From an uncultured Myxococcales bacterium (GTDB taxonomy: Bacteria > Myxococcota_A > UBA9160 > UBA4427), in NCBI GenBank assembly GCA_965603475.1, contig CBFDDD010000016.1, positions 75-64,074 of the forward strand: 64,000 nt of DNA, given 5' to 3'. The translations under genes were made by a program, and so were the position numbers. This document shows, piece by piece, positions 1 through 64,000 of the stretch; position 1 is the first letter of the stretch, and each line of letters starts with the position of its first letter. A model generated the notes under the pieces. That model was not told the DNA's origin. It ran no database searches and saw only the letters and a program-made list of their open reading frames with translations.

Positions 1-2
1 TG

Positions 3-713
3 GCCGCGATTGGCGAGCTCGCGGCGGGCATCGCGCACGAGGTGAATAATCCGATCGCCTTCATCCGCTCCGACTTCAATCTTCTTTCACGGCGACTCGA
101 GGAAATCCGCGACCAGGCGACCAAGACATCGATCCAGGCCAGTGAAATGGCGATCTTCGAACGTGTGGGTCGTCGAATCGAGATCGGTCTCGAAGGCATC
201 GAACGCGTGGCTGAAGTGGTCGGGGACGTGCGTGGCTTTGCTCACGTGGGTGGGGCGGGGCAGGGTGGCAGCGATCCGGCAGTACTCATCGAAGGGGCCA
301 TGCGTCTAGCCAGGCTGCAGCGCGGCAACGATGTCGATTTGCGAGTCAGCGAGAGCGATTGCAGTGAATGGATCGAAACTGGCCAGGAGCTGAAGCAGGT
401 GTTGCTGGCTCTCATCTTGCTTCTGGTCGAGGGCATCGAGAAGGGCGGGGCCGTCGAGGCCACACTCGAGTCCGATGGCGAATCCTTGCGGATCACGCTC
501 GCCGGACAGCGACTCCTGAAAGATGCGAAAACGACGATTCAATATTTCGAAATGCTGGCGGCGGGAGAACGGGGTACCTCCCAATCGGAATTCGGACTCG
601 CGATCGCGAAAGAGTTGATGGATCAAATGGGCGCCTCTTTCAGTTTCGCCGAGATCGGCCCCGATGCACTTTCGATTGCACTTGATCTTCCGCTCGACGC
701 AGGTGCGATCTGA
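3..713 (+). CDS. Sensor histidine kinase, 5'-truncated by window edge; intact H-box but degenerate ATP-binding domain
   Basis: Frame 3 is open from base 3. The translation AAIGELAAGIAHEVNNPIAF is a canonical HisKA H-box, and the stop is TGA 711-713. The C-terminal HATPase_c-like region lacks the N-box Asn (LLLVEGIEKG), lacks DxGxG (ITLAGQRL) and keeps only a remnant G2 (SEFGLAIA). Confidence 0.75.
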   Translation, partial: AAIGELAAGIAHEVNNPIAFIRSDFNLLSRRLEEIRDQATKTSIQASEMAIFERVGRRIEIGLEGIERVAEVVGDVRGFAHVGGAGQGGSDPAVLIEGAMRLARLQRGNDVDLRVSESDCSEWIETGQELKQVLLALILLLVEGIEKGGAVEATLESDGESLRITLAGQRLLKDAKTTIQYFEMLAAGERGTSQSEFGLAIAKELMDQMGASFSFAEIGPDALSIALDLPLDAGAI

Positions 714-2482
714 TGTTCTGGTTGCTTCTCTTGAAACTGACGAGCGCGACTGTTTCCATCGGTCTTGGTGCGGGAATACTTGCCCGAGACCATGGTTTGA
801 AAGCCAACAGGCTGATCGCGGGATTCTTGTTCTGCAATACCTGGTGGGCGACAGGAGAATTCTTCCTCTATCAACAGACCGATCCGGAAGCGGCTGCGAC
901 GATCCTGCGTCTGATGACCATTGGTTGGGTGCCTCTCGGCGTTTTCTGCATGCATGCGTCCGTGACGCTTTCGTCGATGGATGACCATCCGATCACAAGG
1001 ATGCTTCCGACGCTCTACCTGTCGATCGCCTTCATCGTACCCATTGCGATGTTCTCCGATTTCGTCATAGCCGGTGCCGCCGCCGCTGATATTGGCTGGC
1101 GACCGATCTTCAATCCAGGGATGGTCCTGACCTACGGTCTGATGGTGACGCCCGTCGTTGCGATTCTCGCGTGCTGGCGTGGCGTAATGGCACTTCCGGA
1201 GAACGGAGGGCAGCTCCTGCTCGCCCGTATCGTCTTCTTCGGGATCTCGGGTGCCCTGGTTGCGGGCACAATGACCGCAGTCATCCTTCCTTTGTTCGAG
1301 ATCACAGCGGTTGGCCTCACGACGACGCTGCTCGCCCTCGTTGGTGTGGCCGTCGCTCTGACTCTGCGTCGATTCGGACATTCCTTGATATCGCCTCAGG
1401 CCCTGGCACGAGAGATACTCGACACTCTCGAAGATGGTGTCGTGTTAGTCAGTGAGGGAGGCATTCTGCGAGATGCCAATCGCGCATTCCTTCGCATGGT
1501 GGAGGTGCGGGAGCTCTACGCCAGGGGTCGACCGATCACAGATTGGATACCCGAATTTCAGGAGCGTCGTGGATCGGCTGAGATGCCGACGTTCATGGAG
1601 GTCCGAGCGCGAGAGGGAGAGTCGATTCCGGTCGTCGTGTCTGCACCCGTAGCCCTTCACCGGGCGGGTGGACTCGTCGGACAGGCATTCCTTGTACGCG
1701 ACAGACGAGAGATCGTTTCGCTCCAGCGTCGTCTGGCCGTTTCAGCGCGGCTGGCGGCGGTCGGCGATCTTTCCAAATCGATCTCTCGCTCGATCAACGA
1801 CCCGGTCGCTCGTACCCACAAAGAACTCGAAGGGCTGGCATCGGACTGGCGTGCGATCGAGCAGATACTCGAGCTTGCCGAACTAGACGGTCCCTGCGGC
1901 GAAGCCGTCGAGGAAGGATTTGAACTCATCGAAGAATGTGTCGAGGGGGTGGACCGGATCTTCTCGATCGTGCATGACATAATTGGCTTCTCCTCGGAAT
2001 GCCCGCGCGAGAGCTTTGCACAGCACCCACTTGGTCAGATCGTGTCACGCGGGCTTCGCGTCGCAAAGGTTCAAGCTCCCGCCTGGCTCGACATCGAAGA
2101 ACGTCTCGATCCCGACGTCTGGATCGACTGCAACTCCTCTGAGATCGAACGCGTCGTCACGAATCTCGTGGTGAATGCGATTCAGGCGCTCGAGGAATCC
2201 TCCCGAGAGAATGCGCATCTGGTCATCGCGGTCGCGGCCAAGGGCGGGCGCGCGATGCTTCACGTCGAGGACGACGGCTGTGGGATCGAACCCGAAGTTC
2301 TCGATCGGGTCTTCGATCCATTCTTTACGACAAAGCCGGTGGGGAAGGGTACGGGTCTCGGGTTGGCGATCTCGTACCACATCGTGAAGGACCACGGCGG
2401 GGATATTCGAGTCTCCTCGATTCGGGGTCGCGGTACGAGCGTGACCGTTGAGCTGCCGCGAGTCATGAGCAGCGGAGACTGA
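713..2482 (+). CDS. Membrane sensor kinase-like protein: N-terminal multi-TM (7TM-type) domain, PAS-like region, His-less DHp, intact HATPase_c
   Basis: ATG 713 overlaps the upstream stop (TGATG). The N-terminal ~215 aa form a run of hydrophobic helices. The DHp segment AAVGDLSKSISRSINDPVA aligns to the neighbour's AAIGELAAGIAHEVNNPIA with Arg in place of the phospho-His. The N-box NLVVNAIQAL, G1 VEDDGCGIE, F-box FDPFFTTK and G2 GTGLGLAIS are all intact. Confidence 0.8.
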   Translation: MFWLLLLKLTSATVSIGLGAGILARDHGLKANRLIAGFLFCNTWWATGEFFLYQQTDPEAAATILRLMTIGWVPLGVFCMHASVTLSSMDDHPITRMLPTLYLSIAFIVPIAMFSDFVIAGAAAADIGWRPIFNPGMVLTYGLMVTPVVAILACWRGVMALPENGGQLLLARIVFFGISGALVAGTMTAVILPLFEITAVGLTTTLLALVGVAVALTLRRFGHSLISPQALAREILDTLEDGVVLVSEGGILRDANRAFLRMVEVRELYARGRPITDWIPEFQERRGSAEMPTFMEVRAREGESIPVVVSAPVALHRAGGLVGQAFLVRDRREIVSLQRRLAVSARLAAVGDLSKSISRSINDPVARTHKELEGLASDWRAIEQILELAELDGPCGEAVEEGFELIEECVEGVDRIFSIVHDIIGFSSECPRESFAQHPLGQIVSRGLRVAKVQAPAWLDIEERLDPDVWIDCNSSEIERVVTNLVVNAIQALEESSRENAHLVIAVAAKGGRAMLHVEDDGCGIEPEVLDRVFDPFFTTKPVGKGTGLGLAISYHIVKDHGGDIRVSSIRGRGTSVTVELPRVMSSGD

Positions 2483-2553
2483 GCTGGCTCAAGTCTGCCC
2501 CTTCGACGACCGATTTCAGGGATTGCGCTGATTTTCGAACGGGGGGGGTACTC

Positions 2554-3168
2554 ATGGAATCGATTCATTTAGGCGGCCTTCTCGTGGCGCCGATCGCCCA
2601 GCGCATTCGCAAGTGGAATCTCGACGGGAAGATCAGTGAGGACGACCTCGAATATGCGCTGACGACCGATGCCCGCGCACTCGTCGATCACTCGATGGGT
2701 TTTGTGGACTGGGCGCCGCTCGAGGACGTAGAAGCGCTCGTCGGTCTGGTCGCAGAGCAGATCGGGGGCGAGACGGGCCTCGCCGAATGGGCGCAGGATC
2801 TGGTTGAATGCTGGCAGAGCGAGGCGCCGATCAGCGATCTTATTCGCGGAGGGCGATCGTTGACGGATACCCGCGGTTTCGTCGTGAGTCAGGCGAGCGA
2901 ATTATTGGTGCGCGACGCGGACTGGGTCTACGACGGCGGTCGATCAGAGTTCAGTGTGCGCCTGCGCGGTCTGGGTCATGCGACTCCGGCGCTGAAGGTG
3001 TTGCTCGGCGCGATTCTCGCCCGACTCGCGATGGCACCAGGCGGTCGGGAGTTCGACGTGCGCTTCGACGGAATCGACGACGACGATCTTGTCGTGTTTG
3101 GCGAAGCGCTAGCCTTCGACGACCCCAATGAAGAGAGTCGGCTACATCAGGCAGCATTGATCGCCTAG
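2554..3168 (+). CDS. Hypothetical protein (about 200 aa, acidic; loosely resembles small myxobacterial-type paralogous families, unverified)
   Basis: Clean 204-aa ORF with a G-rich SD-like run just upstream of the ATG. Codon usage matches the neighbours. No motif recognised. Confidence 0.5.
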   Translation: MESIHLGGLLVAPIAQRIRKWNLDGKISEDDLEYALTTDARALVDHSMGFVDWAPLEDVEALVGLVAEQIGGETGLAEWAQDLVECWQSEAPISDLIRGGRSLTDTRGFVVSQASELLVRDADWVYDGGRSEFSVRLRGLGHATPALKVLLGAILARLAMAPGGREFDVRFDGIDDDDLVVFGEALAFDDPNEESRLHQAALIA

Positions 3169-3214
3169 TCGATCGATCAGTGTCCGGCGTGCAAGGCGCC
3201 CTCGAACCGACGGT

Positions 3215-5755
3215 CTATCCGCGTACGCCGATCATTCGAAGCATAGGACCTGCCGGCATTCGCGGTTCTTCCAGGACGACCTCCGCTTCGATCTGGAATT
3301 CACCTTCGCCCTCGAGGTTGAGCAGGGTTTGGACGACGTCGAAGGCGAGTTCGCTTCGCCCGTCGATCTGCGTCCAATGGCCACGACGCGCATCAGGATC
3401 GTGGCGCACTTCACCCTGCACATCGAAGAGCGATGCAAACTCCGATTCGAAACGAGCGGGATCCCAGTCGTCATTTGCGACGCAGGTCGTGGCAGCCTCG
3501 AAGTCGCGTTTCGATAGTGCTTGCATCAACTGATGCATCTCGGCTCGGATGCGAGCGTTGAAACTCTTCTGGTCCAGCCGTCGCGGTGCCCGATCCGGGA
3601 TGGGTACATCAGGGCGGGCGGGTCGCTCCTCGGGATTGACCAGATTCTCCCATTCTTCGACGAGGCTGGAATCGACCCGCGCGAGCATTGCACGGAAGAA
3701 CGCGATGATCTCGAGCACTTCATCGTTGCGAGCCGTTTCAGGAAGATTTCGAGACAGTGTCGAATGGATTTGACTGAGATATCGCAGCAGCACACCCTCC
3801 ATGCGCGAGACCTGATAGCGACGCACGTAGTCTTCGAAGGAGAGAAAGCCCTCCCAGATCTCACGAGCGATTGATTTGGGTCGGATTGAATCGTTTCCAG
3901 CCCAGGGATGATGCTCTGCAAAGATGTTGAACGTCGAATAGAGAAACTCGGCGTTCGGCTTGTCCCAGGTCACGCTCTCGAGCTTCGCCATGCGCTCCTC
4001 GTACGGAACACGTTCAGCCTTCAGTTCGGCAATCAGCTCGGATTTTCGTTGCTGAACCTGTGCATGGAGAAGCGCTCGCGGGTTTTCGAGGATCGCCTCG
4101 ACGACGGAGAGAACGTCGAGGGCATAATCCGTTGCCGCAGGATCGAGCGCGGCAACCGCGTCGACCAAGAAGAGCGATAGGGTGTGATGCAGGCCGAAAT
4201 CGCGTTGAAGATCAGCGTTAACACGAGCAACAGGACAGGTCGAGCCCTCCGGCCGTTCGATATGCACGATTCCCCCGACGCGAAGCGAGCGAAAGAGAAC
4301 GGCGGCTTCGCGGCGAAGTCTTTTCTTTCGGGTCTCTGATTCAAAACTCTGATTCGTGAGTTCTATCAGTTCGCGATAGCCGGAGCCGGGGAGCGATTGG
4401 TCTTCTCCGCGCTGGAGCAGGGCAACGATCGCGGCGTGGCTCAGGGAGAATTGCGAACGAAGGGTCTCCGGGGGTTGATGGGTGAGCTGTTCGAAAGTCT
4501 CGGCGGACCAGCTGACAAAACCGCGCGGCGGGGGTTTTTTCTTCTTTTCTTTTTTCCGTCCAGTTGTTGCGGCTCGAGCAGCGGCACGGAGGTTGTCGAT
4601 GACATGCTCGGGTGCCTGGCAGACGACGCTCCCGGCCACGTCGAAGCCGCGACGGCCTGCACGACCGGCAATCTGTTTGAAGTTTCGGACGGACAGGATC
4701 CCGACCTTCTCCCCGTCGAACTTCGAGAGTTTCGTGAAGAGCACTGTTCGGATCGGAATATTCACGCCGACGCCGAGTGTGTCGGTCCCGCAGATGACCT
4801 TGAGGAGACCTCGTTGCGCGAGCTGCTCGACGAGCAAGCGATATTTCGGAAGGATGCCGGCGTGGTGAAGCCCGATACCGAATTTCAGAAAGCGTTGAAT
4901 GTCCTTGCCGTAGGGCGAGTCGAAACGAAAGTCGCCGATGGCATCGGCAATGGCTCGCTTTTCCAGTTTGTCGGTGATCTGTCCGCTGGTAAGGCCTTGT
5001 GCTTGTTCGGCGGCGTCACGCTGTGTGAAATGGACCATGTAGATGGGCGCATGTCCGGAAGCGAGCAAAGATTCGACCGTCTCGATGGTTGGTGTCTCTC
5101 GATAGCTGTAGTCGAGGGGGACCGGGCGTTCGTCGCTGTGGATATGGGCGACCTCGCGTCCGGTTCGGTCCCGAATACTTTTTTCGATAGCCGCGGTATT
5201 CCCGAGCGTTGCCGACATCAGCAGGAAACGACTCTTCTGAAGAACGAGTAGTGGGACCTGCCACGCCCAGCCGCGGTCGCGATCCGCGAAATAGTGGAAC
5301 TCATCCATGATGACGTAGGGCGCATCCGTCTCGAGGCCCTGTCGGAGCGCCATGTTCGCAAGGATTTCGGCTGTGCAGCAGATGATCGGTGCGGCCCAGT
5401 TGATGGCAGCGTCGCCCGTGAGCATCCCGACGTTCTCCGGGCCGAACTCATTGCAGAGTGCGAAGAATTTCTCGCTCGTCAGTGCCTTGATCGGCGCCGT
5501 GTAGAAAGATCTTTTGCCTTCGCAGAGTGCCTTGAAGTGGAGTCCGAGCGCGACGAGTGATTTGCCCGAGCCCGTCGGGGTGTTGAGCACGACGTGGCGG
5601 TTCGTCATCAGTTCGAGCAGCGCTTCTTCCTGGGCCTCATACAGGGAAAGATCCGCATCGCCACACCAGCGGGTAAAACGATCGAGGATCGTGTCCGGAT
5701 CAGAGAGTCCACCCTCTGGAACCCAATCGATCAATCTTCGATGTTCTTGCTTCAT
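3215..5755 (-). CDS. Superfamily-2 DEAD/DEAH-box helicase (Ski2-like, long C-terminal DUF3516-type extension)
   Basis: Walker A LNTPTGSGKSLVA, motif II IMDEFHY, motif III MSATLGN and motif VI QIAGRAGRRG. A ~400-aa helical C-terminal region follows. Confidence 0.85.
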   Translation of the reverse strand: MKQEHRRLIDWVPEGGLSDPDTILDRFTRWCGDADLSLYEAQEEALLELMTNRHVVLNTPTGSGKSLVALGLHFKALCEGKRSFYTAPIKALTSEKFFALCNEFGPENVGMLTGDAAINWAAPIICCTAEILANMALRQGLETDAPYVIMDEFHYFADRDRGWAWQVPLLVLQKSRFLLMSATLGNTAAIEKSIRDRTGREVAHIHSDERPVPLDYSYRETPTIETVESLLASGHAPIYMVHFTQRDAAEQAQGLTSGQITDKLEKRAIADAIGDFRFDSPYGKDIQRFLKFGIGLHHAGILPKYRLLVEQLAQRGLLKVICGTDTLGVGVNIPIRTVLFTKLSKFDGEKVGILSVRNFKQIAGRAGRRGFDVAGSVVCQAPEHVIDNLRAAARAATTGRKKEKKKKPPPRGFVSWSAETFEQLTHQPPETLRSQFSLSHAAIVALLQRGEDQSLPGSGYRELIELTNQSFESETRKKRLRREAAVLFRSLRVGGIVHIERPEGSTCPVARVNADLQRDFGLHHTLSLFLVDAVAALDPAATDYALDVLSVVEAILENPRALLHAQVQQRKSELIAELKAERVPYEERMAKLESVTWDKPNAEFLYSTFNIFAEHHPWAGNDSIRPKSIAREIWEGFLSFEDYVRRYQVSRMEGVLLRYLSQIHSTLSRNLPETARNDEVLEIIAFFRAMLARVDSSLVEEWENLVNPEERPARPDVPIPDRAPRRLDQKSFNARIRAEMHQLMQALSKRDFEAATTCVANDDWDPARFESEFASLFDVQGEVRHDPDARRGHWTQIDGRSELAFDVVQTLLNLEGEGEFQIEAEVVLEEPRMPAGPMLRMIGVRG

Positions 5756-5876
5756 CGGGCTCGTACTCTCTGATCGGTTGCTCGATCGATCTCTGGATCG
5801 GTCAGATGGAGCGTCGGCACGAGAACCTCGGGTTGAGAGTTGAGTAACGGATGGAGGTTGTCACAAGCTGACCGAG

Positions 5877-6665
5877 ATGAGCCGCTTCGGGCGCCGACGG
5901 GTCGGCCTTGGGTATGCTGCCTCGTTCGAGGCGAGCCGACCATGGGTTCGCGGAGGAAGTCGAGTGAAGCGAGCGGAAAAGGCGGAGCGCATCCTTCGAA
6001 TTCTCGACGACCTCTATCGCGAACCCCCGATTCCGCTCGACCACGAGGATCCCTTCACGCTACTCGTCGCCGTAGCGCTCTCGGCGCAGACCACCGACCA
6101 AAGGGTCAACCAGGTTACGCCCGGACTCTTTGCGATGGCCCGAACGCCTGCCAAAATGGCAAAATGCTCGGTTTCGCAGATTCTCGAGCAGATTCGATCC
6201 TGTGGGCTCGCGCCGGGCAAGGCGAAGAATATCAAGGCGCTCTCCGAGATTCTCGTGCGCGAACATGGCGGGATCGTTCCCGCTGACATGGAAGCGCTCG
6301 AAGCGCTGCCGGGCGTCGGCCACAAGACCGCGAGTGTCGTACTCATCCAGGCCTTCGGCGTTCCCGCCTTTCCGGTCGACACACATATCCATCGGCTTGC
6401 GGCGCGTTGGGGGCTTTCGGACGGGAAGAGCGTCGAGAAGACCGAGCGAGATCTGAAGGCGATCTTCGCGCGCGATGATTGGGCTCGTCTGCACTTGTCG
6501 ATGATCTATTTCGGTCGCGAGTACTGCCCGGCACGGGGTCATGATCTGTCGACCTGTCCGATCTGCGGTTGGGCCGCCACGAAAAAGCGCATCGCCGAGG
6601 AAATGCGCTCGGGCGGTGGTGGGCCGGTTTCGCGCAAGGCGGTTGCCCGAAGGAAGCGGCCGTAG
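5877..6665 (+). CDS. nth: Endonuclease III (bifunctional DNA glycosylase/AP lyase); start uncertain
   Basis: HhH-GPD motifs LLVAVALSAQTTDQRVN, LPGVGHKTASVVL (catalytic Lys) and VDTHIHRLAARWGL (catalytic Asp). The C-terminal cluster is CPARGHDLSTCPIC. The first ~30 aa of the ORF are basic and non-conserved-looking, so the true start may lie downstream. Confidence 0.85.
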   Translation: MSRFGRRRVGLGYAASFEASRPWVRGGSRVKRAEKAERILRILDDLYREPPIPLDHEDPFTLLVAVALSAQTTDQRVNQVTPGLFAMARTPAKMAKCSVSQILEQIRSCGLAPGKAKNIKALSEILVREHGGIVPADMEALEALPGVGHKTASVVLIQAFGVPAFPVDTHIHRLAARWGLSDGKSVEKTERDLKAIFARDDWARLHLSMIYFGREYCPARGHDLSTCPICGWAATKKRIAEEMRSGGGGPVSRKAVARRKRP

Positions 6666-6741
6666 CCGACGTCGCCCGCGTCGCCAATGTCGCCAACGTC
6701 ACCAACGTCACCAACGTCACCAACGTCACCAACGTCACCAA
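6666..6741. repeat. Intergenic 9-bp tandem array, about 8.5 units (GCCRMYGTC to ACCAACGTC)
   Basis: gccgacgtc gcccgcgtc gccaatgtc gccaacgtc, then (accaacgtc)x4. The array begins directly after the nth TAG stop and ends 12 nt before the stop of the convergent COG0523 gene. Confidence 0.9.
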
Positions 6742-6752
6742 GGACGGTCGAG

Positions 6753-7664
6753 TCAGGCGCGTCGGATGAGCACGATGCGTCCGAGTAACTCTGTCGGAGG
6801 TTGCTCGGACGGTTCCGTGATCTCGACACGACGACCCACGACCTGAACGAGGCGCGTTCCCTCGTTGGTCGTGACGAAACCCTTCGCCCGCAGAAGTCCT
6901 TCGCTCGTGAGCCTGGCTTCTATCTCCGCGCAGGAAATCCCGTCCTCAGGGTTCCACTCGCTCGTTTCGAAATGCTCATGGTGATGCGGTCGAGCTTCGG
7001 GGGCCGGGCCGCGCCGTTCGAGTTCGGATGCATCGGGTGGGAAGAGTAGGGCCAGATCGATCTCGCCGCGTACGGCGTGGACGACGGGTGCCTCGGGTTC
7101 GATCTCACGAAGGCGCGCCTCGATCGTCGGCCATTCGGCTTCCGGCACGAGGTCGATTTTGTTCAAGATCAACAAATCCGCAGATTGGACTTGATCGGTA
7201 AAGGTGCCTTCGAGGTCGCGGCCCTCGAGCAGCTGTTCTGCGTTGACGACCACGACCGCCATGTCATCTCCGATGAAATCACACGCCGGCTCTCGCCAGA
7301 AATTCAGCTGGGTATCGTAGGGCAGGGCAACGCCGGAGGTCTCGATCACAAATCGGTCCGGATCGACCTCACGATGCAGGTCGACCAGCGTTTCCAGTAG
7401 ATCATCGCTGAGTTCGCAGCAGACACAGCCGCCTTCGAGTTCGACGTAGGTCTCGCCACCCTGACCGAGCAGCGCGCGGTCGATGCCAAGCTCGCCGAGT
7501 TCATTCGAGATCAGTGCGATGCGAATTCCGTGCTCTTTCGCATCTTCGAGTAGCCGCTGAACGAGCGTTGTCTTGCCCGAGCCCAGAAAACCCGAGAGAA
7601 CGAGCGCTGGGACTCGCCGCTCGCGGGCATACGGGAGGTTCTCGTTGGCTTCGTTCTCGTCCAT
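6753..7664 (-). CDS. CobW/COG0523-family metal-chaperone GTPase
   Basis: P-loop LSGFLGSGKTTLV, metal motif GCVCCEL and a His-rich stretch RPHHHEHFE. The ORF-track start at 7808 is TTG with no SD. ATG 7664 (MDENEAN) has GAGAGGG 5 nt upstream, and ATG 7685 is an alternative. Confidence 0.8.
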   Translation of the reverse strand: MDENEANENLPYARERRVPALVLSGFLGSGKTTLVQRLLEDAKEHGIRIALISNELGELGIDRALLGQGGETYVELEGGCVCCELSDDLLETLVDLHREVDPDRFVIETSGVALPYDTQLNFWREPACDFIGDDMAVVVVNAEQLLEGRDLEGTFTDQVQSADLLILNKIDLVPEAEWPTIEARLREIEPEAPVVHAVRGEIDLALLFPPDASELERRGPAPEARPHHHEHFETSEWNPEDGISCAEIEARLTSEGLLRAKGFVTTNEGTRLVQVVGRRVEITEPSEQPPTELLGRIVLIRRA

Positions 7665-7821
7665 CGGGGCCCTCTCGAGCTTCATCAGCACAATCCGGTC
7701 AGAAAGAAAGGAGATAGCACCTCCCACCTCATTCGGAACTCGAGCCCCGGCAATGCTTTGAGGCATCGAAGCGAGGCGAGCTATCGTCAGCTCAGGCCAA
7801 AGGCGCAAACGGGAGGCTATT

Positions 7822-9180
7822 GTGGCGGATCGAGAGTTTGATCTCTTTGTGATTGGGGCGGGTTCGGGAGGCGTGCGTGCTGCTCGTTTCTCGGCTGCGC
7901 GCGGTGCGCGGGTTGCCGTGGCTGAGGATCGCTACCTCGGCGGAACCTGCGTCAACGTGGGTTGTGTGCCGAAGAAGCTTTTCGTCTATGCCTCACACTT
8001 TCGCGACGAGATGGAAGACGCCACTTCGGGTTTCGGCTGGAGCCTGGGTTCGTCGAGCTTCGACTGGCCGACGCTTCGGGACAACAAGACCCGCGAGATC
8101 GAGCGGCTGAACCGATTCCACGAAGAGTTGCTCCGTGACGCCGGCGTTCAACACGTCGAGGGGCGCGCGACGATCATCGATCCGCATACTGTCGAGGTCG
8201 AAGGCAAACGCTACAGCGCGGAGAATATTCTCGTCGCCACGGGCGGCTGGCCGACGGTGCCCGAAATTCCGGGTGCAGAGTTGGCCGTGACGTCGAACGA
8301 GATGTTCTATCTCGACGAACTGCCACGCAAGGCCATCATCGTGGGCGGGGGCTATATCGCCGTCGAGTTTGCCTGCATATTTCACGGTCTCGGAGTCGAC
8401 GTCACTGAACTCTACCGCGGCCCTCTCTTTCTACGTGGGTTCGATGGTGACGTCCGAGAACATCTGGCGGAACAGATCCGCGGGCGTGGAATCGACCTGC
8501 GCTTCGACACGAACGTGACCGCCATCGAGAAGACCGACTCGGGGATTCGGGCGACGCTGACCGACGGTTCGAAGCTCGATGGCGATCTCATCCTCTTTGC
8601 GACGGGTCGCCACCCGAATACCGCCGACCTCGGTCTTGAGGAGGTCGGCGTCGAGTTTGGAAAGGCCGGTGCGATCGCAGTCGATGAGTATTCCCGTACG
8701 AACGTGCCGAGTATCTGGGCGATTGGGGACGTGACGAACCGGATCAATCTGACGCCCGTCGCGCTCCACGAAGGCGTCTGTCTTTCGGAGACACTTTTCA
8801 ACGACAACCCGCGCTCTCCCGATCACGAGTTCGTGCCGGCGGCCGTGTTTTCCCAACCTCCAGTAGGGACGGTCGGGCTGACCGAGGAGGAAGCCGCTGA
8901 GAAATTCGAGGCGATCGATGTCTACCGATCGTCGTTTCGAGCTCTCAAACATACGCTCACGGACGGGAAGGAACGGACGATGATGAAGCTGATCGTCGAT
9001 CGCGTGAGCGATCGTGTCGTCGGGCTGCACATGGTCGGGCCCGAGGCGGGCGAAATAATCCAGGGATTCGCAGTGGCGATCAAGGCCGGGGCAACCAAGG
9101 CCGATTTCGACGCCACGATCGGAGTCCATCCGACCTCTGCGGAAGAGTTCGTTACGATGAGGACGCCGGTCGGCGGCTGA
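7822..9180 (+). CDS. gor: Glutathione-disulfide reductase
   Basis: FAD motif DLFVIGAGSGGVRAA, redox disulfide GGTCVNVGCVPKK and C-terminal HPTSAEEF. GGGAGG lies 6 nt upstream of GTG 7822. Confidence 0.85.
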   Translation: MADREFDLFVIGAGSGGVRAARFSAARGARVAVAEDRYLGGTCVNVGCVPKKLFVYASHFRDEMEDATSGFGWSLGSSSFDWPTLRDNKTREIERLNRFHEELLRDAGVQHVEGRATIIDPHTVEVEGKRYSAENILVATGGWPTVPEIPGAELAVTSNEMFYLDELPRKAIIVGGGYIAVEFACIFHGLGVDVTELYRGPLFLRGFDGDVREHLAEQIRGRGIDLRFDTNVTAIEKTDSGIRATLTDGSKLDGDLILFATGRHPNTADLGLEEVGVEFGKAGAIAVDEYSRTNVPSIWAIGDVTNRINLTPVALHEGVCLSETLFNDNPRSPDHEFVPAAVFSQPPVGTVGLTEEEAAEKFEAIDVYRSSFRALKHTLTDGKERTMMKLIVDRVSDRVVGLHMVGPEAGEIIQGFAVAIKAGATKADFDATIGVHPTSAEEFVTMRTPVGG

Positions 9181-9181
9181 G

Positions 9182-10540
9182 ATGCGTGCCAAGCTCGTTC
9201 TGAGCGCGCTGTGTCTAGTGCTCCTCGTGAGACCCGCCTTCGCGCAGGACATGAGCACGGACCCTGCCGCTCCGGAGATGGAGTCCGTCCACAATCCCTA
9301 CCTGGGTATGGAACTCGATGGGCGCATTCCAAAGATCGACAAGTCTGTCTACGTCGATCGACCCGAACGGTGGCGTTATGTGCCCGAGGGCCGAATCAAG
9401 CCTGGTAATTTCTTTCAGCGCTTCCTCGTTTCGAGCTTCGTCGTCCCGCTGGTCTTCAGCAATTCCGATATTGGGACCGGATTCGGCCTGGCTCTGACCG
9501 ACATCGATTTTCGAAAACAGCGTCGGCGTGAGTTTCTCGGTGGTTTTTTCTCGTACACCACGAAAGGGCAACAGAGCTATGTGCTCAGGTGGCGCCGTTG
9601 GTTGAAGCATATGGATGTGCCGGGTGGGGGTGTCCTGCAAGAAGAGCGAAGCTACCTCCGGGCGGGTGGTGGTTACCGGAAGACGCTCACGCGGCGCTTT
9701 TTCGGCATTGGCCCAGCGACTGATGAAAGAGACGAAACCAGCTACACCGATGAGGTCGCCTTTCTCGATATCGGACTGTCCAGGTCGCTCGATGGCAAGC
9801 TAGACGATTTAATCGTCGAACTCGGACTGATCGCCGAGGGCCACCGTCTGGACGACGGCCATGTCGGCGGGGACCCCAACACCGAAGACGCATTCCCGAG
9901 GCTGTTTGGCGACGCGGACCGGATTGTATTGGGTTGGCTCAGCGGGGGGCTTCGATGGGACACCCGCGATAGTCAGAGAAACGCCTATCGGGGGACCGCC
10001 ATCGGTGCAAGAGTCGATGCGGCTCTCGGTCAGACCGATGGCAACGTCGGTGCGATCTATACCTTCTTCGCGGATCAGATTTTTCCGACCTGGCCACTCT
10101 TCCACTCTGGCGGAACCGACGACGAAGAGCATCCGCCGACCGACAGCATTGCCTTTCATTTCGAGAATCGGTTGAGCTCGGGTGATATCCCCTTTTTTGC
10201 TCGACCGAGTCTCGGCGGATCGCGAATTCTGCGTGGCTATATCGAGGGACGTTGGCGGGATGACGCGGTTTGGGCCGCGGTCGCCGAGTATCGATTCTGG
10301 TTCATTCCCCGTGGCTTCACGGTCTGGCGCCATATACGCGTCGAGCGCGTCGGTGCTGCCCTCTTCTACGAGGTGGGCGGCGTCGCGGAGGATGGCTTCG
10401 GGCTCTTCCATTCTGGCGTCTTGCAGAGCTATGGCGTGAGTGCGCGTGCCACGATCGAACGTGCGGCGCTCTTTCGGGCGGACTTCGGATTCTCGAAAGA
10501 GGGGTTCAATTTTTCTGCCGGTTTCGGGCTTTCGTTTTGA
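9182..10540 (+). CDS. Outer-membrane beta-barrel protein, Omp85/surface-antigen (D15)-like
   Basis: Signal peptide MRAKLVLSALCLVLLVRPAFA, the motif SLGGSRILRGY and an amphipathic beta-strand pattern. The C-terminus ...FSAGFGLSF ends in Phe. The ATG lies 1 nt after the gor stop. Confidence 0.7.
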   Translation: MRAKLVLSALCLVLLVRPAFAQDMSTDPAAPEMESVHNPYLGMELDGRIPKIDKSVYVDRPERWRYVPEGRIKPGNFFQRFLVSSFVVPLVFSNSDIGTGFGLALTDIDFRKQRRREFLGGFFSYTTKGQQSYVLRWRRWLKHMDVPGGGVLQEERSYLRAGGGYRKTLTRRFFGIGPATDERDETSYTDEVAFLDIGLSRSLDGKLDDLIVELGLIAEGHRLDDGHVGGDPNTEDAFPRLFGDADRIVLGWLSGGLRWDTRDSQRNAYRGTAIGARVDAALGQTDGNVGAIYTFFADQIFPTWPLFHSGGTDDEEHPPTDSIAFHFENRLSSGDIPFFARPSLGGSRILRGYIEGRWRDDAVWAAVAEYRFWFIPRGFTVWRHIRVERVGAALFYEVGGVAEDGFGLFHSGVLQSYGVSARATIERAALFRADFGFSKEGFNFSAGFGLSF

Positions 10541-10572
10541 AGGCACGCCAATCGTACTGCTAGCTTCGCAGG

Positions 10573-11154
10573 ATGGATCGCGCGGACCTGATGCAATTGC
10601 TCGACCGGTACCGGGGCCGTCACCCGGACGAGATGGCAACGATCGATCGGGTCCGAACACTCCTCGATGACTACGAGCGCTGTTTCTTTCGAGATTGTTT
10701 TCCAGGTCATATCACCTCTTCGGCCTGGATCGTTTCGCGCGAGAGTCGGTCGGTACTTCTCACTCATCACCTCAAGCTCGAGCGTTGGTTGCAGCTGGGC
10801 GGCCACGCTGATGGGGAGTCGGACGTACTTGCCTCTGCACTGCGTGAGGCAGAGGAAGAGTCAGGCTTGCGCGACTTCTCGGCGATCCCGCGAACGGGCG
10901 CCTGCGAAATCCTCGATATCGATGTGCACGACATCCCAGCGCGGGCTTCCGAACCCCTCCATCAGCATCATGACATCCGTTTTCTCTTCGAGGTTTCCGA
11001 GGCCCAGGTGATCCGTCACCAGGAAAATGAGTCGAAGGAAGTTCGCTGGTTCTTGGGGGACGCGATCGAGACTCACTTCGACGAGGAGAGTCTGCTGCGA
11101 ATGGCTCGGAAGGCTTCGCAATGGCTTTCACGCTCTCCGGCTGGGCCCGGCTGA
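10573..11154 (+). CDS. NUDIX hydrolase
   Basis: Nudix box GGHADGESDVLASALREAEEESGL. Confidence 0.8.
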   Translation: MDRADLMQLLDRYRGRHPDEMATIDRVRTLLDDYERCFFRDCFPGHITSSAWIVSRESRSVLLTHHLKLERWLQLGGHADGESDVLASALREAEEESGLRDFSAIPRTGACEILDIDVHDIPARASEPLHQHHDIRFLFEVSEAQVIRHQENESKEVRWFLGDAIETHFDEESLLRMARKASQWLSRSPAGPG

Positions 11155-11167
11155 GACATCCGGTGAT

Positions 11168-11191
11168 GTCCCGTCGGGGACGATATATTTT
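11168..11191 (+). terminator. Putative intrinsic terminator after the NUDIX gene
   Basis: Hairpin gtccc-gtcg-gggac followed by gatatatttt. An overlapping alternative hairpin gacatc-cggt-gatgtc lies just upstream. Confidence 0.4.
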
Positions 11192-11369
11192 GCCCATTGA
11201 TGCCGTCACAATGCTGCAGGTCGGGTGAATCGAATCGCCAAGTCGATCCGAAGTGCGCTCTCCTGGGCCTCAAGGGGCCGAGAAGATTTCTAGGTACGCT
11301 CAGCTTTTGGCTCACCACTTGCAGTTGTTCATATGGTACAATCCCCTCACTTGAAGAGGTAGGTGTCGC

Positions 11370-11996
11370 ATGCAGCGACGAGAGGCCATAGAAACGTTCC
11401 CGAGGCCCGCCGATACGGCGGCGGCCTCACCAAGAAGGCTCGATCCCAGGATCGGTCTGATTGGGCTCACAGGGATGATTCTGTTGCTCCTCATGAGTGC
11501 TCCGGAGCTGACCGCCGAGCCCGCCGATGCCCTCGATGAAGGTTTGCCTCACGTCTCCTCGCCGCCCCCCGCCGCCGTGATCTTCTCGATCGACGCGGCC
11601 GCTGATCTTGCGGACTGGGCCGGCGGTGCTGCCGGCCACCCTGACGGGACCGATGCTGCACCGGACGCAGCGATGACACGCGAGGACACGGACGAGGCGG
11701 CCCATGCCCCACCGGTGGCGGCGGAGCCGTCGTCCGTCGCTCTCGAAGAACTCCTCTCCATGCGCAATCCTGGGATGAATCCATGGCGGCCCACGTCGGC
11801 CGACGAAGCCCTGGCCGTTGCGGTCGCCAATGGCTCGAACCCCGATCTCGAGCCCCGCAACCCCTTTCGCAAGCGCAGTACGGATCTGTTTCGTACAGAT
11901 TTCGTACCCGTCTCGGTCGGCAGGGCGGAAATGCTGATGCGCTTTCGCTTGCGCGCGAAGTCGCGTAACGCGGTTTCTGTGGAAGTCCGCTTCTAG
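11370..11996 (+). CDS. Hypothetical secreted/low-complexity protein
   Basis: N-terminal hydrophobic segment IGLIGLTGMILLLLMSAP and an Ala/Asp/Pro-rich body; ends ...VSVEVRF. No recognised motif. Confidence 0.4.
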   Translation: MQRREAIETFPRPADTAAASPRRLDPRIGLIGLTGMILLLLMSAPELTAEPADALDEGLPHVSSPPPAAVIFSIDAAADLADWAGGAAGHPDGTDAAPDAAMTREDTDEAAHAPPVAAEPSSVALEELLSMRNPGMNPWRPTSADEALAVAVANGSNPDLEPRNPFRKRSTDLFRTDFVPVSVGRAEMLMRFRLRAKSRNAVSVEVRF

Positions 11997-12056
11997 ACCC
12001 ACCCGGTCGCTGACGTCCACACGCTGGGGCCGCGACGCCAGCTATGCTCCGGCCCC

Positions 12057-13355
12057 ATGCCAGACCGTGTAGACGACCTGCTTTCTTTCATCGATCGCTC
12101 ACCCACGCCCTACCACGCGGTTGTGGAGGTGCGGACACGCCTCGAAGCCGCGGGCTATTCACGCCTCGACGAGTCAGATTTCTGGCCACTCGCAGCGGGG
12201 GATCGCCGCTATGTCGTGCGCGCCGGCGGAAGCCTCGCGGCCTTCGAGGTCGGGGCAACATCGCCCGCGGACGCGGGCTTTCGTGTCGTTGGGGCACATA
12301 CCGATTCGCCCAATCTTCGCATCAAACCCAATCCCGATATCCATGCCCAGGGACTCCACCAGCTCGCTGTCGAGCCCTATGGCGGAGTGCTCTTGCATAC
12401 CTGGCTCGATCGCGATCTTTCGCTCGCTGGCCGCGTGACGCTCAGGGACGGCACTGGAACAAGGACAGAGCTCGTCGACTTCGCGCGCCCGCTCCTGCGG
12501 GTCCCGAGCCTCGCGATCCATCTCAACCGCGAACTCAATCAGGAGGGATTGAAACTCAACGCCCAGAAGCATCTGGCTCCGCTGATCGCCCTGGGCGAGG
12601 ACACGACGCTTGCGGGGCTTCTGGTAGACGAGCTCGATCGGACGGGGGGCGCGAAATCGAGCGCGTCCGACATCCTGGCCTACGACCTGATGGCCTACGA
12701 CCTCCAGCCCGCGGCGCGGTCCGGTGCGAAGCGCGAGTTCATCCACGCGGCACGTCTCGATAATCTCGCTTCGAGCCACGCCGGGCTGTGCGCCCTGCTC
12801 GAAGCGGGCAGCAATGGAAACGCAGGCTGCACTCGAGTGGTCGTCCTCTACGACCACGAAGAAGTCGGAAGCCGCAGTACCCAGGGTGCTGGCGGAACGT
12901 TCCTCAAGGACACGCTCGAGCGGATCTCGAGCGCTGTCGGCGCTGACGAGGGACAATCCATGGCGCGAGCCGTGGCACGATCGTGGTTGGTGTCGGCTGA
13001 CATGGCGCATGCCGTTCATCCGAATTACGCCGATCGGCATGAGCCCGGACATCGACCGAAAATCGGTGGTGGTCCCGTCATCAAGACCAACGCGAATCAA
13101 TCCTATGCGACCGATGCCGAGACAGCGGGATTCTTTGCCGCTCTGTGTCGTCGCGTCGATGTCACGCCCCAGGACTTCGTGACCCGAAGTGACCTTGGTT
13201 GTGGCTCGACGATCGGACCGATCAGCGCTGCGCGCGTGGGAATTCGGACCGTCGACGTGGGTAACCCGATGCTCTCCATGCACTCGTGTCGGGAGCTGGC
13301 CGGAGCTGCGGACGTCGAGCCGATGATCTCTGTCCTCACAGAATTCTTCCGCTGA
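12057..13355 (+). CDS. M18-family aminopeptidase (aspartyl aminopeptidase-like)
   Basis: N-terminal SPTPYHAV, VGAHTDSPNLRIKP, and HEEVGS and DMAHAVHPNY metal-ligand regions. Confidence 0.85.
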   Translation: MPDRVDDLLSFIDRSPTPYHAVVEVRTRLEAAGYSRLDESDFWPLAAGDRRYVVRAGGSLAAFEVGATSPADAGFRVVGAHTDSPNLRIKPNPDIHAQGLHQLAVEPYGGVLLHTWLDRDLSLAGRVTLRDGTGTRTELVDFARPLLRVPSLAIHLNRELNQEGLKLNAQKHLAPLIALGEDTTLAGLLVDELDRTGGAKSSASDILAYDLMAYDLQPAARSGAKREFIHAARLDNLASSHAGLCALLEAGSNGNAGCTRVVVLYDHEEVGSRSTQGAGGTFLKDTLERISSAVGADEGQSMARAVARSWLVSADMAHAVHPNYADRHEPGHRPKIGGGPVIKTNANQSYATDAETAGFFAALCRRVDVTPQDFVTRSDLGCGSTIGPISAARVGIRTVDVGNPMLSMHSCRELAGAADVEPMISVLTEFFR

Positions 13356-13406
13356 ACATCTTCGATTGGTCGCGTTCGGCTTCCCTGACTCGCGAGTTTC
13401 CCGGGC

Positions 13407-15050
13407 CTAGGCCGCCAGCAGCGCGCGTCCGATCACCTTCAGCTCGAGGATCGGCTTCACGCCTTCGAAGATCGGGAGTACTGTCGCGTCGACGACATAA
13501 CGGCTGATCGGATATTCCTCAGCGTAACCCCAGCCGCCGTGCATGAGCTGCCCCATCTGCGTCGTCGTGACGGCGACGTCGCAGGCGAGCAGTTTCGCCT
13601 GGGCTGCGAGCGGGCCAGCCGCGCGTTCGTCCTCGTCGAAGGCGCGCGCGGCGGCGTAGGTGATTGCTCGGGCACCCGCGATCTGTGCGGCCATCTTGCC
13701 CAGCGTGAATTTCGTGAGCTGGAACTCGGAGATCGGCTGATCGAATTGCTTGCGGTCGACAACGTATTTGGCCGTCTCCTCGAGGGCTGCCTGGGCCAGG
13801 CCACAGGCGCGACCACTGGTCTGCAAGCGACCCGCGCCAAAGCCCGCCATCTGGAGATAGAAGCCGCGACCTTCGCCTCCCTCTTCCCCGACGAGATGGT
13901 CCGCCGGCACGAAATAATTCTCGAAGTTGATCGTATACGAATGCATGCCGCGGTATCCCGGCGTGGCGTCGGCCTTTCCGACGAGTCGGCCGCCACCAGG
14001 CTGCTTGCATTCAAATGTGTGTTCGCGAGAAGCTTCCTTGGGAACGATGAACAGTGAGAGTCCCTTTGCGCCTTTCGAGAGATCAGGATCCGTTCTGAGT
14101 AGGACTGCCAGTACATCGGCGCGACCTGCGAATGTGCACCAGGCTTTCGCACCGTCGATGAGCCATCCGTCCACGCCGTCGACCGTACCACGCGTCGCAC
14201 GACATCGAGCGGAAGACACGTCGGAGCCCATGTCGGGTTCAGTGACGGAGATGCCCGCCATGACTTCGCCCGAGGCGAGCTTGGGGAGCCAGTGTTTCTT
14301 CTGTTCTTCGGTCCCGCCGCCCAGCAAGGCCTTGGCGAGAATCTCGGGCCGCGTGATGAGTGAGCCTGCACCCGCAAGGGATGCCCGTGAGAGTTCCTCG
14401 GTCGTGATGATCATCGCGAGATTGCCCATCTCGACGCCGCCGTAGGCTTCGGGAACCGACAGTCCGAAGAAACCCAGCTCGGACATCTTTTCGATGAACT
14501 CTTCGGGAATCAATGCGTCGGTGCGATGGATGTGTTCGGCGTGGGGCATGATTTCCTGAGCCGCGAACTCTCGAACCTGGTCACGAACCTGCTCATGCAT
14601 TTCGTCGAGAACCCAGTCGTTCGTTCCACGCGTCTCGGCGACGGCGGTACCGATCTCGCGCAGGCTGGCTTCGGCGGTCGTGCGGCGGAGGGCAGCGCGG
14701 ACATCGACCGGAAATGCAGTCTCGACCGCTGCGTCGCCGATGCCGAGATCGTCGGCGGCGCAGGAAAGGCGGTCGCGCAGATTCGACATCAACTCGCCGA
14801 CGGCGGCGATCGCCGTCTTCTCACGGATTGGAGTCAGTTTCCCGTCGGCTGCCCAGGCGTCCAGTTCGGCGAGGACTTCGTGGGCCGCGACGGCTTCGGT
14901 CGCGGCGTAGGCGACCCGCTCGGTGATGACCTGGTGGTCATCGATCGTCTTGCCGCCGCCGGTCATGTCCTTGGCAGCCGCAACGGCGTTCGCCAAGAGT
15001 TGTGAACCAGCTTCGAGGATCAGTCGGGCGTCTTCCTGGGTGGCAGTCAT
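13407..15050 (-). CDS. Acyl-CoA dehydrogenase (long form with N-terminal helical extension)
   Basis: ACAD-type segments GISVTEPDMGSD, WCTFAG, and QLMHGGWGYAEEYPISRYVVDATVLPIFEG. Confidence 0.8.
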   Translation of the reverse strand: MTATQEDARLILEAGSQLLANAVAAAKDMTGGGKTIDDHQVITERVAYAATEAVAAHEVLAELDAWAADGKLTPIREKTAIAAVGELMSNLRDRLSCAADDLGIGDAAVETAFPVDVRAALRRTTAEASLREIGTAVAETRGTNDWVLDEMHEQVRDQVREFAAQEIMPHAEHIHRTDALIPEEFIEKMSELGFFGLSVPEAYGGVEMGNLAMIITTEELSRASLAGAGSLITRPEILAKALLGGGTEEQKKHWLPKLASGEVMAGISVTEPDMGSDVSSARCRATRGTVDGVDGWLIDGAKAWCTFAGRADVLAVLLRTDPDLSKGAKGLSLFIVPKEASREHTFECKQPGGGRLVGKADATPGYRGMHSYTINFENYFVPADHLVGEEGGEGRGFYLQMAGFGAGRLQTSGRACGLAQAALEETAKYVVDRKQFDQPISEFQLTKFTLGKMAAQIAGARAITYAAARAFDEDERAAGPLAAQAKLLACDVAVTTTQMGQLMHGGWGYAEEYPISRYVVDATVLPIFEGVKPILELKVIGRALLAA

Positions 15051-15195
15051 CGTCTGGGGTTCTCCTGGGGATTTCGAAAGGGCTCACGATTGCGTGTAGA
15101 GCGCACCGCGGAATCGAGGCGGCCGGAACATAGCGCGAGGATCGCGGTGCCGTGCCGATGGTGGTGCGGAATCCCACGCGAATTCCACAGAATTC

Positions 15196-16029
15196 TTACG
15201 ACTTCGTCGGCGCTTTCTGACTGCCGCCGGGTCCCGGCATCGGGGCACGCACGGTGTCATAGCCCGCCTCCTCGGGGATCACCATCATCATGGTGCCATC
15301 GGGGTCCTTCGAGAATCGCGGAAGGACCGTGACGATCGTGTCACGGCGCGCATTCTCGAGCGCGCCCTCGACCGAGGGGCTACGCCCGAGCTTCTTCATG
15401 TTCTCGAGCGTTGGGAAGATGATCGTCCTCTGACCGGTTTTCTCGAGTTCGAGCGCGCTCGGGATCGTCGTCCAGAGCGAGTCCACCGATTCGAAGCCAT
15501 CGTGGACGGCGAGCTGGTCTGCTGGTGCGGCCACGAGGAAAAAGTGTGTGTCGAAGCGCTTGGGCATGAATTCCGGCGTAATCCAGTGCGCGAAGGGGAC
15601 GAGCAGGTCGAAGGCAAGTTCGAGTTCCTCAGCCCTGACCATGTCGAGCATGCTGCTGCCACCATTCTGCAAGGCGTCGCGATACCGAGCCGAGATGGAC
15701 TCGAGGTGACCTGCATCGATCAGATCCCGCGTTCCGCGAGGTCGCGCGAGCAGAACGCCACATTCTTCGAAGGTCTCGCGTATGGCGGCCACTCTCACGG
15801 TGTTCTCGTTCGCGGACCCGGGCTCCGCGCCACGACAAAAGGCCTCGAGTTCGGGTTCAGCATCAGTGGCTTCGACCTTGCCACCGGGAAAGACGAGCGC
15901 GCCCTCTGCAAAGTCGATCTGGTGATGGCGTTCGACCATGAAGACTTCGAGCAGGTCGGGGCCATCTCGAAGGAGCAGAATGGTGGCGGAGAGCCGGGTT
16001 TCAGCGGGCTTCTTGGATTCAGCAGACAT
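15196..16029 (-). CDS. NUDIX-domain hydrolase
   Basis: Variant Nudix box FPGGKVEATDAE...AAIRETFEECGVLLA. Confidence 0.7.
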   Translation of the reverse strand: MSAESKKPAETRLSATILLLRDGPDLLEVFMVERHHQIDFAEGALVFPGGKVEATDAEPELEAFCRGAEPGSANENTVRVAAIRETFEECGVLLARPRGTRDLIDAGHLESISARYRDALQNGGSSMLDMVRAEELELAFDLLVPFAHWITPEFMPKRFDTHFFLVAAPADQLAVHDGFESVDSLWTTIPSALELEKTGQRTIIFPTLENMKKLGRSPSVEGALENARRDTIVTVLPRFSKDPDGTMMMVIPEEAGYDTVRAPMPGPGGSQKAPTKS

Positions 16030-16178
16030 TTCGACTCGCAGACTTCGGTTGCGACATTGCGCAACACGAGGCGGTGCTCGACGCGACTCAGCGGGCCAGG
16101 ATCGGCCGTGAGCCCGACGGGCCAGGCTGCCGGAATGATAGCCGAGTCAGAGCCTCTTCATCTCGAGTCCAATGGCGG

Positions 16179-16514
16179 TCAGTGCACGACGATGACGTCT
16201 AGTTTTCCGTCGTCGGACAGCTTTCGAAGCCGTTCGAATGGGTAGATACCCGTAGAGTGTCCGTCACTCCATTCGATCTGAATCGCATAGCGCCCGACCG
16301 ATTGGATCCCGACCGGCGCTACGTCATCTGGCACGTTGTTCGGGGCCAGGAGCGCTTCGCCACTCCACTCGTCGACGCAGTTTGCGCAGCCGCAGGCGAG
16401 GCGGAGGGCACGCACGTCGAGCAGGCTTTCCGCGCCGTCCGCCCAGCGGATGGAGAGGGTGCGGGCGTCATGTTGCTGGATCTGGGTCGGTGTATGTGTG
16501 TCGGAACTCGGCAT
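16179..16514 (-). CDS. DUF971-family small protein (gamma-butyrobetaine hydroxylase N-terminal-like)
   Basis: Only the C-terminal 111 aa of the 227-aa ORF look protein-like (LSIRWADGAESLLDVRALRLACGCANCVDE...IEWSDGHSTGIYPF). ATG at 16514. The upstream part of the ORF is Arg/Ser/Pro-rich junk. Confidence 0.7.
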   Translation of the reverse strand: MPSSDTHTPTQIQQHDARTLSIRWADGAESLLDVRALRLACGCANCVDEWSGEALLAPNNVPDDVAPVGIQSVGRYAIQIEWSDGHSTGIYPFERLRKLSDDGKLDVIVVH

Positions 16515-16593
16515 TCGGAGAGAATAGGGGTTTCTTCGATCTTCGGAGCACGCTGTGCGTTGCGTCGGCTCTGGCCTGCTAGCCTCCGCGCCC

Positions 16594-17283
16594 ATGACAG
16601 ACTCAAACGAAACGATTGCAATTCTGGGCGGGACGGGCGACCAGGGTCTAGGCCTGGCGCTGCGTTTCTGTCGATCCGGAAGACGTGTGGTGATTGGCTC
16701 TCGAAAGGCCGAGCGCGCGTTGGAAGCGGCGGAAAACGTACGAAAACAGGTGTCGGGCGCGGACGTGGAGGGGCTTGGTAACGAAGAGGCGACCGCTGCC
16801 GCGCAGATGGTGATTCTCTCCGTCCCCTTCGAACATACAGCCAGTACGGTCAAGGGGATCAAAGAGTCGCTCCGCGACGGCCAGATCGTCGTGTCGATGA
16901 CGGTTCCGCTGGCAACTGCCGTCGGCGACGGGGCGGTTCGGACCGTTGGAATCTGGCAGGGTTCGGCAGCGGAACTCGTGAAATCCTTGGTGCCGAAGGG
17001 CGTCGACGTAGTTTCCGCGTTTCAGAACGTGTCGTCGCATCGGCTCCAGCATCTCGCAGAGCCTGTCGAGTGTGACGTGGTGGTCTCCGGACCGAAGGCC
17101 GCTCGAGAGAAGGTGATGGCACTGTGCCCACTGGTGGAGGGGCTCCGAGCGCTCGATGGTGGGCCGCTCTCGAACGCACGCATCGTCGAGGAGATGACGG
17201 CGCTGATCATCGGGCTGAATATCCGACACAAGTGCCCTGAAGGCCTCGGCATTCGCTTCACTGGACTTCCGGGCGAGGAATAG
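16594..17283 (+). CDS. npdG: NADPH-dependent F420 reductase (NpdG/Fno-like)
   Basis: MTDSNETIAILGGTGDQGLGLALRFCRSGRRVVIGSR matches the Fno/NpdG N-terminal dinucleotide fold. ATG 16594 chosen over the upstream ORF-track start. Confidence 0.7.
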   Translation: MTDSNETIAILGGTGDQGLGLALRFCRSGRRVVIGSRKAERALEAAENVRKQVSGADVEGLGNEEATAAAQMVILSVPFEHTASTVKGIKESLRDGQIVVSMTVPLATAVGDGAVRTVGIWQGSAAELVKSLVPKGVDVVSAFQNVSSHRLQHLAEPVECDVVVSGPKAAREKVMALCPLVEGLRALDGGPLSNARIVEEMTALIIGLNIRHKCPEGLGIRFTGLPGEE

Positions 17284-17617
17284 TCCTTCGATCCAACGGA
17301 CCTTTCTGCGCGAATCTGGCCTTCTGGCGGTCGGATCGGGAGCCGTTGGCGTTGTCGGATAGGCAGTATCCCCTCAGGGCCTGAAAAAACTGGCCTGAGA
17401 TCGAAAACCCCTGTCAAAACAATAGCTTGCAAACGCTGTTTGGGGATAAGCTGATTCCCCTTCAGATTCGAGGATTTGCGAGGCTCAAGCGGGGTCACGA
17501 AACTGTGTCAGGCACAAGGGGTTGTGGTTGATCACCCAGTCTATCCCAATATTTTGTGTTTTTTCGGTTGACGAATACTCTCGATGAGTGCAATTTGAGC
17601 CTCAACGGGGATGTGAG

Positions 17618-17668
17618 GTTCCTCCTGTAGCCTGGGGGGGTCGCAACTTGGTGGTTGCGGGGAGGAAC
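17618..17668 (+). promoter_or_regulatory. Nested stem-loop in the nrdJ leader
   Basis: The outer 8-bp stem pairs gttcctcc (17618-25) with ggaggaac (17661-68). It encloses a 6-bp hairpin, cgcaac (17642-47) paired with gttgcg (17654-59). Confidence 0.4.
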
Positions 17669-17805
17669 GCGAACCTTGGGTGGGGAGTCGCCAAGTCGGA
17701 ACTGATCGGGACTGGAAGGATTTGGGGTGACCCCGTGTTGCAACTCATCCGAAAGGTCTCGCGTCGTAAACGCTGATGGACGTGACAATTCACTTGCTGT
17801 TCGAG

Positions 17806-17831
17806 GGGCGCCGGGAGATTTCTCGGCGCCC
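17806..17831 (+). promoter_or_regulatory. Strong GC hairpin about 80 nt upstream of nrdJ
   Basis: gggcgccgggagatttctcggcgccc forms a ~11-bp stem with a 4-nt loop. No U-tract follows. Confidence 0.4.
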
Positions 17832-17862
17832 TACTCATCTAAGCCGTCGAGCGGGTCGGGCC

Positions 17863-17975
17863 GGATCGGATACATGGGATACATAGGATACGACTGAGGG
17901 GGGTGGGTGAATCGTGAGCGAAGAACTGACGAGCGATAAGAGCGATAAGAGCGATAAGAGCGCTGAGAGCGCTGA
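17863..17975. repeat. Two 9-bp tandem arrays flanking the nrdJ GTG start
   Basis: The first array is (ggatacatg)(ggatacata)(ggatacgac) at 17868-17894. The second is (gagcgataa)x3 then (gagcgctga)x2 at 17931-17975, which encodes SDKSDKSDKSAESAE if translated. Confidence 0.9.
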
Positions 17976-20805
17976 GGGTGAGACGATGGAAACGACGAGA
18001 ACCAAGAAGACCACCGGCCTGACGATCTCTCGCCATTTCACGAGCCCGGATGTCGACCCCTTCGATACGGTCGAATGGGAGATTCGCTCCGCAACGATCG
18101 CCAACGAGAAGGGCGAGAGCGTCTTTGAACAGAACGACGTCGAGATCCCGAAGAGCTGGTCCCAGCTCGCAACGAACGTCGTCGTCTCCAAGTATTTTCG
18201 CGGCCACGTCGGAACGCCAGGACGCGAGTACAGCGTTCGTCAGTTGATCGGGCGCGTTGTAGGGCGAATCCGGGAGTGGGGTGAAGAGGGCGGCTACTTC
18301 GCAACCGAGGAGGATGCACGCGCCTATGCGGACGAGCTGACCTATCTGCTGGTTCACCAGAAGATGGCCTTCAATAGCCCTGTCTGGTTCAACCTGGGCG
18401 TCGAGAATACCAAGCAGCAGGCGAGCGCTTGTTTCATCAACTCCGTCGAGGACACGATGGAGTCGATCATGGATCTGGCCAAGACCGAGGCCATGCTCTT
18501 CAAGGGCGGCTCGGGAGCAGGCAGCAACCTTTCGACGATCCGTTCCTCACGTGAGCAGCTCGCGGGTGGGGGCGTCGCATCGGGCCCGGTTTCGTTCATG
18601 CGCGGCTTCGATTCTTTTGCCGGCGTCATCAAATCAGGTGGCAAGACGCGCCGGGCGGCCAAGATGGTGATTCTGAACGTGGATCATCCCGATGTGATGG
18701 ACTTCATCGGCTGTAAGGCCTCCGAAGAGAAGAAGGCGTGGTCGCTGATCGAGGAGGGATACGACGGCGGGTTCAACGTACCCGGCGGAGCCTACGATTC
18801 GGTGTTCTTTCAGAATGCGAACCATTCCATTCGAGTCACCGACGAGTTCATGGGTGCGGCGGGAATCGGTGGGACGTGGGAGACGAAGGCCGTTACGAGC
18901 GGCGAAGTCGTCGATACGATGCGCGCGGACGAGGTTCTGCAAGAGATGGCCGATGCGGCCCATCTCTGTGGTGATCCTGGAATTCAATACGACTCCACGA
19001 TCAATCGTTGGAATCCGGTCAAGAATTCCGGTCGGATCAACTCCAGCAATCCCTGCTCCGAGTACATGTTCCTGGATGACACGGCCTGCAATCTGGCGAG
19101 CCTGAATCTGATGACGTTTCGCAATGAGGTGGGAGACTTCGAGGTCGAAGACTATCGGAAGGCAGCCGGCCTCACGATTCTCGGCCAGGAGATCCTCGTC
19201 GATTTTGCAGACTATCCAACGCCGCAGATCAAAGAGAATAGCCATCTCTATCGGCCGCTCGGTCTTGGCTACGCGAATCTTGGCGCGTTGCTGATGGCGA
19301 ATGGACTTCCATACGACAGCGTTAAGGGCCGCAATTTGTCGGCCGCGCTGACCTCGTTGATGTGTGGCGAGGCCTATCGGATGAGCGCGGAGATCGCCGA
19401 AGCGATGGGCCCGTTCTCCAGGTTCGAGGAGAACCGCAAGCCTTTCCTCGACGTCATCGAGATGCATCGAGATGCCGCTTATGCGACCCCGCCTTCGGGT
19501 GTGCCGGTGGATCTGATGAAGGCCTCGCGGCACGCCTGGGATGACGCTTACGAGCTTGGCGCGGAGCATGGATACAAGAACGGGCAGGTGACAGTACTTG
19601 CCCCGACAGGCACGATCGCATTCATGATGGACTGCGATACGACGGGCGTCGAGCCGGATATCGCGCTCGTCAAGTACAAGAAGCTCGTTGGGGGTGGCTT
19701 CCTCAAAATCGTGAATAACACGGTTCCGATGGCGCTGGCGAAGCTCGGGTACAGCGACAGTGAATCTGAAGCGATCATTGCCCACATCGACGAACGCGAA
19801 ACGATCGAGGGCGCGCCGGGTCTCAAGGACGAGCATCTTACCGTCTTCGATTGCGCGTTTCGAGCACAGAACGGCGTACGATCCATCGATTGGATGGGAC
19901 ACATCCGGATGATGGGTGCGGTTCAGCCCTTCCTTTCGGGCGCAATCTCGAAGACCGTGAATCTTCCTGAGGATGCCACCGTCGAGAACATCATGGAGGC
20001 CTACACGCAGGGTTGGAAGCTCGGTCTCAAGGCGCTTGCCGTCTATCGTGACGGCAGTAAGCGGACGCAACCCCTGAACGCTGGTCTCGACCAGAATGCG
20101 GATGCTGGGAAATCTGGTGACACCGACAATCTCGTCGAACTCGATCAGTACCGACCGCGGCGTCGCAAGCTCGACGATGAGCGCGAAGCGTTCACGCACA
20201 AATTCTCGATCGGGGGGCACGAGGGATACCTTACGACCGGCCTCTACGATGACGGACAGCCCGGCGAGATCTTCCTCAAGATGGCCAAAGAAGGAAGCAC
20301 CGTTTCGGGGTTGATGGACACGATCGCAACGATGACCTCGATCGCTCTTCAATACGGCGTTCCGCTGAAGGCATTGGTCGACAAGTTCAGCCATACGCGC
20401 TTCGAGCCTTCCGGGTTCACAGGGAACAAGCAGATTCCGATCGCAAAATCGATCACGGACTATGTTTTCCGGTACCTCGGAAATCGCTATCTCGAATCTG
20501 AGGAGACGACTTCGGCCGAGGTTTCGGACGAGACGGGAACGACAGTTCCGATCTTGTCTCTTCCCGTTCAGAAGGAGGGAGTCGGACAGGACGCCGCAAG
20601 CGCAACTCCGCCTCAGGCAGCTGGCGCGATCGCCGGTGGATCGGGAGACGCGACGACTTCCGCTTCAGCAGCCGCGGTCAACCTGGTCGGGAGCTTCGTG
20701 AATCAGGCGGACGCGCCGTCCTGTATGGATTGCGGCTCGATCATGATTCGAAATGGCGCTTGTTATAAGTGCCCGAATTGCGGAAGCACGAGCGGCTGCA
20801 GCTGA
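17914..20805 (+). CDS. nrdJ: Adenosylcobalamin-dependent (class II) ribonucleotide reductase
   Basis: Length and motifs of class II RNR: NSPVWFNLG, ASACFI, SNPCSEY, and the C-terminal zinc-ribbon CMDCGSIMIRNGACYKCPNCGS. GTG 17914 has GAGGGGGG upstream. ATG 17986 (METTRTKK) is an alternative start after the repeat array. Confidence 0.9.
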   Translation: MSEELTSDKSDKSDKSAESAEGETMETTRTKKTTGLTISRHFTSPDVDPFDTVEWEIRSATIANEKGESVFEQNDVEIPKSWSQLATNVVVSKYFRGHVGTPGREYSVRQLIGRVVGRIREWGEEGGYFATEEDARAYADELTYLLVHQKMAFNSPVWFNLGVENTKQQASACFINSVEDTMESIMDLAKTEAMLFKGGSGAGSNLSTIRSSREQLAGGGVASGPVSFMRGFDSFAGVIKSGGKTRRAAKMVILNVDHPDVMDFIGCKASEEKKAWSLIEEGYDGGFNVPGGAYDSVFFQNANHSIRVTDEFMGAAGIGGTWETKAVTSGEVVDTMRADEVLQEMADAAHLCGDPGIQYDSTINRWNPVKNSGRINSSNPCSEYMFLDDTACNLASLNLMTFRNEVGDFEVEDYRKAAGLTILGQEILVDFADYPTPQIKENSHLYRPLGLGYANLGALLMANGLPYDSVKGRNLSAALTSLMCGEAYRMSAEIAEAMGPFSRFEENRKPFLDVIEMHRDAAYATPPSGVPVDLMKASRHAWDDAYELGAEHGYKNGQVTVLAPTGTIAFMMDCDTTGVEPDIALVKYKKLVGGGFLKIVNNTVPMALAKLGYSDSESEAIIAHIDERETIEGAPGLKDEHLTVFDCAFRAQNGVRSIDWMGHIRMMGAVQPFLSGAISKTVNLPEDATVENIMEAYTQGWKLGLKALAVYRDGSKRTQPLNAGLDQNADAGKSGDTDNLVELDQYRPRRRKLDDEREAFTHKFSIGGHEGYLTTGLYDDGQPGEIFLKMAKEGSTVSGLMDTIATMTSIALQYGVPLKALVDKFSHTRFEPSGFTGNKQIPIAKSITDYVFRYLGNRYLESEETTSAEVSDETGTTVPILSLPVQKEGVGQDAASATPPQAAGAIAGGSGDATTSASAAAVNLVGSFVNQADAPSCMDCGSIMIRNGACYKCPNCGSTSGCS

Positions 20806-20837
20806 TCCTCTTGAAAGGGAGGCAAAGAGGGAGGCGA

Positions 20838-21869
20838 ATGCGCCGAACGACCGTGTTACGCGGGTTGATCTGGGCGGTTCTGTTCGTCTTCAGTACGGGT
20901 TGCATTACCGTCGACCTTCTGGGCGGAGGGGGGCCGGAGGCGCAGCTCGTCGAGACTGTCGTTCGAGGTGACGAGGGTCCGAAGATCCTACTGATCGAAA
21001 TCGATGGCGTGATCGGCATTTCGAACGACGTTGGTTCTCTCTTCGGAGAGGCTGAGTACAGCATGGTGGCCCGCGTCAAAGAGGTCCTCGACCTCGCTCG
21101 CCGCGACGATGATGTGAGCGCGTTGCTGCTGCGCATCGACAGTCCCGGGGGCACGGTGACTGCGAGCGAGCAGATCTATACCGAGATCAATCGTTATCGC
21201 AAAGAACGTCGCGTTCCGGTCATGGCGCAGTTTCTTGGGACTGCGACTTCGGGCGGTTATTACATCGCGATGGCCGCGGATGAGATTCAGGCACACCCGA
21301 CGACGGTCACGGGGTCGATCGGCGTGATCTTCTCGAGCCTCAGCTTCGCGGGTCTGATGGAGAAGCTCGGCGTCGAAGACCAGACCATCACAGCCGGCGT
21401 CTACAAAAATGCGGGCTCTCCGTATAGACGCCTCAGTGACGTCGAACGTGATCAATTCCAGTTGATTGTGGACGATCTTCATGCCCGCTTTCGTGAGATC
21501 GTAGTGATCGGGCGACCCGATCTCAGCTCCGACCAGGTCGCAACGCTCGCCGACGGGCGGATCTTTAGTGCTCAACAGGCGCTCGCGAACGGCCTCGTCG
21601 ATCGGATCGGGACTCTCGAGGACGCGGTGGGTGCGCTGGAGAAGCGTCTCGGTGTGCGACAATCACGCGTGGTGACCTATCACCGACCCCGGGAGATTCG
21701 ACGAAACCTGTATACGCGTGCGACGCTGGTTCCGTCGATCAGCGGGGGTGGCGGTCGTGAATTTTCGGCCGAAGCGTGGGCACTGAAGCGGCTCGAAAGC
21801 ATCCTTGCGCGCCCCGGATTCCAGTATCTCTGGTGGCCAGGACTCTCTGGGGCCTTCACCGGTCACTGA
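20838..21869 (+). CDS. sppA: Signal peptide peptidase SppA (36K type, S49)
   Basis: LLLRIDSPGGTVTASE and TGSIGV, with the N-terminal anchor LIWAVLFVFSTGC. ATG 20838 has GGGAGG upstream and avoids overlap with nrdJ. Confidence 0.8.
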   Translation: MRRTTVLRGLIWAVLFVFSTGCITVDLLGGGGPEAQLVETVVRGDEGPKILLIEIDGVIGISNDVGSLFGEAEYSMVARVKEVLDLARRDDDVSALLLRIDSPGGTVTASEQIYTEINRYRKERRVPVMAQFLGTATSGGYYIAMAADEIQAHPTTVTGSIGVIFSSLSFAGLMEKLGVEDQTITAGVYKNAGSPYRRLSDVERDQFQLIVDDLHARFREIVVIGRPDLSSDQVATLADGRIFSAQQALANGLVDRIGTLEDAVGALEKRLGVRQSRVVTYHRPREIRRNLYTRATLVPSISGGGGREFSAEAWALKRLESILARPGFQYLWWPGLSGAFTGH

Positions 21870-21886
21870 GGGCATTGGCTCGGCCT

Positions 21887-23584
21887 CTACATCTGAGTGT
21901 AGTCGGGTCCTTCTCCGCCCTGAGGAGTCGTCCAGGTGATGATCTGGTATGGATCCGCGATGTCACACGTCTTGCAGTGGACGCAGTTCTCGTGATGGAT
22001 GAAGAGTTCTTTCTCACCGGGCTTGCCAGACACGTCGACCATTTCGTAAACGGCCGCGGGACAGAATTTTTCGCACGGATTCCCATAGTCTCTTAGACAG
22101 CTCGTCGAACACACATTCGTGTCTGCGACCTTGAGATGTGGCTGCTGATCCGCTTCGTGTTGGGTGCCGGAGAATCCGACCAGATGCTCCTTCGAGAATG
22201 TGAGGACGCCATCGGGTTCGAAGGGCGGCGGGTTGCGCCGTTCCTTCGGGAGTTCCCAGATCTTCTTCATGACAGTATGACCGGGCTCCGTCTTGATGAA
22301 GGGGATGAGCCCGCGTCCTTTGGTGATCAGCATCAAAGGGATATTGATCAGCATTCCGAAGAGTGGCGAGATTTCGTTGGAGCCCGTGAAATTTCGCGCT
22401 TCCATGTGCTCCTCGTAGGCCCAGCTGTCCTTGAACAGCTCTGCGTAGTTGCCGAGGGTCTTCGTGCTGAAGTCATCGATTTTGAGCGCATCCACCAGGG
22501 TCTCGGCCGCCAGCATTCCTGTCTTGATGGCCATGTGAACGCCGGCCAGCTTCATGATGTTGAGCATGGAAGCTGAGTCACCGACCAGCATCGCGCCATT
22601 CGTGTACAGCTTGGGCTGTGCGTGGATCCCGCCCGTTGGGATGCATTTTGCTCCGTATCGAACGAGCTCGGCGCCATCTAGTAGGTCGCGCATGAACGGT
22701 GAATCGCGTTTGAATTCCTGTGCTGCGCGATGCGGATCGTTATTCGGATCTTCACTCGCGAGGGGAGTGACAAAACCGTACGTGATCAGATCGTCCTTCA
22801 TGTCGTAGAGAAACATTCCGTTGATCTGCCCGAAGAAATCCGGAAACATCGAGCCGTGAACGACACGTCCGGGCTGGTGCTTCTCGGGCTTGACGCGCCA
22901 GATTTCCTTGACGCCAGTCTCGAATGTCTGAGGATTTTTTCCGTGCATGTCGAAACGGTCGATCAACTGCTTCGACATCGATCCGCGTACGCCTTCGCCG
23001 AGAATCGTGCACTTCGCAATGATGTCCATGCCGGGTTGATAGTTGGCCTTCGGCTTTCCGTCCTTGCCAATCCCCATGTCGCCGGTTCGAACACCGACCA
23101 CGCGATCGCCCTCTGTCAGGATTTCGGCGCCGGCAAAGCCCGGGTAGATTTCGATACCGACCTCTTCGCATTTCTCGGCGAGCCATTTCACGATATTCGA
23201 GAGGGAGGTGACGTGATAACCCTTCTTCTTGAACATCGGCGGCGTGATCGGGGATTTGATGGTGCCCTTGCGGGTGAAGAGCCAGAAATAGTCTTTTTCG
23301 CAGACGTATTCTGTCGGGAAGCCCTGCTCGACGAAGTCGGGCATCAACTCCTTGATCGCACGGGGATTCATGACGCAGCCGGAAAGCTGGTGATCACCGA
23401 CGCCGGCCGCCTTTTCGATGACGAGAATCGTCGGGGGCTCGATGGGGGCCTCGCCCGTCTTTTCGCAGGCTTCGTTGTGGGCCTCGACTTGCTTGACCAG
23501 ATGGTACGCGGAGGCGAGGGTCGCAGGTCCCGCTCCGACGTACAGGATATCGACTTCCATGCTCTCGCGTTCGGGCTCGGTCAT
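21887..23584 (-). CDS. Electron-transfer flavoprotein:ubiquinone oxidoreductase (ETF-QO)
   Basis: FAD motif VDILYVGAGPATLASA and C-terminal Fe-S region CEKFCPAAVYEM...HCKTCDIADP. ATG 23584 (MTEPERES) has AAAGGA upstream. The ORF-track N-terminal 66 aa look non-coding. Confidence 0.85.
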   Translation of the reverse strand: MTEPERESMEVDILYVGAGPATLASAYHLVKQVEAHNEACEKTGEAPIEPPTILVIEKAAGVGDHQLSGCVMNPRAIKELMPDFVEQGFPTEYVCEKDYFWLFTRKGTIKSPITPPMFKKKGYHVTSLSNIVKWLAEKCEEVGIEIYPGFAGAEILTEGDRVVGVRTGDMGIGKDGKPKANYQPGMDIIAKCTILGEGVRGSMSKQLIDRFDMHGKNPQTFETGVKEIWRVKPEKHQPGRVVHGSMFPDFFGQINGMFLYDMKDDLITYGFVTPLASEDPNNDPHRAAQEFKRDSPFMRDLLDGAELVRYGAKCIPTGGIHAQPKLYTNGAMLVGDSASMLNIMKLAGVHMAIKTGMLAAETLVDALKIDDFSTKTLGNYAELFKDSWAYEEHMEARNFTGSNEISPLFGMLINIPLMLITKGRGLIPFIKTEPGHTVMKKIWELPKERRNPPPFEPDGVLTFSKEHLVGFSGTQHEADQQPHLKVADTNVCSTSCLRDYGNPCEKFCPAAVYEMVDVSGKPGEKELFIHHENCVHCKTCDIADPYQIITWTTPQGGEGPDYTQM

Positions 23585-23874
23585 CGCTGATTTTCCTTTC
23601 CAGAGGCGGTACTTGCCGATTTTTTGTTCGGGCGGAACGTAGGAGAAGGCCGCTCTCCGAACAACCGATACGGGCGGCTCAGCAGCAGCGAAGAGTTGCA
23701 CATTCCCCTGGGGATCGCGGGTTCGCCGCTGCGTGATCCAGCCACTGATTCGAAGGGGCGATAGGTCCTTCATCGGTTCCATTGGCCGGCCGATTCCGCC
23801 ATTCTATTCTCGACCGGCCCGTGTGGGCAGCAAAAGTCCGGTGTAATCCGGTGTCTGCGAGTCAAGGATCCGAA

Positions 23875-24858
23875 ATGAGCCCCTCGAATCGCTATGCCGA
23901 TGATCGATCGATTCAGTCGAGGGATATTTCGAATTTCGTTCAGCTGCTGCGAGAATTTCTGACGGCGCATGCGGAGCTTCGCGGAATCTTCTCCGAGCAC
24001 GCGGAAGACAATATCCCCTTTGCGAAAATTCGGGCTCTGGTCGGCGACGATGATCGCGCTGTCCTGTTCCGGCTGAAACAAAAGAGCCACAAACTCTTTC
24101 GAGCCCATGGGATCGCTACGCGGGCCGTTCGGCGAGAAGCGCTCTTCGATCTTGCCGTGGGTTCGCTCTTTCACGAGGCGATGAAGCTTCGCGAGACGCT
24201 CTATCAACGCGAGGTCTACGCACCGCGGGTCGCATCACTGCGCGAAGCGGCGGACGAGGAATCGGACGAACTCTTCGATGAGTTCGATCGAATTCTAGAA
24301 AGCAGTGTGTCTCGACTGGGCGAGGTCGTCTCCGAAGTGCGAGCCCTGCTCGTTCAGACTCGAGATCAATTGCGACGTCTACTCGTCGAGCGTTCGGGGG
24401 ACAGGGTGGTCACGCGCTGTCTGCTGAGCCGCCGCGAACAGGTGGATGCCGTTTTCCCGGAGGGCTTCATGGGGGTCCTCGAGGCAATGCATGGCAACAC
24501 GGTCACGGGTCTCGTCGAAGGCGCTCGAGCGCTCCTCGAGAGCGCCTACTTCGAGGAAGCGGCCGACGCACTTCGCGAGGCGGGCCTGGATACCAATGCG
24601 CCGCGCGCCGAATTGGAACAACTCAGGCTCTACGCCAATGGTATGCAGGCCTTCCTGAACGGGGACTATGCGACGAGCATCGCAACGCTCGACGTCTGGG
24701 CCAATCTGGGCGCCCACGACCAGGAGCGGGATTTCGCGCGCCTGGCCGCGTCGGTTCTTGGTCGTCTCGGTCGACTCGTCGAAGACGACGAGGAGGGCGC
24801 CGCACTCGTGGATAGCGCCAAACAACTTCAGCTTCGACTGGAGTCAACCTCGGTGTGA
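23875..24858 (+). CDS. Hypothetical helical protein
   Basis: Consistent codon usage and a helical Leu/Glu/Arg-rich sequence. ATG 23875 is preceded by AGGAT. No motif recognised. Confidence 0.5.
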   Translation: MSPSNRYADDRSIQSRDISNFVQLLREFLTAHAELRGIFSEHAEDNIPFAKIRALVGDDDRAVLFRLKQKSHKLFRAHGIATRAVRREALFDLAVGSLFHEAMKLRETLYQREVYAPRVASLREAADEESDELFDEFDRILESSVSRLGEVVSEVRALLVQTRDQLRRLLVERSGDRVVTRCLLSRREQVDAVFPEGFMGVLEAMHGNTVTGLVEGARALLESAYFEEAADALREAGLDTNAPRAELEQLRLYANGMQAFLNGDYATSIATLDVWANLGAHDQERDFARLAASVLGRLGRLVEDDEEGAALVDSAKQLQLRLESTSV

Positions 24859-25598
24859 ACTGCTGAAGCCCCGCGAGCTCGAACGAGCAGAATCGCGCCG
24901 AAGAGAACAAGCCCAACGCCAATCCATTGCGCTTCGGAAAGATCGAGTGCGACGCGAGCATTCAGCCGCCAGTGTTCGACGACGGTGCGCCCGATGCCGT
25001 TCAGGATCAGATACTCGCCCATCAGTGAGGGGCTTTTCTTGCGTCTTTGCCACAGGTACAGGGTGACCAGGAAGAGCCAGGCGGACTCATAGATCTGGGT
25101 CGGATGGACTGCGTAGTAGACCGGCGGCAATCCCTGCGGAAACGCGATGCCCCACGGAAGATCTGTCGCGCGTCCATAGTCGTCGCCGACCAGGAGGCAG
25201 CCGATTCGCCCGATCGCCTGGCCGATCGCGAGCGAAATGGCGCAGGCATTTGCAAAGGCCACCACCGGGATCTTGTAGAATCGACAGCCGGCATAGCCCG
25301 CAAGCGCTCCGCCGATCAGCCCGCCGTAAAAAACCATGCCTGCCCGAGAAAAGAGGGAGGACCAGAATTCGGCTTCGCCACGCAATGAAAAATCGGTTGC
25401 GTAGTAGAGCTTGGCGCCGAGAACGCCGCCAAACATGATCCAGGTCAGCATGTTGGCAGCGTCGTCGGGGTCGAGACCCTCTTCGGACATCCGCGGAATC
25501 GCGATCCAATATCCGACCAGGAAAGCGACAGCCATCGCCGCACCAAAACTGCTGACCGGCCAATCTAGAAACGGAATTGTAAAGAGTTCCGGATACAT
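24828..25598 (-). CDS. lgt: Prolipoprotein diacylglyceryl transferase
   Basis: N-terminal MYPELFTIPFL, YGGLIGG and GRIGCLLVGDDYG; multi-TM. Confidence 0.9.
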   Translation of the reverse strand: MYPELFTIPFLDWPVSSFGAAMAVAFLVGYWIAIPRMSEEGLDPDDAANMLTWIMFGGVLGAKLYYATDFSLRGEAEFWSSLFSRAGMVFYGGLIGGALAGYAGCRFYKIPVVAFANACAISLAIGQAIGRIGCLLVGDDYGRATDLPWGIAFPQGLPPVYYAVHPTQIYESAWLFLVTLYLWQRRKKSPSLMGEYLILNGIGRTVVEHWRLNARVALDLSEAQWIGVGLVLFGAILLVRARGASAVHTEVDSSRS

Positions 25599-25724
25599 CG
25601 AGTCCCCCGCATAGCGCAGCGCGCACGGTACGCGAAGGCCATAGCCAGGGCAAACGACATGGAAGCGCTCCGGCGTGAAGCCTTCGGTGGAGATTCCTCG
25701 GTCTTCCGTCGTTTCTGCCGGGGG

Positions 25725-27002
25725 TCAGCCCTTCGGCAACCAGACGAAGAAGCGAGCTCCGGCGTCCAGATCGCTCTCGACCCAGACTCGACCCGAATGC
25801 GCCTCGACGATCTTCTTGACGATCGCGAGGCCGAGTCCGCTCGTCTGATTGCGGTTATCGGGCCTACTCGCCGTCTCGTAGGCTTCAAAGATTCGATCGC
25901 GATCTTCGAGGGGGATGCCGGGTCCGCTGTCGCTGACCGTGATTTGCCAGCCATCCGACACGGTCTCGACCCCGACGTCGATCTGGCCCTTCGTCTCCAC
26001 CTGCATGTGCTGAATGGCGTTCCCGATCAGGTTCGAAAAGAGTTGATAGAGCCGCGTTCGATCACACAGGATGGTCGGGGGATCCTCGGGCAGGTGTAGC
26101 TCGATATTTTTCTCGTCGAGCTGCGGTTTCAGTTGCGAGAGCAGTTGCTGCAGGATCGGAGCCGGGTTGACGTGAACGCGACAATGCGAGGTCTCTTCGA
26201 TTCGAGAGAGCTCGAACATGTCGTGCAGAAGTTGTTTCATGTGTCGCCCGGCCTTCTCGATTCGATCGAGAAAATGTAGACCGGCTTCGCCCAGGGCCTC
26301 GTGGTAGTCGTCGCGAAGAAGTCGGGAGAATCCGAGCAGCGAGACGAGTGGCGATCGCAAATCATGCGACACGCTTCGCACGTAGGTTTCGAGTTCTTCG
26401 TTCTTCTGTTCGAGGGATTCGTTCGTTTCGTGGCGATCCGCGACGCAGATGACGAGTTCGTTTCCGACCGAATCGCGCACGGGAAACGCGCTGACCACGA
26501 GTGGAAGGGCGGTGCCGTTCTGTCGGAGGTCGAACCGCGCACCGGAGACTCTTTTCCGGGCAACCATTTCATCGACGAACTGCTGTTTCTGGTCGGTAAA
26601 GCCTGCGACATCATTGGGCCAGATGTCGTCCAACAGGGACGAAGCAGGCCTTCCGATCGCTGTTGCCCCACCGCCGAGAACGATGCCTAGATCGTCGCTC
26701 AACCAGACCACGCGGAGTTTGGAATCAACGGCCAGTACGAACGAGTGCGGACCCGTGAGGCCATCGAGCATCGATGTGGTCGCGGCATCGGGGAGCGCAA
26801 TCTTGGCTACTTCCCGAAGGCGACCGTGCGAAACCGCCTCAACGGAATTTCGTTCTCGTTGGCCCACGACGTCGGCCCTCTCCAGATCGAAGCAATGCGG
26901 GTTGGGAAGCCCACCCGAGTGTCTAATGGCGATCCTACCAGGGAAGGAGTCGTGAGTGAAGCAAAACCGATTCGATCGAGTCTGGATTCGTGGATGGCCC
27001 AT
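25725..27002 (-). CDS. PAS-domain sensor histidine kinase (canonical); start uncertain
   Basis: H-box VSHDLRSPLVSLLGF, N-box LIGNAIQH, G1 VSDSGPGIP and G2 SGLGLAIVKKIV. Confidence 0.85.
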   Translation of the reverse strand: MGHPRIQTRSNRFCFTHDSFPGRIAIRHSGGLPNPHCFDLERADVVGQRERNSVEAVSHGRLREVAKIALPDAATTSMLDGLTGPHSFVLAVDSKLRVVWLSDDLGIVLGGGATAIGRPASSLLDDIWPNDVAGFTDQKQQFVDEMVARKRVSGARFDLRQNGTALPLVVSAFPVRDSVGNELVICVADRHETNESLEQKNEELETYVRSVSHDLRSPLVSLLGFSRLLRDDYHEALGEAGLHFLDRIEKAGRHMKQLLHDMFELSRIEETSHCRVHVNPAPILQQLLSQLKPQLDEKNIELHLPEDPPTILCDRTRLYQLFSNLIGNAIQHMQVETKGQIDVGVETVSDGWQITVSDSGPGIPLEDRDRIFEAYETASRPDNRNQTSGLGLAIVKKIVEAHSGRVWVESDLDAGARFFVWLPKG

Positions 27003-27126
27003 CGCTTCGGGCGTCGGTATCCTGCAGGACTCACGATTTCACTGCATCTTCACGACACCCTCAGCTGGCTAATGGGCAGTGCTTCGATGTTTCTTCTGAT
27101 GGTCCGTCAACTATGGATCAGCGCAG

Positions 27127-27801
27127 TTGCCGCATGGATCGATAGGGCTTCAAACTTCGCACGACGATCATGGGGAAAACCGAGTGGGCCAACAGGACGA
27201 AAACGAGAATCGCCTGTCGGCGAGGCGTTCGCCGCTCTCGACACGCTCGCGCCGTGTGGGAACGTGGGGCCTGGTGCTCCTCGGTGGCTTGCTCATTCTG
27301 GACGGCCCATTCGCGCAATTGGGTGGAGACGAGACCTCCAGTTCGGTCCTGCACGAGTCCGATGGCGTTCGGTCGGCGATCACTGCGGCCTTGGTGGCGC
27401 ATTTGAATGACCGAAACTCCTCTCTGTCCGTGGAGGAGCAACGGCGTGTCATCGAAGCTGTCCTGCGCAGTAGCCGTCGATATGGACTTGATCCTTTCCT
27501 CGTGATTGCGGTTCTTCTCGTCGAGAGTGATGCAAGGCCATGGGCCGAGAGCGGGAAGGGCGCGATCGGGTTGATGCAGGTGATGCCCTATATGGCAGAG
27601 AAGCTGCCGCTGGCCGGAAATCTGACGACGATCGAAAGTAATGTCGACGCCGGATGTTTCATCCTGGCGGACAATATCCGTCGCCTTGGAGAGGCGAAGG
27701 GGATATCCAGCTATTTCTGGGGTCGCCGGATTCGCGGTGTCGCTTATCTCGAGAAGGTTCAGGAAACGCGGGCGCGGGTGCGCAAAGCGAGTCATTCCTG
27801 A
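27127..27801 (+). CDS. Lytic transglycosylase (SLT domain)
   Basis: N-terminal TM WGLVLLGGLLIL, the catalytic Glu in LLVESD, and AIGLMQVMP. Confidence 0.75.
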   Translation: MPHGSIGLQTSHDDHGENRVGQQDENENRLSARRSPLSTRSRRVGTWGLVLLGGLLILDGPFAQLGGDETSSSVLHESDGVRSAITAALVAHLNDRNSSLSVEEQRRVIEAVLRSSRRYGLDPFLVIAVLLVESDARPWAESGKGAIGLMQVMPYMAEKLPLAGNLTTIESNVDAGCFILADNIRRLGEAKGISSYFWGRRIRGVAYLEKVQETRARVRKASHS

Positions 27802-28662
27802 ATGCGAAACGAAATCTGGCGGCGTGAAACCCAGGTCCAGCTCTCCGATGCCGGGGATCGCTACCGGCGATCGTGGTTGCCGTCCGATCAGCCGAGCCGA
27901 GCGATGGTGATCGTTCACGGTTATGCAGAACACACGGGTCGATACGACGAGATGGCGATGCATTTCGCTGAACGTGGATTCGCAGTGCATGCCTATGATC
28001 AGGCGGGACACGGGCGGACGGCGGGGCCCAGAGGTCATGTAGATCGTTTCGATCGCCTGGTCGACGAACTCGCGGAATTCGTCGAACTCGTTCGGCTCGA
28101 CCATCCCGGCTTGCCGCTCACGCTCGTTGGCCACAGTATGGGTGGGCTCGTGGTCGCTGCGACGGCGGCCTTCCGGAATCCGGAGGTGGAACACATCGTA
28201 TTGTCGGGTGCTCTGCTTCAGCTCGGAGGAGACAGTGCTGGGCTCCGGCAATCGATCAGTCTCGGAATCGCACGAATCGTGGCCGTGTTCGCGCCGCGTG
28301 TCGCCCTTTCTACCGGACTCGACCTGCAGGGGTTGTCGCGGGATCCCGAAGTCATCAGACGTTACGAGCAGGATCCGTTCGTAAAAGACCGGATGTCCGT
28401 TCGCTTCGCGGCAGGAATGAGTTCGATGGTTTCGGCGGTACGCGGAGCGAGCGAGCGAATCGAGCGGCCGATCATGATTCTTCATGGCGGGGCAGATCCG
28501 ATCAGTCCACCGGCCGGAAGTCGGTACCTGCACGCGGGGCTGGAAGAGAAGATTGCGACGAAGAGCGAGCTTCAGATCTATCCAGAACTCAGACACGAAA
28601 TATTTCAAGAGCCGGAGCGCGAGCGGGTCTGGGGGGACATGCTGCAATGGCTCGAGTCCTGA
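27802..28662 (+). CDS. Alpha/beta hydrolase (lysophospholipase/monoacylglycerol lipase-like)
   Basis: HGYAEH, nucleophile elbow GHSMGG, and the HGGADP...HEIF triad region. The ATG immediately follows the upstream TGA. Confidence 0.8.
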   Translation: MRNEIWRRETQVQLSDAGDRYRRSWLPSDQPSRAMVIVHGYAEHTGRYDEMAMHFAERGFAVHAYDQAGHGRTAGPRGHVDRFDRLVDELAEFVELVRLDHPGLPLTLVGHSMGGLVVAATAAFRNPEVEHIVLSGALLQLGGDSAGLRQSISLGIARIVAVFAPRVALSTGLDLQGLSRDPEVIRRYEQDPFVKDRMSVRFAAGMSSMVSAVRGASERIERPIMILHGGADPISPPAGSRYLHAGLEEKIATKSELQIYPELRHEIFQEPERERVWGDMLQWLES

Positions 28663-28714
28663 ACGACGACTTGACCGACGACCCGACCGATGATCAACAG
28701 GGAGCGAGAAGAGC

Positions 28715-29263
28715 TTGGCAGACGAATTGACACATCTGGATGAACGTGGTCGGGCGCGCATGGTCAACGTCGGCGAAAAACCGATCAGCCATCGGGTCTG
28801 CATCGCGCGAGGCGAGGTTCGAATGGCGGCCGAAACGCTGGCCCGGATCGTCGAAGGGCGAGTCGCGAAGGGCGACGTGCTCGCAACCGCGCGGATCGCA
28901 GGTATTCAAGCCGCCAAGAGGGCGGGCGACTGGATTCCACTCGCGCATCCTATGCCGATCGACTCGGTGGTCGTCGACCTCGAACCTGCGCCGGACGGTC
29001 TGGCTCTCCTGATCGAAGCCCGAGTCGAGGCGCATTGGCGTACCGGGGTCGAGATGGAGGCCCTCGTAGCAGCGTCGGCCGCGGGCCTCACGGTCTATGA
29101 TATGTGCAAGGCGGTCGACCGGGAGATGGTGGTCGATCACGTGCGACTGGTGGCGAAGCGCGGTGGGAAGAGCGGGGTGTTCGTGCGCGAAGGCGAGGAG
29201 GCGGTGAATATTCCAGGCGATTCGTCCGATGGCTCCCAAGACCCCCAACGCCCCAAAGGATAG
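28715..29263 (+). CDS. moaC: Cyclic pyranopterin monophosphate synthase MoaC (with short C-terminal tail)
   Basis: LTHLDERGRARMVNVGEKP, IAGIQAAKR...IPLAHP and TGVEMEALVAASAAGLTVYDMCKA. TTG start with GGGAG upstream. Confidence 0.85.
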   Translation: MADELTHLDERGRARMVNVGEKPISHRVCIARGEVRMAAETLARIVEGRVAKGDVLATARIAGIQAAKRAGDWIPLAHPMPIDSVVVDLEPAPDGLALLIEARVEAHWRTGVEMEALVAASAAGLTVYDMCKAVDREMVVDHVRLVAKRGGKSGVFVREGEEAVNIPGDSSDGSQDPQRPKG

Positions 29264-29429
29264 TGACAACGGGTACCCGAGGGGAATGGATTCCATCCCC
29301 GGGGAGATTGGGCGACGAGACGATGAGGCGTGTGTGAGCGGAGCCAACGGCGACGAGACGATTCCGAGTCCGACTGAATCCGGGGAACCCCCGGCCGAGC
29401 GTCGGGGTCTGTCCGCTGAAAGGCTGGAC

Positions 29430-30092
29430 ATGACCTACGAGATTGTTGAGCGGGGGGGGATGAGTACGACCTCATTGGCACGGGAATCCGTGCCACCACG
29501 TGTCGTCATCGATGATCCGGATCAGGATCTCGTTGCGCGCTGGCAGAAGGGCGACGATGCCGCTTTCGAGGAACTGATCACTCGCCACGAGCGGCGGATC
29601 TACCGCCTGCTCTATCGGATGATGGGAAACAAGGAAGATGCCGAAGATCTGACTCAAGAGACTTTCTTGAGTCTGCACCGCTACGGCCATCGGTTTCGTG
29701 CCGAGGCGCGATTCTCGACGTTCGTCTACCGCGTTGCGGCCAACGCCGCTTTGAATCGGCGTCGTTCGCTCGGTCGTGGACGTGCGCGGGTCGAGAAGCT
29801 CAAGCATCGCCAGGCCGCCGGCGATGATCTGCCAAGCTCACCTCGTGATCCCGAGGACTCGACGTCGGGCGCAGAGCTTACGGGTCACGTCCGCGAGGCG
29901 TTGGATCAGCTCTCACCATCCCTTCGCATGCCGGTAATTCTCTATGACATAGAAGGGCTCGCCTACGGCGAAATCGCCAAGGTGCTCGGAATTGCCGAGG
30001 GAACGGTCAAGTCGAGAATCCACCGCGCGCGGCGAGCGCTGCGCGATCAGCTGAAGGATCTGCTGGTTGTCCCGGCAGCCGAGGGCACTTGA
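29430..30092 (+). CDS. ECF-type RNA polymerase sigma-70 factor
   Basis: Region 2 FEELITRHERRIYRLLYRMMGNKEDAEDLTQETF and region 4 LAYGEIAKVLGIAEGTVKSRIHRAR. ATG 29430 has GAAAGG upstream. The ORF-track start at 29229 would overlap moaC. Confidence 0.8.
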   Translation: MTYEIVERGGMSTTSLARESVPPRVVIDDPDQDLVARWQKGDDAAFEELITRHERRIYRLLYRMMGNKEDAEDLTQETFLSLHRYGHRFRAEARFSTFVYRVAANAALNRRRSLGRGRARVEKLKHRQAAGDDLPSSPRDPEDSTSGAELTGHVREALDQLSPSLRMPVILYDIEGLAYGEIAKVLGIAEGTVKSRIHRARRALRDQLKDLLVVPAAEGT

Positions 30093-30093
30093 A

Positions 30094-31293
30094 GTGAATC
30101 ACGCTGATATCAAGAAGCATCTGGCTGACTATCTCGAAGGGGATCTCCCGATTGGCGACCGCGCGCTCGTCGATGCACATCTCGACGCTTGCGACTCGTG
30201 TGCGGGGGAAGTCGAAGAAATGCTGCAGACGATTCGTCTGCTGCGCACAATGCCCGACCCGGAAACGCCACCGATGATCGCAGCAGACGTGATGCGTCGA
30301 ATACGATCGGGTGAAGGACAGCTCGGATTGTTAGGGCGTATCGGTCGGATGCTGAGCGGAGTACTCGAGCCCGGCTTCGTTCTTCCCGCATCGGCCATCG
30401 CAGCGGCAGCTCTGGTCGTCACTGTCGTCCAGAGCTTTGGCGGAATTCCGGGTTTTGATGGCGCGCGCGACTCTCGTGATGTGAGCGAAGAGGGCTACTT
30501 GCTCGATCGAACCGAATCTTCGGTTGCATCTCTGCCGGCGTCGATTGCGGCGGATCGTCGTGGAGAGCAGCGTGCACGCGCGTTGCGCGCACGTCGCGCT
30601 TCGAACGGAATGGATTTCGTGGCCAGGGTCGAGCGTCGTGCCAACCAATCCGATCGGACTCTTCGGATCGGTCCTGTTCAGGGAATTCCGCTCACTGTCG
30701 TTGGATCCGGTACGCGAATTCATATCAAGCTCGAGGGATTGGGATTGGGATTGGTAGAGGAGTCGACGTCTCAACCGTCCCGAGCGCATCAGAACTCGCT
30801 GCCTTCGGGGGGCCGTCTCTTCACATCGCGAAGCCCGGATGGCTGGACGACCGATCTCTCCACCAGAATTTCCCAGATGTCTTCCGACTCGACATCTCCG
30901 GGTACGCTCGTCACCACCGAACGGCTGGGCACGGGCGACTTCACGACTCGGTCTGGCGTATGGCCTCAAACGGTTTCGCAGCGTGAATTTTTCACGAGTA
31001 CTGGCATTGGAGAGGCCGAGCAGAGCGATCCCCGCGATGCATGGCTGGCTCTCGGCCTCGAGGACCCGGCGGAGTTTGCGGGCTATATCGCTGGGCGAAA
31101 TCTGGCCGAACAAGAATTATGGGCTGCACGCCTATCCGAACGAGCCGAGGCGCGGGGACTTCTGGGCGATCTACTAGCGGCACTTCGCGCGAGTGGCGAT
31201 CCGACCGCCGCCTGGGTCGCGGATGATTTTTCTGCGCAGGCTGAACGCGCCGGTTCGTCCATCAGCGAGGCGGAGGATCAGTTCAGCCGCTGA
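30094..31293 (+). CDS. Anti-sigma factor (zf-HC2 type), single TM
   Basis: HLADYLEGDL...HLDACDSCAGEV zinc-finger anti-sigma motif and TM ASAIAAAALVVTVV. GTG 30094 lies 1 nt after the sigma stop codon (30090-30092). Confidence 0.7.
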   Translation: MNHADIKKHLADYLEGDLPIGDRALVDAHLDACDSCAGEVEEMLQTIRLLRTMPDPETPPMIAADVMRRIRSGEGQLGLLGRIGRMLSGVLEPGFVLPASAIAAAALVVTVVQSFGGIPGFDGARDSRDVSEEGYLLDRTESSVASLPASIAADRRGEQRARALRARRASNGMDFVARVERRANQSDRTLRIGPVQGIPLTVVGSGTRIHIKLEGLGLGLVEESTSQPSRAHQNSLPSGGRLFTSRSPDGWTTDLSTRISQMSSDSTSPGTLVTTERLGTGDFTTRSGVWPQTVSQREFFTSTGIGEAEQSDPRDAWLALGLEDPAEFAGYIAGRNLAEQELWAARLSERAEARGLLGDLLAALRASGDPTAAWVADDFSAQAERAGSSISEAEDQFSR

Positions 31294-31445
31294 ACGCCTT
31301 CTACGCGTCCAGTGTCTCTGCCGATCGAATCCACTGGAAATCGCTGCGCGTGAACGGGTCCTTACCGGACGTGGATTCTTGGTCGCTCCCGGGCGCTGTG
31401 CGGCGCAAGCACTAGATTTGTGCTCCCCCCAGCGGAGCGACCTCT

Positions 31446-32192
31446 TTGCCATCCCTACCTTCCGATTTGTTGTCGATTTCACCAACGGCATCTCGGCGAC
31501 CAGTGGAATCGGCGGATCGACCGCGTGAGCGACTGGAGCAGAAGGGGGTGCGCGCGCTCGCCGATGCTGAACTCATCGCACTGGTACTGAGAACTGGAAA
31601 TCGCACGCAGGATGCCTGGACGATCGGGCGTGCGGCAATCGATCGGTTTGGCGGACTCGCTGGGCTCGCGGAGGCCAGTGGTCGCGCACTCGAAGCGATG
31701 CCAGGGCTCGGCCCGGCGAAATCGGCGAGTTTGCGTGCAGCGATCGAGCTCGCGCGACGACTCGTTGATGAGCCCCTCGAACGCGGCCAGCCGATTCGCA
31801 GCCCGGCCGACGTTCAGCGTCACTTTCGTGGCCGCCTGCGCGATTTTCAGCGGGAGTCTTTCCATGTCCTGCTACTCGATGGACGTCACCGTCTGATCAC
31901 CACCGAAGAAGTCTCGGTTGGAACCTTGACCGCAAGCCTGGTTCATCCGCGTGAGGTGTTCCGTGATGCGATTCGCAACGCGGCGGCTGCGCTCGTGCTC
32001 GTTCACAACCATCCAAGCGGGGACCCCAGTCCGAGCTCAGAAGATCGATCCGTCACCGAGCGGCTTCGGTCGGCGGGCCTTCTCCTCGGTATCCGCGTTC
32101 TCGATCACGTAATCGTTGCGAATTCTGGATACTTCAGTTTTCGTGAGGCTGGGGACGGATTTGACGACGAGAGGTCGCTTTCGTCGGCCTGA
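31446..32192 (+). CDS. radC: RadC-family JAB/MPN domain protein; start uncertain (non-ATG)
   Basis: RPRERLEQKGVRALADAELIALVLRTG, HhH MPGLGPAKS and JAMM motif HNHPSGDPSPSSED. Confidence 0.8.
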   Translation: MPSLPSDLLSISPTASRRPVESADRPRERLEQKGVRALADAELIALVLRTGNRTQDAWTIGRAAIDRFGGLAGLAEASGRALEAMPGLGPAKSASLRAAIELARRLVDEPLERGQPIRSPADVQRHFRGRLRDFQRESFHVLLLDGRHRLITTEEVSVGTLTASLVHPREVFRDAIRNAAAALVLVHNHPSGDPSPSSEDRSVTERLRSAGLLLGIRVLDHVIVANSGYFSFREAGDGFDDERSLSSA

Positions 32193-32388
32193 CTCGGGTT
32201 AGGCGGAATCTCTTGCGAATATCACTCCCCCTAAACGAGGGGGGCGGAGGGAACCGCCCACAAAGCGCGCACAAACGGCCCTCAAGTCTCGGGGAGAGTA
32301 CGGTCGAAGAAGACCATAGGAGCTATCCGGTGGCCAAGCCGATCACGTTCAGGTGGGTCGTCTCGGGCACTGGCACGGAGAAGCTGCC

Positions 32389-32781
32389 ATGGCAAAGGTG
32401 AGTTTGGACTCAGATGGAGCAGACTGCCCGGACGGGGTCGCCGACGATGACCGACGACGCGCAGGCCGCGCCGGAGTGACCGTGCGAATCGACTATGCGA
32501 CTGTCGACGAAATGTTTTCCGAGTTCACGCGAGATATCAACGCAGGTGGCCTCTTTATCGAGACCGAAAAGCCACATCAGCCCGGAACCGAGGTCTCGAT
32601 GCTATTCCATCTGCCCGGGAGCAAAGAAGTCTTGCGAACGATCGGCCGAGTCGTGCGCGTCTCCAGCGGAGGCGTCACCGCGCCAGCGGGAATGGGAATC
32701 GAATTCGACGAGCTGACGCCGGATGACCTGGCAAAGATCGATCGGATCGTCCGCTCGCTTCGCACGGAAGGTGCGAACTAG
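32389..32781 (+). CDS. PilZ domain protein
   Basis: RIDYATVDEMFSEFTRDINAGGLFIET...GRVVRV...GMGIEFDEL. ATG 32389 is preceded by GGAGA. Confidence 0.7.
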   Translation: MAKVSLDSDGADCPDGVADDDRRRAGRAGVTVRIDYATVDEMFSEFTRDINAGGLFIETEKPHQPGTEVSMLFHLPGSKEVLRTIGRVVRVSSGGVTAPAGMGIEFDELTPDDLAKIDRIVRSLRTEGAN

Positions 32782-32824
32782 CACGATCTGCCAATACAAC
32801 GCAGGGCTAGACCCGACGACGAAA

Positions 32825-33325
32825 TCAGAACGGGATGTTGTCGTCCATCGGCGGGCCAGGATCGCCGGACGGGCCGCTACCGCCGGAACGTCCGCCGCCC
32901 GAATCGCCACCGCTACCGCCAGAAGGTCCGCCGCCCGAATCGCCACCGCTACCGCCAGAAGGTCCGCCGCCCGAATCGCCACCGCCACCACCGGTGCGCG
33001 GTCCGATGAAGTTGACGGTGTTGGCGTTGATCTCGGTCGTGTACCGCTTGTTTCCGTCTTTGTCTTCCCACTCTCGGGTTTGTATTCGACCTTCGACGTA
33101 GACAGTTCGTCCCTTCGACAGGTACTGCGCACACATTTCGGCCGTTTTCCCCCAGACGACGATTCGATGCCACTCTGTGCGTTCGACGCGTTCACCGCTC
33201 TTGTCGGTCCAGTTCTCGCTCGTTGCGAGCGTAAAGTTGACGACGGACTGGCCATTCGGCGTAGTTCGCAGCTCGGGATCTCGACCGAGATTGCCTACAA
33301 GGATGGCTTTATTGACACCTGCCAT
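32825..33325 (-). CDS. ssb: Single-stranded DNA-binding protein
   Basis: [25 protein letters not shown]...[13 protein letters not shown] fold, a Gly-rich linker and the acidic tip DDNIPF. ATG at 33325. Confidence 0.9.
32891..32990. repeat. 36-bp tandem repeat (2 perfect and 1 partial copy) inside the ssb linker
   Basis: tccgccgcccgaatcgccaccgctaccgccagaagg occurs at 32891-32926 and 32927-32962, followed by a partial third copy. It encodes ([12 protein letters not shown])n on the minus strand. Confidence 0.9.
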
Positions 33326-33591
33326 GGTGGGGCTCCAAAGGGACTCGTTGTGAGGAAATGATATGGAGAGTGTCCCGCCGTGGTCGAAATGCGTCAAGGG
33401 AGGACCGCCAGGGCCCTTTGCGCGACGGGATGGTCACGGTATCCTGCTGCGGTTCTCCTCTCCGGGGGGTGAGGGAATGCAGACGCACTATTTCTACATC
33501 AAAAGATTGACTCAGCGCACGCTTCGCTTCATCGGTCCTCTTGGGAGTGGCCTTGGCGAGAGGCTTGCGCGAGCACGATTGGACGGCCGTC

Positions 33592-36093
33592 ATGGCTAGG
33601 GCAGCAGCCAAATCACGATCGCGGCGCGCAGGTGCGCGCTCCGAGCGACAAGCGGCGAAAGAGGACGGCGAAGAGCCGATTCTGGTCGCGGTGGGCTCCG
33701 AGATCGTCGGGCTCGTGTTGATCGGTTTCTGCCTTCTCGGAACCCTGGCGCTCGCGACCTATGCGCCGCAGGACCCGATTGGCGAACTCGTCGAGGTCAG
33801 GAACAGCGCTGGTCCAGCCGGCGCGACCCTGGCCGGACTCCTGCTGAGGTCTCTCGGCGCCGGCGCAATCGTGTTGGTGGCGTCCTGCGCATTTCTCGGT
33901 GGGCGACTCGTGATGAGTCTGGGGCTTCCAGGCCCGTTTTCGCGCTTCTGGATTGGGACATTCGTGCTCATTCCGACCGTCGCTGTGATGCCGCCGCTGC
34001 TGTTCAACCTTGCGCCCGAGAGTGTTCCCTGGGTCGAGCCTGGCTGGCTCGGGGCGGAATGGTCGCGATGGCAGACCCTGCTCTTCGGAAGCGCCGGCGC
34101 GCTCGTGCTGACCACGCTTCTCCTGGCGGTGGGCCTCCTCTCGCTGACGGGAATCTCGACCGGCACCACACTGGGTGCGCTCGGGCGTGCGGGGACATGG
34201 ACCGCGGGGTGGGCGTTTTGGATCGGGGATTGGTTGCTCGGCCAGCTACAGGTCCTTGGTGAGCAGTTGCTTCTGCTGGCCCAGGCCGCCGGAAGGCGAG
34301 CGATGGGAAGCCTTCTGCAGCTTCGCGAGTCCGCGAGCTCGATCGGGGTCTGGAGGGAGCGTCGGGCGCGTCGCACACGTGTTCAGGAATTGCGCGAGCC
34401 CGAGTTTTCATTCGAAGAAGAATCGGGCGAGCCCGAGCCTGAACTCGCGCAGACGGAGATCGAGGAAGAGCAGGAAATCAAGCGGGAGCCGACGCCTCGC
34501 AAGCAGCGTGGCGGCGAAGAACCCGACATCGTCGATCATGACGAGGAGCGTCGAAGCACGCGGAAACCCGAGCAGGAAGCCTTCCACTTCAATGATGGTG
34601 CTTCGAGCGGACCCTTCGAATTGCCCGATCCGGCACTCTTTTCGTCGCCGCCCGAGAACGAGCGGTCGTATGATCGCGATTCGCTCCTGATGAACTCGAA
34701 AATTCTCGAGAAGAAGCTCGCGGATTTCGGTGTGACGGGTCGAGTGGTCCGCGTTCACCCCGGGCCTGTGATCACGATGTACGAGTACGAGCCTGCGGCT
34801 GGGATCAAGGTCAATCGCATCGTCGGACTGACGGACGACCTGGCGATGTCGCTTCGGGCGATCTCGATTCGGATCATCGCGCCGCTTCCGGGCAAGTCGG
34901 TCGTCGGAATCGAGGTCCCGAATCCAGATCGAGAGACGGTCTATTTGCGTGAGATTCTCGAATCCCAGAGTTTTCGAAAGACCAAGGGTCGACTCGCGGT
35001 TGCGATGGGCAAGGATATCTTCGGCAACGCAGTGACTTCGGATCTGGCGAAGATGCCCCACCTTTTGGTGGCAGGTTCGACGGGAACCGGAAAGAGCGTC
35101 TTCCTGAATTCTCTGCTTTGCTCCCTGCTCAGCCGTGCGACACCGAATGAACTGAAGCTCCTCATGGTCGATCCGAAGATGCTCGAGTTGTCGATCTACG
35201 ATGGCATCCCACATCTGATTGCAGACGTCGTCACGAGCCCGAAACGCGCTGCGGCAGCGCTCCAGGGCGTCGTTCGGAAAATGGAAGACCGCTATCAGAT
35301 GATGAGCGCAACCGGCGTTCGAAACATCGATCAGTTCAATGAGAAGGCCCGCAAGTCTCTCGCCGAGGGCGAGGAGTTCTTTACCCTGAAGCCCAAACCG
35401 GGACAGACTGAGGGTGAGGAAGTCGAATGGCAGATCCTGCCCAATATCGTCGTCGTCATCGACGAACTCGCGGACCTGATGATGACTGCGGCGAAGGAGG
35501 TCGAGGAATCACTCCAGCGCCTCGCGCAGATGGCACGTGCTTCCGGGATTCATCTCGTGCTGGCGACGCAGCGTCCGAGCGTCGACGTCCTCACGGGCGT
35601 GATCAAGGCAAACTTTCCGGCGCGCGTATCCTTTCAGGTCTCCTCCGGCACCGATAGTCGTACGATCCTGGACCAGAAAGGTGCCGACGACCTTCTGGGC
35701 ATGGGCGATATGCTCTTTCTCCCACCTGGAACCGCTGTCTTGCAGCGTATCCATGGACCTTTCGTGTCGGAAGATGAAGTCCATGATCTCGTGAAGTTCC
35801 TGAAGGGTCAGGGACGTCCGGTCTTCGATGAGGATCTCGTTCGGGCGGATGCTGAGGCGGAAAAGATCGAATCGCGTGGCGAGGATGTAGACGAGATGTT
35901 CGACCAGGCGGTCGCGATTGTCGCCGAGACCCGGAATGCGTCGATTTCCTATGTCCAGCGGCGTCTCAAGATCGGGTACAACCGCGCTGCCCGAATCGTC
36001 GAACAGATGGAACTCGACGGTATGATCGGGCCTCAAATTGGCTCGAAGGGGAGAGAGGTCTTCATGCCTTCTCCCCTCTCCGACGACGAGTAG
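33592..36093 (+). CDS. ftsK: DNA translocase FtsK
   Basis: N-terminal TM helices, Walker A GSTGTGKSV, VVIDELADLMM, and gamma domain SYVQRRLKIGYNRAARIVEQME. ATG at 33592. Confidence 0.9.
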   Translation: MARAAAKSRSRRAGARSERQAAKEDGEEPILVAVGSEIVGLVLIGFCLLGTLALATYAPQDPIGELVEVRNSAGPAGATLAGLLLRSLGAGAIVLVASCAFLGGRLVMSLGLPGPFSRFWIGTFVLIPTVAVMPPLLFNLAPESVPWVEPGWLGAEWSRWQTLLFGSAGALVLTTLLLAVGLLSLTGISTGTTLGALGRAGTWTAGWAFWIGDWLLGQLQVLGEQLLLLAQAAGRRAMGSLLQLRESASSIGVWRERRARRTRVQELREPEFSFEEESGEPEPELAQTEIEEEQEIKREPTPRKQRGGEEPDIVDHDEERRSTRKPEQEAFHFNDGASSGPFELPDPALFSSPPENERSYDRDSLLMNSKILEKKLADFGVTGRVVRVHPGPVITMYEYEPAAGIKVNRIVGLTDDLAMSLRAISIRIIAPLPGKSVVGIEVPNPDRETVYLREILESQSFRKTKGRLAVAMGKDIFGNAVTSDLAKMPHLLVAGSTGTGKSVFLNSLLCSLLSRATPNELKLLMVDPKMLELSIYDGIPHLIADVVTSPKRAAAALQGVVRKMEDRYQMMSATGVRNIDQFNEKARKSLAEGEEFFTLKPKPGQTEGEEVEWQILPNIVVVIDELADLMMTAAKEVEESLQRLAQMARASGIHLVLATQRPSVDVLTGVIKANFPARVSFQVSSGTDSRTILDQKGADDLLGMGDMLFLPPGTAVLQRIHGPFVSEDEVHDLVKFLKGQGRPVFDEDLVRADAEAEKIESRGEDVDEMFDQAVAIVAETRNASISYVQRRLKIGYNRAARIVEQMELDGMIGPQIGSKGREVFMPSPLSDDE

Positions 36094-36120
36094 CGGCGAA
36101 GGGTTCGCGCGAACCGCGTC

Positions 36121-36951
36121 ATGACTGCCATGACCGGGGAGGCTGTCGTGAAGAGGCTTTCAATGAAGTTCGCTGGTTTAGTTCGTACAGAGCGAGCGCG
36201 AATGGCGCGTGTCGTCTTTCGGCCTGGCGCCATTTTGTCGACCGCAGTTCTGTTGGCCGCGTCCGGGGCCTATGCCGAGCCGGAGGCCGAACCGAAGGCG
36301 GAAACGGCGATCGAAGCAGGCGAGAAAGAATCGAGTTGTCCGGCGGGAGCTGGCGTGAACACGGCGAAGCTGATTCAGTCGCGATACGAGGGCATTCGAG
36401 ACATCCACGCGAATTTCGTGCAGACCAATGAATCTGCGACGTTCGCCGGGCAGCCCCTGATGGCGCCGGAGCCCAAGAGCGGTCGCGTCATCTTTGCCAA
36501 ACCTGGAAAGATGAGATGGTCCTATCTCTTGCCCGAGCCGAGCGTGGTTGTGTCGGACGGTCAGATCCTATGGATCTATGACGTCGATGGCGAGTCGATC
36601 ACTCGCCTCGAGGTCACAGCGGGCTACCTGAGCGGCGCCGCCCTCCAGTTCTTGCTTGGGGATGGTCAGATTCTCGAATCATTCGAGGTCGAGGCGACTG
36701 TCTGCGAGATGGACCACACCACGCTCGATCTGATTCCGAAGGCGGAGGCCACCTACGAGCGGCTGGGACTCGTGGCTGACCGTGTTTCGGGCGACATCGT
36801 CGCCACGTCGGTGCTCGATCTCCTCGGTAATCTGACCGAGATTCGATTCAGCGAGATCGAAGTCAATCGCGATCCCAAAGCCGAGACCTTCAAGCTCGAA
36901 ATTCCCGAGGGCGTAGAGGTCATCGATTACGCAGGTTCGCCCGACGACTGA
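36121..36951 (+). CDS. lolA: Outer-membrane lipoprotein carrier LolA; start uncertain (36163 and 36202 are alternatives)
   Basis: Signal peptide ...ILSTAVLLAASGAYA and LolA-type segments IHANFVQT, GKMRWSY and ILWIYD. The ftsK-lolA adjacency is common. Confidence 0.75.
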   Translation: MTAMTGEAVVKRLSMKFAGLVRTERARMARVVFRPGAILSTAVLLAASGAYAEPEAEPKAETAIEAGEKESSCPAGAGVNTAKLIQSRYEGIRDIHANFVQTNESATFAGQPLMAPEPKSGRVIFAKPGKMRWSYLLPEPSVVVSDGQILWIYDVDGESITRLEVTAGYLSGAALQFLLGDGQILESFEVEATVCEMDHTTLDLIPKAEATYERLGLVADRVSGDIVATSVLDLLGNLTEIRFSEIEVNRDPKAETFKLEIPEGVEVIDYAGSPDD

Positions 36952-37347
36952 GTCCCTCAGGCCGCAATCGATGGTCCTAGACCAGAAGCCAGAGGGGGCC
37001 ATGACGCTCAACGTCCCAATTCTCCTCGAAATTTGCGCCCCGAAATAGAATGCACGGCAGTCAGTGCGCATGTTCGAGCGGTGCAATCTCGACGATTTCG
37101 TCTAGATATCGGCAACTTTTGCGGCAGGATGCCTCCGCAGTTTGCACATCAGATTCTCGAAACCAGGCAATTCGATCTGGGTACTAACCAGAGTCTGTTA
37201 GCCAGAGTCTGCGGCGCGCGTGGTGAGCGTGCCTGAGGATGGGTGCGAGCGTGAATTCTGCACCGATTGGAGCCCAGGTGTTCGCAATCGAACGACGAAA
37301 CCATTCTAAAACAGGAGTTTATGAGGATCTCTGCATGCGAGTCCCGG

Positions 37348-37375
37348 TTGACACGATTTTTGCAGCCGATAAACT
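37348..37375 (+). promoter_or_regulatory. Sigma70-like promoter candidate inside the arc-upstream gap
   Basis: TTGACA (37348-53), a 16-nt spacer, then TAAACT (37370-75), in a locally AT-richer stretch. Confidence 0.35.
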
Positions 37376-37933
37376 GAAAAAGGCTGAAAAGGGCTTCAAA
37401 TTCGAGAGGTTCGACGTTTCATTCCAACCGATCGGGTCGTTATTGAATCGGCAGGGCTCAAAAGACAGGCTAGAGCGAGGGTCGGCGAGAATGGGTGGCC
37501 TTCCCTTCGAATCGGGGTCCCCGAATCGGAGGTTGCCATCGCGACGGTGCAATCTGCAGACCGCCTCTGGCCCCGCTTTCTTCGGGCTGGACGCGCCCTC
37601 GATCGGTGCACTTCAAAATCGATCGCGGAGTGCGCAACCCTCCGAATTCCCAACTCTTTTGTGTCGCCTCCCCGCTGGATCGAAAAGTCTGTTTGCCGCG
37701 GCGATTCGAATTGCGGAAGGTTGGGTCAGAAGAATCGGTTCCAATCCCCCCGGGTCGAAATCGAGAGATTCCGAAGTCCTCTTTCACGCAGAAGGCGGAC
37801 ACGATCTCTTGCCGAGCCGCCAATCAGCCAAATCAAGTGCGGCACAGCGCTTGCAGTATGGGTTGGGTGAGGGTTGGGATGACTGCTCGTTTCCGCAAGA
37901 ATCTGCGGGGCGAGACAACGAGGAGACGGCGTA

Positions 37934-39796
37934 ATGAGCGAACATGATTCGGACTCTTCCTCGGGCGCGGGACGCAAGGGATTCGTGCGCGACGTAATGC
38001 GGCGGATCACCCCTGCGGGCGGCCGACCGGGCGATGACCCGGAACTCGATCCGACTCGCCCGGCTGCGGGCGAACGGTCGGCGAGCGAGGCCGAACGACT
38101 GCAGGATGCGATGCGATTCTTTGGAAGTGACTCCAGCGAATTTCGCCACCGGCTCGATCGAATGCTGGCGGACTTCGAGACTTTGCGACGTCGCTATGAG
38201 CAGGCGCGAAGCCAGCATCACGACGCCGAGCGCCAGAACGAAAAGCTCGTCGCGATGCTCCAGGAAGCGAAGCAGCAGATCGAGCTTCTCAAGGAAGAGG
38301 TCGACAAGCTGTGCGCTCCGCCGAATAGCTACGGCATCTTCATCCGTGCGAACAAAGACGGCACTTCAGAGATCCTGATGGAAGGTCGGCCGATGCGGGT
38401 CAACGTTCATCCGAATCTCGATCCCTTCCAGCTGGACGAGGGGCAGTACGTCGTGCTGAACGAAGCCTTCAACATCATCGAAGGCGCCGAGTACACCCAG
38501 CGCGGCGAGGTCTGTACCGTCGTCGATTCGATCTCGGACAGTCGGGTGATCGTCAGCGGTCACACGGATGACGAACGGGTCGTGACGCTCTCTGAGCCGT
38601 TGCGTCGCGAACACATCAAGGTCGGTGATCCACTGATGGTGGATATGCGAACGCAATACGCGTTCGAGAAGCTGCCGAAGTCGTCGGTGGAAGAGGTCAT
38701 GCTCGAGGAAATCCCGGACGTGTCCTACGAGGATATCGGTGGGTTGGGCGATCAGATCGAAATCCTGCGTGATTCGGTCGAATTGCCCTATCTGCACCCG
38801 GAGGTCTTTTCGGATCACAAGCTCCGGCCGCCCAAGGGCATCTTGCTCTATGGCCCGCCGGGATGTGGCAAGACCCTGATTGCCAAGGCGGTGGCGAATA
38901 GCCTTGCCAAGCGCATCGAAAATGAAACCGGCAAGACGACGACCGCCTACTTCCTGAACGTGAAGGGTCCCGAGCTCCTGAACAAGTACGTCGGCGAGAC
39001 CGAGAGCAAGTTGCGCGACGTCTTCAAGAAGGCCCGCGAGAAGGCGAGCGAGGACGTTCCGGTCGTCGTGTTCTTCGACGAGATGGATTCGCTCTTCCGG
39101 ATGCGCGGATCGGGGATTTCCTCGGACATGGAAGCAACCGTGGTGGCTCAGTTCCTGTCGGAGATCGACGGCGTCGAAGCACTCGAGAACGTCATCGTCA
39201 TCGGAGCGAGCAATCGGCAGGATCTGATTGATCCTGCGGTACTCCGCCCGGGACGCCTGGATCTGAAGGTCAAGGTATCCCGACCGGACCGCGATGCGGC
39301 ACGCGATATCTTCAAGAAATACCTGACGCCGGATCTGCCACTGCACGAGGACTCGGTCAGCAGGTACGGCAACGATACCGACTCGGCCTGCTCGAGAATG
39401 ATCGATAACGTCATCGAGAACATGTACTCGACCGGCGACGAGAACAAGTTCCTCGAGGTGACGTACGCCAAGGGTGAGCGAGAGATTTTCTACTTCAAGG
39501 ATTTCGCCTCGGGCGCAATGCTCGAAAATATTGTCGCGCGTGCCAAGCGAAAGGCGGTCAAGCGTCTCATCGATGGTGGGGAGCGTGGCATCACGGCGGA
39601 CGACCTGATCCAATCCGTGCGGGAGGAGTTCAAGGAGAACGAGGACCTCCCCAATACCACGAATCCGGACGACTGGGCGCGCATCTCCGGACGAAAGGGT
39701 GAGCGAATCATCAACGTTCGAACGCTCATTACCGGAATGGAACGCAATGAACAGACCATCGAGAACGTCTCGAGCGGTCAGGGTCAGTACCTCTAG
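37934..39796 (+). CDS. arc: Proteasome-associated AAA+ ATPase (ARC/Mpa)
   Basis: N-terminal coiled coil (RRYEQARSQHHDAERQNEKLVAMLQEAKQQIELLKEEVDKL) followed by an OB region. Walker A GPPGCGKTLIAKA and Walker B VVFFDEMDS. The C-terminus ...GQGQYL carries the proteasome-docking GQYL motif. Confidence 0.9.
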   Translation: MSEHDSDSSSGAGRKGFVRDVMRRITPAGGRPGDDPELDPTRPAAGERSASEAERLQDAMRFFGSDSSEFRHRLDRMLADFETLRRRYEQARSQHHDAERQNEKLVAMLQEAKQQIELLKEEVDKLCAPPNSYGIFIRANKDGTSEILMEGRPMRVNVHPNLDPFQLDEGQYVVLNEAFNIIEGAEYTQRGEVCTVVDSISDSRVIVSGHTDDERVVTLSEPLRREHIKVGDPLMVDMRTQYAFEKLPKSSVEEVMLEEIPDVSYEDIGGLGDQIEILRDSVELPYLHPEVFSDHKLRPPKGILLYGPPGCGKTLIAKAVANSLAKRIENETGKTTTAYFLNVKGPELLNKYVGETESKLRDVFKKAREKASEDVPVVVFFDEMDSLFRMRGSGISSDMEATVVAQFLSEIDGVEALENVIVIGASNRQDLIDPAVLRPGRLDLKVKVSRPDRDAARDIFKKYLTPDLPLHEDSVSRYGNDTDSACSRMIDNVIENMYSTGDENKFLEVTYAKGEREIFYFKDFASGAMLENIVARAKRKAVKRLIDGGERGITADDLIQSVREEFKENEDLPNTTNPDDWARISGRKGERIINVRTLITGMERNEQTIENVSSGQGQYL

Positions 39797-39905
39797 GATC
39801 GATCAAGAACTCTCCAGATCAGCCTGAGCGAGTCGGCGGACTCCGGGGCGGGATGCACGAGCACCGGCCCGCCGATTCGACAGGCTGGGGAGAAACGAAG
39901 GCAAG

Positions 39906-41390
39906 ATGGCGATTCCGACTGTCATGGGAACTGAAATCGAGTTTGGGATCATGGTCAAGAACGATCCTGACTTCGACCCGATCTCGTCGTGCGTCCTGAT
40001 CGTGAATGCGTATCGCGAAGACCCGGACGGACAGATCCTCTGGGACTACGATCAGGAGAATCCGCTCGCCGACGCACGTGGTTTCCAGGTGGAAGGCGAA
40101 AAGTACACGCCGAACCAACAGGAAAACATTGCCCGCAACAAGACGCTCATCAATGGCGCGCGCTACTACGTCGATCACGCCCATCCGGAATATTCTTCGC
40201 CTGAAGTGACGAATGCACGCGACCTCGTGATTCACGAGAAGGCCGGTGAACGCGTGATTGAGATCAGCCGTCGAGAAGCCAACAATCTGTTGCCCGAAGG
40301 GGCGGAGATGTTGATCTACAAGAACAACAGCGACCGAAAGGGCAACAGCTACGGATGTCACGAGAACTATTTGATGGATCGCCGAACGTCCTTCAAGAAG
40401 GTCGTGGAGCCGCTCCTGCCATTTTTCTCGACACGACAGATCTGGTGTGGTGCCGGAAAAGTAGGTAGCGAGAGCCGCAATCATCCGTGTGACTATCAGC
40501 TTTCCCAGCGCGCAGATTTCTTCGAGACGGAAGTCGCGTTGGACACGATGGTCAAGCGGCCGATCGTGAACACGCGAGACGAACCTCATGCGGACCGAGA
40601 GAAGTACCGGAGGCTCCACGTCATCGTGGGGGACTCCAACATGTCGGAGTTCACGATCTATCTGCGCAACGGTGTGACGGCGCTGATTCTCTCCATGATC
40701 GAGGACGGTGCAATCTCGAAGGATTTGACGCTACGCGATCCAGTTCGATCGATTCGCGAGGTTTCGCACGACCTCTCTCTCCGAAACGAGCTGACGATGG
40801 ACGACGGCAGCGCGCGAACAGCACTCCAGATCCAGGAGGATTTTCTGGAGATGGCCCTCGCATATACCTCTTCACGTTCTCTCGATCCGGTCCAGAAGGA
40901 CGTTCTGCAGAAATGGCAGGACGTCATCGAGGCGCTTGGTCGAGATCCGATGGAACTCGACGGAAAGATCGATTGGGTGATCAAGAAGCGCCTGATCGAG
41001 CGTTATATGAGTCGAAAGAGCCTCGATTGGAGCGATCCACAGGTTCAAATGCTCGATCTCCAGTACCACGACTCACGACCGGACAAGGGGCTCTACTATC
41101 TTTTGGAGCGCCAGGGAAAGGTCGAGAGAATCGTTTCGGACGAAGAGATTCAACACGCGGTGTACAATCCGCCGAGGGATACGCGTGCCTTCTTCCGTGG
41201 TGAATGTCTACGTCGATATCCGAGCGAGGTCTTCGGTGTGAATTGGGATTCGATTTCGTTCGGACTCGGAGACGAGTCGATCAAGCGAATCATGATGGCG
41301 GAGCCTTTGAAGGGTACAAGTGAATTTGTCGAGGAGCTGCTCGAGCGGTCGGACACGGCTGCGGCGCTCCTCGAGAACATGGGCTCCTGA
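39906..41390 (+). CDS. dop: Pup deamidase/depupylase Dop
   Basis: Its N-terminal MGTEIEFGI and ARYYVDHAHPEYSSPE mark the carboxylate-amine ligase fold shared with PafA. It carries the extra loop (DYDQENPLADARGFQVEGEKYTPNQQENIARNK) that is absent from the downstream paralog. It also sits immediately upstream of pup. Confidence 0.85.
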   Translation: MAIPTVMGTEIEFGIMVKNDPDFDPISSCVLIVNAYREDPDGQILWDYDQENPLADARGFQVEGEKYTPNQQENIARNKTLINGARYYVDHAHPEYSSPEVTNARDLVIHEKAGERVIEISRREANNLLPEGAEMLIYKNNSDRKGNSYGCHENYLMDRRTSFKKVVEPLLPFFSTRQIWCGAGKVGSESRNHPCDYQLSQRADFFETEVALDTMVKRPIVNTRDEPHADREKYRRLHVIVGDSNMSEFTIYLRNGVTALILSMIEDGAISKDLTLRDPVRSIREVSHDLSLRNELTMDDGSARTALQIQEDFLEMALAYTSSRSLDPVQKDVLQKWQDVIEALGRDPMELDGKIDWVIKKRLIERYMSRKSLDWSDPQVQMLDLQYHDSRPDKGLYYLLERQGKVERIVSDEEIQHAVYNPPRDTRAFFRGECLRRYPSEVFGVNWDSISFGLGDESIKRIMMAEPLKGTSEFVEELLERSDTAAALLENMGS

Positions 41391-41454
41391 AGCCGCCGTT
41401 CGATCGATGATTTCGATCGGCGGTTGTGTCGGGACCAGTCCGGAGGACTAAACG

Positions 41455-41754
41455 ATGGCGACATTTATCAGAGATCTGAAGCGTGTACGATCCGGCGGCT
41501 ACGCCGACCGGCAGGTCGGCGGACAGGCCGATCCAATCCCGCTGTATATGGCCGCTGGCGAACAGAAGCAAAAGAGCAAGGGTGGCGGTGGCGATGACGG
41601 AGATGGCGAGAAGGACGAGGGCGGTCAGAAACTCGCCGAGAAGGGCGAGGACCTCAAGGAGGAGATGGACGATCTCCTCGAGGAGATCGATTCCGTCCTC
41701 GAAGAGAACGCCGAAGAGTTCGTCAAGAATTACGTCCAGCGAGGCGGCGAGTAG
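41455..41754 (+). CDS. pup: Prokaryotic ubiquitin-like protein Pup (99-aa reading; canonical-length 68-aa form would start at ATG 41548)
   Basis: The C-terminal LLEEIDSVLEENAEEFVKNYVQRGGE closely resembles actinobacterial Pup. GGAGGA (41442-47) lies 7 nt upstream of ATG 41455, whereas no SD precedes ATG 41548. Confidence 0.85.
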   Translation: MATFIRDLKRVRSGGYADRQVGGQADPIPLYMAAGEQKQKSKGGGGDDGDGEKDEGGQKLAEKGEDLKEEMDDLLEEIDSVLEENAEEFVKNYVQRGGE

Positions 41755-41812
41755 ATTAGCGGGAGAGTTGAGTACCCGTTTGATGGATTGATTGTTTTCT
41801 GAGGGGGGAACA

Positions 41813-42604
41813 GTGCCGCTTCGAGGCAGCTACGACGGTTCAAGTTTCTTCGAGCTTCTTCAGCTCGAACAAAGACATCTTCTTCCGGATCTTTCCGCCT
41901 GGGGAAAAGGTACGGCCGAGATGGTGCCGCACGGGACGACTGTCCTGGCCATGCGTTTTGGGGACGGTGTCCTCGTGGCTGGCGATCGGCTTGCGACGGC
42001 GGGGCATTCGGTGGCTTCGCGCGACGTCGTCAAGGTATTTGAGACCGACCCGTATTCAGTGATGGCGATCTCGGGCGCGGCAGGTCCGTGTATCGAGATG
42101 GCGCGTGTGCTTTCGGTCGAGCTCGAACACTACGAGAAGATCGAGGGCGAGCAGCTCGAACTCGAAGGCAAGGCCAATAAACTTTCACAGATGATTCGCG
42201 CGAATCTGCCGGCCGCCATGCAAGGGCTCGCGGTCGTGCCTCTTTTTGCGGGCTACGACATGCGCCGCAAGACCGGGCGTCTCTGGAAGTTCGATATTAC
42301 GGGTGGTCGCTACGAGGAAACGGAGTTCGACGCGACGGGTTCCGGCGGGCTCTACGCTCGGGAATCGCTGAAGCATGGCTGGGACGCGAATCTCCGGCGC
42401 GACGATGCGGTCCGAATCGCGGTCGCCGCGCTGACTGCCGCCGCCGACGAGGATCGCGCGACCGGGGGTGTCGATCTCGAGCGCGGGATCTATCCCGTGA
42501 TCAAGGTCTGTACGATCGAGGGTCAGACCGACGCGAGCGAAGAAGAGATCGCCACTTGTTACCGCAGTATTCTGGAGGCTCGTGCCGCCGGGGGAAATCT
42601 CTAA
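41813..42604 (+). CDS. prcB: 20S proteasome beta subunit PrcB (with propeptide)
   Basis: Propeptide ending ...VPHG, then catalytic TTVLAMRFGDGVLVAGD. GTG 41813 has GAGGGGGG upstream. Confidence 0.9.
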   Translation: MPLRGSYDGSSFFELLQLEQRHLLPDLSAWGKGTAEMVPHGTTVLAMRFGDGVLVAGDRLATAGHSVASRDVVKVFETDPYSVMAISGAAGPCIEMARVLSVELEHYEKIEGEQLELEGKANKLSQMIRANLPAAMQGLAVVPLFAGYDMRRKTGRLWKFDITGGRYEETEFDATGSGGLYARESLKHGWDANLRRDDAVRIAVAALTAAADEDRATGGVDLERGIYPVIKVCTIEGQTDASEEEIATCYRSILEARAAGGNL

Positions 42605-43302
42605 TGTCGATGCCCTTCTACGTTTCTCCTGAGCAAGTCATGGCCGACAAGGCCGAGTTCGCGCGCAAGGGAATTGCGCGTGGCAAATCGATCGTCGCGA
42701 TCGAGCATCAGAACGGCATCTTGTTGGTCGCCGAGAACGCGACGAGTCTTTCGAAGGTCGGCGAGATCTACGATCGAATCGCCTTTGCGGGCGTTGGGAA
42801 ATTCAGCGAGTTCGACCAGCTGAGAAAAGTGGGTGTGCGCTTCGCGGATACCAAGGGGTATGCGTACAGTCGTGAGGACGTGCGCGGACGGGGCCTTGCC
42901 AATGCGTTCTCCCAGGTCATGGGGGAGGTCTTCACGCGTGAGATCAAACCGCTCGAGATCGAGATCATCGTTGCCGAAGTCGGCGACGATCGATACGACG
43001 ATCACAAGAAGAACACGATTTATCGAGTGAAATACGATGGGTTCATCAGCGATCACCCGGGCTACTGTGTGATTGGCGGAAACGTCGAGGACGTCGAATC
43101 CGTGCTGAAGGACGAGTATCGCGATGACATGCCCGCGGGGGAAGCACTCAAGCTCGCACGGCGCGCGCTCAATTCGGGAGCAGAACGCAGTTCTGAATTG
43201 GGCGTAGAGAGTCTCGAAGTCTGTCTACTGGATCGGATTCGAACGGGTCGCAAGTTCTGCCGCCTTTCTACCGAAGAAGTTCAAGGTATGCTGGACGCTT
43301 GA
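42604..43302 (+). CDS. prcA: 20S proteasome alpha subunit PrcA
   Basis: MSMPFYVSPEQVMADKAEFARKGIARGKS. The ATG overlaps the prcB stop (TAATG). Confidence 0.9.
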   Translation: MSMPFYVSPEQVMADKAEFARKGIARGKSIVAIEHQNGILLVAENATSLSKVGEIYDRIAFAGVGKFSEFDQLRKVGVRFADTKGYAYSREDVRGRGLANAFSQVMGEVFTREIKPLEIEIIVAEVGDDRYDDHKKNTIYRVKYDGFISDHPGYCVIGGNVEDVESVLKDEYRDDMPAGEALKLARRALNSGAERSSELGVESLEVCLLDRIRTGRKFCRLSTEEVQGMLDA

Positions 43303-43354
43303 GAAGGCGCATTGTGTGTCTTTCTAAGCCTCGCAGAAGCGGTCAGGCGGCTTT

Positions 43355-44761
43355 GTGCAAAAGCGCATTTATGGCATCGAGACCGAGTATGGAATCATAT
43401 TCACACCGGAGGGCCGCAAGACCCTGCCCGTGGAGAAGGCCATTCGCTTTCTCTTCGAGAAGCTGATCACGACCGAACATTTCCTCAACGTCTTTCTCGA
43501 GAACGGCGCCCGTTTCTATCAGGACACCGGTTGCCATCCCGAGTACGCGACGCCGGAATGCGCCTCGCCCAGCCAACTCATCATCTACGACAAGGCCGGT
43601 GAGCGAATCCTCGAAGATCTCCAGATCTATGCGGAGGAGAAGATTCGTGAAGAGCGTATCCCCGGAAAGCTTTCGATCTTCAAGAATAACACCGACTTCG
43701 TAGGCAATAGCTACGGCTGCCACGAGAATTATCTCGTCGACCGGGATGTCGATTTCTATTACCTCGCGGAGCAGCTGATCCCGTTTCTCGTGACTCGCCA
43801 GATCTACACGGGTGCGGGCAAGGTCTTTCAGACACAGGACGGCGTTCACTACTGCGTGAGCCAACGTGCACAGCACATCTACCAGAAGATCTCGGGAACG
43901 ACGACCAACGATCGGTCCATCATCAATACTCGAGACGAGCCTCATGCCGATCGCGAGAAATATCGACGGCTCCACGTGATCGTCGGTGACTCCAACATGA
44001 GCGAGTACACCAATTTCATCAAGGTCGGAACCTGCTCCGTCGTGCTCCAGATGATCGAGGACAACTACATCAACAAGGACTTCACGCTTCGCAATCCGGT
44101 CAAGGCGATCAAGGACATCACCTATGACTCGACCTGCAAGCGACGTCTGCGACTCGACAATGGACGCGAATACTCACCGATCGAAATTCAGCGCGAATAC
44201 TGCGAAATGGCTCAGAAATACATCGAGCAGTATCCCGTCATGGACGACCACAAGAAGGCCGTCATCATGTGGCAGTACGTACTGGACAGCCTGGATAGCG
44301 ATCCGAACAAACTCGATCGTCAGATCGATTGGGTGATCAAGCGGAAGCTGATTCAGTCCTGGATCGATAAACACGAAACGACCTGGACCGATCCGCGTGT
44401 GTTGATGCTTGATCTCCAGTACCACGATATCCGACGTGAACGAAGCCTCTACTATCTGCTGGAGAGGAAAGGTGCGGTAGATCGCCTGTTCACCGACGAA
44501 GAAGTCGACGCCGCAAAGACCGAGCCGCCGCAAGATACGCGCGCTCGAATGCGCGGCGAATTCATCAAGCTCGCTCGGGAGAACTCGATCCAATACGATC
44601 TCGACTGGTCGAATATTCGCCTCGGCAACCTTCTGAACGTGCGCGTGATCTGTAACAATCCCTTCGAAACCGACACAGAGAAGGTCGCCGAGTTGGTACG
44701 CACGATTCAGAAGACCAATCTGCGCAAGACGAGCCTTTCGAAGCTCGTCATCCAGTCCTAG
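43355..44761 (+). CDS. pafA: Pup-protein ligase PafA
   Basis: VQKRIYGIETEYGI, ARFYQDTGCHPEYATPE, NSYGCHENYL and RRLHVIVGDSNMSE. It lacks the Dop-specific loop. Confidence 0.85.
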   Translation: MQKRIYGIETEYGIIFTPEGRKTLPVEKAIRFLFEKLITTEHFLNVFLENGARFYQDTGCHPEYATPECASPSQLIIYDKAGERILEDLQIYAEEKIREERIPGKLSIFKNNTDFVGNSYGCHENYLVDRDVDFYYLAEQLIPFLVTRQIYTGAGKVFQTQDGVHYCVSQRAQHIYQKISGTTTNDRSIINTRDEPHADREKYRRLHVIVGDSNMSEYTNFIKVGTCSVVLQMIEDNYINKDFTLRNPVKAIKDITYDSTCKRRLRLDNGREYSPIEIQREYCEMAQKYIEQYPVMDDHKKAVIMWQYVLDSLDSDPNKLDRQIDWVIKRKLIQSWIDKHETTWTDPRVLMLDLQYHDIRRERSLYYLLERKGAVDRLFTDEEVDAAKTEPPQDTRARMRGEFIKLARENSIQYDLDWSNIRLGNLLNVRVICNNPFETDTEKVAELVRTIQKTNLRKTSLSKLVIQS

Positions 44762-44772
44762 TCGAGCTCGGA

Positions 44773-45201
44773 ATGCCTCCCTCAGACCCGTCTGCGCCTG
44801 AAGAGGATGAGACAGTCGGCTTGAAGCTGGTGAACACGACATCGGAATCCGGGACCTCTTCGGACACGTCAGACCCACAGAGTTCGACACCCGACGGAGG
44901 TTCGGCCGAACCGCGAAGCGACCGACGCAGACTACCTGTCTGGCTCTTCGTGCTCGTCCTGATCCTCTTTTTCCTCGTGATCGGCAGGCAGGTCCAGCTC
45001 GCGAGCGAACTCGAATCCCAGGTGGCCGGCCTCGAAGTCCAGCTCGAGCGGACGAACGCGCTTCTCGACTCCCATCGCACGCATCTCTCCGAGGTTCGTG
45101 GAGGAGTGCACGAGCTCTCAGAGCGTCTCCAGAGCCTCCGCGCTCTCGTGGATCGTGACCCGACCGGCCGGGTCTCCGAAGGCGTCGTGCCGGCCCCGTA
45201 G
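44773..45201 (+). CDS. Hypothetical single-pass membrane coiled-coil protein
   Basis: Starts 11 nt after the pafA stop. It has an acidic Ser/Thr-rich N-terminus, the TM LPVWLFVLVLILFFLVIG, then a heptad-like QVQLASELESQVAGLEVQLERTNALLDSH... Confidence 0.55.
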   Translation: MPPSDPSAPEEDETVGLKLVNTTSESGTSSDTSDPQSSTPDGGSAEPRSDRRRLPVWLFVLVLILFFLVIGRQVQLASELESQVAGLEVQLERTNALLDSHRTHLSEVRGGVHELSERLQSLRALVDRDPTGRVSEGVVPAP

Positions 45202-45406
45202 GGCAGCTTTCCCGCCATCTCTGAACTCCTCAAAGCCTTCTGGAAATGGGGGCAGGGGCGAGTCTTGCGCACGTGTGAGCTGCCTCACCATCAGGTGCGT
45301 TGGTTTTACCTTGCCATGGCGCATTTTGGCTCAACCTCTGCGCATGCATGCCGATTCACAAGGACGGGCATGGCCGCTCCCCCTCGCCAGCGCCCTGGAG
45401 ACTCGG

Positions 45407-46444
45407 ATGTTCCTCGACGCCATTGCTGGAATCTTCTCTCACGATCTCGCGATCGATCTCGGAACCGCGAATACGCTGGTCTACAGCAAAGGCAACGGCA
45501 TCGTTTGCTCGGAGCCGAGCGTGGTCGCCGTGACCCACGAAAGTGGCGGGCGCTCACAACGGGTGCGCGCGGTCGGGCATGCAGCCAAGGAAATGCTTGG
45601 ACGCACGCCGGGAAATATCGAAGCGATCCGCCCGATCAAGGACGGTGTCATCGCCGACTTCGAAATCACCGAAGCGATGCTCCGCTACTTCATTCAACGT
45701 GCACATAATCGCCGGACGCTCGCGCGTCCGCGGATCGTGATCTGCGTTCCTCCCTGTATTACGAGCGTCGAGAAGCGCGCCGTACGTGAGTCGGCACTCT
45801 CTGCCGGTGCGCGCGAGGTCTTCCTGATCGAAGAGCCGATGGCCGCAGCAATCGGTGCTGGACTCGATGTGACCGCACCGACCGGAAACATGGTCGTCGA
45901 CATCGGGGGCGGCACGACCGATGTTGCCGTCATCTCACTGTCTGGAATCGTGACCTCTCGCTCCATCCGTACCGGCGGTGACAAGATGGATGAAGCGATC
46001 ATCAACTACGTCAAGCGTAAGTACAACATGCTAATCGGTGAGCGCACGGCCGAGCAAGCCAAGATGACGATCGGTACTGCCTCGACGGAGAGCAAGACGC
46101 AGGAAATGGAACTCAAGGGTCGCGATCTGGTCGCGGGTATTCCGAAGGTCGTCGTGGCGACGAGCGACGAAATGCGCGAAGCGCTGGTCGAGCCGATTCA
46201 TGCCATCGTCGAAACCGTTCATCTCACTCTCGAGAAGACGCCGCCGGAGTTGGCCGCAGATATCGTCGACAGAGGGATCATGCTCGTCGGAGGTGGTTCG
46301 CTCCTGACGGATCTGGATCACCTGCTCCGACAGGAGACGCGTCTGCCGATCCTGCGCAGCGAAGATCCATACACCGCTGTTGTCCACGGCGCTGGCAAGG
46401 CACTCGACAACATCTCGCTCTTGCGCGAGGTCGCGTTGGTCTGA
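45407..46444 (+). CDS. mreB: Rod shape-determining protein MreB
   Basis: DLAIDLGTANTLVY, VVDIGGGTTDVAVISL and GGGSLL. ATG 45407 is preceded by GGAG. The upstream 103 codons of the ORF are non-coding-like. Confidence 0.9.
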   Translation: MFLDAIAGIFSHDLAIDLGTANTLVYSKGNGIVCSEPSVVAVTHESGGRSQRVRAVGHAAKEMLGRTPGNIEAIRPIKDGVIADFEITEAMLRYFIQRAHNRRTLARPRIVICVPPCITSVEKRAVRESALSAGAREVFLIEEPMAAAIGAGLDVTAPTGNMVVDIGGGTTDVAVISLSGIVTSRSIRTGGDKMDEAIINYVKRKYNMLIGERTAEQAKMTIGTASTESKTQEMELKGRDLVAGIPKVVVATSDEMREALVEPIHAIVETVHLTLEKTPPELAADIVDRGIMLVGGGSLLTDLDHLLRQETRLPILRSEDPYTAVVHGAGKALDNISLLREVALV

Positions 46445-46499
46445 GGTTCGGCGCGTAGCGCGCCCCTCGACGCATTCACGCATGATCCTCTGCTATCGA

Positions 46500-47984
46500 A
46501 TGGCTAAGCTTCGGTCTGCCATGGATATCCCGCCGTCAGAGAGACGTGAATGGGCCGGCTTCGGCTCGTCGCTGTGCTCGTCGTGGTCGTGGTCGTGGTC
46601 GTTGTTGATCGGATTGATTCTCGCTGCGGCGTACGCAGCAATCCTGACCGGTTGTGGCGAGTCGACGCCCGGCGCCCGGCCGCCGATTCGCAAGATCGTG
46701 CTGATATCGCTCGATACCCTGCGCGCGGATCATCTGGGTGTCTACGGCTATCCGCGTGAGACGAGCCCGAAGATCGACTCGTTCGCTCGGCAGGCTTTCG
46801 TATTCGACCGGATGCTCGCTCCGGCGCCCAATACGCCGCCATCTCAGATGGCCATGATGACGTCGCTCTACCCCGGCCGACACGGTTTTACAGGCAAGGG
46901 GGACAAGCTGGCCGCCGGAATCGAAACCCTGGCCGAGCGGCTGAGTGCGGCAGGTCTGCGGACAGCGGGCTTCGTCGACGGTGGCTATCTGCATGCGGCC
47001 TTCGGATTCGATCGAGGCTTCGACACCTACAATCATCAAGGGGGCGGGCTTGCGGAGATCCTTCCGCGGGCAACGCGTTGGTTGGATGCGCACGCTGACG
47101 AGCCCTTCTTCCTCTTCCTGCACACCTACGACGTTCACGCACCCTATTCTTCGCCACCCCCTTTCGGCGGAATGTTCCATGAGCAGCCGTATACAGGCAA
47201 TCTCGTCCCTACGGTCGAGCGGCTGGACGCTCTCTTCCTCGAGCAGGCCGAACTCGATCCCGTGGACGTCCAGCACCTCGTTGATAGTTACGATGAGGGC
47301 ATTCGCTACACGGACGCCCAGATTGGGCGGTTCCTCGACGAACTCGAGCGGCGTGGACATTTCGATGACACGTTGATCATCTTGACTTCCGATCATGGTG
47401 AGGAATTCGGCGAACACGGCAGCGTGATCCACTGGCAGCTCTACTTCCAACCGAATTTGCGTATTCCATTGATCGTGCGTCCACCCGGTGGCGCAGAGGG
47501 CCCCTTGCGAATTGCAGCCCCTGCTCAATTGATCGACATCCTGCCGACACTGCTCGCGCTCGTTGGAGCCGATCCCCTGGATGCGGCTCAGGGGCGAAGC
47601 CTGGTGTCGACGATGTCCGCGCGACGGGATGGCGAGAGTGCCTCCCCACTTCGTGAACTCGCAGGTGAAGAGATGGATCGGGTGGCGCTGGGGTGGTGGC
47701 CCGACCCCGAACAGCTTCCCCTACGATCGATCGTGCAAGGTGACTACCAACTCATCTTCAACGAATTCGCCGCCGGCCGGGATGAACTCTATGACGTCGT
47801 CGCAGACCCGATGACCCAGCGCAATCTGGCCCTGCAGAAGCCCGAACTCGCGGCGAAGCTGCGCGAGCTGGGACTTCAAGGGATGCGCGAAAACAGACCG
47901 GTCGAGGCTGGCGAGGAAGTCGGGGAGCTGAATCTCGATCCCGAAGTCCACGATCAACTCAGGGCGCTCGGCTACGAGCGCTAG
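46500..47984 (+). CDS. Sulfatase-like (alkaline-phosphatase superfamily) lipoprotein; start uncertain
   Basis: Lipobox AAILTGC, SLDTLRADHLGVYGY and TSDHGEEFGEHG. The nucleophile-region motif reads NTPPSQMAMMTSLYP (Thr and Gln in place of the Cys/Ser-x-P-x-Arg residues). Confidence 0.75.
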   Translation: MAKLRSAMDIPPSERREWAGFGSSLCSSWSWSWSLLIGLILAAAYAAILTGCGESTPGARPPIRKIVLISLDTLRADHLGVYGYPRETSPKIDSFARQAFVFDRMLAPAPNTPPSQMAMMTSLYPGRHGFTGKGDKLAAGIETLAERLSAAGLRTAGFVDGGYLHAAFGFDRGFDTYNHQGGGLAEILPRATRWLDAHADEPFFLFLHTYDVHAPYSSPPPFGGMFHEQPYTGNLVPTVERLDALFLEQAELDPVDVQHLVDSYDEGIRYTDAQIGRFLDELERRGHFDDTLIILTSDHGEEFGEHGSVIHWQLYFQPNLRIPLIVRPPGGAEGPLRIAAPAQLIDILPTLLALVGADPLDAAQGRSLVSTMSARRDGESASPLRELAGEEMDRVALGWWPDPEQLPLRSIVQGDYQLIFNEFAAGRDELYDVVADPMTQRNLALQKPELAAKLRELGLQGMRENRPVEAGEEVGELNLDPEVHDQLRALGYER

Positions 47985-48056
47985 CGCCCGAACTCGTCAA
48001 ATTCCGAACGCACGCACGCTATGAATGGATGACTGGCCAGTTTCGTCGAATCCCTA

Positions 48057-48095
48057 TTGACAACACTATTGTCAATATGACATTATTATTGTCAT
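48057..48095. promoter_or_regulatory. Tandem palindromic operator/promoter of the MarR operon
   Basis: TTGACAAcactaTTGTCAA (48057-75) and ATGACAttattatTGTCAT (48077-95) lie in an AT-rich island. The second palindrome overlaps ATG 48094. Confidence 0.6.
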
Positions 48096-48531
48096 GTTGA
48101 AGATGACGCCCCTGGAAGAACTGATCGACGAGCTCCGACTCAGCCTTCACCGAGTCACTCGGGTCAGTGAGGAGCTGCATGCCGACGAACCGATATCGAT
48201 CGGCATGCGGGCCGTGCTCGAGTATCTGCTGCGGAACTCGTCTGCGACCGTGCCGACGATTGCACGCAGTCGCGACGTCAGTCGGCAACTGATCCAGACC
48301 CTTGTGAACGAACTCGTCGAGCAACGAATGGTGACGCTCGTCGAAAACCCAGCTCACCGTCGCTCGCCGTTGGTCTCGCTCACGACGAGTGGAGAAAGAA
48401 TGATCCAGCGTATGCGTCGGAGGGAGAGCGAATTCCTCGAATCCATACAGAGCACGATCCCGGAAACGAGGGTCGTATCCGCCACTCGGACGCTACGAGC
48501 GCTTCGCGCGGCCTTCAAAGGAGAGGGGTGA
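48094..48531 (+). CDS. MarR-family transcriptional regulator
   Basis: Winged-helix region VPTIARSRDVSRQLIQTLVNELVEQRMVTLVENPAHRRSPLVSLTTSGE. Confidence 0.8.
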   Translation: MLKMTPLEELIDELRLSLHRVTRVSEELHADEPISIGMRAVLEYLLRNSSATVPTIARSRDVSRQLIQTLVNELVEQRMVTLVENPAHRRSPLVSLTTSGERMIQRMRRRESEFLESIQSTIPETRVVSATRTLRALRAAFKGEG

Positions 48532-49397
48532 TGGACTTCCAGGAGATGATGTTGGAACGAGGAGAGATCCTTCAGTACGGCTTGTTCTTTGGGTTCATGG
48601 TCTTTTTTCTCGTACTCGAGACGATCATTCCCCGTCGGAAAACCCCTATGAATCGGCGTCTGAGGTGGCCGACCAATTTTGGAATGACCGCAACCAATGT
48701 GGTTGCGCTTGGCTTTGTCCCGTTTTCATTTGTCGGAGCGGCTCTATGGGCGCAGGGCGCACACATTGGACTCTTCAATCTCATCGAGCTGTCCCCTTGG
48801 ATGCTGATTCCGTTGACCCTGCTGTTGCGCGGACTGATCTCCACTGGGACTCACATGATCAATCACAAAGTTCCGTGGCTCTGGCGCATTCATCGCGTTC
48901 ATCACCTCGATACGGAAATAGACGTGACGTCGACCGTCCGTTTCCACCCACTCGAATTCTTGATCAACCCCTTCATTGGAGTGCCCGTGGTTCTGTTATT
49001 CGGATTACCAGCCTGGATCCTCGCCGCCTACGAACTCCTGGATGTCGTGATCACGCTCTTTTCCCATTCAGACCTGCGCGTTGGTACAAAACTGAATAGC
49101 GTCTTGCGTTACGTGATCGTGACGCCAGACCTGCATCGGATTCATCATTCGTCGTGGCAGCCTGAGACCGATAGTAACTACGGCGCGGTCTTTCCTTTGT
49201 GGGATCTGATATTCGGAACATTTCGTGCCAATCCGAGGGGCCGACATGAATTCATGCAGCTGGGACTGCAGGAACTTCGCGAGCCTGATGCCAATTCCTA
49301 TTTCGGATTGCTGCTCTCACCCATTCGGCGGGACCTGCGAGATAGCGGCGCCGACAGGCTCGGCGAGCCTCAGGCGGGAACCCGGAGCGCTGTATGA
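48528..49397 (+). CDS. Fatty acid hydroxylase/sterol desaturase-superfamily membrane protein
   Basis: His boxes HMINHKVPWLWRIHRVHH, HSD and HRIHHS, plus several TM helices. The start overlaps the marR stop (GTGATG). Confidence 0.75.
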   Translation: MMDFQEMMLERGEILQYGLFFGFMVFFLVLETIIPRRKTPMNRRLRWPTNFGMTATNVVALGFVPFSFVGAALWAQGAHIGLFNLIELSPWMLIPLTLLLRGLISTGTHMINHKVPWLWRIHRVHHLDTEIDVTSTVRFHPLEFLINPFIGVPVVLLFGLPAWILAAYELLDVVITLFSHSDLRVGTKLNSVLRYVIVTPDLHRIHHSSWQPETDSNYGAVFPLWDLIFGTFRANPRGRHEFMQLGLQELREPDANSYFGLLLSPIRRDLRDSGADRLGEPQAGTRSAV

Positions 49398-50038
49398 GTG
49401 CCACCCCGAAAACTTCGGCCCCGTCGGCTCTTCGTCGCCGGCTGGCAGACCAGTTTCACCATCCGCACGGGATGCTAGGGCGGCTGGCGGGATTGATCCT
49501 GGCGAATCGCAAGTCGAACCGACTACGGAACGCGTGGACCGTCGGGCTGCTGGACATTCAACCGACCGACAGCGTTCTCGAACTCGGTTTCGGACCGGGT
49601 GTCTCGATCGCAGCCGCAAGTCGTCTCGCTCCCGAGGGCCGTGTCATCGGGATCGACCATTCGGCAAGCATGCTTCGAGCCGCCACCCGACGGAACAGAT
49701 CAGCCATTCAGTCGGGTCGAGTCGTACTCCACGAGGCGTCTCTGGAGATGCTGCCTGAATTCGAGCGGGTCTTCGACAAGGTATTCGGGGTCAATGCGCT
49801 CCAGTTTGTGAGCGAACCGCTAGAGGTACTGGGCGTAATCCGTGAGCGCATGGCCAGTGGAGCACGTATCGCGATCACTCAACAGTCGCGGCGACCCAAC
49901 GCGACCGATGGTGACTCGGTTCGAGCTGCGGAACGCGTCGGAGAGCTCCTCGAGCAAGTCGGCTTCGATTCGGTTCAGATCGAGACACTGCCGCTTCAGC
50001 CCGTGTGCGCCGCTTGTGTTCTCGCCGTCGCGAATTGA
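49394..50038 (+). CDS. Class I SAM-dependent methyltransferase
   Basis: Motif I VLELGFGPGVS. The start overlaps the upstream stop (ATGA). Confidence 0.75.
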   Translation: MSATPKTSAPSALRRRLADQFHHPHGMLGRLAGLILANRKSNRLRNAWTVGLLDIQPTDSVLELGFGPGVSIAAASRLAPEGRVIGIDHSASMLRAATRRNRSAIQSGRVVLHEASLEMLPEFERVFDKVFGVNALQFVSEPLEVLGVIRERMASGARIAITQQSRRPNATDGDSVRAAERVGELLEQVGFDSVQIETLPLQPVCAACVLAVAN

Positions 50039-50126
50039 GTCGGCCTTTCCACGCATTTCATCGGCAAGCCAGAGTCGCCCGATTTTCAACCTTCGATGCG
50101 GCCCTGATGGACGAGTTCACCCGGGG

Positions 50127-50759
50127 TCATTCGGGGGAGAGTGCTGCGAGCGCGAGCCCGACCGCCATCTCCATATCCCCATCGATCTCGATCTGCCCGT
50201 CGAGAAAGGCATCCTGGGGATCGAGTTCTCCTGCCCGAAGTCGTCCGTAGACTGCTTCGTCGAGTCGAATTGTCGCGCGTGGTTCGGGCTCGGACGTCTC
50301 GATACCGAACGACGCGACGAGCGCGAACCCCCCCGGCCCAACGCGCTCGAAGACGAGACATCCGTCGAGTTCTCGTAGGCTGCGGACTCGCTGGGATGTA
50401 AGGCGCATTTCATCGCCGAGACCGGCCAACCCGCCCAGGAAGCCGAGCAGCGAATCTCCGCATTCACGTCGGATACTCGGGAAGTCTTCGAGCGTATGGC
50501 CCAGAATCAGAAAGGGTGCGCCAGTGGGTGCGTCTACGCATCGCATCTCGCCGCGATCGATCTCGTAGGCATGACGATGAAGCGCGTCGCCGCTGTCGAC
50601 CTGAACGATGATCGCGGTTCGAACCGCTTCCATTTCCTCGAGCAGCCGTGCCGCAGCGGGATCGTCGCGCGCGGCCGCACGCTGGCTTTCCAGGGTACGG
50701 TTGAACTGTTCCGGAACGCGTTCTCGGTAAAAGACCTGCTGCTCCTCGAGAAGGTTCAT
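50127..50759 (-). CDS. SCP2 (sterol-carrier-like) domain protein
   Basis: The C-terminal ...YGRLRAGELDPQDAFLDGQIEIDGDMEMAVGL resembles an SCP2 fold. The start overlaps the mltG stop. Confidence 0.55.
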   Translation of the reverse strand: MNLLEEQQVFYRERVPEQFNRTLESQRAAARDDPAAARLLEEMEAVRTAIIVQVDSGDALHRHAYEIDRGEMRCVDAPTGAPFLILGHTLEDFPSIRRECGDSLLGFLGGLAGLGDEMRLTSQRVRSLRELDGCLVFERVGPGGFALVASFGIETSEPEPRATIRLDEAVYGRLRAGELDPQDAFLDGQIEIDGDMEMAVGLALAALSPE

Positions 50760-51763
50760 CGTCGACGTCGTCTGCGTTGGAACTGGTCGACCGCCGCTTT
50801 GTGTTCCACGTAGGTCTTCGAAAAAACATGTGTGCCGTCGTTGCGGGATACGAAATACAGGTAGGCCGTATCCGCAGGCTCGAGCACAGCTTGCAGCGCT
50901 TCTCGACCCGGGCTGGCGATCGGGCCGGGCGGCAGTCCGCGGATCCGATAGGTGTTGTAGGGATTGCTGTCGTCCTTCAGGTGTATGCGTCGCAAGTTCC
51001 CGTCGAAGTCCTGGATGCCATAGATCACTGTCGGATCGGTCTCGAGACGCATTCCACGCTTCAGGCGATTCAGAAAGACTGCGGCGATCAGGGGACGCTC
51101 TTCCACTGCGCCCGTTTCCTTCTCGACGATCGAGGCCAACGTGACGAATTCGCGCATCGAGAGCGGAGAGTCGCCCGGTCCGAGGTCGCGATAGACGCGC
51201 AAGAACTCCTCGACCATCGCCTCTGCGATCCGCTCCGGGGGGAGACCGCGCGAGAAGCGGTAGGTATCGGGATAGAGGTATCCCTCGAGACTCGAGCCCT
51301 CGACACCCAGTCGAATGGGTGTCTCCGGGTCGAAGACGACGTCGAGAAACGCCTCGCGATCGGCGAGACCAGCGGCTGCGAGCCGATCGGCGATCTCGCT
51401 GGCCCGCTGGCCCTCCGGAATCACGACGGCGTGTGTGCGGACTCGACCCTGCGCGAGGGTTTCGAGGATTTGCTTCGTGGATTGCGCGGCAGAGAGCTCG
51501 TACTCGCCAACCTTGATCCGTGAAGACAGATCCTCGGCCTCAGCGAACCAACGGGTCACTTTCGCGTTCCGGATCAGGCCCTTCGCTTCGAGTGCGTTGA
51601 CCACACGCGTGAGCGAGTCACCCGGCTCGACTTCGAATGCGACAAGGCTCGCTTGCCCTCCGTCTTCCTCGACCGGGGCGAGTGAGCGCTGAACCCAGAG
51701 CCATCCACCGGCGGCAAGGATGATTCCGCCGACCGCGGCACGGACCAACGCCTTTCTCATCAT
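50756..51763 (-). CDS. mltG: Endolytic murein transglycosylase MltG (YceG-like)
   Basis: TM anchor MMRKALVRAAVGGIILAAGGWLWV, ASIVEKETGAVEERPLIAAVFLNRL and YNTYRIRGLPPGPIASPG. ATG at 51763. Confidence 0.85.
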   Translation of the reverse strand: MMRKALVRAAVGGIILAAGGWLWVQRSLAPVEEDGGQASLVAFEVEPGDSLTRVVNALEAKGLIRNAKVTRWFAEAEDLSSRIKVGEYELSAAQSTKQILETLAQGRVRTHAVVIPEGQRASEIADRLAAAGLADREAFLDVVFDPETPIRLGVEGSSLEGYLYPDTYRFSRGLPPERIAEAMVEEFLRVYRDLGPGDSPLSMREFVTLASIVEKETGAVEERPLIAAVFLNRLKRGMRLETDPTVIYGIQDFDGNLRRIHLKDDSNPYNTYRIRGLPPGPIASPGREALQAVLEPADTAYLYFVSRNDGTHVFSKTYVEHKAAVDQFQRRRRRR

Positions 51764-51785
51764 CGAAATCGACTCCAGGCTCGCA

Positions 51786-52244
51786 TCAACGGGAACGCTC
51801 GTCGCCGTTTCGGTTCGCGCTGTCCAGCGTACGTCGAGCAAGATAGGTACGCAAAATGATAGAGGCCGCCATTTCATCCACGGCACCCTTCTTTCGTCTC
51901 TTGGCGCCACGCTTTCCCGAAGCGGGTTGCAGTAGTCGCTCCGCCTCTCGAGACGTCCAACGTTCGTCGAGGGTATCGACCGGAATTTCGGCGGCCTTAC
52001 TCAGATCCGCGGCGAATCGGATCGCCTTCTCCGCTTCGGGACCGCGGCGGCCGTCCATGTGAATCGGGAGACCCAGGACCGCTCGGCCGATCTGCTTTTC
52101 GACGATCAATTCACGAAGCGCGTCGATATCCCGCTTCCGCCCGCGGCTATCCAGTATCCCAGCGGGAAACGCGAACTCCTCTTCCTCGTCGGAGATCGCG
52201 AGTCCGATTCGTTTGCTGCCAAGATCGACGCCGAGTACACGCAC
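51786..52244 (-). CDS. ruvX: Putative pre-16S rRNA nuclease / Holliday-junction resolvase-like RuvX (YqgF)
   Basis: VRVLGVDLGSKRIGLAISD...PVDTLDERWTSREAE. GTG 52244 is in frame. The upstream 213 codons of the ORF look non-coding. Confidence 0.8.
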   Translation of the reverse strand: MRVLGVDLGSKRIGLAISDEEEEFAFPAGILDSRGRKRDIDALRELIVEKQIGRAVLGLPIHMDGRRGPEAEKAIRFAADLSKAAEIPVDTLDERWTSREAERLLQPASGKRGAKRRKKGAVDEMAASIILRTYLARRTLDSANRNGDERSR

Positions 52245-52334
52245 AGCGCGGAGTGTAGCGATTCGCGGGGTGCGTCGTTCGCTGGCTGGTCTTCTCTGCT
52301 GGGGAGTAGGCAAGGAGGAGCCTACCATGCGCCC

Positions 52335-53351
52335 ATGAAGATCTATACGACCGCTCCCCTCGAAGACCCACGCGACGCGGGAGAATGCTTTCGGCATCTC
52401 GAAGAGATCGGTTATGACGGTGCGTTCAGTTTCGAGGCGAAACACGATCCCTTCCTCCCCTTGGTGTCCGCGGCGGAAACGACTCGTACACTTCAACTGG
52501 GGACCGCAGTCGCGATTGCCTTTGCGCGCAATCCGATGAACCTGGCCAATCTCGCCTATGGGATCCAGTCTATTTCCGAGGGACGCTTCATCCTTGGACT
52601 CGGATCTCAGATCCGTCCGCATATCCAGAACCGGTTCAGTATGCCGTGGTCCAGGCCCGCGAAGCGTATGCGAGAGATCGTGCTTGCGATCAAGGCAATC
52701 TTCGCGCGCTGGGAAGGACTCGAGCCGCTCGATTTTCGAGGTGAGTTCTATCGTCACACCCTGATGATTCCCGCTTTCGATCCTGGGCCGAATCCCTTCG
52801 GTCCCCCGCCGATCTATGTGGGCGGATTTGGTCCGTTGATGACCGAAGTGGCTGGTGAAGTCGCTGATGGCTTCTTCGGTCATCCGTTCAATACTCGAAA
52901 ATCGCTAGAGACGAACACGTTGCCGGCGATCGACCGTGGACTCGCACGATCGGGACGGACTCGCGAAGACATGAATCTGATCCTCGCCACCATGGTCGTG
53001 ACGGGAGATACCGAGGAAGCGTTCGAGCAGTCGAAGCTCGCCGCGCGCAAGCATCTTGCGTTCTATGGCTCGACGCCTGCGTATCGTCCAACGCTCGATT
53101 GTCACGGCTGGGGTGATTTGCATGTCGAGCTGAATCGAATGTCGAAAGAGAACCGCTGGGACGAAATGTCCGACTTGATCGAGGACGAGGTCCTCGAAGA
53201 GATTGCCGTAGTCGGTCCTCGCAAGGAGATCGCCGTGAAGCTGAGCGTGCGACTCGCCGAAATCGCCGACGGCGTCAGTCTGACGCACAACCGTGCGCCG
53301 GATCCGGAGCAGTGGGCAGATATCGTCGCGGACCTCAAGGGCGGCGCGTAG
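52335..53351 (+). CDS. Luciferase-like monooxygenase (LLM) class oxidoreductase, probably F420-dependent
   Basis: MKIYTTAPLEDPRD...YDGAFSFEAKHDPFLPL...GRFILGLGSQIRPHIQNRF resembles the TIM-barrel LLM F420 family. ATG at 52335. Confidence 0.65.
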   Translation: MKIYTTAPLEDPRDAGECFRHLEEIGYDGAFSFEAKHDPFLPLVSAAETTRTLQLGTAVAIAFARNPMNLANLAYGIQSISEGRFILGLGSQIRPHIQNRFSMPWSRPAKRMREIVLAIKAIFARWEGLEPLDFRGEFYRHTLMIPAFDPGPNPFGPPPIYVGGFGPLMTEVAGEVADGFFGHPFNTRKSLETNTLPAIDRGLARSGRTREDMNLILATMVVTGDTEEAFEQSKLAARKHLAFYGSTPAYRPTLDCHGWGDLHVELNRMSKENRWDEMSDLIEDEVLEEIAVVGPRKEIAVKLSVRLAEIADGVSLTHNRAPDPEQWADIVADLKGGA

Positions 53352-53404
53352 AAATGATGGCGAAGCGCTTGGGTCAACCGGCAACGAGGTTGCGGCGAGC
53401 CCAA

Positions 53405-55147
53405 TCAACGCGGGGTACGGATTTCGTCGAGATGCGTTTGGGCGCGATCGCGTACGGGGCGTGCGCCATGACGTGCCGCCCGTTCGATGCTTCGTCGAGC
53501 TTCTTTGGTCGGCAGAATCGCGAGTGCATCGATCGCCGCGAGCTGAATTGCATGGTGATGCGCGCGCCGCAGCATCGGCTTTCGTTCGAGAATTGCGGAG
53601 AGTCGCGGAACGACGCGTTCATCTCCGATGCGTCCGAGCACCTCGATCAGTGCACGGCTCGCGTTCGTTCGGTTCGTGCGCAAGCTTGCGGAGAGCACAT
53701 CGAGCAGCACGGGGACCGCGTCGCTGCCTTCGGAATTCGCGACGGCCTCGGTTGCGGCGACGACGATTTCCTCGAAGTTGCTTTCGAGCGCGCCTGCCAG
53801 GACGTTCTTCGACTCTTCGCCCGGTAGGAGGCTGAGGGCGCGGATCGTTTCGATGCGTCGCGAGAGGTCCGAAGTACGGAGTACGTTCGTGAGAGCCGGC
53901 AGCACGGCTGGATTCTGGAGTTCACCGGCCAACCGGATGCCGATCTGTGCGCGCCGATCGTTGGCGCCTTCGATCGCCTCGATCAGGGTTGGAATCGACG
54001 CCTCTCCAAGGGCGAGCACGAGGGAATGGAGGGGTGCCGATTGGTCCGGATCTTGTTCCTCACAGATACGATCAACAAGGGCGGGAACGACGCCTGAGCC
54101 CAACTGGAGCAAGAGCTGTGCGGCTCGTATGCCGGCTCCTCCCGGTCCGGTCGCGCGACGGATCAGGTCGCCCAATCGATCACCATTTGCGAGATCTGCG
54201 AAACAGGCGGCGGCCGTGCGGGCCTGGGCTTCCGGACGTCCGCCGCGGCCCACAGCGTGGTCGGCCAGGACGAGCAGTGCGCGATAGCACTCATCGCTGA
54301 GCCCGTCGTTCCAGAGATCCAGGGCCCAGATCGTAATGTCGGATGAGCGGCGCTGGTAGGCCCTATCCTCGACGGTTCGGTCGAGTTCGATCAGACGGGC
54401 CCGCAGGCGTTCGCCTCGATCGTCGGCTGCTGGGGCAAGCAGGGGATCGGTGTCGAGAGTGGGTTTGTCCTCTTGCGATTCGATGTCCACGACGGGTTCA
54501 CCACCGTGTTCGTTCGAGAGCAGTACCGAGCCGAGGGAGGCCGATGCGCGAGGGGGTGTCGCGCTCAGCTTGGGGGTTGTTTCCGTATGCTGGTCGTCGA
54601 TGTCGTTCAGTCGGAGTCCTTGGGTATCTCGTGCGCCGAGAGCTCGGGCGAAATCCTTCGCGCTATCGAATCGATTACAGGGTTGGCCAAGCAGGTCGAA
54701 GAGCCCGTGCAGCGCGTTGCCGGTCAGACTCTGATCGATGCAAAGGCGGTTGAGGCCATGGCTGCGCAACGCGGCCTCCAGCGGACCAAGGACGGCATCG
54801 GATTCGATCGTCTCGGAGAGCCCCGCCACACAAAAGCCGGCCTCTGTGAGCTGGAGGTCGATTTCACCGGATCGAGACAGGTCTCCGGACACCGCTCGGA
54901 AGGCTCGATCGAGCAGGCGCCGACGTTGCACGTCGGTCTCGCTATAGAAGGAAAATCCCCTCAAAGCGCGCGTCAGTTCCAACAGGAGGCTCGTCACGTC
55001 TGTTTTCGTGCGTGTGGCGCGGCCGACGGCCGCTCTGGCCGGCGCGATGCTCGCGTTGTCGATGTTGGGTTCTGAATTGCGCATTGGGTTCGCATTCCCA
55101 TCGGCTTTGGGGCCCGCTGGCTGAACACGTGCGGGCTGTGGATCCAA
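53405..55147 (-). CDS. HEAT/PBS-lyase-repeat protein; start uncertain (TTG 55147 or ATG 55084)
   Basis: The C-terminal half has repeated ~30-aa helical units (AVPALVDRI..., AVLPALTNVL..., AVPVLLDVL..., VVPRLSAIL...). Confidence 0.6.
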   Translation of the reverse strand: MDPQPARVQPAGPKADGNANPMRNSEPNIDNASIAPARAAVGRATRTKTDVTSLLLELTRALRGFSFYSETDVQRRRLLDRAFRAVSGDLSRSGEIDLQLTEAGFCVAGLSETIESDAVLGPLEAALRSHGLNRLCIDQSLTGNALHGLFDLLGQPCNRFDSAKDFARALGARDTQGLRLNDIDDQHTETTPKLSATPPRASASLGSVLLSNEHGGEPVVDIESQEDKPTLDTDPLLAPAADDRGERLRARLIELDRTVEDRAYQRRSSDITIWALDLWNDGLSDECYRALLVLADHAVGRGGRPEAQARTAAACFADLANGDRLGDLIRRATGPGGAGIRAAQLLLQLGSGVVPALVDRICEEQDPDQSAPLHSLVLALGEASIPTLIEAIEGANDRRAQIGIRLAGELQNPAVLPALTNVLRTSDLSRRIETIRALSLLPGEESKNVLAGALESNFEEIVVAATEAVANSEGSDAVPVLLDVLSASLRTNRTNASRALIEVLGRIGDERVVPRLSAILERKPMLRRAHHHAIQLAAIDALAILPTKEARRSIERAARHGARPVRDRAQTHLDEIRTPR

Positions 55148-55389
55148 ATCTCACAATTTTCGTCAAATTTTCGCCTTTCGGATTGACGCTATCCGAAACC
55201 GATCGCTACTTTCCGCTGTGAATCGACGCCCCCCCGCGACGAAGAAACCGCGTTCTCCACGCAGTGTTCCCAAATAGGTGGGTTTTCCCATCAAGATCGA
55301 ACTCGAAATCGAAGAAGCCCCCGAACTCGATGCGTTCTGTGGAGGGTTTGGGGCGGCTGGGAGCGCCGGGGCTGGGGCTGTTCCCAATT

Positions 55390-55440
55390 CCGCCACCGCC
55401 ACCGCCACCGCCACGAACGTGGGTGTGGGTGTGGGTGTTG
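55390..55440. repeat. Back-to-back hexamer arrays (GCCACC)x4 and (GTGGGT)x3 forming an imperfect hairpin
   Basis: ccgccaccgccaccgccaccgccac-gaac-gtgggtgtgggtgtgggtg. The arms pair 4 of every 6 positions. Confidence 0.85.
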
Positions 55441-55457
55441 ATGTTGTAGTCGCTCCG

Positions 55458-56039
55458 GTGCAACTCGGGATTGGGCGCTGGTCGCGCTGGATCGCGGTCG
55501 CCGGTGGCCTGGGATATGTCCCGATCGCGCCGGGTACCGCCGGCTCATTCGGCGGTGTTTTTCTCTTTCTTCTGATGCTCTACGCGAGTCCCGGGATCTC
55601 TCGAACAAGCTTTCTTGTGCTCTATGCGTTCGTTGTCGGGGGGCTTCTACTTCTCGGGATTCGGGCCGCTGGGCGCGCTGAGGTCGATTTTGGCCGCCGC
55701 GACGATGGTCGTATCGTGATCGATGAAGTCGTCGGTCAACTGATTGCGCTTCTGCCGTTGGCGTTGCTGGTGCCGTTGGGTCGCATTGCAGACGAGGGTC
55801 TTTTTCTTTTTTTTCCCGGGGTCGTGACCGGATTCGTCTTATTCAGGCTGTTTGATGTGTGGAAGCCGGGGGCGGTCCGATGGGCGGAGCGTCGATTCGA
55901 GGGGGGGCTTGGTGTGATGGCAGACGATGTGGTGGCGGGCCTCTACGCCGGATTCGGTTTGTTCGTACTCCAGCTGCTCGTCTTCGAACGATTTCTTTCG
56001 TCTTCTAGCGTGTCCAGTGTGTCGGGTGTGTCGGCGTGA
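55458..56039 (+). CDS. pgpA: Phosphatidylglycerophosphatase A
   Basis: GLGYVPIAPGTAGSFGGV, DDGRIVIDEVVGQLIAL, FRLFDVWKP and MADDVVAGLYAG. GTG 55458 was chosen because the upstream ORF part is repeat-derived. Confidence 0.8.
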   Translation: MQLGIGRWSRWIAVAGGLGYVPIAPGTAGSFGGVFLFLLMLYASPGISRTSFLVLYAFVVGGLLLLGIRAAGRAEVDFGRRDDGRIVIDEVVGQLIALLPLALLVPLGRIADEGLFLFFPGVVTGFVLFRLFDVWKPGAVRWAERRFEGGLGVMADDVVAGLYAGFGLFVLQLLVFERFLSSSSVSSVSGVSA

Positions 56040-57403
56040 AGGCAGAGATCATTACGATCGGAGACGAGCTGTTGCGCGGCGAAATCGTCGACTCGAACAA
56101 GGCGCGAATCGCGGAGCGATTGCTGCTGCTCGATCTTGAATGCCGCTTTCAGGTCTCGGTCCTGGACGACCCGGCTGATATGCGTGACGCGTTTCGGCGC
56201 GCGGCTGAGCGAAGCGATTTTGTGCTCGTTTCCGGCGGGCTCGGACCGACTCGAGACGATCTGACGACAGAAGTGATGGCGGAGACATTTGGTCGCCAGA
56301 TGGAACTCGATGACGATTCGCTCGCGGCGATCCAGGCCTTTTTTACGCGGGTGGGTCGCGAGATGTCGGACGTCAATCGCAAGCAGGCGTTCTTTCCGAC
56401 CGATGCGGACGTGCTTCGAAATCCGATCGGAACTGCCCCCGGGTTTTCGATTCGGGAGGGCAGGGCTGCCTTTTTTGCGATGCCGGGCGTCCCGCGCGAA
56501 CTCGATCTGATGATGGATGAACAGGTTCTGCCGCGAATCGAAGCATTTCTTTCTACCGCAGGCGCTCTTTCTACCGAAGGGGCCGCGGGCGCCACCGAAG
56601 GCGCCGCAGGCGCTCGTGTGGCGGAGCGGCGGGTTGTTCGGGCGGTGCTGTTGCGGACGTTCGGAATGGGCGAGTCGACGCTCGAGGCGGAGCTGCTGGA
56701 CCTTGCGCGCGATGGCGATGTGGATCTCGGATTTCGAACGAGCTTCCCGGATAATTTCTTGCGTCCCGTGGCGCGTGCGAAGACGGCCGAGGAGGCTGAT
56801 GCGCGTATCGGCCAGGTGACGGAGGCCATCCGCGCTCGGCTCGGTGCGATCGTCTACGGCGAGGGTGGTGACACGATGGAGAGTGTAGTCGGCCGCCTGC
56901 TCACGGAGCACGGTCTCTCGGTGGCGACCGCCGAGTCGTGTACGGGCGGCCTGATCGCAGAGCGGATTACGGATGTACCCGGCTCCTCGGCGTATTTTCT
57001 GGGCGGAATCGTGGCGTATTCGAATGCGGCAAAGGCTTCGCAGCTCGGTGTGTCCGAGGCGCTGATCGAGAGTGAGGGGGCTGTTTCGGGACCGGTCGTG
57101 CGGGCAATGGCCGAGGGGGCTCGCGCGCGTTTCGGTAGTGACTTTGCGGTCGCGACCTCTGGAATTTCTGGACCGGACGGGGGGACGGCAGAAAAGCCGG
57201 TCGGTCTGGTCTGGATTGCGATTTCTTCGGCAGAGGGAACCCACTCGGATTCTTTCGTCTTTCAAGTCGACCGGAGTCGACACCGCAGCTTGACGACCCA
57301 GGTGGCTCTGGACTGGGTTCGAAGAAGCATGCTCGGGGCCGAACTCGTAGGTCCGAGCCTTTTGAGGCGTGGCGGCGGTGGTTCTGCGCCGGGTGATTCT
57401 TAG
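56036..57403 (+). CDS. cinA: CinA: competence/damage-inducible protein with nicotinamide-nucleotide amidase domain
   Basis: MKAEIITIGDELLRGEIVDSN, SGGLGPTRDDLT, and the C-terminal ATAESCTGGLIAERITDVPGSSAYFLGGIVAYSN. The start overlaps the pgpA stop (GTGA). Confidence 0.85.
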   Translation: MKAEIITIGDELLRGEIVDSNKARIAERLLLLDLECRFQVSVLDDPADMRDAFRRAAERSDFVLVSGGLGPTRDDLTTEVMAETFGRQMELDDDSLAAIQAFFTRVGREMSDVNRKQAFFPTDADVLRNPIGTAPGFSIREGRAAFFAMPGVPRELDLMMDEQVLPRIEAFLSTAGALSTEGAAGATEGAAGARVAERRVVRAVLLRTFGMGESTLEAELLDLARDGDVDLGFRTSFPDNFLRPVARAKTAEEADARIGQVTEAIRARLGAIVYGEGGDTMESVVGRLLTEHGLSVATAESCTGGLIAERITDVPGSSAYFLGGIVAYSNAAKASQLGVSEALIESEGAVSGPVVRAMAEGARARFGSDFAVATSGISGPDGGTAEKPVGLVWIAISSAEGTHSDSFVFQVDRSRHRSLTTQVALDWVRRSMLGAELVGPSLLRRGGGGSAPGDS

Positions 57404-57451
57404 ATTCAGCTTTGATTTTTTTATTTTTGGCAAACGAATGATGGGGAGGCA

Positions 57452-58621
57452 ATGACGATGGCACGAGGCAAGGCGACAGCAACACCGAAGGCGAAGGTGG
57501 AACGAGGAGGCGTAGCGGAAAGCGCAAAGGAGAAGGCCATCGAGCTCGCGGTTTCGAGTATCGAGAAGCAGTTCGGGAAGGGCGCGATCACGAAGATGAC
57601 CGACGACGCCGTGAACCACGAGATTCCCTATTTCTCGAGTGGTGCGCCGAGCATCGACATTGCGCTCGGAATCGGCGGTCTTCCGAGGGGTCGCATCGTC
57701 GAGATCTATGGTCCGGAGTCGAGTGGCAAGACGACCCTGACGCTGCACGCAATCGCCGAGATGCAAAAGGTGGGCGGTGTGGCCGCTTTCATTGATGCGG
57801 AACACGCGCTGGATGTGAATTATGCGCGGCGACTCGGTGTGAATATCGATGAGTTGCTCGTTTCACAGCCCGACACGGGGGAAGAAGCGCTCGAGATCGC
57901 AGATGTCCTGCTGCGATCCGGAGCAATCGATCTCGTCGTTGTCGACTCGGTGGCGGCCCTGGTGCCGCGCGCGGAAATCGAAGGCGAGATGGGCGATACG
58001 CATGTCGGCCTGCAGGCTCGCTTGATGAGTCAGGCGCTGCGCAAGCTGACGGGGACCGTCGCGAAATCGGGTGCAACGATCATCTTCATCAATCAGATTC
58101 GCATGAAGATCGGTGTGATGTTCGGAAGTCCCGAGACGACGACGGGCGGCAACGCACTCAAGTTCTACTCCTCGGTCCGGATCGATGTCCGGAGGATTGC
58201 GGCCATCAAGGAGGGCGATCTGGTCACGGGCAATCGAACCCGGGTCAAGATCGTCAAGAACAAGGTCGCGCCTCCATTTCGGCAAGCGGAGTTCGACATC
58301 ATCTACAACGAGGGCATCTCGAAAGAGGGTGATCTGATCGACCTCGGCGTCGACGAGGGCATCGTGGAGAAGAGCGGCTCCTGGTACTCCTACGATGGAG
58401 AGCGCATCGGCCAGGGCCGAGAAAAGGCACGGACCTTCCTGAAGGAAAATCCGGATGCCTGCCAGCGACTCGCGGAGGAGGTCTACCTGGCCAAGGGATT
58501 GAAGCTGGCCGCACCGGCAGCGGATCCGGCTGGCGTCAATACCACGGAGACCACGGAGACCACGGAGACCACAGACACCACGGGAGCTGAGGAAGCCAGC
58601 TCAGAGGAAGCGGACGAGTAG
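57452..58621 (+). CDS. recA: Recombinase RecA
   Basis: [22 protein letters not shown] and [39 protein letters not shown]. Acidic C-tail with a [13 protein letters not shown] repeat. Confidence 0.95.
58541..58585. repeat. 9-bp tandem array (ACCACGGAG-type, 5 units) in the recA 3' end
   Basis: accacggag x3, then accacagac, then accacggga. Confidence 0.9.
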
Positions 58622-58633
58622 TCGTAGCAGGTC

Positions 58634-58661
58634 GGGTGCGGGATCTTCGGGTTCCGCACCC
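58634..58661 (+). terminator. Putative recA terminator hairpin
   Basis: gggtgcggatc-ttcg-ggttccgcaccc forms a ~12-bp stem (including G-U pairs) with a UUCG tetraloop, 13 nt after the recA stop. No U-tract follows. Confidence 0.5.
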
Positions 58662-58943
58662 CCGCCCGTCTGCTCGCTCCCGGTTTCGAGTCGGTCGCCC
58701 GAGTGGCTTCTGAACTCGCCCGAGAGGCGAATTCCCTAAATTTTACAGCGACTTGACGTGTGAGTTGCCGATCGGCGAAATCGTTTCCGTATCGAAATTC
58801 GTGAAGGATTCCCCCTGCGCGCATCTCAAGGAAGCGTTCGAATCGGTCGAAACGGGAGGACGGTCGAAGATCACTCTAGACCCATTCTAGATTCACCCTA
58901 GGCCGAAGATCCTGAATGAAATCAGGGGTTTTCGAGGGGCAGC

Positions 58944-60140
58944 ATGGAACTCAACGAGATCTTGAAGGTCGCCATCAAGGGCGGCGCATCCGACATCCAT
59001 CTGAAATCGGGATTGCCTCCGATGTTCCGGGTCGATGGTGCGCTCGTACCGCTGAAGAATGGCGAGCGGGTCCTTCCCGACGAACTCCAGAAGATTGCCT
59101 TCTCGATCATGAATCCGCTTCAAAAGGCACGCTTCGATGAGAACCGTGAGGCCGATCTGGCTTACGGCATTCCCGGGCTAGGCCGCTTCCGTGTGAACTG
59201 TTTTCAGCAGCGCGGAACTGTGGGCATCGTCTTTCGTGTGATCCCGTTTGGCGTCAAGACGATCGAGCAGCTCTATCTGCCCAAGATCATCGAGAAAATT
59301 GCGCAGGAGCAGCGCGGACTGGTTCTGGTAACAGGTACGACGGGCTCGGGTAAGTCGACGACCCTGGCCGCGATGATCGAATACATCAACTCCGAGCGAA
59401 CCAGCCACATCATGACGATCGAGGATCCGATCGAGTTCCTGGTTCGCGATCGGCGATCGATCGTGAACCAGCGCGAGATCGGCGTCGATACGCATACCTT
59501 CTCGGCGGCTCTTCGAGCTGCGCTGCGCCAGGACCCGGATGTGATTCTGGTGGGCGAGATGCGCGATTTCGAGACGATCGAAACCGCCATGACGGCGGCC
59601 GAGACGGGCCATCTCGTCATGAGCACGCTGCATACGCTCGATGCAACGGAGACGATCAATCGAATCATTTCGGTCTTCCCGCCCTACCAGCAGAAGCAGG
59701 TGCGACTGCAACTCTCGACGATCCTGAAGGCCGTGATCAGTCAGCGTTTGGTTCCGCGCGCCGATGGGAAGGGCCGAGTTCCGGCCCTCGAGGTACTGGT
59801 CTCCACGGCGTTTACGCGCGAACTGATTGGGGACAAGGATCGGACCAAGGAGCTGCCCGATGCGATTTCGAAGGGCCATACGACCTACGGAATGCAGACC
59901 TTCGATCAATCGTTGATGGGTCACGTCAAATCAGGACTGGTCTCCTACGAAGAGGCTCTCAAGCACGTCTCCAATCCGGACGACTTCGCGCTTCGATTTC
60001 GCGGGATCGAGTCGACCTCGGACTCGGAATGGACGGACTTTGCCAGTGAGGGCGAGGGCGGCGATGCATCCGAAAAAAAGCCGGAGAATGATGGCGTCGA
60101 CGGTCTGGACGAAGACGACTTCAATATCGACCGATTCTAG
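58944..60140 (+). CDS. pilT: Type IV pilus retraction ATPase PilT (with acidic C-terminal extension)
   Basis: Walker A GTTGSGKSTTLAAMI, IMTIEDPIEF, ILVGEMRD and TGHLVMSTLHT. Confidence 0.9.
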   Translation: MELNEILKVAIKGGASDIHLKSGLPPMFRVDGALVPLKNGERVLPDELQKIAFSIMNPLQKARFDENREADLAYGIPGLGRFRVNCFQQRGTVGIVFRVIPFGVKTIEQLYLPKIIEKIAQEQRGLVLVTGTTGSGKSTTLAAMIEYINSERTSHIMTIEDPIEFLVRDRRSIVNQREIGVDTHTFSAALRAALRQDPDVILVGEMRDFETIETAMTAAETGHLVMSTLHTLDATETINRIISVFPPYQQKQVRLQLSTILKAVISQRLVPRADGKGRVPALEVLVSTAFTRELIGDKDRTKELPDAISKGHTTYGMQTFDQSLMGHVKSGLVSYEEALKHVSNPDDFALRFRGIESTSDSEWTDFASEGEGGDASEKKPENDGVDGLDEDDFNIDRF

Positions 60141-60454
60141 CTCTGATGCGATGAACGCGAGACCGGAGACGAGGAGCTAGGTCCCGCCTGCACGTGAGGC
60201 CGGCCCGCGAGAGTCAGGGCGAAGTCGCTTGGCGGCGCCACCGCGCTTACGCACTCAACACGACGAGATCGACCACACTCACGACAACGCGCCGAAGTCC
60301 CTCGCGAATCGCGTCCTGGAGGTTCGCGATCAGCGCGATCGGGAGCGTTTTCGCTACCCGTCTCAGTGTTGGGCCGGTTGTTAGAGACTCCTTTCGGGGG
60401 GCCGCTATATTCCCGGCCGCAATCTTCGATTCACGTTCTCATTCGAGGTGTCCC

Positions 60455-63094
60455 ATGTCGCTCCCGTCTCGGGAGGTCCGCGAGATTTTTCTTCGCTTCT
60501 TCGAGGAGCGGGGCCATAGGCGTGTGCCGAGCTACTCGCTTCTGCCAGAATCTGATCCGACTCTGATGTTCGTGAACGCGGGCATGGTGCCCTTCAAGCG
60601 GACCCTGCTCGGCGAGGAGACTCGCGACTACGTTCGTGCGACGACCTCGCAAAAATGCATGCGTGTTTCCGGCAAGCACAATGATCTCGAAAACGTGGGT
60701 CGAACCTCGCGACATCACACGTTCTTCGAAATGCTCGGCAATTTTTCGTTTGGCGATTACTTCAAGGAGAAGGCGATCGAGCATGCCTGGACTCTGCTGA
60801 CGGAAGGAGTCGGTTTCAAGCCGGAGAGTCTCGCGGTCTCCGTGTTTCGAGAAGACGACGAGGCGTACGAAATCTGGCGCGACCAGATCGGGCTCCCCGA
60901 GTCGAAACTCTACCGGCTCGATGAGGATGAAAATTTCTGGTCGATGGGCGATACCGGTCCCTGTGGTCCGTGCTCGGAAATCCACTTCGATTGGGGGGAA
61001 CTGGCCGACCATCCGAATGACGATCCATCGAGCGAGACCGGTCGCTTCATGGAAATCTGGAACCTGGTTTTCATGCAGTTCAATCGAGATGCCGCGGGCA
61101 ACATGACTCCCCTGCCGAAGCCTTCGATCGACACAGGCATGGGTCTAGAGCGCCTCTCCGCGCTCCTACAGGGTAAACGATCGACCTGGGATTCGGATTT
61201 GTTCACGCCTCTCATTGCGCGTGCCGCCGAACTGTCGAATGTCACGCCGGGAGAGGATGCCGAGACTGATGTTTCGCTTCGCGTCGCGGCCGATCATGCA
61301 CGGGCGCTGGCGTTTCTGATTGGCGATGGCGTCTTGCCTAGCAATGCCGGACGCGGCTACGTCCTGCGGCGCATTCTGAGGCGCGCGTCGCGCCACGGAA
61401 AGTTGCTCGGTCAGGACACACCCTTCATTCATTCCGTTGCGGACAAGGTCATCGATGAGATGGGCGAGGCGTTTCCGGAATTGTCCGAACGACGCGCCTT
61501 CATCACGGATCGCATCCGCCGCGAGGAAGAGCGTTTTCTCGAGACGCTGTCCAAGGGACTCACTCTGCTCGAAGGGGAGATCGGGGAACTCAAGGCAAAG
61601 GGCGCCCGAGAGTTGTCGGGTGAGACGGTCTTCAAGCTCTACGACACGTTCGGTTTTCCGATGGACCTGACGGCCGACATTCTGGTCAGTCACGACATGA
61701 CCCTCGACCAGTCCGGCTTCGACGACGCGATGGCGGGCCAGAAGGCGCGGGCGCGCGCCGCCTGGAAGGGCAGTGGAGACACGGCCGTTCAAGAGGTCTA
61801 CGGTCGAATCGCATCGGATATTCAAACGACCTTCCGTGGATACGAGGCACTCGATCTCGAGGCGCCGCTGGCCGCGATGATCAGGAACGGTGAGATGGTC
61901 TCCGAGGCTTTGGCCGGAGACGAAGTCGAATTGATCTTCGAAGAGACGCCCTTCTATGCCGAGAGCGGTGGGCAGGTCGGCGATCGCGGACGGATCGAAA
62001 CAGACTCCGGCGAGGTCGAGATTCGAGATGTACTGAAGCCGGTCACCGGTCTCTTCGTCCATCAAGGCGTCGTCGTTTCGGGCGAGGTCAAGGTCGATCA
62101 GGAGGCGCGTTTGCTAGTGGACTTCGAGTCGCGCAACGCGACCGTTCGCAATCATACCGGGACGCATCTGCTGCATGCTGCGCTGCGCGGCGTACTGGGT
62201 GAGCAGGCCATGCAGAAAGGCTCGCTCGTCGGGCCGGATCGCCTCCGCTTCGATTTTACGCATGACTCGCCTCTGACGACGAACGAACTCGACGCCATCG
62301 AGGACCAGGTGAACCGATGGATCGAAGCGAACCATTCGGGCTCGACTCGGGAGATGGACTACAAGTCGGCGGTCAAGGCGGGTGCCATCGCCATCTTCGA
62401 TGAAAAATACGGTGACCTGGTTCGCGTCGTGTCGTTCGGCGAATGCAGTACTGAACTGTGCGGCGGGACTCACGCTCGTGCGACCGGTGATATCGGGCTC
62501 CTGAAGATCGTTTCCGAGTCCGGAATCGCTGCGGGCATCCGTCGCATCGAAGCTCTCACAGGCCTCGGCGCACTCAAGCACATTCGTGAACAGGAACGGC
62601 TTGCGACCGAAGCGGCGGAAACGCTCAAGGTGCCGCTTGCCGAGCTGCCCGCTCGCGTGGGTCGGCTCCTCGAGGAGCGGAAGCAGACTCAGAAGCAGAT
62701 CGACGACCTTCGCGCACGCAAGCAGAGTTCGGGCGCGGGGGATCTCTTTGAGTCGGCACGCGCCATCGCCGCGTTGCCGGGTGCCAAGGCGATCGCCGGA
62801 CGCGTCGAAGATGTCGACGCCAAGGCCATGCGGTCGATGGTCGACGACTTTCGGAATCGATTGGGGACGGGCGTCGTCTGTCTCGTCGCCGAGAGTGGGG
62901 GGAAGGCGCTTCTCGCGATCGGCGTCACGAAGGATCTGACCTCCGAACTCAAGGCGGGCGATCTGATTCGTGAGGTGGCCGGCGTGGTGGGCGGCGGGGG
63001 TGGAGGTCGTCCCGATTTCGCTCAGGCAGGCGGGAAAGATCCGAGTCGACTCGATCGGGCCCTCGAGAAGTTCAACGAGTTGGTAGGAGAGTAG
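60455..63094 (+). CDS. alaS: Alanine--tRNA ligase
   Basis: [52 protein letters not shown], editing-site [11 protein letters not shown] and C-terminal [17 protein letters not shown] 60455 is preceded by GAGGTG. Confidence 0.95.
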
Positions 63095-63101
63095 GGCAAC
63101 C

Positions 63102-64000
63102 GTGTTTCAGCCCTTTGGAAATGCATTCCGTCCCGAGCGCCGTCGGACACGCGTCGTGCGTGTGGGCAATGTCGAGATCGGGGGTGATAATCCGATTCGC
63201 ATCCAGTCCATGACCACTACCGACACGATGGATACGCTCGCGACCGTCGAACAAGTGGCAGAACTCGCTTCGGCGGGTTGCGAGATCGTTCGGGTGACGG
63301 CGCCGTCGATTCGAGATGCCGAAAATTTGCGTGAGATTCGACGCCAGCTCGTCGAGCGGGGCATCGACGTTCCACTGGTTGCCGACATTCATTTTACGCC
63401 GAACGCTGCCATGATCGCCGCCGACCTCGTCGAGAAGGTTCGAATCAATCCGGGAAACTACGCGGACAAGAAGAAGTTCGAAGTGCGCGACTACGATGAT
63501 GCGCAATACGAAGACGAGGTTGCGCGAGTTGCTGAGCGATTCCGGCCGCTCGTCCAGCGTTGCAAGACGAACGGCGTTGCCATGCGCATTGGAACGAATC
63601 ATGGATCGCTCTCCGATCGGATCATGAATCGGTACGGCGACACCGCAAAGGGAATGGTCGAAAGCGCTCTGGAATTTCTCGATGTCTGTGAGGACGAGTC
63701 CTATTACGACGTCGTCTTCTCCATGAAGGCGTCGAATACCCAGATCGCAATTGCCGCCTATCGACTGCTCGCCGCTCGTCTCGAAGAGCGCGGACCGGGC
63801 GAGCCCTCCTATCCCTTTCATGTTGGTGTGACCGAGGCGGGGGATGCCGAGGACGGACGGATCAAGAGCGCGATTGGTATTGGATCTCTGCTCGAAGACG
63901 GACTGGGCGACACGATCAGGGTCTCTCTCACAGAGTCGCCCGTTCGCGAGGTGCCGGTCGCGCGCAGAATCGCGGCGGTCGCGAGTCTCCACGTGAAGGG
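63102..64000 (+). CDS. ispG: 4-hydroxy-3-methylbut-2-enyl-diphosphate synthase IspG (3' end outside window)
   Basis: Absent from the ORF track because it has no stop within the window. My own translation from GTG 63102 gives [42 protein letters not shown]...VADIHFTPN...RINPGNY...[11 protein letters not shown]...HVGVTEAGD. It is open to base 64000. Confidence 0.9.

Follow-up and report, generated by a model that had tools for sequence, protein, structure and literature searches.

Histidine kinases normally form homodimers, with both a phospho-accepting His and an ATP site on every subunit. At one end of the window (the whole 64-kb stretch of DNA analysed here), two adjacent kinase-like genes do not follow this arrangement: the product of the first, P1, has retained an acceptor His and lost the ATP-binding motifs, and that of the second, P2, has retained an intact ATP-binding domain and lost the His. 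The question raised by this locus is whether P1 and P2 are independent or decaying sensors, or whether each supplies what the other lacks. The first-pass annotation favored the latter, describing the pair as a heteromeric or trans-phosphorylating kinase split across two polypeptides.

Complementary defects in two overlapping genes

All features of the pair lie on the plus strand. The window contains the 3′ part of the P1 gene (3..713), which encodes the C-terminal 236 aa and the stop codon; the N-terminus lies beyond the window. Full-length P1 orthologues are 586–592 aa long and comprise a multi-pass membrane region, a PAS domain, a DHp hairpin and a degenerate CA domain (7TM-PAS-DHp-pseudoCA). 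The closest of them, at locus L001, shares approximately 80% identity with the 236-aa fragment. The DHp helical hairpin of P1 (3..245) was predicted by AF2 as helices 2–41 and 46–81, with a pLDDT of 88. It includes the H-box GIAHEVNNP (27-53), in which codon 36-38 specifies the acceptor His, and an HExxN phosphatase-type motif. The P1 fragment scored 25.6 bits against Pfam HisKA, slightly short of the 26.9 cut-off, and 16.2 bits (E=0.014) against HATPase_c, below the cut-off of 26.4. Alignment of its pseudo-catalytic CA-like domain (276..692) with ZraS (PDB 9jfj) and canonical relatives located the equivalents of the N-box (384-443), G1 (492-515), F (543-581) and relic G2 (585-617) motifs. Both Asn residues of the N-box are replaced (LLALILLLVEG), the DxGxG of G1 is gone (ITLAGQRL), no F box remains, and G2 persists only as the relic SEFGLAIA. 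Although the ATP-binding motifs are lost, the domain is predicted to keep the CA fold; among solved structures, the P1 model matched the kinase regions of ZraS, YF1 and RetS best. The textbook H-box and the catalytic losses that had been read by eye in P1 were therefore confirmed.

The P2 gene (713..2482) encodes a protein of 589 aa, followed by a stop codon, with a 7TM-PAS-DHp-CA architecture in which the DHp lacks the His. Its membrane sensor region (713..1375) was predicted by AF2 to form seven long helices and matches HisKA_7TM (PF16927) weakly (17.6 bits, compared with 12.9–18.3 bits for P1 orthologues and a cut-off of 28.6); a precomputed match to this family is carried by many relatives. 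A PAS domain (1394..1702) was recognized from a PAS_8 score of 27.6 bits and from AF2 secondary structure. In the DHp hairpin (1706..1984), which contains RLAAVGDLSKSISRSINDP (1748-1804), Arg359 (nt 1787-1789) aligns to the acceptor His and the adjacent catalytic Glu is replaced by Ser. Pfam HisKA gave no match in P2 even at E≤1. The His in ARTHKEL was considered as an alternative acceptor and rejected, because most orthologues carry Arg in its place, and a search across the DHp of P2 orthologues found no invariant His. The CA ATP-binding domain (2018..2461) is intact, scoring 90.8 bits against HATPase_c, and has complete N (2141-2191), G1 (2258-2290), F (2309-2350) and G2 (2348-2383) boxes; its nearest solved structures are CckA, ZraS and KinB. 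The first-pass description of P2, as a multi-TM sensor with a PAS-like region, an intact ATP-binding domain and Arg at the phospho-acceptor position, agrees with these results.

The two genes meet at TGATG (711..715), which includes the P1 stop and the P2 start. This motif had been taken as the extent of the overlap; the motif is present, but the reading frames share only one base (stop TGA, 711-713; start ATG, 713-715). A Shine-Dalgarno-like AGGTG lies 9 nt upstream. In orthologous pairs the overlap is 1, 4 or 7 nt long, at 18/18 testable loci, and the two genes are probably translationally coupled.

Conservation of the pair in orthologues and distant relatives

Loci of the family were gathered from metagenome contigs by a profile search with an alignment of the DHp only; with the full-length P2 alignment as the query, generic HATPase motifs dominated and only unrelated kinases were returned. 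Clustering at 90% identity gave 77 P1 and 78 P2 clusters. The H-box HE[VI]NNP of P1 is invariant at its His, Glu, Asn, Asn and Pro in 77/77 clusters, and none of the 77 has both N-box Asn residues or the DxGxG motif. The N, G1, F and G2 boxes of P2 are intact in 78/78 clusters, and its acceptor position drifts, being Arg in 39, Glu in 14, Gln in 8, and Ala, Thr, Lys or Asp in others. His occupies this position in 4 of the 78 (SISH[ST]I), which are scattered over the tree and do not have the adjacent Glu; these few P2 proteins might be able to autophosphorylate. P1 was found directly upstream of P2 at all 18 testable loci, approximately 30 P1 and P2 clusters match in the size of their longest contig, and the reciprocal pattern was seen again at every locus where both genes were visible. 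The reciprocal defects exceed chance, and the search for co-occurring orthologous pairs proposed at the first pass recovered both the reciprocal defects and the same gene order.

Over 500 aa, P1 and P2 are 26% identical (E=2e-29), and the 7TM-PAS-DHp-CA architecture of P2 recurs in full-length P1 orthologues, indicating that the two are old paralogues. Their DHp hairpins are both predicted to be helical, are similar in length and have a common stem, RLAA[VI]G[ED]L, as would be compatible with heterodimerization through this domain; the hairpin of P2 is complete, and its stem RLAAVGDL is invariant and common to P1 and canonical relatives. The dN/dS ratio was 0.08–0.26 in every domain of P1 and P2, including the "dead" ones (0.18–0.21 for the P1 pseudo-CA), although these values are rough because dS is near saturation. 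Purifying selection in all domains indicates that neither P1 nor P2 is a pseudogene. On DHp helix 1, the face that serves phosphotransfer and regulator docking is hyper-conserved in P1 alone: its conservation is 0.92 in P1, against a protein mean of 0.62, and 0.69 in P2, equal to the mean of 0.69. Identity between relatives was 41–75% for P1 and 54–83% for P2, compared with 82–92% for Amt, so that the pair evolves faster than its neighbors, a point that counts against a composite kinase. Intact ORFs of approximately 590 aa occur across dozens of lineages, with identity down to 42% (P1) and 51% (P2), and frameshifted or fragmentary copies are occasional (L104, L107, L110 and L114).

Five more distant pairs (L116, L117, L118, L119 and L121) were read at the motif level; in a sixth, on the P0256 contig, the P2 counterpart (P2x) was read by motifs and the P1 counterpart (P1x) by Pfam matches only. 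At L118, P1x has the His together with a near-intact CA domain, and the His of P2x is replaced by Asn. At L116, the CA domain of P1x is degenerate and P2x has kept its His. At L117, L119 and L121, the CA domain of P1x is degenerate and the His of P2x is replaced by Asp, Arg or Ser. The losses are therefore mosaic in the pairs read at the motif level, yet the P1 His and the P2 CA domain are never lost, as expected if a pair needs one His and one ATP site. Further His-less members of the family had an overlapping His-bearing paralogue upstream in 3/3 cases, and the His-bearing members that were looked up were solitary in 2/2.

No receiver (REC) domain was detected by HMM in the 64-kb window, extending to its entire length the earlier statement that no response regulator lies within 25 kb, and there were 0 REC matches in 247 kb of P1-P2 pair loci. 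The same HMM gave 114 matches in 67/80 generic kinase loci, and a response regulator linked to the pair was consequently rejected. A second, canonical orphan kinase is encoded elsewhere in the window (25725-27002, minus strand). In the core clade and at L117, the amtB-glnK genes adjoin the pair. We considered them as a clue to nitrogen sensing and set this aside, since they are missing beside L116, L118, L119 and L121; their proximity may reflect mere conserved gene order. A conserved 204-aa ORF downstream of P1-P2 was considered as a candidate output partner; it is missing from the distant pairs, and no family match was found for it. Scans for tRNAs, Rfam families, promoters and terminators returned nothing relevant. 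A literature search found no paper on the P1/P2 family, which is weak evidence because most subscription journals were outside the search.

A putative composite kinase and competing explanations

Since P1 has an invariant H-box and no usable ATP site, another kinase domain must charge it, and the overlapping P2 is its only invariant partner. We favor the interpretation, with a probability of about 0.62, that P1 and P2 together constitute one composite histidine kinase made of ancient paralogues, in which P2 would phosphorylate the His of P1 in trans. The adjacency of the genes, the conserved defects, the selection on both proteins, the docking face of P1 and the distant pairs support this interpretation, and with it the split kinase proposed at the first pass; none of the observations listed there as contrary to the proposal was made. 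From sequence we infer that P1 and P2 form a complex, that phosphoryl groups pass from P2 to P1, and that an orphan regulator exists. The intact CA domain of P2 would bind ATP and phosphorylate the single acceptor His on P1, most likely within a P1:P2 DHp heterodimer having one active half-site, or alternatively between separate P1 and P2 homodimers. Phosphorylated P1 would then serve an unlinked (orphan) response regulator, of which P1 may also be the phosphatase, as its HExxN motif suggests. The pseudo-CA of P1 and the His-less DHp of P2 would have been kept for structural or regulatory roles. With a separate 7TM-PAS sensor on each subunit, the complex could combine two inputs. In a more specific version, to which we give a little less than even confidence, the pair would be a natural, obligately asymmetric transmembrane heterodimer, with two different 7TM-PAS sensors and one active half-site (P2 ATP site to P1 His). 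It would descend from a duplicated kinase whose copies degenerated reciprocally, repeatedly and independently, as an evolutionary ratchet with intermediates still alive in sister lineages, and would act through an unlinked regulator or a non-canonical output.

The alternative that survives best, although we consider it unlikely, is that the two proteins do not share catalysis. P1 would be a membrane-anchored phosphotransferase or phosphatase of the Spo0B/ChpT type, fed by an unlinked kinase or receiver, and P2 a nucleotide-binding pseudokinase resembling DivL or NifL, confined to modulating P1 or some other partner that it does not phosphorylate. A DHp His joined to an ATP-dead CA-like domain is indeed the Spo0B/ChpT architecture, the P1 model resembles the RetS kinase region, and the window's other canonical orphan kinase could be counted in favor of such a relay; no linked receiver accompanies P1, however, and hence no phosphate donor is visible. 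For P2, a weak match to a NifL model (58 bits) and the amtB-glnK genes adjoining the core-clade pairs point to a NifL-like role, but these genes are not kept at four of the distant loci, and the catalytic motifs, all invariant in 78/78 clusters, exceed the needs of nucleotide sensing alone. In the distant pairs, the first loss can be that of the P1 CA or that of the P2 His, and the P1 His and P2 CA are never lost, a pattern predicted by shared catalysis and not by mere modulation.

It is also conceivable, though distinctly less probable, that the GHKL domain of P2 performs some other chemistry and that P1 is independent of it. P2 could be a Ser/Thr/Tyr kinase like the anti-sigma kinases or mitochondrial PDK/BCK, or could autophosphorylate non-canonically. 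Protein kinases that resemble histidine kinases and lack the His are known, and P2 has a complete ATP site with no acceptor His. P2 nevertheless retains the full DHp hairpin with its invariant stem, and no conserved substitute acceptor stands out at its His position, where R, E, Q, A, T, K, D and H all occur. Such chemistry would also leave unexplained both the constant gene overlap and an invariant H-box in a P1 that has no ATP site. Finally, the view that P1 and P2 are decaying duplicates or independent sensors with coincidentally complementary defects, to which their fast evolution relative to neighboring housekeeping genes and the four broken copies might be ascribed, is effectively refuted by the strict adjacency, the invariant motifs (77/77 for the P1 His, 78/78 for the P2 ATP site), the low, if rough, dN/dS in all domains and the intact ORFs in dozens of lineages.

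Should the pair be a composite kinase, several consequences would follow. Whether phosphorylation occurs in cis or in trans, and how a signal is carried by asymmetry of the subunits, is usually probed with engineered mutant heterodimers, of which the P1/P2 family may be a natural counterpart; because a pair has one His and one ATP site, any phosphorylation must be intersubunit. The family has living intermediates, in which only one partner's ATP site, only the other's His, or both have been lost. It would also be a clean case in which complementary degeneration has made duplicated subunits depend on each other. The convergence of two different sensor modules on a single catalytic site would amount to a simple device for two-input signaling. 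In genome annotation, P1 is named "PAS domain protein" and P2 "ATP-binding protein" or "histidine kinase", names that overlook the two as probable halves of one enzyme.

Relation to known divided and heteromeric kinases

By analogy, P1/P2 may be regarded as a variant of known divided or heteromeric kinases, with precedents in FasB/FasC, CheA3/CheA4, HK1/HK2 and RetS-GacS. That phosphoryl groups can flow in trans is shown by EnvZ, of which His-site and ATP-site mutants complement each other. In Spo0B and ChpT, the His lies on a DHp-like four-helix bundle, and the accompanying CA-like domain has lost the ability to bind ATP. P1 has the same combination of a His on a helical bundle and an ATP-dead CA-like domain; however, Spo0B and ChpT are soluble proteins without sensor domains that receive phosphate from receivers, whereas P1 has 7TM and PAS regions and no linked receiver. 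In HK1/HK2 of Mycobacterium tuberculosis, the function of a class I kinase is divided between two adjacent genes, one for an ATP-binding protein and the other for a His-bearing protein. HK1/HK2 is one kinase cut in two, with the regulator gene adjacent, whereas P1 and P2 are complete paralogues with separate sensors and reciprocal degeneration. The HK1/HK2-TcrA system (Rv0600c/Rv0601c/Rv0602c) is listed in Table 2 of PMC8965865.

RetS and GacS exemplify the DHp-mediated association of different sensor kinases, and RetS is not a conventional autokinase (PMC12189002). As in this system and in LovK/SkaH-type heteromers, P1/P2 would pair unlike kinases, and the kinase region of RetS ranks among the structures that the P1 model resembles most. 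RetS, however, inhibits a fully competent GacS, both proteins also homodimerize, and their genes are not adjacent, so that the relationship is regulatory rather than the reciprocal complementation proposed for P1/P2. In CheA3/CheA4 of Rhodobacter sphaeroides, the His-bearing protein cannot autophosphorylate, the kinase protein has no phosphorylatable domain, phospho-His is obtained only from the mixture, and the His-bearing partner doubles as a phosphatase (PMC3591291). His and ATP functions likewise lie on separate polypeptides in P1/P2, and P1 has a phosphatase-type motif. CheA proteins, however, are class II kinases, soluble and receptor-coupled, in which the missing domains are physically absent, whereas P1 and P2 are full-length class I transmembrane sensors in which the lost module is degenerate.

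FasB/FasC, encoded by fasBCAX of group A Streptococcus, are, like P1/P2, the products of adjacent paralogous sensor-kinase genes. Two-hybrid data favor heterodimers over homodimers; FasC has been proposed as a pseudokinase with a dispensable kinase domain and His246 as the likely phosphorylation site, catalysis being provided by the kinase domain of FasB (PMC12675982). FasB and FasC are Firmicutes proteins of another kinase family, and their operon includes the response regulator FasA, whereas no regulator is linked to P1/P2. Moreover, FasB keeps candidate His residues and its phosphorylation in cis is not excluded, so that the defects of FasB and FasC are not cleanly reciprocal, whereas those of P1 and P2 are explicit at the level of motifs in more than 70 clusters each.

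Motif states and paralogy of the two kinases

The plus-strand frame of P1, the His-bearing kinase-like protein, is already open at the window edge (frame 3), runs to a TGA stop (711–713) and encodes its C-terminal 236 aa. The stop shares one A with the ATG (713–715) of P2, a 589-aa ORF on the same strand that ends at position 2482, and an AGGTG sequence lies 9 nt upstream of this ATG. In Pfam searches, P1 matched HisKA near the threshold (25.6 bits; cut-off, 26.9) and HATPase_c at only 16 bits; P2 matched HATPase_c (90.8 bits), PAS_8 (27.6 bits) and, weakly, HisKA_7TM, with no HisKA match at E ≤ 1. The His codon of the P1 H-box, GIAHEVNNP, is at nt 36–38. In the catalytic ATP-binding (CA)-like domain of P1, LLALILLLVEG is found where ZraS and canonical relatives carry two N-box Asn residues, DxGxG is replaced by ITLAGQRL, and SEFGLAIA is a relic of G2. 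The helix of the P2 hairpin domain (DHp) reads RLAAVGDLSKSISRSINDP, with Arg359 at the His position and Ser in place of the adjoining catalytic Glu. The first-pass annotation had described these states as reciprocal defects, and its residue-level statements on both proteins proved correct when checked against the sequence and an alignment with canonical relatives and ZraS.

The exact P2 of the window had no record in the database. An orthologue with 83% identity is located on a 12-kb contig (L001), where a 586-aa protein whose C-terminus is 80% identical to the P1 fragment is encoded upstream. Full-length P1 orthologues combine a multi-pass membrane region with a PAS domain; they match HisKA weakly and HATPase_c, at most, as a vestige. 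Because this architecture is that of P2, and the two proteins can be aligned across 500 residues (26% identity, E = 2e-29), the locus consists of two duplicated 7TM-PAS-DHp-CA sensor kinases, not of a kinase and an accessory protein. AlphaFold2 models support retention of both folds: the P1 fragment (pLDDT 88) was modelled as a helical hairpin and an alpha/beta CA-like domain, with ZraS, the YF1 chimera and the RetS kinase region as best PDB matches. The P2 model (pLDDT 81) begins with seven long membrane helices, followed by the PAS fold, the DHp hairpin (residues 332–424) and the CA domain.

Conservation of the reciprocal defects

Database searches recovered about 88 P1-type clusters (42–95% identity) and about 87 P2-type clusters (51–95%), and motif statistics were compiled from full-length members only (77 P1 and 78 P2 clusters). 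The acceptor His was present in 77/77 P1 clusters, within an invariant HE[VI]NNP context. In the P2 family this position held Arg (39 clusters), Glu (14) or Gln (8), then Ala, Thr, Lys, Asp and others, with His in four, and the adjacent Glu was found in 0/78. Both N-box Asn residues and the G1 DxGxG occurred in 78/78 P2 and 0/77 P1 clusters; the F and G2 boxes were essentially invariant in P2 and lost from P1, except for the G2 relic. The four His-containing P2 clusters were dispersed in a neighbour-joining tree, and Ser or Thr flanks their His. The orthologue alignment contained no conserved His in the P2 DHp; the ARTHKEL His, considered as a possible substitute acceptor, is replaced by Arg in the majority of orthologues.

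In known kinases, DHp helix 1 from the His to +16 forms the phosphotransfer and regulator-docking face. Column conservation of this stretch was 0.92 in P1, versus 0.62 protein-wide, and 0.69 in P2, versus 0.69 protein-wide. The RLAA[VI]G[ED]L stem, N-terminal to the acceptor stretch, was near-invariant in both. Helix 2 of the P2 DHp (domain at window 1706–1984) carries a nearly invariant, family-specific acidic and Cys-containing motif, EA..EG.ELI.EC.EG.DR, which is not present in P1 and may form a surface for partner recognition or regulation.

A P1 orthologue lay directly upstream of P2 in all 18 related loci with upstream DNA available, with stop/start overlaps of 1, 4 or 7 nt. The longest contigs were of equal size in about 30 P1 and P2 clusters, which is suggestive, not proof, of co-residence. 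Among close orthologues, dN/dS (Nei–Gojobori) was 0.08–0.26 in every P1 and P2 domain, including the P1 pseudo-CA (0.18–0.21) and the His-less P2 DHp (0.12–0.18), values that are rough because dS was about 0.7–2.2; judged from these ratios, neither gene is decaying. Among the metagenomic copies, a frameshift splits P2 in L104 (6565–8789) and P1 in L107 (1321–2989), and only fragments are present in L110 and L114; sequencing or assembly errors may account for these copies, or decay may occasionally be real. The flanking DEAD/DUF3516 helicase (window 3215–5755, minus strand) and endonuclease III-like HhH-GPD gene (5877–6665, plus strand) are much better conserved among relatives (74–90% identity) than P1 and P2, which shows that the pair evolves comparatively fast.

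The overlapping arrangement also occurs in more distant relatives. In loci L116, L117, L118, L119 and L121, the P1 counterpart has an intact His and the P2 counterpart an intact CA. The P1-side CA is near-intact in L118 (N-box Asn, DDGHG, GRGLGL) and degenerate in the others; the P2-side acceptor is Asn in L118, Asp in L117, Arg in L119 and Ser in L121, and His is retained in L116 (GIAHDIREP). Since motif states are mixed in this way, the order of the two losses can differ between independent lineages, with either defect coming first. In the wider 7TM-PAS kinase family (P0241–P0360), DxGxG was present in all and 22 of the 112 scorable members were without the acceptor His (Gln in 8, Glu in 4, Arg in 3, Asn and Ser in 2 each, and Tyr, Gly and Ala in one each), replacements whose variety suggests several independent losses. 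An upstream partner overlapped the start of the three His-less members looked up (P0256, P0350 and P0269); partners in L119 and L121 have the H-box His, and that of P0256 shows only a weak HisKA match, read from the domain matches on record. Both His-bearing members looked up (P0090 and P0270) were solitary.

Genomic context and output

The core-clade gene order is ADH, glnK and amtB (both reversed), P1, P2, a prpB-like lyase gene in some, a 204-aa ORF, the helicase (reversed) and nth; the lyase gene is missing from the window's subclade. In most pair loci, the most distant included (L004:9859–10773, L116:9647–10609, L117:9660–10556, L118:5085–5948, L121:6837–7697), P2 is followed by a methylisocitrate-lyase/PEP-mutase-like gene (250 bits with the prpB model; cut-off, 354), which may be an ancestral operon member. 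The 204-aa ORF (window 2554–3168, plus strand), which has no Pfam or NCBIfam match, is separated from P2 by 71 nt that contain no terminator-like site, and may be co-transcribed with the pair. Every core-clade locus has this ORF (47–80% identity) just after P2 or, where present, the lyase gene; the distant pairs do not. Divergent amtB–glnK genes (ammonium transporter and P-II) precede P1 in the core clade and L117 (L001:3975–5849, L002:3998–5842, L117:3435–5328), outside the window, and not in L116, L118, L119 or L121; this adjacency could indicate a nitrogen-status link or merely conserved gene order.

A receiver-domain (REC) HMM, which detected 114 domains in 67/80 generic kinase loci as a control, found none in the 64-kb window or in 247 kb of pair loci, so the regulator is either absent or not linked to the pair. 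Among curated families, the NtrB-like kinases AtoS, EspA/EspC and ZraS came nearest, each far under its cut-off. P1 contains HExxN, a motif linked with phosphatase activity (PMC3591291). The window also encodes a second orphan sensor kinase (25725–27002, minus strand), which adjoins lgt (24828–25598, minus strand) and is fully canonical, with HisKA at 49.7 bits and HATPase_c at 100 bits. Homologues came from sources named uncultured Myxococcota, 'Deltaproteobacteria' or unclassified bacteria.

A proposed split kinase and its precedents

The proposal of the first-pass annotation that one kinase is split across two polypeptides is supported by the motif states, conservation, linkage and selection. 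Across the pairs read, no P1 had lost its His and no P2 its ATP site, as expected if a pair needs only one of each and the P2 CA can use the P1 His. The best-supported model (probability about 0.6) is a hetero-oligomeric kinase in which the P2 CA would act in trans on the His of P1 and phosphorylate it. The simplest arrangement would be a DHp heterodimer of P1 and P2 that has a single active half-site, and phosphorylated P1 would then serve an orphan regulator. It is distinctly less probable that P1 is a Spo0B/ChpT-like protein charged by another kinase and P2, for all its intact ATP site, a DivL/NifL-like modulator. That P2 performs other GHKL chemistry seems unlikely, and coincidental decay, given the low dN/dS of every domain, is very improbable.

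We found no paper on the P1/P2 family within incomplete literature coverage. HK1/HK2 of M. tuberculosis is one kinase cut in two. HK1/HK2-TcrA is listed in PMC8965865, CheA3/CheA4 is the classical split kinase (PMC3591291), and RetS–GacS form regulatory heteromers (PMC12189002). In one survey, 1.7% of HisKA proteins were without HATPase_c yet had the phosphatase motif (PMC3591291). The closest precedent is FasB/FasC of group A Streptococcus: fasB and fasC are adjacent paralogues, heterodimers are supported by two-hybrid data, and FasC can do without its kinase domain, its His246 being the likely acceptor (PMC12675982). Unlike these precedents, P1/P2 have no linked regulator, each partner is a full-length transmembrane class I sensor in which a degenerate copy of the lost module persists under selection, the clean reciprocity is conserved in more than 70 clusters each, and intermediates are alive in sister lineages.

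Follow-up and report, generated by a model that had tools for sequence, protein, structure and literature searches.

A Pup-proteasome operon with canonical gene content in the uncultured Myxococcota class UBA9160

Our analysis of a 64,000-nucleotide stretch of DNA (in the following, the window) identified six genes, arc, dop, pup, prcB, prcA and pafA, which are all intact and co-directional on the plus strand (37934-44761) and which, judged by their sequences, constitute a complete and canonical Pup-proteasome operon similar to that of Mycobacterium. Public annotation pipelines already give these genes their names. We consider it highly probable, at roughly 85%, that the operon encodes a functional and chromosomally fixed Pup-proteasome system, which was acquired at the stem of the class to which the host belongs and has since descended vertically between lolA and mreB. 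Ancient acquisition followed by vertical descent is the best reading of the data presented below, within which we infer the direction as well as the age of the transfer.

The host is a diderm, represented by a metagenome-assembled genome of class UBA9160 in Myxococcota_A, and is related to Deltaproteobacteria bacterium UBA4427. Its Dop is 68-94% identical to proteins from metagenome-assembled genomes titled Deltaproteobacteria bacterium UBA4427 or Myxococcota, and UBA4427 has been assigned to class UBA9160 of Myxococcota_A (bioRxiv 10.64898/2026.07.10.737566). Among the flanking genes, those for LolA (36121-36951), Lgt (24828-25598, minus strand), YceG/MltG (50756-51910, minus strand), a PilT-like T2SSE ATPase (58944-60140), FtsK and AlaS were confirmed, while the Omp85-type barrel listed in a preliminary description of the locus (9182-10540) is a weak match. 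The outer-membrane-bearing, non-actinobacterial host that had been proposed there is well supported by LolA, Lgt and Omp85/BamA and by the Myxococcota relatives. HslVU is encoded in the same genome. To our knowledge, no member of the class has been cultured.

Gene content and predicted products of the operon

The first gene, arc or mpa (37934-39796), encodes a proteasomal AAA+ unfoldase of 620 residues and is followed by dop (39906-41390; 494 residues, a depupylase of the deamidase-type paralogue with the Dop loop), pup (41455-41754; 99 residues), prcB (41792-42604; 20S beta subunit with a propeptide of 48 residues), prcA (42604-43302; 20S alpha subunit) and pafA (43355-44761; a Pup ligase of 468 residues without the Dop loop), with distances of 109, 64, 37, -1 and 52 nt between successive genes. 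With the start of prcA corrected to 42604, its ATG (42604-42606) overlaps the stop codon of prcB (TAA, 42602-42604) in the TAATG that had been pointed out before. Five of the six proteins score above the cut-offs of the corresponding NCBIfam equivalog models, the exception being PafA, which falls 0.9 bit short. The HMM check proposed in the preliminary description returned all of the families named in it, i.e. Pup (PF05639), Pup_ligase (PF03136; twice, at 574 and 507 bits, the latter for PafA), Proteasome (twice, for PrcB and PrcA) and AAA, and both the open reading frames and the Pfam/NCBIfam scores bear out the complete, contiguous six-gene module on one strand with short gaps that it had reported. 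No excess of terminator-like sites was found within the operon, no composition break occurs along the contig around it, and a scan of the whole window against Rfam at gathering thresholds yielded no match. The six genes are presumably transcribed as one unit.

ARC reaches 748 bits against the NCBIfam model TIGR03689 (pup_AAA; cut-off 504.75) and combines a coiled-coil region with a double OB domain, an AAA module and, at its C-terminus, the docking motif GQYL, with Pfam matches to AAA and to both proteasomal-ATPase OB domains (PF17758, PF16450). Residues 86-620 align to M. tuberculosis Mpa (651 bits) through the very last residue, so that the GQYL tail noted earlier, here as GQGQYL, is covered by the alignment. 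Dop (573.6 bits against the NCBIfam model TIGR03688; cut-off 492.3) is 49.8% identical over its full length to Acidothermus Dop (4B0R), to which its residues 5-489 align gap-free, the loop region included. In contrast, the alignment between Dop and PafA starts at Dop residue 78 and PafA residue 45, and about 33 residues in Dop are therefore absent from PafA; both alignments agree with the earlier statement that the loop is confined to the first ligase paralogue. PafA, which scores 550.4 bits against TIGR03686 (cut-off 551.3) but just 413 bits against the Dop model, aligns over its full length to C. glutamicum PafA (4B0T; 357 bits) and keeps the catalytic-region motif RxYxDxGxHPEYATxE. Within the class, PafA is 83-97% identical and is more conserved than MreB, while the identity of Dop and PafA to the actinobacterial anchors amounts to just 40-50%. 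The proteasome subunits score well above their cut-offs, PrcB with 293 bits against TIGR03690 (20S beta; cut-off 192) and PrcA with 290 bits against TIGR03691 (20S alpha; cut-off 139). The mature beta chains of Rhodococcus and M. tuberculosis align from residue 49 of PrcB (T49, directly after HG), in accordance with the propeptide ending at HG|TTV described previously, and Thr1, Asp17 and Lys33 can be read in the sequence.

The biochemistry of the system is proposed by homology to the characterised actinobacterial proteins. PafA would activate the gamma-carboxylate on the C-terminal glutamate of Pup in an ATP-driven reaction and link it to lysine residues of substrates, and Dop, acting as the depupylase, would take Pup off again and allow its reuse; as Pup ends in GGE, prior deamidation should be unnecessary. 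The N-terminal coiled coils of an ARC hexamer would capture Pup, followed by threading of Pup and substrate through the pore. The GQYL tail is predicted to dock ARC onto the PrcA ring, and Thr1 of PrcB, exposed once the propeptide is removed at HG|TT, would degrade the substrate.

Promoter region, extended Pup and a gene downstream of pafA

An interval of about 1 kb without a credible gene separates lolA from arc. It contains, 79 nt upstream of the arc ATG, a sigma-54-type element, CGGCAC-N5-TTGCA (CGGCAC-AGCGC-TTGCA; 37840-37855, plus strand), with the -24 GG and the -12 GC. The motif YGGCAY-N5-TTGCW has this single match in the 64-kb window, with 0.11 expected, and recurs 60-160 nt ahead of arc in 93 out of 109 loci, the 93 all being from the class; none of 11 compact operons from outside the class carries it upstream of arc. 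The -24/-12 elements are at canonical spacing (TGGCAC-N5-TTGCW), and rpoN is present in the genome (contig C21). The sequence data hence point to a promoter that uses sigma-54, and a predicted promoter of this type implies control by an enhancer-binding activator; no activator gene adjoins the operon among the neighboring ORFs covered by the Pfam scan. From this predicted promoter, and by means of such an activator, the six genes and probably also the gene following pafA would be expressed as one operon.

Further upstream, a conserved non-coding block (37256-37420, plus strand) shares 69-75% identity with 12 same-genus relatives, in contrast to the remainder of the gap, which gives no alignment. 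The block holds a sigma-70-like promoter, TTGACA-16-TAAACT (37348-37375; 10/12 matches in the promoter scan), about 550 nt upstream of arc, and, upstream of the latter, a GTTC-N6-GAAC palindrome. This block may or may not belong to the operon. The ORF at 37239-37934 (231 aa) was rejected as a gene, as it has no Pfam match and its conservation is limited to roughly the first 55 codons, which is explained by their overlap with the promoter-like block.

Pup scores 64.7 bits against PF05639 on residues 36-99 (cut-off 27) and 60.3 bits against TIGR03687, the model for the Pup C-terminus (cut-off 41.45), and exhibits both the conserved C-terminal helix region and the GG[Q/E] end (QRGGE) that mark a small protein as Pup. 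The open reading frame comprises 99 codons from 41455, compared to about 68 residues for a canonical product: the canonical Pup core begins at residue 32 (41548), and the roughly 31 residues in front of it form a conserved extension, MATFIR...PIPLY. A start at the internal ATG at 41548 (68 aa) was considered and dropped in favor of 41455, based on the Shine-Dalgarno sequence GGAGGA located 7 nt before the latter ATG and on the conservation of the extension across the class. Among 120 distinct Pups of the class, 100 possess the extension and 103 have an SD-like sequence preceding the extended start, while a methionine at the canonical start occurs in just 34.

A possible seventh gene (44773-45201, plus strand) begins 11 nt past pafA. 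Its product of 142 aa has no Pfam match; besides an N-terminus of low complexity, it is predicted to have a single transmembrane helix and a conserved coiled-coil region. With an HMM derived from 12 orthologues, the gene was located immediately downstream of pafA in 58 out of 79 loci of the class (median offset 14.5 nt); in some same-genus relatives the gap between pafA and mreB is too short to accommodate it. This small membrane coiled-coil gene probably belongs to the same operon.

Distribution, phylogeny and origin

Dop was identified in 148 of 151 class genomes, covering 71 of 72 genera, and a member of the Pup-ligase family (PF03136) is present in 40 of 41 close relatives. Throughout the public genomes and metagenome contigs the operon resides at a single site between radC-ftsK-lolA and mreB, and the gene order is identical. 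Two other uncultured lineages share the same six-gene order, and the order of the six components has been called rigidly conserved (Barandun et al. 2012, PMC3511204). Distances between the modules track those between the flanking housekeeping genes (Mantel r = 0.83, p = 0.001; 52 loci). A comparison of GC content and codon usage with the flanks, as suggested in the preliminary description, placed the module within the background of the window with respect to both GC3 (0.68-0.77; background 0.689 +/- 0.034) and synonymous codon usage distance (0.058-0.091; background 0.069 +/- 0.017).

The best 120 Dop homologues are all members of the class, and outgroups were taken from 50%-identity representatives labelled by their cluster members. 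In the resulting Dop tree, which was rooted on PafA and contains few taxon labels and no labelled Nitrospirota, Nitrospinota or Verrucomicrobiota sequences, the class clade (support 99) and a group of Entotheonellia-like and unlabelled lineages (96) form a joint clade (94), and all eight labelled Actinomycetota fall into a separate clade (98). Of the comparison with actinobacterial and Nitrospira-type sequences that had been proposed, this tree addresses the former, among whose labelled members the class is not nested. An AU test rejected joining the class-containing clade to the Acidimicrobiia representatives (p = 0.003), a group chosen post hoc with the tree already seen. For both Dop and PafA, the nearest relatives are found in other phyla (Ca. 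Entotheonellia, Ca. Moduliflexus) and not in other Myxococcota. A small ORF following the Entotheonellia-like dop, considered as a Pup candidate, turned out to be the signal-peptide end of a thioredoxin-like protein. According to our proposal, the operon would have entered the class stem from a Pup-proteasome lineage positioned outside the sampled Actinomycetota.

As an alternative, the system might be ancestral to the whole phylum, or even older, and have been lost in every class but one. Such a scenario would fit with the class-wide presence, which indicates an old system, and with the retention of a distant Pup-ligase-family homologue in eight genomes of other classes. However, in a sample of the phylum, Dop was found in 56 of 58 genomes of the class but in none of 243 genomes outside it, where just the eight genomes mentioned gave weak, partial matches (about 120 bits, ORFs of 545-640 aa) that are probably the membrane-inserted Plesiocystis-type ligase. 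Phylum ancestry would thus require many independent and complete losses, and also the position of the closest relatives of Dop and PafA in other phyla speaks against it, so that we regard it as improbable.

The preliminary description had taken the compactness of the module to suit a transferable cassette, and a recent transfer of such a mobile cassette from Actinobacteria could be suspected from the tight packing of six genes on one strand, from the fact that the system is best known from Actinobacteria, with horizontal transfer to other phyla being proposed in the literature (PMC7947786, PMC3511204), and from the overall GC content of dop, prcA and pafA (0.54-0.56; background 0.605). As neither GC3 nor synonymous codon usage departs from the background, the lower overall GC content reflects the amino-acid composition. 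Neither patchiness nor a variable site, mobility genes at the borders or deviant composition was observed, and no integrase or transposase families occur among the flanking ORFs scanned with Pfam. Together with the near-universal presence at one conserved site, the co-divergence with flanking housekeeping genes, the low identity to the actinobacterial anchors and the position outside the labelled Actinomycetota, this makes a recent cassette very unlikely. A module that is widespread in the host lineage and inherited vertically had been named beforehand as the outcome that would speak against the cassette, and the occurrence in 148 of 151 genomes is exactly this outcome. An assembly or binning artefact, in which an actinobacterial fragment was fused to a myxobacterial contig at 36.9-37.9 kb, might be suggested by the gene-free interval between lolA and arc, but its probability is negligible, given that the lolA-gap-arc and pafA-mreB junctions both recur in more than 70 independent assemblies, closed chromosomes included, that a composition break is absent and that the gap has promoter elements conserved in relatives; a chimeric join, which the preliminary description had considered, is accordingly not present.

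Going beyond acquisition at the class stem and vertical descent, it might be speculated, tentatively and at clearly less than even odds, that the system of the class represents an old separate branch shared with other uncultured lineages (among them Ca. Entotheonellia and Ca. Moduliflexus) rather than an actinobacterial import, in combination with sigma-54-dependent expression, a functional Pup extension and a membrane coiled-coil partner. In such a case the extension (M-A-R/T-F-I ... L-P-I/L-Y) may serve, e.g., as a pro-sequence or as a modulator of ARC engagement.

Comparison with known systems and implications

The operon shares with the actinobacterial system the six components and their relative order (M. 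tuberculosis Mpa, Dop, Pup, PrcB, PrcA, PafA), the OB domains, AAA module and GQYL tail of ARC as well as the beta propeptide and Thr1 (M. tuberculosis, Rhodococcus 20S), and the presence of the Dop loop in Dop only (Acidothermus Dop, C. glutamicum PafA). Similarly, the C-terminal helix region of Pup, EENAEEFVKNYVQRGGE, is nearly identical to the Pfam and TIGRFAM models built on actinobacterial Pups. In contrast, the operon belongs to a diderm host from the Myxococcota and its genes are fully contiguous, whereas mpa and pafA of M. tuberculosis lie apart from dop-pup-prcBA. Further differences are the absence of pafBC after pafA, with the small membrane coiled-coil ORF in its place, the sigma-54-type promoter and the Pup extension of about 31 residues. 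In addition, HslVU is co-encoded here, while the proteasomes of actinobacteria are described to occur alongside Clp, FtsH and Lon "but not HslUV" (PMC3511204).

Outside the Actinobacteria, such loci have been described for Leptospirillum/Nitrospirae and sporadically for Verrucomicrobia, Nitrospinae, NC10, Armatimonadetes and 'Proteobacteria' drafts, and have been attributed to transfer from Actinobacteria, in the case of Leptospirillum from Acidimicrobiales (PMC2588565, PMC3511204, PMC7947786). The operon described here resembles them in its Gram-negative host and in the clustering of proteasome genes with those for Pup and two ligase paralogues, but is universal in a class, and the AU test rejects its grouping with the sampled Acidimicrobiia. 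The earlier remark that pupylation is only sporadic outside Actinobacteria agrees with this literature but understates the situation, as here a whole class carries the system. The Plesiocystis/Rhodopirellula-type system, which comprises Pup and a ligase with four inserted transmembrane segments in the absence of proteasome genes (Iyer et al. 2008, PMC2588565), is the sole pupylation-type system that had earlier been tied to a myxobacterium (PMC2588565). In contrast to this type, the present operon encodes a 20S proteasome, and its PafA and Dop are soluble and canonical. A further Pup homologue, of Gram-negative bacteria, is reported to have been named UBact by Lehmann et al. in 2017; like the tag described here, UBact is small, has Gln or Glu at its C-terminus and is encoded beside PafA/Dop-type enzymes and proteasome genes in diderm bacteria. 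Since the present tag matches PF05639 and TIGR03687 directly and has the GG[E/Q] end, we have filed it as Pup rather than UBact. Our literature search yielded no paper that combines pupylation with Myxococcota, links sigma-54 biologically to pupylation or links the Pup-proteasome system to Entotheonella or Moduliflexus.

As a fixed, vertically inherited core trait of the class and not a recent cassette, the operon widens the range of an established system, and no new mechanism is revealed. In reviews, pupylation and the bacterial proteasome figure as traits of actinobacteria that occur only sporadically elsewhere. In the present case, the full system is retained at a single chromosomal site by an entire class of Myxococcota, which are abundant and uncultured and possess an outer membrane, suggesting that cells of a very different type cannot, or can hardly, do without it. 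The class may also serve as a natural comparison set for the variable parts of the system, i.e. the N-terminus of Pup, its GGE or GGQ ending, the type of promoter and the accessory genes, and would render the origin of the bacterial proteasome slightly more testable.

Composition and host of the Pup-proteasome operon

The module comprises six ORFs on the forward strand, arc (37934-39796), dop (39906-41390), pup (41455-41754), prcB (41792-42604), prcA (42604-43302) and pafA (43355-44761), and successive genes are separated by gaps of 109, 64, 37, -1 and 52 nt. Pfam identified an AAA domain with both proteasomal-ATPase OB domains, two Pup_ligase domains, Pup and two Proteasome domains, and the scores exceeded the cut-offs of the NCBIfam equivalog models for pup_AAA (748 bits; cut-off 505), Dop (573.6; 492.3), the Pup C-terminus (60.3; 41.45) and the 20S beta (293; 192) and alpha subunits (290; 139). 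PafA scored 550.4 bits on its own model, 0.9 bit under the cut-off of 551.3, compared to only 413 bits on the Dop model. Apart from this marginal shortfall, the family models bear out the contiguous six-gene module of the preliminary description, and the details read there from the sequence hold as well. ARC terminates in GQGQYL and its alignment with M. tuberculosis Mpa reaches the last residue, in line with the reported GQYL ending; the protein also displays Walker A (GPPGCGKT), Walker B (FFDEMD) and pore-loop (KYVG) motifs. The mature beta chains of Rhodococcus and M. tuberculosis align with PrcB from residue 49, immediately past HG, which agrees with a propeptide ending in HG directly before TTV, and Asp17 and Lys33 are present. 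Dop aligns without gaps to Acidothermus Dop across the loop region, while the alignment of Dop with PafA begins no earlier than Dop 78/PafA 45, supporting the assignment of the Dop-specific loop to the first ligase paralogue alone. The overlap of prcB and prcA at TAATG was likewise recovered (prcB stop, 42602-42604; prcA ATG, 42604-42606), and terminator-like sites within the operon showed no excess over shuffled sequence. All sequence-level defining features of a Pup-proteasome system (PPS) are present in this machinery, and the module is, as judged from its genes, a real and canonical PPS in a new host lineage. Inferred from homology, PafA would phosphorylate the gamma-carboxylate of the C-terminal Glu of Pup and then ligate Pup to substrate lysines, and Dop would take it off. 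The coiled coils of ARC, docked to the PrcA ring via GQYL, would bind Pup, and the Pup-substrate would be unfolded and translocated through the ARC pore, followed by hydrolysis of the chain at the Thr1 sites of PrcB.

The public sequences closest to the window's Dop (68-94% identity) come from MAGs with titles such as "Deltaproteobacteria bacterium UBA4427" and "Myxococcota bacterium", and a 2026 preprint assigns the genus UBA4427 to class UBA9160 (proposed "Vahlivitia") of Myxococcota_A. Several MAGs with the conserved locus bear the name Spirochaetaceae or Spirochaetales in their record titles (loci L013, L016, L022, L032 and others); the synteny they have in common with Myxococcota-labelled genomes suggests that these labels are wrong. 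The window encodes FtsK, LolA, Lgt, MltG/YceG, MreB, AlaS, a class II ribonucleotide reductase and a PilT-like ATPase, and its weak Omp85 match is accompanied by a strong Omp85/BamA match elsewhere in the genome. These genes make the host a diderm rather than an actinobacterium, as the outer-membrane-bearing organism of the earlier reading implied. The window's own genome further harbors trmFO-xerC-hslV-hslU (contig C24 of genome G000, 39500-45000; locus L170), so that HslVU and the 20S proteasome coexist, in contrast to the actinobacterial proteasome hosts, in which HslVU is absent (PMC3511204).

Distribution and inheritance within the class

All but one of 41 close relatives possess a member of the Pup-ligase family, and Dop was detected in 148 of the 151 genomes sampled across the class (71/72 genera, 13 families). 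In a sample of 301 genomes of the phylum, bona fide Dop occurred in 56 of 58 genomes of the class and in none of the 243 genomes of other Myxococcota classes. Eight genomes of other classes yielded weak partial matches of about 120 bits in the Dop search (ORFs of 545-640 aa), which are possibly homologues of the membrane-inserted Plesiocystis type. Some genomes of the class (G038, G007, G001 and G105), not including that of the window, possess additional tandem paralogues of the Pup-ligase family, which score about 250-310 bits in ORFs 530-1500 aa long.

The gene order arc-dop-pup-prcB-prcA-pafA is uniform in all sufficiently long public contigs of the class, and the operon occupies a constant site with radC-ftsK-lolA on one side and mreB on the other. 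This constancy across public contigs excludes the chimeric assembly at 36.9-37.9 kb that had been named as a possible artefact. The sole breaks in contiguity seen were inserts of 1-3 kb separating prcA and pafA at four loci (L076, L077, L080, L081). Pairwise distances of the module proteins correlated with those of FtsK plus MreB (r = 0.83, Mantel p = 0.001, 52 loci), exceeding the correlation of 0.41 between FtsK and MreB themselves. The synonymous codon usage of the operon lies at a distance of 0.058-0.091, compared to a background of 0.069 +/- 0.017 for the remaining 39 genes in the window, and its GC3 falls inside the range of these genes; dop, prcA and pafA have a somewhat reduced total GC, which is therefore attributed to amino-acid composition. 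A composition check on 37.9-44.8 kb, suggested by the preliminary description, thus revealed no deviation of codon usage or GC3 from the window background, and a Pfam scan of flanking ORFs gave no match to integrase or transposase families. The same description had taken the compactness of the module to suit a transferable cassette and had named commonness and vertical inheritance in the host lineage as evidence to the contrary; the module proved to be both. Given the near class-wide occurrence of Dop, the single site, the co-divergence and the host-like codon usage, we conclude that the operon is fixed and vertically inherited in the class and is no mobile cassette.

Tag, promoter and conservation features

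The pup ORF comprises 99 codons and is preceded by a GGAGGA Shine-Dalgarno sequence 7 nt upstream. An N-terminal extension of about 30 residues (41455-41547) occurs in 100 of 120 distinct Pups of the class, with the conserved motifs M-A-R/T-F-I and L-P-I/L-Y. A Met at the canonical Pup start is found in just 34 of the 120, and an SD-like sequence precedes the extended start in 103. Together, the conservation of the extension, the rarity of the canonical Met and the SD-like sequences argue that the extension is probably translated. About 20 loci of the class encode a canonical Pup of about 68 residues, and unrelated extensions of comparable length occur in two further uncultured lineages (Pups of 85 and 98 aa). 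Pup ends in GGE at 77 and in GGQ at 49 of 127 class loci. The GGE-type Pup of the window is predicted to need no deamidation, and the presence of both tags within the class indicates that the need for the deamidase step of Dop has switched repeatedly.

The 64 kb of the window include a single site that fits the sigma-54-type motif YGGCAY-N5-TTGCW (0.11 expected), the CGGCAC-N5-TTGCA upstream of arc (37840-37855). Of 109 loci, 93 carry the motif 60-160 nt ahead of arc; every one of these belongs to the class, and all 11 compact operons from outside the class lack it. The window's genome encodes rpoN. Such a promoter would render expression of the operon dependent on a signal, acting through some enhancer-binding protein. 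Farther upstream, a non-coding block at 37256-37420, conserved among same-genus relatives only, contains TTGACA-16-TAAACT, a sigma-70-like promoter some 550 nt ahead of arc, preceded by a GTTC-N6-GAAC palindrome. The block lies some 480 nt before the sigma-54 element and might serve as an additional promoter, as an enhancer site or as the promoter of a small RNA.

PafA is unusually conserved, far above the rest of the module and also above MreB: among class loci L009-L088 and the window, PafA had a mean pairwise p-distance of 0.111, compared to 0.164 in MreB, 0.24 in Dop and ARC and 0.35 in PrcA and PrcB. Across the class, PafA remains 83-97% identical to that of the window, while PrcA falls to 49%. 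Starting 11 nt after pafA on the same strand, an ORF of 142 aa (44773-45201) encodes a membrane coiled-coil protein that has a single transmembrane helix, an N-terminus of low complexity and a coiled coil with the conserved motif ...AH..HL..VR..V..L; it matched no family in the Pfam scan. Orthologues are present at 58 of the 79 loci of the class, and certain relatives from the same genus have an interval between pafA and mreB that is too short for the ORF.

Origin and relation to known systems

Among 1.84 billion cluster representatives at 50% identity, the best Dop match outside the class was a cluster holding a "Candidatus Entotheonellia" Dop (58% identity); the following full-length matches were at most 49% identical, two of them being Acidimicrobiia Dops (44-46%). 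Acidothermus Dop and C. glutamicum PafA are 49.8% and 40.7% identical to the window's proteins, and the sister representative of the class PafA is a cluster with Ca. Moduliflexus flocculans. In a Dop tree with few taxon-labelled sequences, none of them Nitrospirota or Nitrospinota (IQ-TREE, LG+C20 PMSF, rooted with PafA), the class formed a clade (support 99) that grouped with the Entotheonellia-like and three unlabelled metagenomic lineages (96; joint clade 94). All eight labelled Actinomycetota (two Acidimicrobiia, Acidothermus, Micrococcales, an Actinomycetota MAG, Lawsonella, Bifidobacteriaceae and Raineyella) fell into a separate clade (98). For the PPS of Leptospirillum an origin from Acidimicrobiia has been proposed (PMC3511204); here, in contrast, grouping of the class-containing clade with the Acidimicrobiia representatives was rejected by the AU test (p = 0.003), although the test is weakened in that the group was picked after inspection of the tree. 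The compact six-gene order recurs in two of the unlabelled lineages (metagenome contigs L100-L109, L136, L143, L160 and L167), with ARC 59-62% and PafA 63-66% identical to those of the window, within other flanks and with the sigma-54 motif absent. The Entotheonellia-like dop (L089-L091) is solitary, located between genes for RraA-like and thioredoxin-like proteins, and none of arc, pup, prcBA and pafA is found on these contigs, which reach up to 7-9 kb from dop. These results are best read as an ancient acquisition by the stem lineage of the class, with a PPS lineage outside the crown Actinobacteria as the probable source and vertical descent thereafter.

PPS-type genes have been described in nitrospirae, deltaproteobacteria, planctomycetes and verrucomicrobia (Iyer et al. 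2008, PMC2588565); the deltaproteobacterial Plesiocystis type lacks a proteasome, whereas the window's operon has the 20S genes. Draft genomes from several phyla, Proteobacteria among them, have also given sporadic hits, and transfer from Actinobacteria has been proposed (Hecht et al. 2020, PMC7947786). Public pipelines already name these genes Dop or PafA2, and our literature search found no paper tying pupylation to Myxococcota or to sigma-54. The canonical machinery and its occurrence outside Actinobacteria are therefore known, and the host lineage is new; some regulatory and tag features of the class PPS are variant and merit bench testing.
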